Source: Polymyxa betae A26-41 (Eukaryota > Protista > Endomyxa: Phytomyxea). Taken from it: DNA of 54,814 nt. A program made the position numbers and the translations under genes. The first letter of the stretch is position 1. Each line of letters begins with the position of its first letter. This document shows positions 1-54,814 of the stretch, one piece after another. The notes under the pieces were generated by a model. That model worked only from the letters and a program-made list of their open reading frames with translations, ran no database searches and had not been told where the DNA came from. The stretch is from contig RBZT01000756.1 of assembly GCA_003693705.1 (NCBI GenBank), positions 1 to 54,814 of the forward strand, in the 5' to 3' direction.

Positions 1-164
1 ACTATATTGACTAAGCTCCGATGCATCGGAAAGAGCACTATATTGACTAAGTTCCGATGAACCGGAAACTCTCCGAGGTCCGAGCCATCCTCCGACTCTG
101 GCTATATTTAAGGGCTTGTAATCTATCTAATATTCATTCTGCATTCATCATTGCAATCTTAACA
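1..164 (+). repeat. 3' part of a gypsy LTR related to 10161-10350, inserted in the gag of the adjacent element
   Basis: Shares TATATTGACTA, ATCCTCCGACT and ATTTAAGGGCTTGTAATCTATC with 10161-10350 and ends in CA at 164. Internal duplication 1-23/37-59. Gag-like codons (IDTRLRERE) resume after it. Confidence 0.75.
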
Positions 165-3100
165 TCAAGATCTCAAGTAGCGCTATATGATCGATACACG
201 CCTTCGTGAACGGGAAGTGGAGCGGAAGCGCCGTACTGGGTTCGCAACCCCATCCATCCACATCCATCTCAGTCCCGAATGATCCCATGATCCTCGATTC
301 TACCACTACTTCTACCTGCCGTGGCCCCATCTCAGCCGAAGAAAGAAAACGACGAATCGAGAACATTCTTTGTCTTTATTGTGGAGGATCTGGCCACCAG
401 AACCAGAACGTAAGATGCCCAGCAGTACAGTCAACAGAGTTGACTGGCAACACGGTCAGTCCTTCTCCACCATCTCCAATTCCTTTAGACGTTTCGCCTA
501 TTTATTCTTTCCTCGTTCTTCCTCTTCAGTAAGTTCTTATGTTTCCGATTATTCCGAAAGTCTTCCTAGTTTGCCTAGTTTCAATTTACCTAGTTCCCCT
601 AGTTTTTATTTACCTAGTTCCCCTGCTTCCCCTATGAATGTTTCACCCCGCTTCGTTCAGCTTGGAAAGTCTAATTGCAGTATACGCTCCGCTCCCTGTT
701 TCCAAACTGATACTTCTTGTCGCACCACCGTCCGGCGCCGCCGCCAGCCCCTCCACCTTCTTCAATTGTGCCCCGCCTCAGTCCACCTGTTTACAAACTA
801 TGTTGATCATCCAAGGCAGAGTTGTTGATGCTCTTATCGATTCCGGCGCGTCACCACTCTTAATGGACCGGTGTTTTGCCCAGAACATCGCGATCCCCCT
901 TGATGCACTTCCTGCCCCCGTCTCTGTGAAAACCATCGATGGTTCCAGCCTGAAACAAGGCGACGTCAAGTTCTGCACATCGCCAGTCGAGATCCAGACT
1001 TGCCTAGGTCGAGAACAGCTCCGCTTTATATCCTCGACACTCCACGCCAGCCCATCGTTCTAGGCGCGCCTTGGCTGTAGAAGCATAACCACGGCATTGA
1101 CTGACTCCAAAGCGAGATCAAGCTCCGTGGCCGCCGACATCATTGTGACCCAGATCCCCTCCCTAACGTCTCCATCAGCTTCGCCGAGTCTGATGAATTT
1201 CTGCAACAAAGCTGAGGTCCGCAGCTCTTCTCTATCGACATCATCCCAGCCGAACGGCAAGAAGCTCCCGAGCTCCCGCCGCAGTATCACGACTTCCCGG
1301 ACGTCTTCGATAAGTCGATCCAGGACTCAATCCCTCCACATCGGCAGTACGACTGCGCGATTGATCTTGAACCTGGAACGTAACCCGCGTTCGGTCCCTA
1401 AGCGAACCTGAAACCGCAGCACTTCGCGACTTCCTCGCCGAACACCTTCCGAAGCGGTTCATCACCGAATCGATTTCAACCGCTGGCGCCACCGTCCTAT
1501 TCGTCCGCAAGAAAGATGGGAACCTTAGCCTTTGCATCGACTACCGTGGCCTGAACGCCCTCACGATCCAAAATCGCTACCTGCTTCCTCTGATCAACCA
1601 GCTCCTCGACCGACTCCGTTCGGCCAAAGTGTACACCCGCATCGACCTACGTTCGGCATACTACCTTCTGCGCGAACGTAAAGGTGACGAGTGGAAAACC
1701 GCTTCTCGAACCCCTTTTGGCCATTTTCAGTTTAATGTTATGCCTTTTGGTTTGACTAATGCCCCGGCTACTTTTCAACATTTCCTGAACGATATTTTCC
1801 GACCTTTTCTTAAACAATTTGTGATTATCTACCTTGACGACATTTTGATCTTTTATAAAACCCTTTCTGATCACGAGATTCATGTTCGTAAGGTTTTGCA
1901 AATTTTACGCCAGCATACGCTTTGCGCTAAGCTCGAGAAATGTGAATTTTTCACTTCTCAGACAGAATTCCTCGGTTATATTGTTTCTGCCCATGATGTT
2001 TCTATGGACCTTTCTAAAGTTATAGCTGTTACCGATTGGCCTTCTCCGAAAATGTCAAAGCTGCTCAATCTTTCCTTGGCTTTGCAAATTTCTATCGTCG
2101 TTTTATTCAGAGCTTTTCTGCCATTGTCCGACCCTTAACTCTACTAACGCGAAAAGATACTCCATTCTCATGGACTAAAGAACACGAATCCGGATTCGCC
2201 ACCCTGAAGACAGCTTTCACTTCCGCACCAATCCTCGCCCATGCTGACCCCTCGAAGCCCTTCATCCTCGAAACCGACGCCAGCGACTTTGCCATCGGCG
2301 CCATCCTGTCCCAGCCCGACTCCCAAAGTATCCTCCATTACTGTTGCTTCTACTCCAGATCCCTGAACCCTGCTGAATCTCGTTACGATATCCGCGACAA
2401 AGAGCTCCTTGCGATAAAGGCTGCCTGTACCGCATGGCGACACTACCTTGAAGGCGCCCACCATCCGGTCACAGTCCCCACCGACCACGAAATCCTACGA
2501 TACTTCCAGACAATAAAGTCCCGGTCAAGCCCGGTGGTCCCAGTTCTTTTCCCGCTTCAACCTTGTGTTCTGCTACCGTCCTGGTGCCCGCAACGGCAAG
2601 GCCGACTCCCTCTCTCGTCGACCCGACCTTGAAGCTTCCCGTCGTAACCTCCCATCGTTTTCCATGTTCCGCACCGAATCCTTTCCCTATGATCTTGCCT
2701 CTGCCTCCGCAGCTGGTTCCGTTCCAACTTTTATCCCTGTTCCTGTTCCGGGTTCCCTTCCCGAATCCCTACATGCCCCTAGTCACGAATCTGGTTCCGT
2801 TCCAGATCCTGTTCCCGTCCCTGTTCCAGTTCCCGTTCCTGATCCTGTTCCTGTCCCTGCTTCTTCAACCCTACTAGTTCAGGTGGCCAACACCGGCTTC
2901 ACCTCCCCTGCTTGCTACGACCGTCTCGTCCAAGCTACCGCCAAAGACGAGTATGCCCTGTCCAATCTCCCCAGACGCCGAGTTTTCGCGATCCGGAAAT
3001 CTTCTCCTTTCCGAAACCGCATCTATGTCCCTGATATCGACGATTGCCGCCTCACTGTCCTCCGGTCCTGTCACGATGCTCGAACGGCTGGCCATTTTGG

Positions 3101-3420
3101 TTCGGCCCGCACCCTCGAGCTCGTCAAAGCGAAGCTATTGGTGGCCTAGTCTCTCATCCTACGTCAAGACTTATGTCTCCTCCTGCGACCAAATGCCTGC
3201 CGGCCTCCTCCAGCCGCTCCCTGTCCCGCTACGCCCATTCCGTTCGGTCGTTCTCGATTTCATCACCGACCTCTCCGATTCCAATGGTTCAAACTGCCTC
3301 CTGGTCTTCGTTGATCGTCTAGGCAAGACTGGCCATCTCATCCAATGCCATGGCCCTCCCGATGCTGAATCGACAGCTCTCATGTTCCTGTCCACCATCG
3401 TCCGTTTCTTCGGCGTCCCG
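165..3420 (+). mobile_element. Degenerate Tf2/chromovirus-like Ty3/gypsy gag-pol (Gag knuckle, PR, RT, RNase H, 5' part of IN)
   Basis: ISAEERKRR..CLYCGGSGH (Gag); ALIDSGA (PR); [14 protein letters not shown] and YLDDILI (RT); ETDASDFAIGAILSQ and DKELLAI (RNase H); HDARTAGHFG and LDFITDL (IN). Several frameshifts; truncated at about 3420. Confidence 0.95.
2715..2860 (+). repeat. Imperfect GTTCCN hexamer array encoding a PVPVPVPDP linker between RNase H and IN
   Basis: gttcctgttccg, gatcctgttcccgtccctgttccagttcccgttcct; seen in the translation of ORF 2565-3149. Confidence 0.8.
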
Positions 3421-3719
3421 ACACCGGAACTGCGCAAGCCTGCGTTATCGTGCATCTTCTGGCGAAATTATGCATTCTCTGACAGAAATCTGCGTATGGG
3501 ATTTTGAGATGCAAATTATCTGCGTTTTTCCGAAGTGCGCACTGGAGACAGGGTCGTTGTTAAGAGGCCGTACGAAAAAAACTGCATTCTTTCCGAATCT
3601 GATTTGCAAATTCATGCGAAAATTCGAATTGAGAAAATTTGCAGAAGGTTTTAACAAATACACCGCTAGTAATTTCAATTAATTATAGACAAAGGAAGTT
3701 TTTTCTAAAAACTGAAACC

Positions 3720-4161
3720 GTCTGTGACGGAAGGTCTTCAAGCTAATCCTTTCCTTCTTACCACTCTGCATCTTCGTCCACAATAGAATTTAGAAAGAAG
3801 ACTAACGAATGGTAATTTGACACAGGGTGTTCTCATCATATGGCTTTCCACAAGCCATCATTGTGTTGAATTCCAACCTGCTTCCCTGGTACTGGACCCT
3901 GGGGCGGCGCATGGCCACACACAACAGACAGCGTAACTCTGCTCTGTTATCAAAACTGCAGATCATGGTCACTGTGTAATTCCACTAGGCGATACACAGC
4001 TTTGCTGATCAGACGTGTTAGATGTTCCTGGCCTGGGCAAGATCCTTTACTCTCCTGGGCAGGCAACCGAACATGGTCTCAAGTTTCTGTTATCAGGCAA
4101 GTATCTCACAATCTACAACCAAGAAGGATTTAAAGAACCACATGGACAAGTGATAGATCAT
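3720..4161 (+). pseudogene. Copia protease-region fragment, related to the 24659-30257 element
   Basis: Manual translation W*FDTGCSHHM ... VLDVPGLGKILYSPGQATEHGLKFL aligns with VLSVPNLAQNLLSPGQATSYGLKFL at about 25980-26060. Confidence 0.8.
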
Positions 4162-4288
4162 TGATGAGTTCTTGAAGATAGGAGAACCTTATCGAACTGA
4201 TTTTATTTCGGGTACATAAGAACGATCCCAACCGGGATGAATCATCCAGGTGACCGTCTGCATTGTAATCATAAATATCAATATAACA
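4162..4288 (-). repeat. 3' LTR (about 127 bp) of the minus-strand copia
   Basis: On the minus strand the PPT GGGGGGGAG (4297-4289) is followed by TGTTATA; it contains AATAAA and a plausible end TCATCA at 4162. No second LTR to confirm the distal end. Confidence 0.65.
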
Positions 4289-7200
4289 CTCCCCCCCAGA
4301 CAGACGCCAGGGATAAACGTAATCCTATTTGACTTCGGCACCAAAGAAATTTCTTGTTGGGTACCGGTTTAGTAAGTAATCAGCCACCATCTCCTGAGTT
4401 CGGCAATGCTTCAAATGGATGTGCTTGTCATGAACGAGCTCGCGAGTATAATGAAATTTAACATCAATATGTTTTGAACGTTCTTCAGTACGATCATTCG
4501 TCCCTATAGAAATTGCAGCATTACTATCTGAAAAGATAATTGTAGGAGAACCCTGCATAAATCCGATTTCGGATAGAAACTGTCTGATGGAGAAAGCCTC
4601 TCGAGCTGCCTCGTACAAAGATACGTATTCCGCCATTGCAGATGAAGTGTCTACTGAAGGTTTGGCCTGACTTTTCCAGCTAATGGGGGCATTCGCCATC
4701 ATGAATATAAACCCTGTAACAGATCTACGCATTTCGGGGTCGTTCGCAAAGTCGCTGTCAACGTAGCCAATCAATGTAGGGTCCGCTGAATGTTGTCGAA
4801 ACTCTATAGCCAATTCGTTGGTTTCAACAAAGTATCGTAGAACACGCTTCGCCATATTCCAATGGCCTAAGCCAGGTTTGTGCATGAACCGACACAAAAC
4901 ACCAACAACTTGAGAGATATCCGGTCTAGTTCTAGTAGATACCCATAATAGACTTCCCACTAATTTTGAATAAGGTACACCTTCCATTAATCGTGTTTCT
5001 TCCGGAGTCTTCGGCGAATATTCGTACGGATTGTCAGCACTAATTATATACGGCATAGAGTATCGTTCCTGTGTCAATGTAACGTTAAATGTATGTGACA
5101 TTTTTTCGATGTAAGCCTGTTGGTCAATCCAGATAGACTTTCTATCGTTGCTGCGCCGGACTTTCATGCCGAGAATGCGATGTGGTTCACCTAAATATGT
5201 AATTCCGAAGCGATTGTTCATTTCGTTGATCATTTGATTCACAGATTTCTCGTCGTTATGAACGATTAGCTGGTTGTCAACAAATAGAGCGAGAATAATC
5301 ATCTTATCCCCATTATATTTGACGTATACGCAAAGATCAGCTTTGGACCGAACGAATCCCGCATCTTGAACCATAAAGTTTTTAAAGGTTTCGTTCCAGA
5401 CTCGCCTGACGTAATCCGTACAATGCCTTTTTCAATTGACAGACTGCATTAGGTCTCTTCTCGTTGATATAACCTGGAGGCTGTTTCACGAAGATTTCCT
5501 CCTCCAGTGACCATTTAGATAGGCGCTTACAACATCGACCTGTCTTAGAGTGAAATTTTTCTCAGCTGCAATTGCCAATAAAATGCGCAAAGACTCTTGC
5601 CGAGCGACAGGCGCAAAAGATTCATCATAATCGATACCTGCACGTTGAGAAAAACCCTGAATGACTAGTCTGGCGTAGAATTTCTTGACTGTTCCGACAT
5701 TGTTGGCCGGAACTCTAAATATCCAACGACATCCTATGGGTTTCCGTTCGCTAGGTAAATTCGTCAAAATCCACGTGTTTCGTTCTGTGAGATTTCGATA
5801 TTCACGCTCGATCGCATCAGACCAATATTCACGATACGGATTCTTATTATCTAAAGCTTCGAATATTGTTTTCGGTATCTTCACCTGATTAGCCAATATA
5901 GTAGATAATGACTTGTCCCTTTCAGAATTCGTCGCAAAATTTTTTGATACAACATTTAAAACAACTCTTTTCGGAAGCCCCATCATCGATTCAACGCTAT
6001 TCATTTCGTGTCTTTTCAAAATGCGAAAATCGCCAGGATCGTATCGTGAAGGAATGATTCTGATACGCGCTGACGACCTCACTGACACTTCTTCCGAGGA
6101 TTCAGCAGGTTCTTGAGATATGGCGGGCTGAGAGGGTTCTGGTGCAGGATCCTGGGATTCGTCGCTTAAAACTGGCTTGTTGTCCGCAGAGGGCTCAGAA
6201 TCATCATTGGGGTCCCCAGTTTCGTTGCTCAATGGAGAACTTTCATCCACGGACATTTCCGATTCGGAGTCAGAATAGTGATACTCCTGGGGGATATCAT
6301 CACCAATGTCGCTAGAATCATTATCTGAGGAAATTGGCGTGTCGGTAAGTTCTTCAATTTTGGACTCCCTTAGCTGCGTCGGTTGTTCATTCCACGAGAA
6401 TTTGTCCTCTTCAAACCGAACATGTATTGCCGTAAAAATTTCCCTGGTCGCGGAATCCATTAGCTTATATCCCTTTTGGTGCTGGCCATATCCAATGATG
6501 ATTGCCTTTCTTGCCCTCGGCTTTAATTTTCTTCGTCTTTGGGACGGGATGTATGCCCAACAGCGACATCAAAAGACGCGGAGATTTAACGCACTTGGTT
6601 TGTACCCATATAGCTCTTCATGAGGTGTCATACCATTGAACTTGGTATCGTCCAAAGACGTAGTAGGGGAACGGTTGTGCAAGTAATTTGCCGTACAGAC
6701 CGCCAAGGCCCAAAAGGACTCGGGGTGCCAAGAATGGAAACCCATACTTTCAGCCATTTCCATTATTGTGAGGCTCAACCTCTCTGGCATCCCCATTTGC
6801 TCGGGATTATATGGGAGTGAGGTTTCGGTAATGATACCACGCTCAGAACAGAATCGTTGAGCTTCCCGACATAAGAATTCTTTGGCGCTGTCAGTCCGCC
6901 AGATCCGCAGTGTCGGGGCGGTTCTCAAACCGTTGCAGAATTTTGGGAGCCTCGGATTTGTGACGTAAAAAATATATCCAACTGTAAGAAGTAGCATCAT
7001 CAATAAAGGTCATAAAGTAGCGGTTACCGCCTATTGAGAATTTCGGCATTGGGCCGCAAATATCGCTCCAAACAATATGTAGTGGAATAGTGGCGCGCTC
7101 TGTTCGGGATTGAAATGACGTGCGTGTCATTTTGGCCATTATGCAACTCGGGCAGTTTTGGATACGGTCTTTCTAAATCGCATCCGCCTCCGTGTAATCG

Positions 7201-8090
7201 ATCCCATCGACGGCCTTTTCTAATTCGGCAAGAAGTTTGCCTCGAATATGCCCATTTCTACAATGGACGAGGAATTTGGACATGGCCGCAGCGATTTTAT
7301 GATCGGAGTCATCACCTTTGTTTTCTCCAGAGAACTGGTAAAGGTTATTTTTCTTTTTGATCTGCGTGATCACTTGCATACAAGAATCTAAAGCATAACG
7401 AAAATCTCCGATAAAGAAGAGAGACGTCCCTTTCGACGTGCTCTGGCTGACAGAGACCAAATTATAGGCGATATCTGGGATATGGATGCTCTCTTCCATG
7501 ATCAGGCCGCGATTGCCTAGATCAATCCTTGCGGTCCCCTCTCAATGGATATCAGTTGCCTGGCCATTGCCAACATAGACTTTTCCCAGGGGGCCTTCTC
7601 GGTCATCCTGAAATATTGCGAGGTCCCGTATCGCGTGACCGGAGGCTCCGCTGTCGATGATCGTTTCAGTTTGATGACCTGCGCAAGTTCCACATGCAAC
7701 AGCCGACATGTAGAGCGAAACGTTTTTTATATTCGCACTTGTAGTGCGTTTTTCCGGGAACTTTGTCCAGCAATTGGAAGAGTGGTGATATCGAATTCCA
7801 CGTCCGTCCTTGTTGCAGTGCTCGCAAATGGGCCGGTTCCTGGAGGCATTTGCCTGGATCTGCTGAGTCTAATATCCTTTCCCAGATAATTTTATCTCGC
7901 GATTGAGAATCATTTGAGAGATCCTGTCAGTAGCAAGAGCGTCAGCGTGACTGTCGGCAGCAGCAATAACAGATCCAAAGTCATCGGGTAGGCCAGTTAA
8001 TATCACTGCGGCGGTCACGGAGTCCGTTAGGGTTGCTTTGGATGCTTCATGGAATTCACGGACTGCGTCCTTAGCTCGACTGATATACAA
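4162..8090 (-). mobile_element. 5'-truncated Ty1/copia retrotransposon (gag end, PR, IN, RT, RNase H, PPT, 3' LTR)
   Basis: IIDSGASGH (PR); WSDICGPM..YFMTFIDD (IN); ARLVIQGFSQRAGIDYDESFAPV (RT); GYVDSDFA..RRSVTG and RSKHIDVKFH (RNase H). Domain order PR-IN-RT-RH; frameshifted. Confidence 0.95.
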
Positions 8091-9239
8091 GGAGTGGTTT
8101 TAGGGTACCAAGGCCTTTAGGAGAAGCGGTTCATGGGCAATATCGAAATCATGTAGTTCATTTGGATTGGAATTATATTATGCCATCTGAAAAGAAGGGC
8201 TCGCATAAATATCAATCGAATCTCATTTTACGTGACGACTTATCAAGCTATGTTAGAATAACGCCAGCTGTGATACCAGAGAGCATAATCACAGTGGTTG
8301 CTTGGATGGATTGGAGAGCTCTATCTAGAACTCCTGAAATCATAGTAGCAGATATGGCATCATATTATATGTCTCAAGTCATGAGAAAGTTTACGCAGAG
8401 GTGTAATATGAAACATCATTTTACAGTGGCTTATGGTCATTATAGCAGTGGTTCTATTGAAGTTATAAATAAGCATCATTTAGCTTTAATCCGAGCATAA
8501 ATATCAGAGCTGCATTGGAATAAAAGTGATTGGCCGTGGTTAAATAAAAATATAGAACATACTCTGAATCACCGACCACAGTCTAGACTTGGTGGGAAGG
8601 CACCAGTCACAGTCTTTACAGGTCATCATTCAGATAATCCATTAGAGCAATTATTTGGATTGATTAAGGAAGGCTCAGTGAAATATTCTAATGTCCCCGT
8701 AGAGAAACTGCTAAAGGAAGTGGAAGTATTGCAAGATTCTCTAGCACAAATGCATAAGGGAATAGCACTCAGTTCCAAGGATCAACGTCTGAAAAAACGT
8801 ACCAAATCTCGAATCTTTAGAAGAGAGAGCAATTTCACTATATGTGATTATGTCTTGGTTGGAGATCCCGATCCTGTAAAAAGAGCAGGTAGGAAGTTGC
8901 ATTTGCTATGGAAAGGTCCATACCAGGTGACAGATACATTTAATAATTATACCTTCAAACTTGAAAATATTATTAATGGTACGAAGAGAATTGTGCATGG
9001 GGACAGAATCAAGTATTATGCGGATAATCAGTTGGAAGTAACTGAGCAAATCGAGGAAAAGTTTGCATATGATAATGCTAGTTATGAAGTTGAACAATTT
9101 AGAGATTGTCCTTTGAATTGCGATACTCAGCAGGTTGAATTCCTAGTAGATTGGAAAGGTTTTTCCAACAGAAAGAACTTGGTAACCTTTAGAAAATTTA
9201 CGGACAGATGTTCCAAGCATGGTACAAAAATACCACAAA

Positions 9240-9987
9240 CATTTATTGCCGGTTTCAATTATTTTGCCCTATGGATGTAGAGAGTAAACCGGGTTGCAGA
9301 TGTCTTAATCTTGGCTGATTCACGGAGTTTATTCCAATAACGCAATTATGGACTCATTGAGAGGCCATTTGTTTAAAAAAAGGATTCTGTCATCTAATAA
9401 ACCGGATTTTACTTAAATTTCGTTTGCGAATGGTGTGAATATTTTTTATGGTCTTGCAGCTCCTCACTATCATGGATTTTTAGAGGCCAATGAGCTGATT
9501 GTTGACGCGGAGCAACATTGGCAACTGTACCGGGCCTCTTGAATAACTCGTCCATCTTCGTAAAGACCTTTTAGAAACCTCAATAATCAAAGACACATAT
9601 TTTTCTTGGGAACACGAATAGATATAGTATAGAACGAAGCATCTCCATCGATAATCTTGCCTAAACATGAATAAAGTAGTGCAAAAGATCACAAAATTGC
9701 CTTCAAAATCACAAAATAGGGAACTACGGGAGCGTTACGGAGAGGGCATCAAAATGGCACCCTTGGATGTGGCCGAATTCGTTCGATTTGCTTTAATTCG
9801 GCATTCTCAAAGCTCTTAATCCAGAAAACTACCCGGATTTACAAAAACTCAGTCAATTTACTTTTTTAAACAAGGGGTTTCCACGTTTGTTATTCCGGGT
9901 TTCGACGCAGTAATTTCCGCCACGGACATTTATTAACCGGCGAAGTTTATTATGGCGAGTGATAATATTTGAAAACGGCAATAAAAG
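9240..9987 (-). mobile_element. Internally deleted Tc1/IS630-like DNA transposon nested in the gypsy chromodomain region
   Basis: Imperfect TIRs of about 24 bp (CATTTATTGCCGGTTTCAATTATT / AATATTTGAAAACGGCAATAAAAG), with TA on the right flank. N-terminal HTH-like peptide MFRQDYRWRCFVLYYIY..VSKRSLRRW. The gypsy coding sequence resumes after 9989. Confidence 0.75.
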
Positions 9988-10160
9988 TATACAATCATGA
10001 ACTAGCTGATATGGTCCTTGAAGAAATTAAGAAGTGGACTTTACATTGAGTGGCAAGCTTTTCCTTTATCTCGCCCGATGGTTTTTTTAATGCTTCCATT
10101 TAAGGTGATTCCAAGAGAGAGACTTCTTATACCCGGAGAGTGGTTTTAGGGAAGGGAGTG

Positions 10161-10350
10161 TGTCAATATTTTTTAAGCAGTATATTGACTAGATGATTAT
10201 CTCTGGACTAGATGAATATCATTGGACCGATGAATTTCGGGTCCGATGAATCGGCTGAACTCCGAGATCAGAGCTATCCTCCGACTTTAGTATTATTTAA
10301 GGGCTTGTAATCTATCGAAATCATTCAGTCTGCAATCATCATTGTAGACA
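10161..10350 (+). repeat. Gypsy 3' LTR (about 190 bp)
   Basis: TGTC...GACA termini just after the PPT; similar to 1-164. Confidence 0.8.
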
Positions 10351-10629
10351 CAGCACTAGTGTTCAGTAGATTGGCATAGTTTCAACCATAAATTCATCTA
10401 TGGTGATCCAGCGTATGGTTGCTCAGACAAGGTCTGCTCTCCGTTTCCAAATGCGGATCCCGGGACTAGGGAGGCGGGATTCAATGCAACAATGAGTTCA
10501 GTCCGAGAGTCCGTAGAATGGTCGTTCGGTCGACTCAAAACGTAAATGTGGCCGACTTTGGCCTATGCAAAAGCGCTGAAGGTCCGACAATCACCAATTG
10601 GGAGAATGTTTCTGGTTGGCTGCCTTCTC
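10351..10629 (+). pseudogene. PIF/Harbinger (DDE_Tnp_4-like) transposase C-terminal fragment
   Basis: Manual translation from 10390: KFIYGDPAYG...FNATMSSVRESVEWSFGRLK. Not in the ORF track. Confidence 0.85.
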
Positions 10630-11783
10630 TGTTAATCCAGAAAATCCAAGTCCAAAGTGACGCAGCCTTTCTACTCATACAGTCACAGGACGATACCTTG
10701 TGAACGTTCCCTATATATATACATTATTTTTTGTCGCCATATTCGACCTTTATTTAGATTAAGAGTCCCATATGTCGCACAGTGGCAATGAATCACAACT
10801 TGATGAATCATCGGAGAAAGCACCAGAAAGTATACTAGATGAAGAACTCGATCAAGCGATAAAACAAGCAGAACGAGAGCAAAAGATCAAGAAATTGAAA
10901 ATTGAACAAGGATCAAAACCAAGTTTGTGAACAAAAGACATATGCAATAGAAATAAACCAATTAAAGGAGCTGGCGACAACTTCGAATTCTGGTTGAGCA
11001 CCGCAGTTATGTACCTAAAAGCAACAAAATTCGACCAAGTTATCGGAGAAAATGATGATGGATCACCGAATCTGGAACCACCACATATCGATTCGCCAGC
11101 AAAGAAACAAATGGATTGGCAAGCACGACTTCTTATTGTTGGCACATTGATTACACCAGAAGTCGCGATGACCCTAATCTGCATATGTATGAAATCTCCT
11201 ATCACGCCTTGAAGATTCTGTTTAAAACATATAATCCCAGATGTAGAACTGTTACCGTGTCAATTTTTAAATATTTCTTCTCAATGCGGCAAGGAGAGAG
11301 CGAGAGCATCGATATGCTCAGCGCAAGTCTGAAATTATCTGCAAACCGTTTAAGAGCAGCTGTGGATAGCAAGATATTATAATTCATGACGAACCGACCG
11401 CTATGAAAATGATGATGAAAATTAATCGCAAATATGCTGCCACGATCAATGCGATAAACGCTCGTGACGATGAAGAGGATGAAGCATTAGATCTCGATCG
11501 ACTGACCGCAATTCTTGTACAGGAAGAGAAGATGAAGTTGAAGCAAGAAAAAGATGATATACTCCTATCTGCAAATTATTGCATCAACAAAGCGATATGC
11601 CGACATCATCCTCACGGGAAGCATCAAGAAAGAGAATGCAAAAGCAAATGTCGAATTCACCCATTCGGATCTCACTCAAATAAAGAATGCCGAAACCAAG
11701 CAAAACCCTTTAAACCATTTAACAATTCAAAGCAAGAAAGTGCAAATCAGAATAATACAAGCGTCAAAAGCAGTGACTCTTAA
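10630..11783 (+). mobile_element. 5' fragment of a copia element: short LTR (10630-10756), PBS, gag with two CHHC knuckles
   Basis: TGTTAA start interrupts the Harbinger frame; PBS 10757-10771; ATG at 10772. Gag-like IKGAGDNFEFW, FFSMRQGESESID, LTAILVQEE; CRHHPHGKHQEREC and CRIHPFGSHSNKEC. Confidence 0.8.
10757..10771 (+). promoter_or_regulatory. Primer-binding site complementary to the tRNA-Lys(CUU) anticodon arm
   Basis: GATTAAGAGTCCCAT, identical to 24929-24943; its reverse complement is ATGGGACTCTTAATC. Confidence 0.8.
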
Positions 11784-11784
11784 A

Positions 11785-11935
11785 TGACGGATACAGAGTC
11801 TTAATAGAAACTTTTACTGTATTCCAGGTGGTCATCGTTTTTCCATGAGCTGCCTCCCATGGTTTTGCTGTATTTACCTCTTTTAAAAGGAAAACGTCAT
11901 CGCAGCTGGCAAATTTCGATCTACTGGAATGGGGG
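11785..11935 (-). pseudogene. Myb/SANT-like Harbinger ORF1 fragment, probable partner of 10351-10629
   Basis: KFASCDDVFLLKEVNTAKPWEAAHGKTMTTWNTV resembles the N-terminus of Harbinger-associated Myb/SANT proteins; convergent with the transposase fragment. Confidence 0.55.
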
Positions 11936-12903
11936 GACGGGGTAGGACAGAAAAATTTTGCAAGGTTTGGCTGTTGTCCTTTTGGCGAACATCGGAACAA
12001 GAATCCATAATCACAAACAAATTAGATAAACTTGTATATTCGTATGTATCTGAATCTCAAAAACTTGTTAAGATTGAGCAGCTGGAGCTCGTGAATCGTA
12101 AAGCAGCAACCAGTTTTGAAGATTCTACTTGGAGCAGCTATCCGTCACAATCCCTTTAACTGGATGCTATCTGAATCTAAATCTCTGGATTTGAGCGTTC
12201 CAAAAGTTCTCTAATCATAACGAAATTATTATTTCGTACTGGTTGTTACCCGGAGCTGCCGACAAGGTCGTAAACACGGCGCCGTCATCGTTCTGATCGT
12301 CCTGGAGCCGACCCACCCCTCTAATTATGGACCAGTCCCGCTGCCTTGATCAGGTATTCCTGGGGTCCCAATCATGAAATCGTCGTCATTGTCACAAGTG
12401 TGCAGGAAAAGTTGTCCTCCTGTGGTGAAGCAAGTCTTTCGGAACGCCGCAGAGCGTTCTCTGCTGTTTTGATAATTCAGCCGACATCGCTGTCCTGTTG
12501 ATGGTGCAGGCGTCGCCGTCCTGTTGCTGGACCAGCCGTCGCCTTCCTGAACCTGAAAGTAAACGTGTCGCCAGACCTTCGAACCGCAGAGAGGCGAAGC
12601 CGTCGCCCTGCTGATGGAGCTGTCGTAGGTGCTGGTTTCAGATATCTTTATCTGGGTTCAACAGTACCGTGCCATGAGCGCGCGATGATGCTGACCTCAA
12701 AGCTAGTCTAGCCCCGAGTTTTGCCAAACAAATCACTCTTGTTTTATGTACGATTTTGTTACTTCTTACTTGAGTTTTCTTCCTCTTCTATCGATATCTT
12801 ATCTATCGTACCTATTTTGTTCTTTTTTGAAGTTTTTTCTTTTTGGGCTCTGCTCGTTTTGTATTTTATTTTTTAGGGATTGTCCTTATGCTGGTGCTGC
12901 TAT

Positions 12904-13300
12904 TTGGGATCTGGCAATGAAGGAACGAAATCAGCAAGTATCGAGATTATGGGTAAAAGGATGAAGATTCAAAGGTTCCATCATAGACCAAGTGATTCAA
13001 GATGAGGATGTTACAGTCAGGCTCTAGGTTCGAGTCTCACACAGGTTGTTTAAATTTTGTTTTTAAGACACAACCAAATGCCGCGTTGCGTGAGCTGTGC
13101 TGATTGTACAGTCAAGAGAAGTGCGGCTGCCGCGTGGCGGTTGTAGAGCCCAAGAGCCAACTGGGATCCCAGTGGTTCAAGGACTAGAGACACTGTACCC
13201 TTCTAACAGCACCAGTGTGTTAACACCTCAGCAGGTTGGCGCAAGCCTCGGGCCTTGGGGTGATCACTCAAACGAGTCGATAACTTCAACATCGATTCAC
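12904..13300 (+). repeat. Ngaro split direct repeat A1
   Basis: Near-identical to 18068-18494 apart from an indel of about 32 bp. Confidence 0.95.
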
Positions 13301-13328
13301 AGCACCTCTTGGAGACAAGCGCTCGGAG

Positions 13329-14579
13329 ATGACAGGCAAACGGGGACGACACACTCAAAGGCCACCGTCGGGAAGGCGCGTTGAAGCGAGCCCACAGACT
13401 CAGGGGATGGTGATCACTGTCCCGGACGAGGGTAGCAGAAACCGTCGGCAGTCGGCTCGTGCCCATAATGGACGTAGCGAGGTTGTGGAAGACCAGCCTG
13501 ATGGAGATTCCTCACCAAGTACTGTCGATGATGACGGGAACGGTTGTTCACCCAATGATTCGGATGACGATGAGGGGGACGCTACAAGTGCCCAGACAGA
13601 TCGAGACGCCGAACATCAACAGCAATGCGGTCAGGACTCTGACCCACAATCTGATGATCAGCCAATTCGCTCGAGCCGTCACGATCAATCAACCAGCTCT
13701 AAAGTCATGTCCGAGATGATGAAAATGCTGAAGTTCATGCGTGACGAAGTCGCAGATACAAAGAGGGAGCGTGACAAATACCACACGAGGGCGCGAGAAA
13801 TGGCAAGCTCGTTGCGAGCAGGAGAAAGCAGCCAAGCGTCGGAAAGTTGGAAGTGATGATGAGCTCAAAACTCAGCAAGAAAGCTTGCGCGACTAGAACA
13901 GGAGATAATCGCAATGAAGGAAGCCGAACGCGCAAGAATCGAAGAATCTAACATGATTGCTCCTATGACTTCATCGACGGAGCAACAAGTTCTTAAATGT
14001 AAGTTCTTCCATCTTGAGAGAATTGTTATGGGGGCAGCGGGAGAGGCGGACAAGACCATTGTTGAATTGGATCCCGAAACCAAAGAGATCAAGGCTACAA
14101 CGAAACCAATCGAAATCAAGATTGATTCTTTTGCCAGGTGGAGCGAGGCATGGCTTGCAGTCATCGTGATCGTGGGACGCTCCAAGACTCTTCATGAGAA
14201 AATCATGTACCTGATCCACCATCACCAGTATATTTACTCGCTGTCGTTGGCATATACTTGGAAAAAAGTTTATGACTTTGACCTCACAATTCGCCGTCAA
14301 GTCGCACAACACAAAGATTATTCAAGTCTGATGAAGATGAGAGATCATGAAGCACGTTTGATCCACACTCCGAAAGAATTGAAGACTGCGAAGAATAAGG
14401 ACCCAACTAAGCAGCCCAACTCAAACAAGACCAGAAACCGTCATCGACGTGGAGTCGACGTTGACGGAAACGAGTCTGCGACAAACTCATTCGTGGAACT
14501 TGTAAGGCGGGTACAAGTGAGCACCCACAGCCCTGCCGTTTTTCTCATAAAGCAATCGCCAAGTTCGACTCTTACATGA
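13329..14579 (+). pseudogene. Ngaro ORF1 (gag-like) with C-terminal CCCH zinc finger
   Basis: IDSFARWSEAW..YTWKKVYDFDLTIRR; in a shifted frame near 14470, VCDKLIRGTC..CRFSH. Broken by stops and frameshifts. Confidence 0.8.
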
Positions 14580-16345
14580 TAGACTCATCTTGTAGTGTTG
14601 CGAACAGATCAGGCTTTGATTCTGATATTGGCCTCGAATGGTCGGATGACGGCCTCGTGGAGGATCACGAAAGAGGTGAATTTGGTAGAATCGTAGACCG
14701 CGGCCAACATCTGCATGGGAAACGTAGGGCCGAATACTTGGAGCAATTACGGAAGGTGGGATTGATACAACCGAAACTATGCAGTAGAGGCTGGTTAGAG
14801 TTTATGAAGGATTGGGCCAGCCGAAACGAAATCACCTATATGCTTAACCTCATCACTGAAGGTTCAGATCTGAGATACTCAGGGCCAAGAGATATTGTCA
14901 GGGATTGTGGCTCAAAATGTCCCAGTCTTGAACACACACGGCATCTTCTCAAGCAGTCCCTTGAACGCGCGCTCAAAGAAGGATACATCGCAGGTCCTTT
15001 CAATAAGAAGAATCTTCCTTTTCTGAACTACATCTCTTCCCCGTTATTCACGGTTCCAAAAGGACATGACAATATACGTCCGATTCATGACCTTTCAAAA
15101 GGACCAGGAGCTTTGAATAACTATATTGATAAGAACGAATTCAGCATTCACCTTCCAACCTTGGACAATATCATCCATAAGATCTGGCACTTACGCGAAC
15201 ATCCACACGGAGTCTTCATGTGGAAGGAAGATGTCAAAGACGCGTTTTGCCATTGCAAGGTTCGGATTAAAGATAGGGCCTATTCCATACAGAAAATTGG
15301 GAACCAATACTATGTACGGTTATCGCTAGGTTTTGGAGGGAGAAGTTCCCCGGGACTATGGCACGAAATCACGGAAACCTTGCCCAAAGGATTAGCACAC
15401 AAAAACGAATATTTTACAACATTGGAATGCTACGTCGACGACTTCTTTAATATATGTCCAGGAGAAGAACAAGCAAAATTGTCTCAAGAAGATTTCCAGC
15501 GCTTTTGTTCCACCCTGGGCATCACTTTAGATCCAAAGAAAAGACAGGAGCCTTCGCAAGTAATGACCATCATCGTGTTCGAAATCGATACTATCGCGAT
15601 GGAGATCAGGTTGCCCGAGTCATATGTGAGGAAGAGTCTTGAAGTCTTCCGCCATTGGACGGACGATTCAAATCCGAAACGATTTCGAGAGCTTCTGAGC
15701 CTGGCTGGTATCTTAAACTGACTAAGTCAGATTATTGTGTGTGGAAAGACCTTCACTCATGAGATACTGAAAAAGATTCGTCAAACAAGTCCGGATCCCA
15801 GCTCTAAGATCATTCCGAGCGAAGGCATGCTGCAAGATTTGAACATCTGGAGTCATTGTCTCCAGAGATGGAACCTCAGAGAGATTCTGCAACGATCTAG
15901 CAGTATGAAGATGTCTCAGTTAGGAATCTACACCGATGCATCTGGAATAGGTTCAGGTGTGAATCTCTCCAACGGGAACTGGTTCGCATATTGCTGGTCC
16001 GACCAGGAACGTCAAGTGGACATTTGTGAGAGAGAGCTCATGGCCAGTTTACAAGCAGTAGAGATCTGGGGAAGGCAATGGACCAACCTTACGGTCATTA
16101 TTGAGTCAGATAATATGAGTGTGGTGCGAAGTTCAGCAAAGCGGCGTGCCAAGAATAACGATGGGCTGAAAAACTGTACAGATGTCTGTTTGCTTTAGAG
16201 CTCAAGTACAGATGTCGGATAATCTTCAAACATATTGCGGGATCTCGCAACATGCTAGCCGATGCATTATCGCGACAAAGAATTGAAGAGTTTTTTGTCT
16301 TTGGCCGTCAGCGAACAAACGTGGCGAACACGTTTCAAGTTTAAT
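14576..16345 (+). pseudogene. Ngaro reverse transcriptase and RNase H
   Basis: IAGPF, SPLFTVPK..RPIHDLS, KEDVKDAF, LGFGGRSSP, YVDDF; then YTDASGIG, ERELMA, IESDNMSVV and HIAGSRNMLADALSR. In-frame stops at 15719 and 16196. Confidence 0.93.
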
Positions 16346-16599
16346 GCTGGAAAACACGCATGAGCAATGTCTGCAGATGATGCTGACCACTTAATGGTGT
16401 ATGACCCGACGGATGACGTCACCGACGGAAGACGTCGAAATGGGTGACGAATGAATGCGCAGATATGCCGACGTGGATTACACGATCAAAAACCCTGCTG
16501 CCCTCAGAGCTTCTCTCGATTTGCTACTTCATTCGGATAACTTATTTTGCTACAGATGAGAACCTGTTAAAGGAATCGGGGCTATTCCAAGACTCAAAT

Positions 16600-17850
16600 G
16601 TGACGAAAGATGACCCAGTCATCTATGATGAAGCGGTGCGGTTGGTGGCGACAGGATACTCGAGTGAGACTATTGAAACCTATATGACAGCTGGAAAGCA
16701 TGGAAACGTTTCGTCGAAGGCAGAAGAATTGACGTAACCAATGTGACCGAGACAAACTTGTGCCTTTTCTCTGCTTGGTTAGCAAATCAAGAACCTCCTG
16801 CATCTGCTGCAACCATAGCAAATTACGGCTCCGGAATTCTGAGTTATATGAACATTTTGGGGCATCCAGTGCAAGGCCGCGATCAATGGCATCATTACAA
16901 CACCACTTTACAGGCCCTCAAAAAGCGGGACGCCCCTCAAACTGCAGAGAGAAAGAGAGTAGGTCTGTCCATTTGCCAAGTACTGAAGATCAAAGGAAAT
17001 TGTCATACCACAAACGACTTGAAATATGCTCACCTTATCTGGACTCGGAATAATAGGCCTCCATCGCCTCGGAGAACTCGCAACAAAAAAGGGTACTGCG
17101 CCATCTTTCAGTCAGTTGATAATCGGGGAAACAGGGGGATCTCTTCGCCTGTACAAATCAAAGACTGTATCAACTTATATTTTCTCCTAATGAAGAAATA
17201 AATACTGCGACACTGCGCACTATTTANNNNNNNNNNNNNNNNNNNNNNNNNNNNAGACCACCGGAAGCTGAAGGCCCCCAAGCCCTGAATCACGTTCCGT
17301 CGGAAAAGCGTCACGGACACGCGTCACGGACCGCGGAACTACCCTGGAAAAATTACAGTTTGATTAAAATACCATTACGATTTTACAGCACTAACTCCAA
17401 CGACTATCACGTTTTAGTAGGAGTGCTATAAGACTGATATTAATCGCGACAGCGTTGTAGTGAATTATGCCAGAGGAAGTCATGACTCCACGGGATTCAA
17501 TCCATTAGGATGGATTTCCAAGTTGATTGAATCTCGGCCACCAAATCGAAAGACACCAACAAGTCCGATTTTTCAAACGAAAACCGGGCGACCAATTCGT
17601 GGTCCCGCGTTCATCAAGTGGTTGAGATTGAAACTGACAGAAATAGGAGAGCTGTTTGTGAAATACTCCGGACACTCCTTAAGAATCGGTGGCATGAACG
17701 ATTTTCGGAAAGCCGGTGTCGATAAGGAGGTGATAAAAGGCTCACGGCCGGTGGAGCAGTGATGCTGTGGACAGATATTTGCGAATAGATGTCGAAGAGG
17801 AGACGAAAGCTTTACAATCGCTGTTGAGCTAACCTAATACCCAAATAAAG
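16600..17850 (+). pseudogene. Ngaro tyrosine recombinase, interrupted by an insertion
   Basis: Catalytic motifs across frames: GLHRLGEL, KSKT/D, GHSLRIGG, HGRWSSDAVDRYLR. Confidence 0.92.
17168..17429. mobile_element. Unclassified insertion in the YR gene, spanning the assembly gap 17227-17253
   Basis: Flanked by the direct repeat AAGACTG (17161-17167 and 17430-17436), which duplicates the K-T-D codons. Confidence 0.75.
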
Positions 17851-17948
17851 ATACATGCAGACTTTGAGATACGGCAGCGACGGTGGATTCTGCCGACTTA
17901 CTTTGAAGATTAGCTCCAGCTTCTTCTAATGTTGATGGCGTAGTGTTT

Positions 17949-18068
17949 GGAGGTTCCAGAAGCTAGATCTTTGGCGAATTGAGGGGACAGGATTCTTATT
18001 CCCTCCCTCCCGATGGCGAATTTGGCCTCCGCCTTAAACACACAATCGTAATAAATTTTACCGATAAT
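17949..18068 (+). repeat. Ngaro split direct repeat B1
   Basis: Near-identical to 18563-18681; contains CCCTCCCTCCC and AATAAA. Confidence 0.93.
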
Positions 18069-18494
18069 TGGGATCTGGCAATGAAGGAACGAAATCAGCA
18101 AGTATCGAGATTATGGGTAAAAGGATGAAGATTCAAAGGTTCCATCATAGACCAAGAGATTCAAGATGAGGATGTTACAGTCAGGCTCTAGGTTCGAGTC
18201 TATCACAGGTTGTTTAATTTTTGTTTTAAAGCCACAACCAAATGCCGCGTTGCGTGAGCGGTGCTGATGGTACAGTCAAGAGAAGCGCGGCTGCCGCGTG
18301 GCGGCTGTGGAGCCCAAGCCAACTGGGATCCCAGTGGTTCAAGGACTAGAGACACTGTACCCTTCTAACAGCACCAGTGTGTTAACACCTCAGCAGGTTG
18401 GCGCAAGCCTCGGGCCTTGGGGTGATCACCCGACCTCGGCGCCTCTATCTTGAATCATTCTTCAAACCAGTCGATAACTTCAACATCGATTCAC
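18068..18494 (+). repeat. Ngaro split direct repeat A2
   Basis: Copy of 12904-13300, directly abutting B1. Confidence 0.95.
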
Positions 18495-18562
18495 TCGTTG
18501 CCTACCCAAGCCAAGACATTGAAAGAGATTTGGAGTCGAAATACCAAACTCGCGAATCAAAG

Positions 18563-18681
18563 GGAGGTCCAGAAGCTAGATCTTTGGCGATTTGAGGGGA
18601 CAGGATTCTTATTCCCTCCCTCCCGATGGCGAATTTGGCCTCCGCCTTAAACAAACAATCGTAATAAATTTTACCGATAAT
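18563..18681 (+). repeat. Ngaro split direct repeat B2
   Basis: Copy of 17949-18068. Confidence 0.93.
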
Positions 18682-19584
18682 GGTACATGTTATCGCCGCT
18701 TACCGTTTGTCCGGCAAATCCTGCCAATGCTTCGGTCTGTTCGCTGTTGCTGCTGTCACTAATGGTGCCGATGATACTAGTGCTGATGCGGCTGTTGGTG
18801 TTATCACTGCCTGTTGTCGCAGCTGCAGTCGTTACTGCTTTGTCAAGTTACAACATTGCAAAGGTCACGGCCATCGTAATCCGCAAGAGCAAAGCACCCA
18901 TTTCGTCACCGACGCTTTCGCAACTATTCAAAAGAATAGAGTTCAATACTGACTACTCTGACCTTATCGAACCTGCTTCATTTCTGATAATCTCTAATAG
19001 GGAGAAAAAGCGACCGATTGGGAGAAATATGTACTGCTGAACAGGTCCCCACCGCTACAGCAGGAGCAGCTGGTGAAGATTCTTCTTTTTCACGAACCTC
19101 GATGTTCTCTCATTGCGTTTGTAAAGGCCTATGATGGACGAGGCCGAAAAAAATTTGAACTTCGCTGCGAGAATGCTTCTGCTGATCCTTTATACTACAT
19201 TACATATCGCATGCGATAGTTTCGCATTTTTTGTCGAAATAGACATACTGTGAATTCCTGGATCGTCAGTGTCGGACTTAAGATATTTTCAACTGCGGAC
19301 ACAATGTTTTAGACTTCGTCGACATTCCCTTCATCCTGAGACACTAAGGGCGCGTTTGGAAGCCACGCGAAATCCAGATTCCGAGGATTAATATCTGGAT
19401 TTTTCGTGAAATCCGGATTTGATGTAGAAATGACACGTTTGGCTGCCGAGAAACTGATTTTGAGAATCCCGATTTTCCGCCTCGAAATCGGGATTCTCAA
19501 ATTTCTATTCCCACCAGGATTTCCCACGGAAATCCGATTTTCGAGCTTCTAATTTCTCTCAATTTTGTCTCCGCTTCAGCAATC

Positions 19585-21167
19585 ATGAAAACGAAAACCG
19601 AGGCCAAAACTTCCCGGGCTGTTTGTGACCAAGAAAGGGGCTCAAAGCTTATTTCCTTGCTTCAAAACCAAGCGAATCAAGGCAAGAAAGCAGACAGTGG
19701 TTTTAAGAAAGAGGCATGGACAGAGGTGACCTCTCAGTTTAGTATCAAATCCCACCCTGAGCATGAATGATTGTCCGGTTTCCTAAGACCATCTAAAATT
19801 AGGAGTGCTTTGGCCAGTAGTACACCCAAATATTACAATCTCTGCGCAGCGTTTTCATCAACTTTATTCTATTCTAATTTTATCCGTACTGGTCCGCTTA
19901 TTGGCTGCGCCATGCCCCTTTGAAGCTGAGACCTCACGGCTCCCAGAAAATTACCCGCTGGCTCGAAATGGGCGACCGCCCTCGGCCACCGGCACTGCCC
20001 GACCCGCCCGCACAACGAGACAGACGAAACCTGACAAAGAGGGAGCGCAATGGTATCATGAGCGAAGTCTGCTAATTCGGACCCACCCAAAATGGGAAAT
20101 CATATAGTCTGGGGAATCAGACAATCATTGTTGCTCAAAAAAATGGTGCGTAATTGGACAATCATTCTTGCTCAGAGTGGTATAATTTAAGCTATGATCG
20201 TGAGCAGTTGAAAACACGATATAAACAGGTATTCCCAATAGATAAATTATGAAAGTTTGGAAGTATATAATTAATCGGCATGTGTATCAGCTGAAAGCTT
20301 CGTACACTATCTTTCAACGGCTCAAAGAGAATTCGGGCAGGGGATGGGATACCGTTAGAAACTTACCTATAGCGGACGATAAGTTCTGGAATGATTACGT
20401 CGAGGTCTGGTAAATTTACCTTATAAAATCGTGTTTGCATTCAACAAGTTGAATAGAGCCATCCGAAGGCGAAACAGTATCGATACTTCACGTTACCGTT
20501 GTAGATGAGCTTAATGCTCTGTTCAGTCACAACGCGGCGACCGGCTCCCGTGCTGTATCATTGGTTAGCTTAGGATTTCCTCTTGCATCTCCAACTGTGT
20601 CTAATGATGGGCGATTGCGAGAGGAAATTGATGACATTATTGATAGAGCCTTTAACAATGGAGCCCAATCGTCAGAGTCTGACGACGATGAGGAGAGTTC
20701 GGGATCGCTTTGTCAGGCACGAACGCTGGCAAAACGGATATGCCTTCCCCAGAACAAGGCTCCGGTAACACCTGCAGCAGACATTCACGCCGCTGTTAAG
20801 GTGGATGCCCATCTCACAGCATCGATTTGGAAAAAGGCGAAATCTCCCACCAACAGTAGTGTCGTGAAATTCCATCGCATTCTCCACAGACTTTGAAACC
20901 AGCTGAACGTGACCGGCCATCTGGAGCCAGCCGAATCGCTAACGCGACTAATAATCTTTCAACAGCGGTGGCTCCTACCGTTCACGAGAGAGCTATCCAA
21001 CTATTGACCCAGCAGTATTGCGATGTTAACAGATATGCAGACGGTGAAGGCATACAGCCTGATGACCGATAAGACGAAGGCAGCAGTATTCGTCGCGATG
21101 CCGGCCAATCGTTATCTGAAGTTGTGGCTGATGAATGAGATCGGGGCTGACATCAGCGATATTTAAA
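19585..21167 (+). pseudogene. PIF ORF1 Myb/SANT-like DNA-binding protein with short introns
   Basis: GKKADSGFKKEAW...EQLKTRYKQ [GT-AG 20229-20290] LKASYTIFQRLKENSGRGWD...HPKAKQYR. Confidence 0.85.
19752..20180. mobile_element. MITE inserted in PIF ORF1
   Basis: 25-bp TIRs CCACCCTGAGCATGAATGATTGTCC / GGACAATCATTCTTGCTCAGAGTGG, with an extra partial copy near 20120. Removal restores SIKYNLSY; inferred target TA (the left flank reads TC). Confidence 0.8.
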
Positions 21168-21389
21168 TATTATATTTTTACTTACATAAAAACTATCAGC
21201 TGCGATCGAGCAATCGTGCTTGGCTAATCCAACACACGTTGAGGACGAGCGACCCTAACATGAAGCCGATTTCTCACGTCAGAATCTGACCCCGCAGAGG
21301 AAGAGAGCGAAGCGCTAGCCGCATCGCTGATGCTACTGGCTTTCTGGCTTTACAGTGAGATCGGAGCTGAAATAATGAACTAACGTTTT

Positions 21390-22720
21390 GACAGCGCAGC
21401 TTCTCATCTTTGCAATCCTGTCTCTGAGTTCATTAAAAAGGTTGGAGGATTCGCCGACTGTTGTATCAGTTTCAAGATTGCCGGTTTTGGCATATTGATT
21501 GAGGTAAATTTATCATTATTGAATCTGTACGTGTGATACCAGGTCTTCGAAGTAATCGCCAACACCTCCGGAAATCCTTACGAAAATATGCAGGACGCAG
21601 CAAGCAATTACCAATCTCGACTTCATCTGATGCGAAATTTCTGGTGCATGCAAGAGAATTGGAAATCTCTTTTTAAGAATGCCAAAAAACGCTCAATGGC
21701 ATTTCTTGCTGGCGAATGTCGAAGATTGAATAGCTCTTTATAATCTTGCGGTCTATATACAATCAGTTGTTTGGGAGTGTTAAGCAGAACGCTGCCCGCC
21801 GCTCGGTAACCTCTTGATTTTGCCTTGCTTCCATTCCCTTAAGTGATATCGTACGCCTCGATAGGGAGGAAGTAGCTTCGCTGTCAAGCCAAGCCCTGCA
21901 TCGCCCAGGTCGTATTCTCCTTCAGGAACTGTAAGCCCTTTCGGGTATGTGTCGGATAGAAGAGTGCTATCTGCGGCAGATCCTTCCCATCCGGCCAGCA
22001 CATAGGTGAACAAAAAAGCAAGCAGCCAGGACGTTCTGGCTCAAGAACCCCATCCTATTCCTATAAGGCTGCGCTTGACTGGATGGAACAAACGCTGGAA
22101 TGTGAGTGCCATCCAGGGCCATCCGGCAGTCTTCAAAAAAAGGAAAGAATTTCGGGTTATCTCGAACAATTGGCGCTAATTCGTCTTGCCTAGGAAATCT
22201 GATATATTTTTCTGCCAGTGAGCAAATCGCATCAGTAACCCGATGGAGTACCCTGCTGCATATAGTTATAAATATGGGAATGTATTGGCCATATAGACAA
22301 CCAAAAACTGACATTCCTACTGATAGTTTCTCCGCTTCTTTGGAAACGTTCTTGAGCATCCCTATTTTTAGAGCTGTGGGACACAATACAGAGAAAAATT
22401 GCCATCATTTCATCGACATCCATATTGCGTGTACTCTGCGAACTTCCCGATATCAAGAGCTCACGCTTGAGCTTCTTAAAAATGGGTGTACTCATGCGAA
22501 GGGTCTCGTATATACGAACTGGGTTACCTCTCATTAATTATATCACCCATTCGGCTCCTTGGAGCCCCGATGTTCGAAATGGCTCCTTGACACAGAAAGA
22601 TTTGACATACCACTATCCTACGAGGCATGCCGCAGCTCGATTTCTTCGTTGAAAAGAATCGTATTCGTCATCATCAGAGAAACTCATGATCGTTTGGTGC
22701 GACATAACATACGTAAACCC
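21390..22720 (-). pseudogene. PIF/Harbinger DDE transposase
   Basis: QERFQRSGETISR, ALDGTHI, SQNVLAAC, YVLAGWEGSAADS, LGDAG, PYRGVRYHLREW, FNLRH. Frameshifted. Confidence 0.92.
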
Positions 22721-22887
22721 GTATTTTTCGCCAACCGGTTTTATCATTAGGAAAAAGTAGTTTGCGGAAAAACCGGACTTAAAATTCCGTGGCATCCAAA
22801 CGGGCCCTCAGTGCATTGACGTTAGGTAATAGCGAACCCAATCAGATGTTTATACAGCGTTTCTGTTTTTTTCTCTCGCCATACAAA

Positions 22888-22930
22888 TGTCGGGTAGCTT
22901 CCCGACCCGACCGACCCGATCGGAGCCCTA
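22888..22930. mobile_element. hAT-like terminal remnant
   Basis: CCGAC subterminal repeats ending in TCGGAGCCCTA, the same terminus as 37887-37897. Confidence 0.55.
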
Positions 22931-23230
22931 ACCCCAGAAAGTTTGTATCGAAATCAAACGTAACAGGCCCTTGTGAAATCGAGCACGGACTGGCCACACC
23001 AGATGCAGAGCCCATATAACAGCATAGGCTTTGAATCCAACGATAAATGCCGATTTTGCCTAGGCATAAGTGAAACTTTAGAACACCTACTGCTTAGAAG
23101 CCCATAACTGGACCGGTCGCTATCCAAGCATCGCGAAAAATACACAATGGCCAAAGTAAAGACGTTTAAGCGACGCTCTATGGACACACAGCAAAATTTT
23201 TTGCGAAAGCAGCGAAAGTTGGCTGTGTAA
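22931..23230 (+). pseudogene. Non-LTR retrotransposon (LINE) ORF2 C-terminal zinc-knuckle fragment
   Basis: Manual translation with one frameshift: RARTGHTRCRAH..IGFESNDKCRFCLGISETLEHLLL. Confidence 0.8.
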
Positions 23231-24542
23231 TATAGCCGCGAAAATGTAGAAAGCCGGGAACCCGGCAGTGGATTTCGATTGCATGAAGGTACAGGGTTCA
23301 ACTCCCTGAAGGGTTGGGGCAACAGGTGGCTGGCTATCTTCACTGTCAAAGTCTCTATGTCCCCCGGCAGACTGAAATACGACATTTATTCAAGAGCTCA
23401 ATTATTTCCGAAATCTATCGAGTAGGAGAACCTGAACTTCGGTTCAGGCCCCGCACTAGGGTCACAGTGCCGCCCACTCTGCCGAAATGTGCGAACAATT
23501 GTGCAATCCAATCCAATCCAATCCTCACCAGGCATCATCTGAACGCCGCTATCATACAATACGGTCAGAATGCCTCTAATCCCTTCACCATAGACTCTCC
23601 GAATTGTTAAATATGTCGATGCTTTTGTTGTTGATGTCTTTTGGTTTTGCATAGAATTCGCCAAAATTCGACAGATACGACATCCTGCTGACTAATATTT
23701 CACGAATTCTACAATTTATGGCTGGCCGCGGTCTGTTGAGCCAGCCTTACGACAAACGAAGCCAAAACAGGAAACGACAGCAGTGTCTTTTTCATGCGAA
23801 CCTGCGACCAATTAGAGATATCAAACCAAGTCCAAGGCGCAAAGAACGAACTGCTTCACAGATTGAAAAATGTGTGGCAATTATCCGCTTCTAGGGATCC
23901 AAAGAAGCATTTTTTCATGTTGCCAACGGCATCGCTCGCATTACCAATTTCCAATCTGAGCCATGAAATTTTCTATTAATGTGCATTTTATGGGCACTTG
24001 CCAGTGTCTGAAACGTTAGAAATCTCAGCAAAAATTGGAAGATTGTCAAAAGATTCGTTACCTGGAATATCATCTGACAGAATAGCAACGGGGCTCTACG
24101 TCGGCTGTTGTGTTGATGGGTCATGCCTTCGCAATCGGGCTGGGTTAGATGATAGGTTGTTCCGGGCATTGGAACCTCTTTGAAAATGCTTTAACCTCAA
24201 GCACCGCACTCACACCATCAATAGCATCTCAAGCTCAATTCTCCGTCAATAAACGGGAAATGCTTTCGTAAAATGACCTTTCAAAGATTTTGAATGAAAG
24301 TATATCTAGTCTGACGGTGCTGTTATTGACTGCAGCAAAATTCAGTTTGATATATCGCCGCTTTCTTGAACTGATCAATGACCTCCCAAGAATGTTCAAA
24401 CCTCAGCTGCAAAGATTTGCTGTCAGGATAAAATGGAAAACTCGAACTGCTTGCAACAGGGCTGAGTCATCAATTCAGGGAACGAGCTTCAAGAATCGAT
24501 GACCTGACAAGATATATTTTCTCGGCATTCTGTACATCCAAA

Positions 24543-24658
24543 TTGATGAAAAACAATTACGCTGTGCCTGTATGTTCTGTTTGTGTGCCTCCTTGCCGCA
24601 CGCATGCGTTTTTCAATATAATTGGCGAACTCACCGACGTTGAGTACGTCGACTCTCC
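24543..24658 (+). pseudogene. 5' part of a probable host membrane-protein gene split by the copia insertion
   Basis: The frame ...DVEYVDSP continues in frame at 30263 once the element and one TSD copy are removed. Confidence 0.55.
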
Positions 24659-24928
24659 TGTTGAGATCCAATCCAGCACCCATACAGCCAGGTCCCATTA
24701 TAACCAACATCATGACACCAATAGGTCCCATAATGACTTCTAGGTATAGTTAGGTAACATAAGCATCCAATCTATCCAATAATAAAAACACGCTTTTCAT
24801 TGACATTCTGCTGGTATTCTGTCATTAAAGTAGATTAAAGGCCGTGCTTACGCACTAGAGATTCTGGTACCTTAGCCACACTTCACTCAATCAATCCGAA
24901 TTAGTATTCCGCCTGTACGGTTTCAAAA
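24659..24928 (+). repeat. Copia 5' LTR (TGTTGA...TCAAAA)
   Basis: Direct repeat of 29998-30257; boundaries fixed by the TSD. Confidence 0.95.
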
Positions 24929-24943
24929 GATTAAGAGTCCCAT
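24929..24943 (+). promoter_or_regulatory. Primer-binding site complementary to the tRNA-Lys(CUU) anticodon arm
   Basis: GATTAAGAGTCCCAT abuts the LTR with no spacer and lacks the TGG start of a PBS for a full-length tRNA 3' end. Confidence 0.85.
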
Positions 24944-27900
24944 TCACTCTATCATATACTAACGCTTCCTCACCATGTCCACTTAATCGATTACCGTCAC
25001 CAAGCTCCGTCGTGCAGATGATTTCGCCCAATGGAAACGCCGTATTATGGCGCTCCTTCAAGACAAAGACTATGTCACCATTATCCGATACGATCCTCGT
25101 ACTTTCGATCCTATTGCCGATAAAGTTCAATCGATGCAGACTGACGACACAAAACCTACTTCCAACCGTGTCGACATCAAGGCAAAAGGCATAATCGAGC
25201 TCAATGTCGAAGATTCCGTCCTACCCCATCTCATATCACAAGATACTGCCCACGATTACTGGGTGAAATCACATTCTATGTTCCAAGCATCTTCCTTATC
25301 CTCCGGCGTTTGACGCTTACGAAACCTAATGCTGTGCGCACAAGCTGGCCGTTCCATTCAAGATTATGTTGGTGAAGTTGAGCAGCGTGCTCGCGAACTT
25401 CGAGCCTGTGGTATTGTGGTATTGATTTCAACCACAAGCTTGTCTGCAATGGTCATTGCCAACCTTGACAGTCGGTTCACCGCCGTTGCTTCAGCCTTGG
25501 ACTCTCAAGACATCAACACAGTATCAATTACAAAAATCACTGCTGTTCTGCTCAATGAAGAAGGACGCCAGGGTTTCAGCCAACCGGTCTATCAAGCCAA
25601 TGTTTCCAATTTCAAGAAAGGCCGGTGATGTGTTCACACTCATTTAGCCCATACTGACGCCGAATGCTTCTCTCAACATCCACACCTACGTCCTCCTGGA
25701 TGGAAACCTCGTCACAATATCAATGATTCCAATAAAAACACCAACATTCAATCCTATCTTTTTGCGGCTTCTGTTGCCCTCACCTCAGAAACAAAGACTG
25801 ATACATGGTTAGTTGATAGTGGATGCGCAGTACATATGTGCTCCGACACTTCTTTTTTAAGCAATATTCGCCAAAGTCCGACACCAGTGGAAATCCATCT
25901 TGGTGACAACTCAGTTATCAAATCTACTGCCTCCGGATCATGTACAATCAAGGTGGCTGACAGTAACATACAATTACGACACGTCCTTTCCGTGCCAAAT
26001 CTGGCCCAGAACCTGCTATCGCCCGGGCAAGCCACCTCTTATGGTTTAAAGTTCCTTTTTAACGGCGACTATTTGACGATATTCACCGACGAAAATTTCG
26101 TTGAGCCTCAGCGCAAGATTCTGTCGCAAATTGGAAAAACTTCAGATAACCTATACCGCAAGGACAGTCGACAGGCTCCGGAAGCAAAGGTAATCTCATC
26201 CTTTGTTTCAAGCTCTGAGCGCATCACCTTGCCACTGGACCTATGGCACGCCAGGCTTGGTCACACAAACCACAAAGATGTTCAAAGATTGGGCAACAAA
26301 CACTCGTATGGCATCTACCTGAAAACAGAAGAACCTGCGCTTTCGAAGCCTGCGTATTCGGAAAAATGCCTCGAAAGCCATTCAAGTCAATGCCTCCTTT
26401 CAGGTACTCTCAGATTGGAGAATTAATTGTTAGTGATGTGATGGGCCCATTCCCACAAGCATCTATTGGTGGGTACAAATTCTTCGTTACATTTATGGAT
26501 TGCCATTCAAGATTCTGTACCGTGGCATTATTGAGGCACAAATCGAAGCAATTTGAGAATTTCAAAATTTTCGAGGCCCAATTCACAACCCATCACAGCA
26601 CGAAAATCAAACAGCTACAGTCAGACAATGGAGGAGAATACATGTAACATGCTCAGAGGGCCTGGCTTTGGAAAATGAAATTCATCATCGAACCACTGTA
26701 CCTGGCAATTCCAATCTAATGGGATGGCCGAGCTTTTCAATCGACCAATCACTGATATAGCTCTTTGCATGTTAGCGAAAGCTAACATGCCGGCGCAGTG
26801 TTTCTCATGGGCAATACGTCGACCGCACTCTGCACTTAGAAACCGAATGACCCCTTATGAAGCTTCAAAAGGTGAAAAACCTTACCTTGCTTACCTCCGA
26901 GTCTTTGGGTGCAACGCCTACGGTCATATTCAAGATCAAAACAGAACCAAGCTGGACAACCATTCTCGCAGAGCCGTCCACATTGGATACGCACAGTCTC
27001 AGAGGGCCTATATCCTATACGATCCATCTACAAGAAAAGAATTTGCGTGCTGGGACATGGTATTCGATGAATCATCCTTCACATTTGGCTTCGATCGAGA
27101 GATCACCAAGCAGACCAAGTCACAATCAAACCAAATTCTGGAAAACGACACTGGGTGACCCAATAATGGGAAGGAGCCTGACAGTGTTGACAGCACAGAG
27201 CAATCTGCCCAAGCCGCATCAAGTTCTGACAGTGAGAGTGAGTAAGTAGACTGTACTCCAGCGAACTCGGATCATGAAGCGCCTGAAGACCATGAGGGCG
27301 GTTGCGGAATGTCAACACTATCAGCTGAATCTGAATTATCCGACAACGACGATGACTCTGACTATCAACCACCAAACTCTTTGAGCCGCTCATTCGACCA
27401 TAAACTTGCCGATCAACAAAGAGAACGTTCCGTCAGAACAAGACAAGAGCCGGGTGAATGGTGGAGAATATTTCAAGCACATATACCTGATAACAAAATC
27501 GCACATCATCATGAAACACTGTTGAGGCCACCAATCGAAAGTATGAAAGTAACAGAAATCCCGATACCCAAAACAACAACAAGTGCATTGAACGGTGCTT
27601 ATGGAGGACACTGGTACGAAGCGATGGCCAAGGAAATTCAACAGCTCTCAGACTTCAAAACATGGAATCTTGAAAAACTACCAGCTGGACGAAAGCCTAT
27701 AGCCTGCAAATGGGTGTTCAGCATTAAACCAAGCATTCTAGGCGATGGCCTTGTGCGAAAGTTCATGGCCCGCCTTGTGGTCAAAGGATTCTCTCAACGC
27801 TCAGGAACAGATTATGACGAATCATTTGCTCCTGTTGCTCATGCGGAATCTTTCCGTTTACTTCTAGCGATCGCCGCCCAGCTCAAATTGCAGATGCATC

Positions 27901-28430
27901 AGCTGGACATTGTTGGAGCTTTCCTGAATGGGGACATCCAAGAAGAAATATACATGAAGCAACCCGAAGGCTTTATCCAATCAGGTCTAGAACAGCTTGA
28001 CTGTTAGCTCAACTAAGCTCTGTATGGGTTTAAACAAGCAGGTAGGGTTTGGAACCAAGAGCTAGACAGCTTTTTCTCGAGGTTGAGGTTTATCCGTGCA
28101 CCCTCCGATCCCGGCATATACACACTCCGCCGTGGACAAAGTATTGTCTTGCTAGGGGTCCACGTTGACGACATTGATCTCTTGCCAACAAGTCGTTTCG
28201 AGTTTCTCAAGTCAATACGAAATCACCGATCTGGGAGCGCCAAATCATTGCTTGGAATGAGCATTCACAAAAACGATGCAACCGGAGGCCGTCAGTCAGA
28301 GAGATTATGTGGGCGACTTGCTCAACCGGTTCAACATGACGGGTTGTAAACCCGCAGAGACGCCTCATCAACCAGGTGTTTATCTTACCACTAGGATGTG
28401 CCCTCAAACATAGAGCGAAAAGTCTGACAT

Positions 28431-29308
28431 GCACTGAAGCGTCTGTTGAGATACCTGCGTGGCACCGTCGACATCGGCATCAGATTTGGCGGGAGCATCT
28501 CCGTAGACGGGGTCAACACTCTGGTCGGCTGGGCCGACGCGGATTTTGCTGGATGTACGGAGACGCGCAGTTCGACGACCGGGTTCGTCTTTAAGCTGAA
28601 TTATGGTCCTGTCTGTTGGGCGAGTCGGCGGCAAGTATGTGTCGCGCTCTCTACAACAGAGGCGGAATATCAGGCCCTCTGCGATGCTGCAAAAGAGGCG
28701 ATCTGGCTGCGCGGCCTTCTCGGGTTCTTGCAATCTGGTGATGAATCGTGTATGGCCACTATCATTCATCAAGACAACCAGTCAACGAACGCTTTGACGG
28801 AGAATGGGCGGTTGTCTCGGCGCTCAAAGCATATCGAGGTCCGGTACCACTATACAAGCCAGAAGATCCAAGACACCGCGATCAAGTTAAAGTACTGTTC
28901 GACAAAGGAGATGATCGCGGACATATTGACGAAGGCGTTGTCCCCGGAGGTGTTCGTGCGTCTTCGAGCCAAGATGCTGCGTTCGGATTCCAGCATTGGG
29001 AGTTCGGGCGGGAGTGTTGAAGATGGTGGTGCGCGTGCGACCTCCCACTGACGGGCTTCCATATGATCCTTGCGGTCGCGTGCGGGCGAGCACATGACCG
29101 GCCCTGGAGTACCAGATGATCTATGATACGAAACTCACTTTTGTTATGACCACTTATCGTTGACCTCTGAGTTCTGAGTAGCTGGATGGCGAACAATCGT
29201 GCTGCATCATCTCAGGCAAGAGGCAGCGCGAACGGTTCAGCGGACAATCAAAGTCCGGACTCCGCGACAGAGAATATTCCGCAGCCGAGCCGCACTGAAC
29301 CTTCAACT
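28431..29308 (+). mobile_element. Nested 3' fragment of a second copia element (RNase H, PPT, LTR 29015-29308)
   Basis: ALKRLLRYLRGT..GWADADFAG..RSKHIEVRYH; PPT GGGCGGGAG; LTR TGTTGAAG...CTTCAACT. The outer RT reads SEKSDM before and VPxAELVGSL after. Confidence 0.85.
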
Positions 29309-29997
29309 TGTGCCTGACGCGGAACTTGTCGGCAGCCTCAACTGGCTTTGTAATAATACTCACCCTGATAGTTCGACTGCCGTCGGAACGATGTGCCGAT
29401 TTATCAACAATCCTGGAAGACCGCACTGGAAAGCCGCACAGCGTGTGCTGCCGTATTTGGCTAGCACCTCACACCTGGGAATCTACTTCTCAGAGCAATC
29501 GACAGGGCAAGATCAACTGATTGGCTACTCTGATGCTGATTGGGCCGGGGACCCAGACACTCGCCGTTCAACCACTGGATACATAATCATGATGGCAGGG
29601 GGTCCTGTGTCCTGGAAATCGAAATTACACGTTTCAACGGCATTGTCATCAGTCGAAGCTGAGTATATTGCACTATGTGCGGCATCACGGGAGACAAAAT
29701 GGCTACGTCAGCTGCTTTACGATCTCGGCTTCCCAGTTCCATGTGCAACTGTCATCCGTGAGGACAACAATGGGTGCATCTCAATTAGCAGCAATCGTAG
29801 GACAGATAGTCGAACCAAACACATTGACGTGAAGTACCATTTCGTGAGAGACCTCATTACGTCGAGCCAAGTTCAAGTTGAATACACACCAACAGACAAA
29901 ATTTTCGCTGACGTATTGACGAAACCTAAAAATACACCAAAGCTTAAATCATGTCGACAAGCTTTATCTCTCAGATGGATGCCGTTTCGAGGGGGCG

Positions 29998-30257
29998 TGT
30001 TGAGATCCAATCCAGCGAGCCAGGTCCCATTATATCCATCATGACACCAATAGGTCCCATAATGACTTCTAGGTATAGTTAGGTAACATAAGCATCCAAT
30101 CTATCCAATAATAAAAACATGCTTATCATTGACATTCTGCTGGTATTCTGTCATTGAAGCAAATTAAAGGCCGTGCTTACGCACGAGAGATTCTGGTACC
30201 TTAGCCACACTTCACTCAATCAATCCGAATTAGTACTCCACCTGTACGGTTTCAAAA
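29998..30257 (+). repeat. Copia 3' LTR
   Basis: Direct repeat of 24659-24928 with several substitutions and small indels. Confidence 0.95.
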
Positions 30258-30262
30258 TCTCC

Positions 30263-30857
30263 AGAGAGCGGCTTCTTCCGCTGGTCATTTAGATTTGCAA
30301 TTGGATCACTTGCTTTGGGGTTATTTATTACTCGTATAGCTCTTTGGAGAGTTCCATGCCTTGCGATTTTCAAATTGGAACCTGAACTAAATTTAAAAGT
30401 CATACTATATTTCTAACTGTGATATATCCGATATTATCAATCATTGTCACCTCAGCTGCTCGACAATATACAGGTCATAATGATGGGTTTATTCATTGCC
30501 ATGCTTGCACCTTCTGGTGCTTCCATACTGAAATCTAAATTCTCAAAATGTGGCGGAGTAACGAAAGAGCAGATGCTCTGGGGGACCGCCATCAGTATAA
30601 CGGCGCTCTGGACATTCCTTTCTGAATTCTCATTATCCTTATTTCCACTCAAGCTGTCTTCAAAAATTTCGTTAGGCTTTGAGATATATTCAGAACTGTT
30701 CTTGTTGGTCATGGGAACCGTGGTCACTTGGGCAGAGATCAGGCTCATTCGAGGCCTAAAACCGGAAATCATCACGCCTCTTGTTTCTGAAGCAGAAGAA
30801 CTGCTCCAAGACGCTCTTAATATTGAAATTGCTCGTCTTGAGATGGCACTTTCATAA
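30263..30857 (+). pseudogene. 3' part of a probable host multi-pass membrane protein, with intron 30399-30455
   Basis: Open frame ESGFFRWSFRFAIGSLALGLFITRIALW..LK, then a 57-bp GT-AG intron containing an in-frame stop, then LLDNIQVIMMGLFIAML... About four hydrophobic segments. Confidence 0.6.
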
Positions 30858-31705
30858 ATTAAATCTGATTCCCCACAGGCACATATTTTATGAGGATTGC
30901 AAATTTTGCGAAATCAATACTACGTCAGCTAAATCTACCACCTCCGCTTCCAGTGCCTGCTCCAAACGGAGTTTTCTCCTGGCCAATACCGTTAATGAAT
31001 CCGGCAACGGAAAAGAGGGTTCAAAGCAACTTCCAGTTGGTTTACGCAGAGCTGCAAATTCCCGTCAGAATTGTTAACTTTCATTTGACAAGATTTGAAG
31101 ATTTCCAAAGTTGTTTGAATTTATGTATTTCGGCATTCCTTTGTCGAGTGTGAATTCCATAGATCTTGGAGAATCCCATAAAAAACAATTTCGTAAGTAC
31201 CTTGCTCTGTTATTAATCGTTTTGGACGCGCGAGTAAGCCGCATTCATTAGGGGCAACGTGCCTACCAGGGCTTTATTGACTTTTGAAGAATATGCCCTT
31301 ACGATATAAGATCGAATGGCTCTCTGACAACAGCCTTTCCACTCGAACTCCATTCTCCATCGTGGTGAATGCAGTCTGGAGTTGCAGAACGAATTCTGAG
31401 GATTTAAAATCCTTCGAAATATAACAAATCGTACACAATGTATCAAATTTCCACAACACTAAAGAACAGCCATGGTTATCCACACACCCACAAAACATCC
31501 AATGAATGTGACGTTCATTAATGATATATATTGTGCTTGGTAGGATGAGATTGGATTGGATTCGACTAGTTCGTTGATGTTTGGTCAACAATCGGCGCTA
31601 TTTCCAAAACGCATGGCGGGAAAATTTAAGCAAAATGCCTCAATAAATTCCAAAACCCTACTACCGATTTCTGGCTTTACAGTATTTCACCCGTTTAAAG
31701 AGTTA

Positions 31706-34555
31706 GAGCGCGTTTGGAATCCCCAAATTTTACGTAGAATTTGGGGATTCTGCGTATGTAAATGTAGGAAGTGTAAAAAACGCCTACACAGAGAGTTTGG
31801 GAGCTCTTCCGATCACACGCTTTTACGTAAAGTTTCTGCGCAGAACGCACTACAGCTTTGAGGTGTAGTTGACATTGCGTAACTCGTCCGACATCATTGC
31901 GATATGGAAGATCTTTCATCAGATTCCGACCAAAATTCGAACAGGATCATGCTTATCGCCAGCTTGATGGCTGCATATGCCTCAGATTACTTATGCAAGG
32001 AGCCCTGTCGCACCTCAGCTTTGCAGGGATCGGACTACATCCTTGAATTAATAGGGGATGGGGTCAGTACGATTCGAGCCTACGAAAGTCTAAGGATGGA
32101 TCTTTTATTTTTATTAAACTATCTTTTATGATGCAGCGTAAATGGCTGCTGGTAAATAGTCGGTAAACTGACAATCTGTTTTGATGCTATCCTGTACAAA
32201 TGCCAAGTTGAATGCTATAGATCTGTATCCGTAGAGGAGCAACTTGCTATGTTCTTGTCTGTAGCAGGATATAATGATAGCAATAGACGTATCCAAGAGC
32301 GATTTCAGCACAGTGGCGAGACTGTCAGTCGCTAACTTTGCTCATTCATTAATCGTGATAGCCAATTAAGAATTAATATATTGTTGAGGTTTTTTTGAAA
32401 GATAGTGGAAGCTCTTGTGCAGCTAGCCCCAGAGTAGATCAAACTCCCAGATGCGTCGTCGCCATGCCCTGCAAAAATTCGACCATTTGCCCCGTATTTT
32501 CCGTATTTTGGCAACTGTTTGGGAGCGCACGATGTCACACATATTCCAGATGTTGTTCCTATTCATTTACAAGCACCCTATAGAAATCGTAAAGGATTTC
32601 TAAGTCACAACGTTCTAGCAGTCTGCGATTTCGATTTGATGTTTTACTTCCGTCTTAACTGGGTGGGAAGGCTCGGTTGCAGACGGATCCGTCCTGGCGG
32701 ATTCTTTCCAAAGGGGATTCCACATGCCACATGGTCGCTTCTACCTTGGAGAAGCAGGATATGCAATTTCTGACTATTGCTTAACTCCATATCGAAGGGT
32801 AAGATACCATTTACGCGAATGGCATCAAAACATAAATCTTCGGTACGACAATCTAGCAACTTCGATCTGGATCTACAAACAATTAAGCCATAATATTTTT
32901 AGGCCCCAGAACTACAAAGAGCTTTTTAACTTGAGTCATGCAGAGTTACGAAATCACATTGAGAGCGGTTGTATCTTTTCTCCCCGCTGGGAGAAAAGGC
33001 TGCGCATCCCCGCAAAATTCTGTACTGTCACTAAACAGTAAGGAGAATGAGTCGGGACTTTGGAAGTCAGAAACTCAATTCACAAAAACAATTCTCAAGA
33101 ATGGTACTCGAACTCTGAACTTGACTGCGGACAACACGATAGGTAATCTTTCCACCCGACAAAGTCGCCGTAGATTTGAATCTTGCTTACGGGAGATGGA
33201 ATACACCATAAACGCCATCAAAATAAAACCTGAAACAAGCCCCTAAAAGACACCACAGAAAAGCCCCACAAAAAAGCCCCTTTAAAAGGCCGTAAAAATG
33301 CCCTAAAAGATACCCGCCACACAGACAGGCAGCCTCTAAGCAGCGCGGCCCCGGACTGTAGTCATACTCCTTACTTTTTAGTGTTTAGTGACAACACAGA
33401 ATTTTGCGGGGATGCGCAGCCTTTTCTCCCCGCGGGGCAGCACGGCCCTTTCTGCCCGCGGGGAGAAACGATACAACCGCATTGAGAGGATCTTCGGAGT
33501 TTTCAAACAGAGATTTCCTTTACTGAAAAATCTTCACAGGTACAGTCTTGACATGCAAGGCCAGGTCACGTTAGCACTCTGCGTTTTGAAGAACTTCATC
33601 ATGATGGAAGGTGGAGCCAAAGACTGGATCGAAAACGAATATCTACTGAGCAATGATGCTCAGAATTCGGAAGTCAGAGTAGAAAGCGATACTTCAATGC
33701 GAAATCGGGGCCATAGTAACCATCACGAAAGAACGAACTTGGGAAGCTGTTACGTGATAGCATAGCAATGAAGATGTGGAGCGACAATGTTACCAGTAAC
33801 TGATAAATGAATGTCATCTTTTATTGAATCGCTTATCAATTCAGTCGATAAATCTCTTGACGAAGCCACTCATCACGAGCCTCGTTCTTTGGAATAATCA
33901 GAATCATGGCCGCCTTCGTCGGGTCTGAAACCGCTCGGTATGCTTCAGCTATATCTGAAGGCACCCAATCACAGTATTCTCTGGCGATTTTCTCAACCGC
34001 CAGCTGACACGATTGCACGGCTGCACTCTTTTGCTAGGTTCTCGACTCGGCAATGCTGTTCAAAGCGCGAGCGAACATAGCAGGCCCAGATGACATTTTA
34101 GGTGGACGTGGCGTCGTTGTAGATGAAGAGAATTTCAGTATTTTCGCTACAGGATGCTCTTCCTCATCTAGTTCTTGCAATAAAGGCAGTTATGATTAAA
34201 CAGCGAGATAGATGGGTGTGGTCAGAACTGTACTTGGCTGCACCTCGGGTGTATTTTCATCCAAATCGTCATTGTCGTTCAAGACCTCGTCATCCCTAAT
34301 GGAGCCAGAGCCAGGGACTTCTGCGGCCACCGCGGTTCCACAGCCGTTCGAGCTGGTGGGGACACTGCTCACGACAGACATTCCAGTGGCTGGTTGATGG
34401 TTTGCAAACAGCTCTTGTGTCAAGTAAAAAAGCTGAAACCGATGTTTTCTAAATTTCCGAATAATGGCTGCTTTCTTCGCTGATGACTGTAAATAAAGGT
34501 TAGCAAGGCATTTATGGTTGTTTACAGAATCATTACTGAGTCCAGCTCCTGCTCC
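31706..34555. mobile_element. Second PIF/Harbinger element, right end lost; transposase on plus (31904-33800), ORF1 C-terminus on minus (33836-34555)
   Basis: TTA then GAGCGCGTTTGG; QERFQHSGETVSR, YRNRKGFLSHNVLAVC, RNHIE|RIFGVFKQRF. The ORF1 tail AYRAVSDPTKAAM resembles AYSLMTDKTKAAV of the 19348 element. Confidence 0.88.
32966..33479. mobile_element. Mutator (MULE)-like MITE inserted in the PIF transposase
   Basis: Long TIRs (about 85-115 bp) CGGTTGTATC...GATACAACCG; 9-bp TSD CATTGAGAG (32957-32965, 33480-33488). Confidence 0.9.
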
Positions 34556-34728
34556 CAAGAATCATTTGGAGCAAGAAGCCGCTGTGTCATTACATCAAAT
34601 CCCCACCCGCTACAATTTGACATAAGCCGTTATGGATACCCTACAGTCATAATAGAAGCCGTCGCTTCGGGAGACCTATGGATATGGCACGTTTGTATTT
34701 GTATTCCAACATCATGCAATGATATCCA
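34556..34728 (+). pseudogene. Harbinger transposase fragment (plant transposon protein type)
   Basis: PTVIIEAVASGDLWIWHV..SCNDI. Confidence 0.8.
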
Positions 34729-36130
34729 CCGGTTCGCAGAGATTGCCGCCCCGCTGATACAATTGCTGCGCAAAAGTACACCTTTCATCTAACCACAGGC
34801 TCAAGACGAAGCATTCCGCGCTATACGTGATAAACTGGCTTCCTACCCAGTATTGCACTACCCTGACTCATCTCGGGAATTTTTCGTGAAGACCGATTTT
34901 TCAAGGGTCGTTATGGGTGCTGTCCTGACACAATTTAATGACGAGGTACATGAATGCCCCGCCGCCTACCTGTCCAGACCGCGCCGTGGAAAAGGCTCGA
35001 CATACTCGGCTCGAGGGGGGAGTCAGTCGCCCTCTGGTGGGCAGTCAAACGATGGCGCCCGTTTTTGGAAGGAGTACAGTTTACGGCAGTCTCCGACCGC
35101 CATTTTCTTAACAGATAAGTCGGCGATGATTACGGCCAAGGCCCTGCTCCAACTATTTAGCCAGGAGTCGTTCCCAATCCCAGTTACCTCGAATCGAGGG
35201 GAGACTTTAGGATCGTACCTGCGTCAAGCTATTGCAGTTATAGTTGGCTTCAAGCTCGCGACTACATTGGCATATCGCGATAAGGGTAATGCCTTAGTGG
35301 AAAGGACACACAGTTTCTTACCTGCAGGACTCACGGCTATGAGCAACCCAGAACAGACCGACTGGAACGAGATCGTTGATTCTATATCGCTCTCATATCG
35401 ATCGTGCGTGCACCCAGAGTTGGCTGAGACGCCGTTATTTCTGGAACGTGGGCGGGACCCTCGCATGCCGCAGGAACTACTCGTGACACCTAGCCGTTTG
35501 GAGAATGAGTCGACAGATGTCAACGAATGGAGACTATTGACCCTTACACGATTACAGAAAGCGCGAGAGCTGGCAGTGCAGACAGACCAGACAGTGATTT
35601 CGCGTAGCGCGAAGGCATACAACCAGAACCGATATGATGTCAAGTTCGACGGGGGCAGCTATTTTGGGCGTGGAAGCAGCCCGTACAAAGCAACGAACCC
35701 GATCCAGCAAGACCTACAAGGAAATTTGAATCGTCGGCCTCAGGACCCTGGCGCGTCCTTGATCAGCTCGCGAATAATAACTACAGGCTTCGACACGCTC
35801 GGACCGGCGAAGTGGACGACTTCAACGTTGATTCCCTGGTACCCGTCACGGACACTGAATGGTCGCCGTCCCTCGACGACGTCCTCCAAGCACCAGAGGT
35901 GTCCGACTTTGTCGACTTCGACAACCCATATGATACCGACGACGAAGAGACCCACGGTCTCTACGACGATATGAATGCCTTACTCGGTACGCACCTTTCG
36001 AACAAGGGGGTGTAGCACGGGCTGCGCTCGTGTTCTGAGACCCGACCTTGACCGGATATCGGGGCGAGCCCAACAGAATGGCTGAGCCGTTCGCACAGTT
36101 CTTGATCGCGGTCTTGGTGAATTTGACCCT
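34729..36130 (+). mobile_element. Deleted gypsy fragment (RNase H, IN, PPT, start of 3' LTR at 36011), related to 41586-44986
   Basis: FAEIAAPL, VKTDFS..GAVLTQ, GNALVERTH, ETPLFLERGRDPR; PPT AAGGGGG followed by TGTAGC. Confidence 0.85.
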
Positions 36131-36132
36131 AG

Positions 36133-36303
36133 CCGGAAAACATCTTTATCCATTCGAAAATTCTGCCAGTTGGGTGTCCAAACATGACCTCGTCAGTGGG
36201 AACGGAACTGCGCGCCGGAAAGTTAATGTCCGGTGGCAAAACCTTTGACCACGGGAATTCCCAACTTCCCGCCAAAGAATTTCCCTGCCATCCAAACGGG
36301 CCC
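36133..36303. mobile_element. Right end of a PIF/Tourist-like element
   Basis: Ends in CCATCCAAACGGGCCC followed by TTA. Confidence 0.7.
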
Positions 36304-36361
36304 TTATTTCCAAGTAATTGGCCCAATTCCGATCTCTTGCTCAGTCAGATAATCAATAAAT

Positions 36362-36520
36362 TTATTCGTGATCTTCCGATTCTCCAGATCTTGACCAGAT
36401 ATGCTCTACCAAATCATTGGTCCGCCGACGGTGCGTGTTTCGATTCGGCACCGATATCCTCCTCTGACAAATAAAATCCAAAGGCAGCAGTGCCAAATCT
36501 CTGCCGCGATTACTACTGCC
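36362..36520 (-). pseudogene. Harbinger transposase extreme C-terminus
   Basis: RNTHRRRTNDLVEHIW, comparable to LQLDLIEHI near 39140. Confidence 0.6.
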
Positions 36521-36729
36521 ATTAAGGATTGTTTGAGCACCCGATTCAGAAACTATCGATTTCGCGATCTTTATGTGTTCTTCTGTGGTCATCTCCACAC
36601 CACTACATATAACGCAAAGGCCGAACATGCCTATTTTTGGTACAAAACGGAATCGGATAGGATCAATAAAAGACATATAAGGCACAATCGCGGAAACTCC
36701 AACAATCCGGGGCTTTAACTTGAATCCTC

Positions 36730-37390
36730 GACGAACCGTCGACAATGGAGAATTCTTTCGAGCCAAACATTGCTCAGGGCACTTCGATGAGCATCATTTC
36801 CCATTTCAAACCGAAAAGTGAGATTCGACTGTCCCAGTGTTGGGAAACGGACAAGCCAAGCCTCCAAAGAACTCAACAAGCTCCGGTAAACGATCTTTCA
36901 GTCCAAAAAAAGCCCAAGCTTCTGGAAAGTCGGTGTTTGCACCAAGGTTCGCAACTGCACCAGGCAGACGAGGTTCCAGTTTTTTGTCATCTATAAGCTA
37001 CTCAACAATCCGATCAATCTTAGAGGCATAACAAAAATGGCAAAGTCGAGAGTACGACATTACGAGATCAGTCACCTCGCGAGGCTTTAGTGCAACAATC
37101 TCTAGAGGTAACGTTGGCGGATGAATGTAATCAACCGCTTCTCCTCGAACTGCAGATACTTTAACAAGCCTTTCCAAAATCGACGAAAGGAAATATGCCA
37201 CTAGCTGGCACACGTTATCCGCATCCAAATCGTTCAACTGCCGAGTGGCTGAAACACAAAGATACCTTGGTCTTTGAGAAATCCAGATAGCTCCTCTTTC
37301 AGGAATCCCCAAACATCCAATTGAGATACTAAACGTCCGCTTATTTGATTCAAACTCCGAACTGTTCGAGGAATTTCAACAAAGGCGGAT
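36730..37390 (-). pseudogene. hAT-like transposase C-terminal fragment
   Basis: Manual translation across frameshifts: LPELVEFFGGLACPFPNTGTVESHFSVLKWE..HRSALSNVWLERILHC. Confidence 0.65.
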
Positions 37391-37419
37391 CTTTTCAGGT
37401 TAGAAATCAACTGCTCGAA

Positions 37420-37897
37420 CGGTAGTTTCGGGTCGGGTACTTGCCTGATACCGGTAGTATCGGTTACCGAAATACGAAATTGTAATAAAGGGAGCTGAAA
37501 CAGCTTTTACTGTTCATTTTTCAATTCACACTTGCTGAACAATTAATGAGCTCAGCGTCTTTGGCTTCAAGTAGTGTCCGTGAAGCCCGATCACATCTCG
37601 AACTCTTGAAATAGTCTTCAACCGCCACAGATGATCCAGGAATGGAAAGAATGTTCTTGGCATATATGTTGGGGTTCAAATACTGCTTTGAATGGGGTTT
37701 CCAGAACTCCAAGGGATCCGACTGCTGGTTGCTCTCAGCGTAATCTTAGGTACTTATCCATTTCATCTATTACCTGTTGCTCTGATGGGAGACTATAAAT
37801 TTCGATAGATTTCGGTACCCGGTGGGATAGCTCATTAGTACCGGTATCCGATTCTAGAACCGATACTTGGGTAATTTCCGACCGAGTCGGAGCCCTA
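37420..37897 (-). mobile_element. Deleted hAT element with a dimerisation-domain remnant
   Basis: DPLEFWK..AKNILSIPGSSVAVE; terminus TAGGGCTCCGA on the minus strand; CGGTA/TACCG subterminal repeats at both ends. Confidence 0.8.
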
Positions 37898-37949
37898 GTT
37901 ACTAGTTAGCATTGAAGTTTTTTAACGACAAGGTTGACCTGAGTGGAGA

Positions 37950-40397
37950 TATCGGCAACCTGAGCCAGACGTCGTTTCTTTAACGTAATGAATCTATTCC
38001 TTCATCCTCAATCCTGTCAAAATGGTCGAAGATATGTGCACGATGTTCAAGTAAGAAACTGGAAGCACGGCTCATCAACATTCAACGAGTCGCAGATCAC
38101 AGGAGACACACCGCTTGGATTATACCGGAGAACAGCTTCTGCTTCCAACGATGCGAGACCAGGATGGTTAGGGTCTTCAAATATCATCCTTCATCGATAG
38201 ATTTGAATGCCTTCTGCAATATAATGTCATTTTGATGTAATAAGCGCCAAACCGGGATGAAGCCTGGTTTGGTTTGTTCCTGCTAGATGCGTGTAGCGAC
38301 ACCAGAAAGTCATGTTTGCAACTCCGCCAATGAGTTTACTGGGCCAATCCGGACAAAACGCGTGAAACAGTTTGGTGAATATCCCGAACACTCCCGCCCC
38401 ACTTCGACGTCTTTTAAAAGGAATCTCAATCACAGGAAGATTATAAATCTAAAAGGATTGAAAGAACCGAACCTGAACATCGTTGAACGCGGTCCCGTGA
38501 ATATCAGTGGAACCGTCAAATGCAACCGCAAACGCCCAGCATGTAGTTAAAGCGTCCAAAATTCTCGAAACGAGGCGGGGCAAGCAATGCGAACATATTT
38601 CGCAACATGAAGATCATTGCAAATCCCAGATTAGGAACTGAAAGTATTTGCTTGTCGTCTTGGATGGCAGCGGCGGCCATTCTGAAAGACCTTATATTCG
38701 ATGACTAACAAAACGCACTGCTAGCTCAAATCGTTTGACTTGGTTCACTTCCACAGTAAAATTTCTGTGGTCGGCATTAAAACAAACAAAGAGGTCAATC
38801 CTGTTCGAGCAAATAATCGTGTGTTCGTTAAGAGGCAAGAAGACGTACGTAATGATGTCGAACGTGCATTTGGAGTTTTGAATTCTAGATTCCGCATATT
38901 CGACACTCCTTGCAAACTCTGGAACAGGGACGAACGGCGCTCTGTAATCATCGCCTGTATTATCATCCACAACATTGAGGTAGAGAATGAGCGTGATCGT
39001 TATCTGTGTAACACGTAATTGTTCGACGATGAGGAATTGTTCCGATTATCAGGCCGCGCTTCTCACTTCCAAACGACTGGGTTGCTCAGCGCTCAAATAT
39101 TGTCCAGTTACACTGCACCCGGAAATATACTCAACTACAGTTGGATCTGATCGAACACATCGGGACATCCGCAGGTGAACATTGAGAGGACGATAATGTA
39201 TATACTGTCCCTGATCATTACAACGCCATTGTTGGTCTGAGCTTGCTCCGGTATTGCAGCCGCTTGAGCTGGACAGACCCTTGGGGTTCCTCGGACTGTG
39301 GATCCTGCACAAAGAACATAAGCAGGTTCTGTTATGATTCTCGAGAACTCTACAAAGGCAGACGGCTCAAAATATCAAAACCTGTGTTGATCCATCTGAT
39401 CAGAAGCCCAGTTGGATCTTATAGTAACGTTGATAAATGCACGGTAGATGAATAGGGATATTTGATCGGTGAAGGCCGGTTACGTTACATGTTCCGTTCC
39501 TCAGCCAGTCTTCGGCGCTCATCGGCAGCACCCGCCATCTTCTCAGCTGCCCCCATAATGCGTTAACGCGTTTGCCTGGTTCAGCAAACGCTTCCTCATC
39601 CTGATGTGACCTTTCTCTGCGCTCTTTCTCAGCAGCCTGTCCAAAAGGACGATCAGGAGTCTTGCGGGTCCTCCTGCTTCGACCTTGGCTTCGGATAAAC
39701 CAGACGTTTTTTCAAAAAGAGAAGACTTCGGGCATAATTTCAGAGGTTTATAGGCCTCCATATACTTAACTGTTGGTTGGTGGTAATAAAGAACCGTTTT
39801 GTTACCTCTTCAATTGCGCTCTGCTCATTCTCACCTGATCTCAAATTGTTCAAGCGCTGGTTCAATATCCCTGCCAATTTCGGAACGTTTCTGGCAGGTA
39901 TTCCCCAATAGCTCTCCAGAGAATTCGCCGTTCTCTCAATCGTGAGCTCGCCGGCCATCTCTTCGTTAAATTGGGTGCATACCCGCTGCCAAAACGTGGA
40001 TCCTGCTTGGTCAACGCCGTTAATCGGATCCATCGTAAGAACCTTGCAGCTCGAACAATCGCCAAGGACACATTCGGATTGAAACCGGGGCCACGAGAAG
40101 TCAGTTTTTTGGGCAGAGTCTGGGCCAGCTGAGCCATTTGCTGCATCATTGACTTCCTTAAAATTACAGCGACGACAGATCCCAGGAAAATGCTACTCTC
40201 CAGAATCGGCAGTACGGACTGTGAGCGGGGCCTCCGCACATCCTGTCTCAGGCCGCGATCTACATTTGACTGGGAGCGATACCGGCTGCGGTGGGTCTGC
40301 TCTTATAGTCCATTTGTAGCAGAAAATTGCGATCCCCCGAGATTAGGTCATTTTTAGGCAGTAGGCCATGTTTAGGCCACTTTACAGGGCCTCGCTC
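37950..40397. mobile_element. Harbinger element: transposase on plus (about 37950-39185), Myb/NAM-associated-like ORF1 on minus (about 39480-40313)
   Basis: RQEDVRNDVERAFGVLNSRF..ACIIIHN and DLIEHI; DPINGVDQAGSTFWQRV..RTANSLESYW. TAGGYCA-like subterminal repeats 40344-40379. Ends are approximate. Confidence 0.82.
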
Positions 40398-40579
40398 TGA
40401 TCATTACCTATGCTACCTTCTAGTTACACATTCTGTAAATATCTCACGTTGTTACAGCTAGATAAACTTCACTTTCCTAGTTTGGCACTATCCCTGGCGG
40501 CAGACCTTGAAGTCGAAAATGCCACAGATTAGGATATCGAAGCCCGGATTCTACCGGCTGTGATAGACTACCAATCTCT

Positions 40580-41325
40580 GAATCGAATGAGGATTGATTA
40601 TGAAACAGAAGATGGATTTGAAGATTGACACCATTCGCCTGCGGGTCAGTCATCTTTTTGTCCAATTTACTAAGATTGTGAAGGACAATGGTTGGAAACA
40701 CCTATTGGAAGACGCAGATGAAAATCGACTAAGGCTCGATTCCTCACTGAAGCGATCTATCCAAAACATGTGAACACCACAATCATCAACGCGATGAAAA
40801 TCGTGCCCAGAATTGCGAACCTGATCATAGCATCTTTATTCTTGCTGCGACCAAAGGCCGTGAACAACGAAGTAAAACGCGCATGCGTAATGATTAGGTG
40901 GGCATACAACCGTGACTCAGCATGAAATCCATCGTGAACGCAACGAAGAGGCAAAATCAGCAAAGGTTCTGTCCGTTGCGAGGGCGGCGACACCTGTGAC
41001 AGCAAATACCGGGTGGTCCTGCCGTACCTGCCAGAAAAATGAACATGGGTTCAAGACGTGTCAAAAGGCTCGCAATCAGGTCACCTGTCCGAGATGCGAT
41101 GGAGCGCACCATTTCCGTTTTGAATGCCCAAAGCTGAAGAAGAATGCGACGACCAGTTCGAGCACGACGGCAGTGGCAACGGTGAAAGCAGCAATGATGA
41201 CGCGACGACGAAGAAGCAGCAGGCTGCTGCGTCCGTATCGGACGCCTGAGGAGAGGGGCGGCATCAGCCGCCCCAACCCCTTTCGACCCAGGGGGACTGC
41301 CAACTATTCCCAGAGTAGTGACATC
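40580..41325 (+). pseudogene. Gypsy gag fragment with two zinc knuckles
   Basis: RVSHLFVQFTKIVKDNGW aligns with RVIDRIVHFHRIVKENGW (51436-51690); CRTCQKNEHGFKTC and CPRCDGAHHFRFEC. Confidence 0.75.
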
Positions 41326-41328
41326 TAA

Positions 41329-41586
41329 GGGCTCGTTTGGCAACCACCACCGGAATTCCGTAGGTGCTACGGAATTTCCATGGTCACAATTTGTGGCCGT
41401 GGACAGGAAATTTCGGTAGCGGAAAGTTCCCAAGATTTTTTCCGCAGGCAGTGACCTGCGGACAAAATTCGACGGAATTCCGGCGCCGCCTACGGAATTC
41501 CGGTTTCCTCTGTCCACGGTCGCCAAACACTCAAATCGCCGGAAAATCGGAAATTTCCGTTTTTCCGGCGGAAATTGCGGAATTGT
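41329..41586. mobile_element. Truncated PIF/Tourist-like MITE
   Basis: TAA then GGGCTCGTTTGG; many CGGAATTCCG/GGAAATTTCC subterminal motifs. Confidence 0.75.
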
Positions 41587-44500
41587 GAAGACGGGCATCT
41601 CCTTCCTGCAGATCCCAATGCAGATCCGTTGGGCTGACGACTCAGCCACAAAGGCATGAAGCGTGCGACAATGCGAAGTCGTATCTGATCATGAAGAAGC
41701 CGTTCTTCGTGACGTTCGGGTCGTTTGGCTAGCTTTGACAAAATCTGAACAGCAGCAGATTAGAGAGTGGATCCACGAATACGCGGACTGTTTTACCTCG
41801 GAGCACAAACAGATAGGACGGACGAAGACCGAGAAACACAGAATCAAACTGATCCCGGATGCCCAGCCAGTTTGTTGCCCGCCGCGGCGACTGCAACCCG
41901 AGCTAGAGCGGCACGCCCGAGAAACCGTCGACAAGTTACTAGCTACCGGACAAATTCGCCCGTCTAGGCCATGGCCATTAGCGATCGTTTTAACACGCAG
42001 GAAGGACGGATCATATCTTTTCGCAGTGGATTACCGAAGGTTGAACGACCTCACAGTGCCGGACGCGTACCCGATGCCACGTATTGACGAAGCCCAGTCA
42101 GCAATGGATGGCGCTAGGTTTTTTTCCACGTTCGATATGGCGTGTGGATATTGGCAGTTCGACATGGAGGAAGCAGATAAGGAGAAAACCGCATTCGTCA
42201 AGCGAGATGGTCTCTTCGAATGGAATTGTATGCCATTCGGATTACGCGGCGCCCTGCGACATATTGCCGGCTGATGGCGAATGTTCTGGCAGGACTTGCG
42301 TTCGCACAGTGCTTGGTGTGTATGGATGACGTGATGGTCTTCAGCCCAACCGTCAATGAGCGCCTGCCGCGAATGAGAAACGTTTTCGATCGCCTCCGTG
42401 AGCACAATCTTACAGCTACGATCCTTCAGCGCGAAGTCGCCTATCTGGGCCATGTTATAGACTCCAAAGGGATTCGACCCGATCGACGCCTGATAGCAGC
42501 AGTGGCCGATTACCCCACACCACGAACAAAGTCAGAATTGAAGACGTTCCTAGGATTGGCCGGATATTATTGCCCCTTCATACCCGGGTTCGCGGCCATT
42601 GCAGCTCCGTTATCCGATATGACGGCGACCAAGATCGAATGGCTGTGGGGAACTCAGCAACAAAACGCGTTCGAGGAATTGCGGCATCGCCTAACATCAC
42701 GACCTGTGCTGGCCCATCCAGACTTCAGTTGCGAATTCATTGTCCAGACCGATTATTCGAAGACGGCTGTCGGCGCAGTGCTGAGTCAGCGAAGTACAGA
42801 CGGAGTTGAGCATCCGATTGCCTTTTTGTCACGCAAATGTAGGGGGCGAGAATGTCATTATTCTGCACGCAGAGGTGAAGCAGTCGCAATTCGCCATCCT
42901 CACCGCAAATGGCGATGCTTCATGGAAGGACAACACTTCATTATCCAAACTGACCATCGACCACTCGAATTCTTACGGAAGGATTCGGATGACGCCCAAC
43001 TTTGTAGAATTTGGGAAGCGATGGAGCCCTTCAACTATACAATTCGCTACAAGAAAGGTTGTGAGAATGCGAACGCAGACGCTCTTAGCCGCGCCGAGCA
43101 AAACTACCACGAAGCCGGCGACACCGTCAGCGAAGATATGCTAGCCGACTTGAAATCGGAGGGAACGGTTGATTCGGACGAAGAATCGTTGCCTGAAGCC
43201 ATCGTCGACACAGGGGCAGCCAGCACAACGACGTCACCTGGGGCTGAAGAAGCGCTATGTATGAGAGAGCGCGCAGACCCAGAACTCGCAACAATCATGG
43301 ATCAGCTGGATCGAAACGAAACACCGAGCGTCAGATGGGCAAGAGGCGCGGCGGTCAACGACAAAGGCATCCTAATACGAGTCCGAAGGCAAGCGAATGG
43401 CAGGCTTCCTCCACCGCATGTCTACATTCCGACGACAGATCGGGAACAACACCTACAACAAGCACATGATCAGAGTGGTCATTTCGGAATTAAACGGACG
43501 TCGCAGACCGTACGAAGAGACGCATTCTGGCCGAACATGGCGAGCGATGTGGAGAAATACGTAGCGGGATGCATTCCGTGCCAACAGAGCCAAGCGACAG
43601 TACCATGTCAACAAGGGCTGATGAATGTGTTCGATGAAGAATTGTCGAAGGAACCGTGGGCGGTGATTCACATCGACAACGTCACTTCACTACCCACAAC
43701 GACGCGTGGGAACAAACATATACTGACGGCGACTTGCAGGATGACGCACGCTACGATCTGTAAGCCCGTGAAGACACTGACAGCAGCTGAAGCAGCCAAT
43801 TGATTGATCGACAACGTATTTTTGATCCATGGGTTTCCGGCAAAAATTGTTGCAGATCGCAGCACTTCGTGGTGCAATGCTATCTGGAAGGCGATGGATG
43901 ATACAGTCGGATTCCGATTGGCCCTAACTTGTCGCACGTCGGGTCCAAGGCAACGGAATGGCCGAAAGACCACATAACTACCTGAACAAATACCTGCGTA
44001 CAATGCCGGAGGCAGATCAACGCAGATGGGATCGCCTACTGAATTACCTGGCGTTTGTATACTGCACAGGCTTCAACGCTACGACCCGAGAAACGCCACA
44101 TTATCTCGAGTTTGGAAGAGATCTTCGTGGACCTATGCGGTACAGTGTTAGGATAACACGCGAGGCGTCGAGCGACCGGAAGAGGTACCTGCAAGAGCTT
44201 CAAACCCGGCTCCGGGCGCATGGGCAACAGTAGAGGAGATCGCGGACAGCGAATATCAACGGCGGGCCGACAAAGCCAATACTGGCAGACATGACATGGT
44301 TCTAAAGCCTGGACAACTCTTCTGGGTTACTCGGACAAAAGCAGAACCGGTGATACAAGAGCGGCAATCCAGACTGCTCCTACCAAGACTGACGGGGCCA
44401 TGGCGGGTTCTGTGTCGTCACGATAATGCGCCTGGAACGTATCGCCTTCGACTGATTTGCACGAATCAAGAAGTTTCCTTCAATATTGATCAGATCATCC

Positions 44501-44986
44501 CGTACCGGAGCCGCGAGTCGGCTGAAGCCACGGACGACACGGAGCTGGAGTGGGACCCGGGCAGCCAGACTGGCATCGAGGAGGCTCCCGCGCATAGCAC
44601 CGACGCCAACGACGACTCCTCCGGGTTCGAGTCATATCACAGCGCCGACTTCGAATCGTCGGACGACGATAGTGGTCGACGACCCAAGTTATCAAAGGGC
44701 AAGAGAGCCGCGAGGCCGCGCAATTCCACCTCGTACTTCTTTGCGTACGCCAAGTCCTCTTCACCAAAAAAACCGGCGTGAGGACTAGGGAGTGTGTGTA
44801 ATGACTACGTCGGAGTACAACTGTGACTCAGCAGGAAATCCAAGAAAGCAGCGACTCGTTGTTTTTTATTTTTCATAAACTGTTTCGGTTATCTTCCCGT
44901 TGACTTTAACCACTCTATCGCTCCTGTTTTCTTTTAGTTCTACGTCTTCAGTGAACTCTCCGATCCCGGTTCCTGGACGTTTCACA
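41586..44986 (+). mobile_element. Ty3/gypsy pol (RT, RNase H, IN) with PPT and 3' LTR (44797-44986)
   Basis: VDYRRLN, MPFGL, MDDV, TDYSKTAVGAVLSQ, TDHRPL, NADALSR, HDQSGHFG..CIPCQ, GPWRV; purine tract then TGTAATG...TTCACA. Confidence 0.93.
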
Positions 44987-46005
44987 TGCTTAAACAGCTC
45001 GATGATGGAGAGGAGGAATTCAAGAAAGAACCGCGCAGCAATGAACTGACACCTCTTGAGCCGACGGAGGAGAAGAACAGCCCATGAAGGCCCGACCGGT
45101 CACAGTTGAAATCAATAAGAGCCTGTTTCAGGTAGAAATTTGTATTAATGAAATTATCCCGTGAGTTGCGGCGGATTGTGTAACTTTCTGCGCGTTTCAA
45201 AAGCATGGCATCAGACTCTTCGTTTGTCGAACGGGCAGGCAGTTCTGCCCGAAGCTAACTTCGATACTTCTGACATCGTGCATCAAATCGCCAAATGGAC
45301 TATAGTGGCCTCGGGACCTAGGATTCCAAAAGGCATCGTGGAAGATGCGGAGAACAATCGAACAAATGAGGGCATCCGAAGAAAGACCAAAGTGCATCGA
45401 CTCCAACATCAAACGCGAAATGGACCCCAGAAATGGCTGAGATGATGACGGAATCTGGGTATCGAACCTCAAGCATTTTCTTCGAAGGCGGTAGAAAAGC
45501 CGACATGCATCATCTGACGGCTGGAGCCGAGTTGCATTCGAAGTCAGCCGCATACATGGCCACTCCTTTCGGTCGACCAGATCAAGACCAGACATAACTA
45601 CTGCATCACGAAATGGCGCGCTCGCAAGCCATTTGGAAAGGAAAATACAAAATCGAGAAACGAACCAATTGATCAAGATGGCAAGGGGACAGATTCTGAA
45701 ATGATTCGCCACCAGTTAGCAGATAAAGTTGGCCTGGAATGCGACTTCGGACAATCGATGGGTCACAATGTGCATCCCGATCAAAACCCAGCCGCATTTT
45801 TGAAAGCAGCACGCGCTCGGCTGGAAAACCCGATATGTGTACAAACGGTGCTAGCATTGAATTGGATCTCAATGAAGTGGGTGCGGGGCTTAAGTCCATT
45901 GTAATGTCGCTGTCGTAAGCAGCAGTTCCGAAATGGTCGACCTGCTGAAGGAGAATGTCATCCGATCCGACGTCGGATGGTGCCATTGTAGGATGGTGCC
46001 GCACT

Positions 46006-49000
46006 TGTTATGTCATACGGTTAGGTGGCCGCGCCCTTCTACCTTGTTGGGTGTCTAAGTTCGGAAAACAGCACTCTTGCTTTGCGCTGATAGTGAGAGC
46101 ATAACTTGAAAGAGAGCCACGACGAGCCGAGGCTCTACAGAACGTTCTAAGCATTCGAACCGGAAGAATATGTCTGAATTTGCAAGTAGATGTCGAAGCT
46201 GAAGAAGAGCGGCATGAAGAACCCTATCTCTGAGCCTGTTGAAGCACCCTGCTTGACGTCACTGGTGCCCCAAGATGTGGCTGTGTTTGTCATGCTACGA
46301 AAGAGGATCGAGGAGTGAAAGGCGACACACAATGAACGCATTAGTCCTACAAGCCTTCTCCTATCGATCGAGCCAAAGCTATTACAAGTAATATGTAAGC
46401 TAAGAATTCCGGACGTATCAGAGGACAAGGTCACCGACGACTACCTCGAACGTTACCTGAGGGGACTAATGAAACCCAAGGGTGTCCTCTATGACATCGA
46501 GAAGGTGGTTAAAGACCAGCTGAAGTACGACCTGTCAATACCAGATTCCGATGCTCAACTGTTCAAGGACTTCAATGATATTAGCCAGAAGTATACCTTA
46601 GCTGAGGTTTATCAAGACGACGTTGGCCAAAAACTAAAATCCAAGCTGATAGCTGGAGCACTGAAATCCGAGTCCGTTCGAACGATGGCTATAACTGCGT
46701 TGAAATACAAGCATCGTGAGGCAAGGAAGGACACCCGGAAGTTGTTTGATGTCTTGTTGAGGATAGTTTCGAACCAAGATGAGATCCACCGTGCATCGAA
46801 GCCGAAAGCAGAGAAGAAGCGCGGCAGCGCGACGGAGGAAAAACACCAACGCTGGTGGGAACCAAAAGCCTAAGGCGAAGCTTGAAACACCACCGAATGG
46901 CTGTCTGAAGTGTAAAGAAAACCATTGGCTCTCAGCATGTCCTCAAAAACCTTCGAAGATGAACAAGAACAGCAAATTGTTGAGTTCAAAAATAAGAATC
47001 CCTTTGAACGAAACCAAGTCCGTGCTCAAAAGTCGTTTGCCGAGGTGGAGACGAGTTGACCGGCGAGATCGGATCGGGATGTGAACATGCTGTCGAGCTG
47101 GATAGTGGGGCAGACCGTACGTTCATACCACGATTGCTACTGGATGAGATTCGGCGCTGAGATGCCAAGGTGGAGCTGGCGATTCGACCTATCAAAGTCC
47201 AGTTCGTGACAAAAGATGGCGTTGAGATGCCAATTGTAAACGGGTGTATTGAAGCTAGTGTCACCACAGGCACCCCCGTGGGTGAGAACACCATGCCCCA
47301 AGTGATGTGCTGGGTAATGGTTCGGAAACGGAGACCGACCTAGGAATCGATCCGATGACGGCGTTGGAAAGATTGATTGAGACAACATCGGCATCGGATG
47401 CTGTTGAAATGCCTTTGCAAAAAAGCTCATTGGTAATAAACCTGTTGTGGAAGAGAATAAATCGAACATTGATGATGAAGAACTGATTATTGCTAAAGAA
47501 GATAAGGTTGGACGGGCTGTGGAGCATGGGCTGACTAAACGATCCGAACAAAGATAAAGGCGATCAAAACATGCGTGCGCTGTTTCGTGCTCGACTTGGA
47601 ACCGATCCTCCCGCTAAAGTTCGACCGATGAAGATTCATTTGATGCAGAATGACCACGTCATTGCAAACCACGGCGATACCATCCTAGTCACTACATGGA
47701 TATGTGATGGAATTGGGAAGCTAATGGTTAGATTATATTGGAATATACAATCAAGATATACATCGCCGGTGTTAATGGTCTCGAAGCCTGATGTCCAAGG
47801 CTTCCGTATTACTGTGGATCTACGGGCCATTAATGAAGATACTGAGCCTGTGCCTTGGTCGATGCCGCCACTAGAGATCTTCTTGGTCGGCTAGCTGGAG
47901 CAAACGTCTTCGCTAAACTTGATGCCTACTAGGGCTATTGGCAGTTCCCGCTGGCAGAACAGTCGCAAGAGCTGCAGTCGTTTATGATTGATGGGGGCGT
48001 CTCTACCCCGACGAGAATCATTCATGGAGCAACAGATGCTGTCGCTTGCTTACAGGCGGGAATGCAAGAAGCTTTGGGTGACTATCTGTAGGATTTTATT
48101 TTATACTGGATTGACGATTTACTCGCTTATGGAAAATCTGCATTTGAACTTTTAGACAATCTGAATTTGGTTTTTAGAAGGTTAGATGGATTAAACTAAA
48201 CGCCCGCCGCTGTGACTTGTTTAACCCTCAAGTCCATAGGTGTGGCAAAATCATATCGAAGACCGGAATCTGGTTTGATCCCGAGCTTATAAATTCACTG
48301 AAATCTATGGCCGAACCCGACAACGCCGGCGAACTTCCGCAATTTGTTTGTGCCATGGGATGGCTTCGAGCCGCTATCCCTGATTCCGCGAAGCACATTC
48401 ATGTTTTACAAGAAGCAAAGAGTCGCGCTGCACAGCTGGATTCTATGGACAAGTCATTGGAAGGCGATGAATACGATTCAGCTCTCTACTATTGGCTTGG
48501 ATGAGAAGCACAGACAAAGCTTCCAGCACCCAAAAGACATCGTGGCCAGAGCTGTGGATTTGGCCCATTCTGATCCAGATAAGGCGTTTGTTTATTTTCT
48601 GATGCCAGCGATTTGCATTGGGCTATTCTGTTGACTCAGGTACCCGAAGAAGATCTATCTGTTAAAGAAACTGATCGACATCGGCCCGAACCGCTTTGGT
48701 TCCTGAGCGGCACGTTTATAGGACCGTCATTGAAATGGGCGACTATTAAAAAGGAAACGTTCCCGATCGTGGACGCGACTGGACGCCTACGTCACTTCGT
48801 GTTGAGAGAGAAGGGATTTGCAATATTAAGCGGTCACCGTAATCGCGTATACATCCTGGACCCTTCTGCACAGGCGACCGAAACATGACGACATGTTTGC
48901 GATCGGCTCGAGCGCTGGTCAACAAAGCACTTGCTAACAAGTACACGATTTGCCATATCACAGGTGCGGACAGCGTTTGGGCAGATCTGTTAACAAGGTG

Positions 49001-50040
49001 GACACAATGTTCTGTAGGCCGCGCTGCCGCGCTCACCGTCGATGGTCATGTGGGTGGGGACGGCTCGATCGGGGTCGGATGTGAACTGGCGAGTTCGTCC
49101 ACTGCATGGGGATGGATTCGTATTGCCGACTCAGGAAGAGATTGCCCAGAGATAACAAACTGCTATCCTGTCCGCGGATGTGGACGTTAACGCTTGGGAT
49201 GAGACCCAAAACTGATAACGGCAATATTCTGAAGACCGACGACAACGAGGTCTGGGTACCGTCCCACAACTAAGCGCTAAGAATCTTGGTGATTGCTCAT
49301 GTGGAAGCGCCGGGCAACGAGGCGCCGGTGCTACAACGATAACGATCAAGTCGAGCAGTATGGTGGCCGAATCTTTCCCATGATATACAGTGATTTGTTA
49401 AAGACTGTTTACACAGCGAGCTGAATAAGGGAGCTGTAATCCCAAGACCATGAGGTACAGCACTACATGCTGACGCTCCAAATAAGCCATTGCATTCCAA
49501 CATTTTTATGGATAAGCTCTAGACAAAGGAGCCCGACGGTTACTGCTACGTATTAGTGATCCAAAACGACTTCTCTTCATATCGTGAACTGATCGCTGCC
49601 AACTCTGCTCATAGTCAAGTGGTGGTCACTGCTTCATTGTCATGGTTTAGCCGCTTTGGAGCTGCGTAGCAATCTGTTAACGACCAAGGTGCGGAATTCA
49701 AGAACGAGGTTATGAAGAAGTTGATTGAAACCATGAAAACTAATCATCATATTACGACGGCGTACGTGCCCTGGGCGAACGGCACCGTCGAAAGAGTGAA
49801 TCGAGTTTTACTGTTTGTTGTTCGAGCGTTGCTCTCTGAGTTCAGACTCCAACCGGCTGAGTGGACTCCAATCTTGCAGTTAGGCCAGATGTCACTGAGC
49901 CACACCCCGACTAAACGATTAGGTAACCTGGCACCTATCACAGTTTTTGCTGGCTAACCTGACTGTAATCCAGTTGCAGCTGTTAACTCAAGCCGACAGA
50001 AAGCTATCGTCGTTGTAAATCTCGATACGAGTTCTTATAC
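46006..50040 (+). mobile_element. Degenerate gypsy gag-pol (gag, PR, RT, RNase H, IN), 3'-truncated by hAT
   Basis: GCLKCKENHWLSACP; LDSGAD; FRITVDLRAIN; YWIDDLL; EPLWFLSGTF; NVWADLL-like SVWADLLTRW; PWANGTVERVN. Possible short LTR TGTTATG...CATAACT at 46006-46106. Confidence 0.9.
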
Positions 50041-50731
50041 GGCGACGCTCTTGGTCTTGGATATCTGCTAAATACTCGCTACATTGGAGAGAAGCTATCA
50101 CTCGAGTTCGGTCGCGTCTTGAAGAGACGTTATTCAGTTATACCACAGAGAACAACCCTGATCAAGACCAAAAGGTAAAGATCTTCCAGCAATATACTGA
50201 GTTTGTAATCAAAGCCCGAAAAGAAAAGTCAATAACACGTTCCGACATGAAATGCTTACCAAGAAAGTGAAATCCCCTCTTGAATATTGGCTGGTTGATG
50301 GCGCGCTGTGGCCAGAGCTGCAGTTCTTTGCTTTGAAAATCTTTTCCATATCAACATCCACAGCTTCTTGCGAAAGAAGTTTCTCAGGCCAGGGTTTTAT
50401 ACATTCTAAACTGAGAAACCGATTGAATGCTTCAAATGTCGAAAAGGTCGTTTACATTCGAACAAATAGCCCCCAATTTGATGAATCGCCTATTGGAGAG
50501 CAGTGCTACAGTTCAGACAATGATGATAACACTGAATAATGCAATGTAAAGGGTAATAGAAACTTTATTTCAACAAAATAAAGAAATCTCAAATACATAG
50601 CAAAGCTCTGGAAGACTCGAGTTTTCATATTTTGGTTTTCAAGGGGTTTTTCGGGGTTTTTTGTAGGTTTTTAAGAAAAAACCAAAAACGGGATTTTTTA
50701 GGTAAAACAAATCGGGTTTTTTCCAACCCTG
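50041..50731 (+). mobile_element. 3' end of a hAT transposon (dimerisation domain and terminus)
   Basis: SPLEYW..WPELQFFALKIFSISTSTASCERSFS..HSKLRNRL; GGTTTT subterminal repeats; terminus CCAACCCTG. Confidence 0.9.
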
Positions 50732-52584
50732 GTTTCTCAACTACTCGGTCCTGATTCTTCTTGTTCAGACTCAGCGCATCCAGCGCACTTTTTGACTCAA
50801 TTCCGAGAGTCTCTAGCAAATCACTACCCAGTATGATTTCTTCACAAGGGGCATCCCAGATCAGACACTGGCGTCTACGAGTGATCAGTTCAATGGTTTT
50901 TTGCGCAGCCTCAAGTTTACGCAAACAAAGTCCGTGGCCAGTATATCAGTCGCCTGATCACCTAACCTCAGTCGAACTGGCTCAGGGAGTTTTTGTAACG
51001 TAATTGCAGGGTCGTTCAGCATCGCCTTATCTGCGATATTCCGTGGTATCAAAGACACCCCAATATCTCCGCTATCCAATATAGCAGGTAAATTCAAGCT
51101 ATCGTTAATCCTCACAAGCACTTCTCTGCTATTATTCTCTGCTCCAATCTAAAGAACATGTTAATAGTTTGAATTGTTCTTTCATGTATTTTTGGATTTG
51201 ATAATATCAAAGACCTCCTGCTTTGACAAGTTCTTCGGACATTTGAAAACCGGGTGTCCGACCTCATGACAGCCAAAACACTTCAACCTCTTCTTCCTAG
51301 TCCGCCATCTGATTCTCGAGACTGCTTCGTCGACGCTTGTCCCTTCACCTTTTCGTCATTAGTTACTTTTTGGCGTTTGCTTGGAGGTGCACCCACTGTA
51401 AGATCCGTGCGATGAAAAGCGGACGTCTCTTGATATTAGACGGACACCTCCTGTAGCAACTTTAAAAACGCCGCAGGATCCTTCGACAGATGAGCTTCAC
51501 GATGAACGCGGTCACTCATCATCCTGCTCAAACCTTTCGGCTCAACCGCGTTCAGGAGAAATTTCTCCTGACGCTTTTTGCCTTCCGGATCAACAAATAG
51601 GCGCTCCCAACCGTTCTCCTTCACTATCCGGTGAAAATGCACAATCCGATCGATGACACGAGCGCCCGCCGACTCGATCTTCACCTTCATTTTCAGTTGT
51701 CCATCTTCTGGTCCAGGCGGACGTCACGGGACTTGCCATCACGTAATACACTCGACATCCATTTCTCAAGGTCTTTGTCAGCGACAACAATAAATGATTT
51801 GCCGATGGAATATAAACAAATCGTCTCAGGGAAGACTGGTTCCAATATCGACACCAGCGACCTCAATCGAATGTAGGCCCGCCTCAAAATGGACCCGGAT
51901 ATATTTTTCCCGTTTCTTCTGGAGCTAAAGGATATGCTTTCGATCAGCAGTCCTCAATATTGGAGCCTTGTTAGTCTCCAGTACGGCCAGATTTCCAAAA
52001 GCAAATCTTGGCTGTTTCGTCTGATGTTTCTGCACCAGGTCCTCATATGTCGATCCCTGAGTGGTCTCGGAGTCGTGTACCTTTACATACCTCTCATCCT
52101 CATATCCAGAATCAGTCACTTCATCAATAGTGCAGCCATTGCGAGCCATCATTCACTTGCCACTTTCAGCTCTCAAAGAATTCTTTGTTGAGGTTTCGTC
52201 TCGAGAACGCGACACGTTTCGTTAAAGCGTTGAACAGGATTGTGATCTATTGGGATTCAATATCAGGCCTTAACGTTCTTTCACGCCCTTCAAGAGAAGC
52301 TCCGGACTTTTCGGACTCCGAGAGCGACTCACGCAGTCTCTGTCGCCACTGGGACTCCAGTGGCGAAAGTCGACTCGCCCAGTGACAATTCGGACTCCCT
52401 GGATACTTACTTAGGATCAGTCCGCAGGATCACTCGGCTTCGTGGATTGACCCAGCTTCCTAATAATCTCAGATTTGAGAGAGCAATACTACACAGTCCA
52501 AACTGGTAGTAATTACTGGTCTTATCATTTATATAATCAGATAGTACGTACCATACTGCGTACGGAGGTTTAGAGAACTTCACA
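50732..52584 (-). mobile_element. 5' fragment of a gypsy element (possible LTR, gag, protease)
   Basis: KCFGCHEVGHPVFKCP knuckle; PAILDSG..IILGSDLL (PR); TGTGAAG start at 52584. The inner LTR boundary is uncertain. Confidence 0.82.
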
Positions 52585-52594
52585 TCTGATACAC

Positions 52595-53040
52595 ATCGAC
52601 ACGGGCAAAACTTCCCGCAGGACGGTCGCCCATCAAGTCAAAACGGGTCTTCAAGGCTAAACTCAAGGAGAATGCAACAATGACCGATGTTGCAGTGCCC
52701 GCCTACCGCACTAGCACAAGAATTTAGCCAAAGTTACAAACTCGGCTATGACGATACACGATCCCCAGATGCCTCGATCACAACTATTGGAATAATATTG
52801 GGACTAATTGCAGATAATTGGCGCGTTCCCCAATCGGTTGTCGACACCGCGTACCTCAACATTGACATTAACGCCGAACTCTACATCACACAACCTCAGG
52901 TGCTGGAGGGATCTAGCAGAGAGAGCGGTCTCTGCATTGCAATTTGAAAAGACATTTATGGATTAAAAAATTGAAATGGGACGGTTTGGCTTGCTATGAA
53001 TCATTTCTCCGCCGTTCTCAACAAGCTCGGAATCGATAGT
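52595..53040 (+). pseudogene. Highly decayed copia RT fragment
   Basis: KLPAGRSPIKSKRVFK; AQEFSQ..YDDTRSP; DTAYLN..ELYITQP; IYGLK. Confidence 0.8.
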
Positions 53041-53429
53041 ATTTTTCATCACCAATATCTGTCCTTCAAAATGTCTGTGAGGTCCGGGATTGTTAGAGTA
53101 AGTGAGGCAAGAGCGATCAATGTCTGGGAAGCAGTCAGTTTAAGAAGTGATTGTATTAATGGCGTAAAATATGATTAACGCTGGTTCAAATATATGGACA
53201 ATCCGTGGCGGGGTTGTCGTACACCAGAGGGAGCTGCCATGGTCGACTGGGTCGGTGTTTGCTATAGCAACTCCCGGTTCGGAGTTTGAAAACGCCAGTC
53301 GTTCGTCGCCGAGCACGACTCGAGCCAAGTTACCATGCGTCCACTTGTCGTGCACACCAGCCTTCGATTGATGTCTCGACAAGGATTACACTTATAGCTA
53401 CGTAAGTGGACGATCTGAGTATCGCATAA

Positions 53430-53720
53430 AAGTCTGAAAGTAAATTTACCGGATTTGAATCACCAATATCCCATCACCTTATGGTTAAAATGTTGGGAGA
53501 TGCGAAGCGGATTTACCCACACCAAGGCACGCACGGTCGCACTCATGGCCGCGTGACAGTCACACAGCATGCATAGGATGAGAGCACTAGACCACTTCAA
53601 CATGCCAGATTCCAACCCTGTCACGACACTATCACTGAATGGTGGTCTTTTCCTTCCACAAGTGGCAAGAGTGGCAGGATTCTCTTACATATTCTCTACA
53701 GGAGAAGTCATTGCCCGTTG
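53430..53720 (+). pseudogene. Continuation of the decayed copia RT
   Basis: VKMLGDAK..LDHFNMPDSNPVTT resembles the copia motif LxRFxMxxxxPVxTP. Confidence 0.55.
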
Positions 53721-54814
53721 TCCTGTGTCCGTTCGTGGATTCAATTCTCCAGCGTTCAGACAGCTGCATCTAATTCAGAAAATCTTTCTGTCGATTCCGA
53801 TTTTTCCGCTGTGGTTGTTACCGATCAAAGTGGCAGCTGGTTGATGATTGAGGAGGATTGAGGTGTCGAGTTGGAGCAAGGAACTTCCCTTTCAAGAGCA
53901 AAAAATTCAACAGTTATTCATGGATCGTTCTGGTGACGAACCCAATCTGAGAAAACGTCCTCTATAACGCAGTCTTTTTCCTCAATCACAGGCCGTAAGA
54001 GCCCATTTCTGAGCAATGATATAGTCGCTGCGGTTCTAGAATTTTCAAAATCACAGGGTTTTCCGTCGCAGTGAACACCCACAGATTCGCATCACAACAC
54101 ACACACACCCATCCAGGGCTGGGACCTGAAGCCAAGGTTACCCAACGGGGAAATGTTTATTGCAGCTACAAGGATCCTGAGTTAAGAAGGACATAAAAGT
54201 GGTCAGATCGACATTCGATTGGTTTATCCAAATCGGGTTTGATCGCGGATCTGTTGACTATTACGATGCGAAGGTAATCTTGGAACATATCCATCCTATT
54301 TCAAAAGCTCAGGAATCATTATTTAGCGCCCCAAATTTCATTGGATTCCGTTTTGCTCAAGAATGAGCGCATTACGATATATTCATTTGCGGGGTTCAAT
54401 CTGCCGCTGTTCAAGGTATCTCTACCTGACTCCGATCCGCATTGTGCGGTTGCTTATAATTTTGATCTTTGAACTGTTGCGAAAAATTCTGGAAGGATCT
54501 AACACTAACCGCACATACTCCACCTGTCTGTTGTCACGAAGCATTCGCTAGGGCAAACATTTGCATTTTGGCAACGACCCTCACTACATGATTAAAGTTA
54601 TCGCAAACGGATTCTTTGTTCGTGCGCAGGGAGGCTCATTCAGGTTCACCATACACCAGTCCCTGCAATAAAACAAATGTATTCATTCAGGTTATCTTTC
54701 GCAAACTTCCGCAGCTTCACTTGCACTGAGTGGAATCGTTAAAAATGGCGTCATATGCCAAAGATTATCGTGTCGTCACAATTGTCGACGGCAGTAGAAT
54801 GGTATTGCGTATGG

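What the first reader, a model, noticed from the sequence alone, without database searches (positions are those of the whole stretch)
24929..24943. Copia element apparently primed by a tRNA-Lys(CUU) 5' half
Seen: GATTAAGAGTCCCAT directly after the 5' LTR; its reverse complement ATGGGACTCTTAATC contains the loop CT-CTT-AA. Established: this matches the anticodon arm (about nt 26-40) of typical eukaryotic tRNA-Lys(CUU). Drosophila copia and yeast Ty5 prime from an equivalent fragment of initiator tRNA-Met, and Candida Tca2 from a tRNA-Arg fragment. I do not recall a Lys(CUU)-half primer being described. Inference: a copia lineage that depends on cleavage of tRNA-Lys 3' of the anticodon, and that might be regulated by host tRNA halves. 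Best candidate for an undescribed system in this window.
Basis: partly seen in the sequence, partly recalled or inferred. Interest (0 to 1): 0.78.

Follow-up and report, generated by a model that had tools for sequence, protein, structure and literature searches.

The report
Copia element with tRNA-Lys half-primer site
A broken copia-type jumping gene carries, right after its left terminal repeat, a 15-base site matching the anticodon arm of lysine tRNA, so it likely started copying itself from a cut tRNA; such a lysine site is already in print for a large fungal copia group, so this is a further example, not a new system.

Summary
The 15-mer at 24929-24943 begins on the first base after the 5' LTR of a degenerate copia element (24659-30257, 5-bp target duplication, empty site seen in one run). 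It is complementary to positions 26-40 of tRNA-Lys(CUU) genes from other organisms, the register described for Hemivirus half-tRNA primers. A second exact copy (10757-10771) precedes a divergent copia gag of the same clade. In a metagenome scan for LTR end plus motif, 11 of 28 loci were copia elements. Self-priming found no support. The novelty claim fails: Donnart et al. 2017 report an internal tRNA-Lys primer site for the fungal FunCo1 clade, and this scan's earlier notes list Lys-arm sites on at least three other genomes. What is left: the element lies in a well-supported, unnamed environmental copia clade apart from other Lys-site elements, and its LTRs end in AA instead of CA. Not tested: the host's own tRNA-Lys, the primer RNA itself, FunCo1 membership by tree. 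Verdict: new member of a known kind, low interest.

The parts
24654..24658 (+). left target-site duplication (5 bp)
   Evidence: same 5 letters as 30258-30262; empty-site joint with 5 shared letters
24659..24928 (+). 5' LTR, 270 nt, begins TG, ends AA (not CA)
   Evidence: self-BLAST 92.6% to the 3' LTR; alignment
24929..24943 (+). primer-binding site complementary to tRNA-Lys(CUU) positions 40 to 26
   Evidence: tRNA genes compared are from other organisms
24975..25628 (+). gag, interrupted by stop codons
   Evidence: Pfam Retrotran_gag_2 E 8.6e-5 and 0.001, both under the curated cut-off; 47-59% identity to gag of P0242, P0245, P0251, P0253
25629..27158 (+). protease, pre-integrase, integrase and SH3-like regions, frameshifted
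   Evidence: Pfam Pol_BBD, gag_pre-integrs, SH3_retrovirus; translation
27246..28433 (+). reverse transcriptase, frameshifted
   Evidence: Pfam RVT_2 E 1e-34; translation
28434..29305 (+). nested piece of another copia family (RNase H end, purine tract, LTR-like part); bounds approximate
   Evidence: related contigs in X1 and X2 skip 28434-29318; its RNase H is 42% identical to the element's own and falls elsewhere in the tree
29306..29980 (+). RT end and RNase H of the element itself
   Evidence: 61-68% identity to the nearest environmental proteins
29989..29997 (+). polypurine tract
   Evidence: sequence directly before the 3' LTR
29998..30257 (+). 3' LTR, 260 nt, ends AA
   Evidence: 10 substitutions and 2 indels against the 5' LTR, K2P 0.040
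30258..30262 (+). right target-site duplication
10757..10771 (+). second exact copy of the primer-binding site, in a different truncated copia family
   Evidence: flanks share no evident likeness with the first site
10772..11780 (+). broken gag remnant following the second site
   Evidence: BLASTP to P0242 gag E 3e-10, 29%; about 24% to the first element's gag; no retrotransposon Pfam hit

Best explanation
The 15-mer sits directly after the 5' LTR of a copia retrotransposon and is complementary to tRNA-Lys(CUU) positions 26-40, so it is likely the site where a tRNA-Lys fragment predicted to end at position 40 primed minus-strand DNA synthesis, as half-tRNA-iMet does for copia and Ty5. Shown: element anatomy, position of the site, register against tRNA-Lys genes of other organisms, recurrence in a second family in this window and in 11 metagenome elements. 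Inferred: the host tRNA has this arm; the arm is melted onto the element RNA and cut after position 40 by an unknown nuclease; RT extends that 3'-OH straight into the LTR end, so the primer junction sets the LTR terminus with no spacer, which may be why an AA end was tolerated. This copy cannot move on its own (stops, frameshifts, a nested insert).
For: Zero-gap position after an LTR whose bounds are fixed by the target duplication and an empty site. Pairing ends at tRNA position 40 (counted by hand), the start point given for Hemivirus primers (PMC1181622 passage). Two families with about 24% gag identity share the 15 letters and not their flanks. 11 of 28 metagenome loci with LTR-end plus motif have copia protein hits; L121 has the same 14 letters and best hits in this element's clade. 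Precedent for a Lys-internal PBS in FunCo1.
Against: No host tRNA gene was read: no genome is held, none lies in the window, and the read-based check was not obtained. No RNA evidence. The scan pattern fixed 14 motif letters, so those loci show recurrence, not covariation with tRNA; the 15th letter agrees in only 3 of 11. A third copia in the window (about 4290-8300, minus strand) falls in the same clade on a long branch and has no such site within 3 mismatches, though its 5' LTR is not identifiable.
Confidence: 0.82

Rival explanations
1. The site binds intact tRNA-Lys(CUU) through its anticodon arm, but as a packaging, dimerisation or LysRS-related signal, and priming uses another RNA end.
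For: No primer RNA was observed; sequence complementarity alone cannot show a 3'-OH at position 40.
Against: The match starts on the first base after the LTR and stops at position 40, where a primer end must lie; no other primer-like site was seen beside this LTR (read by eye).
Confidence: 0.07
2. Self-priming (Tf1/TAR type) or a GalEa-like hairpin: the site pairs with the element's own RNA.
For: Self-priming and hairpin sites exist in copia lineages.
Against: Longest complement of 24929-24950 in the 5' LTR is 4 nt, at the low end of 500 control 22-mers (4-10 nt), and 8 nt in the whole element; LTR end plus leader folds weakly (-9.4 kcal/mol, no shuffle control).
Confidence: 0.03
3. The primer is a different RNA with the same arm, such as a tRNA-derived SINE transcript, an element-encoded tRNA mimic or another tRNA isotype.
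For: Host tRNA set not examined; tRNA-like stretches occur in some fungal LTRs.
Against: All ARAGORN calls over the motif were Lys(ctt); no tRNA or Rfam hit in the window.
Confidence: 0.06
4. Chance match.
For: 15-mers do occur by chance in very large collections: 114 of 120 viral loci were not tRNA-Lys genes and 17 of 28 metagenome loci had no copia hit.
Against: 1.2e-4 exact matches expected per window, 2 found, both at the head of a copia gag.
Confidence: 0.01

Closest known systems
FunCo1 clade of fungal Copia elements (Donnart et al. 2017, PMC5445492; Results read in full, supplement file 4 read)
   Same: PBS complementary to an internal region of tRNA-Lys; 10 of 11 letters equal to window 24930-24940.
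   Different: FunCo1 is reported almost only from Pezizomycotina. This element's nearest proteins are unnamed environmental ones; the single named Pezizomycotina hit (Hortaea, 49%) lies outside its clade and is not known to be FunCo1. The passage read calls the site a 'classical PBS' and does not discuss cleavage or register.
Hemivirus-type priming: Drosophila copia and 1731, yeast Ty5, Volvox Osser (PMC1181622 and PMC5371799 passages)
   Same: Copia superfamily, primer predicted to end at tRNA position 40 in the anticodon stem-loop, site next to the LTR.
   Different: Those use initiator tRNA-Met; here tRNA-Lys(CUU). Priming is experimentally studied there, only predicted here. LTR ends AA here.
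Other anticodon-arm primer sites: Bianca (Ile), Bryco and Gymco-II (Met) (PMC6317226 passages); rust-fungus Copia and Helenus (Tyr, Ile, Asp/Asn, iMet) (PMC10886601 passages); Candida elements (Arg UCU, iMet) (PMC4139406 passages)
   Same: Show that copia lineages switch the tRNA used in this mode repeatedly.
   Different: None of these passages lists a Lys anticodon arm.

Membership tests
Ty1/copia LTR retrotransposon | Two direct LTRs with 5-bp target duplication | tested here: met
Ty1/copia LTR retrotransposon | Order gag-PR-INT-RT-RH with copia-type RT | tested here: met
   Pfam Pol_BBD, gag_pre-integrs, SH3_retrovirus, RVT_2 in that order; gag and RNase H by homology
Ty1/copia LTR retrotransposon | LTR termini TG...CA (usual, not strictly defining) | tested here: not met
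   both LTRs are TG...AA; 1 of 11 metagenome elements (L128) also has AA before the site
Half-tRNA-primed (Hemivirus-type) elements | PBS adjacent to the LTR and complementary to an anticodon arm ending at position 40 | tested here: met
   against tRNA genes of other organisms
Half-tRNA-primed (Hemivirus-type) elements | Match to the host's own tRNA | tested here: inconclusive
   no genome held; host tRNA sequence not obtained
Half-tRNA-primed (Hemivirus-type) elements | Primer RNA on strong-stop DNA is a tRNA 5' fragment | not testable with these tools
   needs particles or cDNA intermediates of an active element
Genus Hemivirus in the strict sense | Primer is the initiator tRNA-Met half (recalled as the genus definition) | tested here: not met
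   anticodon complement is Lys(CUU)
FunCo1 clade | Internal tRNA-Lys PBS | tested here: met
   10 of 11 letters
FunCo1 clade | RT groups with FunCo1 references | tested here: inconclusive
   no FunCo1 reference in the tree; the element groups with unnamed proteins (100/99) and away from the one Pezizomycotina protein
FunCo1 clade | Host in Pezizomycotina | tested here: inconclusive
   host lineage not resolved; no Pezizomycotina name among the best 120, one among the best 120
Self-priming elements (Tf1, TAR) | PBS complementary to the element's own 5' LTR transcript | tested here: not met
   longest complement 4 nt

The most novel reading that the evidence does not exclude
Half-tRNA-Lys priming is not a peculiarity of FunCo1 but a widespread mode found in at least three deeply separated copia lineages, one of them an unnamed clade of microbial-eukaryote elements whose LTRs end in AA, so that integrase accepts a non-CA end set by the primer junction; the cutting activity would then recognise tRNA shape at position 40 whatever the isotype.
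Probability: 0.45. Interest if true: 0.42.

Novelty: new member of a known kind. Interest (0 to 1): 0.2.

Why it matters
It adds an unnamed copia clade to the elements with a Lys anticodon-arm primer site, and two divergent families in one genome keep the same 15 letters. How the primer end at position 40 is made remains poorly settled even for Ty5 and copia (one review passage credits host RNase P); a set of elements using different tRNAs in one register would let that be tested. This copy is dead and the kind of site is published, so the window itself opens little. Practical point: PBS finders that test only tRNA 3' ends would miss such sites (inference).

Tried and rejected
Whole genome: none held, so no host tRNA scan or family census. 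Reading the host tRNA-Lys from run contigs: not obtained; the question stays open. Sequencing runs: no RNA holder listed. Viral contigs: no relative of the RT (14 candidates) or of clade alignment A1 (7 candidates). Metagenome scan: 17 of 28 loci had no copia hit and were dropped; four of these (L133, L135, L136, L148) look by eye like prokaryotic tRNA-Lys ends, and L140 has a gag-like frame without a hit. Host lineage from Atlas look-alikes: inconclusive. FunCo1 references: none found as sequences. Ke et al. 1999 on Ty5: not held, title only seen in a reference list. Earlier scan notes by sequence and by place: nothing. 'Three changes' of the Lys label on the trees is not taken as three origins, because only 4 of 73 rows have a known PBS and the deep branches are unsupported. 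Self-priming and hairpin readings rejected. Paper searches for a mechanistic account of Lys-half priming gave only the FunCo1 sentence; subscription journals and Repbase were not searched.

Full report
Observation. The 15-mer is at 24929-24943. Self-comparison gives two LTRs, 24659-24928 and 29998-30257, 92.6% alike; aligned, they differ by 10 substitutions in 260 columns and two indels, K2P 0.040. The same five bases flank the element on both sides, and one contig of run X1 joins 24653 to 30258 with five letters fitting either side, which is the empty site; X1 may be the window's own source, and the joint was listed for none of X2-X4. The motif therefore starts on the first base after the 5' LTR. 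Both LTRs begin TG and end AA, not CA. By base composition 1.2e-4 exact copies are expected in the window; there are two.

The element. Pfam finds copia protease, pre-integrase, SH3-like and RVT_2 domains in copia order, and weak copia gag hits below the curated cut-off. The frames are broken by stops and shifts. About 28434-29305 is a piece of another copia family: related contigs in X1 and X2 skip it, and its RNase H lies elsewhere in the tree. This copy cannot move by itself.

What the motif matches. ARAGORN called tRNA-Lys(ctt) over the motif in 6 of 120 viral loci and in 5 of 6 loci from two narrower scans. Counting along the eukaryote-type gene in L154, the site pairs with positions 26-40. 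A passage in PMC1181622 gives position 40 as the start of cDNA synthesis for Hemivirus half-tRNA primers. The host's own tRNA was not read: no genome is held, the window has no tRNA or Rfam hit, and the read-based check was not obtained. This is the main gap.

Recurrence. The second exact copy, 10757-10771, is followed at once by a broken gag-like frame that hits the gag of this element's clade (P0242, E 3e-10) but is only about 24% identical to the first element's gag; the two sites share the 15 letters and not their flanks. A scan of metagenome contigs for an LTR end plus 14 motif letters gave 28 loci; 11 of 28 have copia protein hits. In four of them the pol end lies upstream of the site, as expected where an assembly runs from 3' LTR into 5' LTR (inference). 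L121 has the window's 14 letters and best hits in the window element's clade; L128 also has AA before the site. The pattern fixed these letters, so this shows recurrence in copia elements, not covariation; the 15th letter agrees with the window in 3 of 11.

Rivals. The longest complement of the site in the 5' LTR is 4 nt, against 4-10 nt for 500 control 22-mers, so Tf1-type self-priming is not supported. Chance is excluded by the second copy. A non-priming tRNA contact or another RNA with the same arm cannot be excluded without RNA data.

Mechanism. Most likely the anticodon arm of tRNA-Lys(CUU) is annealed to the element RNA and cut after position 40, and RT extends that end directly into the LTR. 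Position and register are shown; host match, cleavage and priming are inferred from Ty5 and copia. A review passage credits host RNase P for the Ty5 primer end (PMC5371799); the nuclease here is unknown.

Placement. The window row fills under half of the columns, deep branches are unsupported, only 4 rows have a known PBS, and no FunCo1 reference is present, so neither FunCo1 membership nor the number of origins is settled. A third copia in the window joins the same clade on a long branch and lacks the site; its 5' LTR could not be found. The host lineage was not resolved.

Known context. Donnart et al. 2017 (PMC5445492; Results read in full, supplement file 4 read, six supplement files searched) state that FunCo1 elements, detected in 270 fungal species and almost only in Pezizomycotina, carry a PBS complementary to an internal region of tRNA-Lys; it agrees with window 24930-24940 at 10 of 11 letters. 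Passages in PMC6317226 (Met and Ile halves, supplement search), PMC10886601 (Tyr, Ile, Asp/Asn, iMet) and PMC4139406 (Arg, iMet) show that the tRNA used in this mode changes often. Passages of PMC6238403 and PMC7773854 added nothing. Eight searches showed no experimental study of a Lys-half primer in the held library; one figure-type supplement of Donnart et al. was not held as text and may hold more on FunCo1. Earlier notes of this scan report Lys(CUU) and Lys(UUU) arm sites on other genomes; they are unchecked leads, not support.

Verdict. A real, well-placed primer-binding site of a known kind. Interest 0.2; the wider spread across lineages and the AA terminus are the parts worth a follow-up.

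Noticed in passing
window 24928 and 30257; run X2 loose end before 24922; window 10740-10756: Both LTRs end in AA. An X2 contig joins a different upstream sequence to the same LTR end and motif, and its loose letters resemble the stretch just upstream of the second site, which suggests a second family with the same AA end and a short deletion in the window copy.
   Followed up: partly
window 24654-30262: Run X1 holds both the filled and the empty site, so the insertion may be heterozygous or strain-variable despite 4% LTR divergence.
   Followed up: partly
window 28434-29305: Nested 3' piece of another copia family with much higher contig depth in X1 and X2; an 8-base repeat at 28431 and 29292 suggests loss of its 5' part by microhomology.
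   Followed up: partly
window 4290-8300, minus strand; 8267-8278: Third copia element of the same broad clade. Its leader has a 12-mer resembling an ordinary tRNA-Met 3'-end primer site (10 of 12 letters to the GalEa site) inside a 7-bp hairpin; if real, primer type switched within the clade. Its 5' LTR is not identifiable.
   Followed up: partly
window 12901-18494: Element with split direct repeats (12901-13267 and 18065-18429; 17949-18068 and 18563-18681), a RVT_1 hit and frames that read like RNase H and tyrosine recombinase: Ngaro/DIRS-like by recalled anatomy. Its repeat holds a stretch like a tRNA T-arm near 13010-13045.
   Followed up: no
window 53-153 and 10242-10344: Two 81%-alike LTR-like repeats; gypsy remnants at 800-3500, 8500-9300 (chromodomain-type by Atlas look-alikes), 34800-36000, 41700-44800 and 46300-50000.
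   Followed up: no
window 21600-22650, 32000-33800, 38100-39100, 50200-50550: Fragments that read by eye like Harbinger-type and hAT-type DNA transposases; short palindromes at 31717-31750, 41537-41570 and 19459-19501, and an inverted pair 32982-33041 / 33378-33437 that may be MITE ends.
   Followed up: no
P0005 and cluster members: Close relatives of this element's RT/RNase H are filed under Bacillus sp. assemblies on short contigs, probably eukaryotic contamination.
   Followed up: no
L154: A contig in an archaeal MAG carries a eukaryote-type tRNA-Lys(CTT) gene, probably contamination.
   Followed up: no
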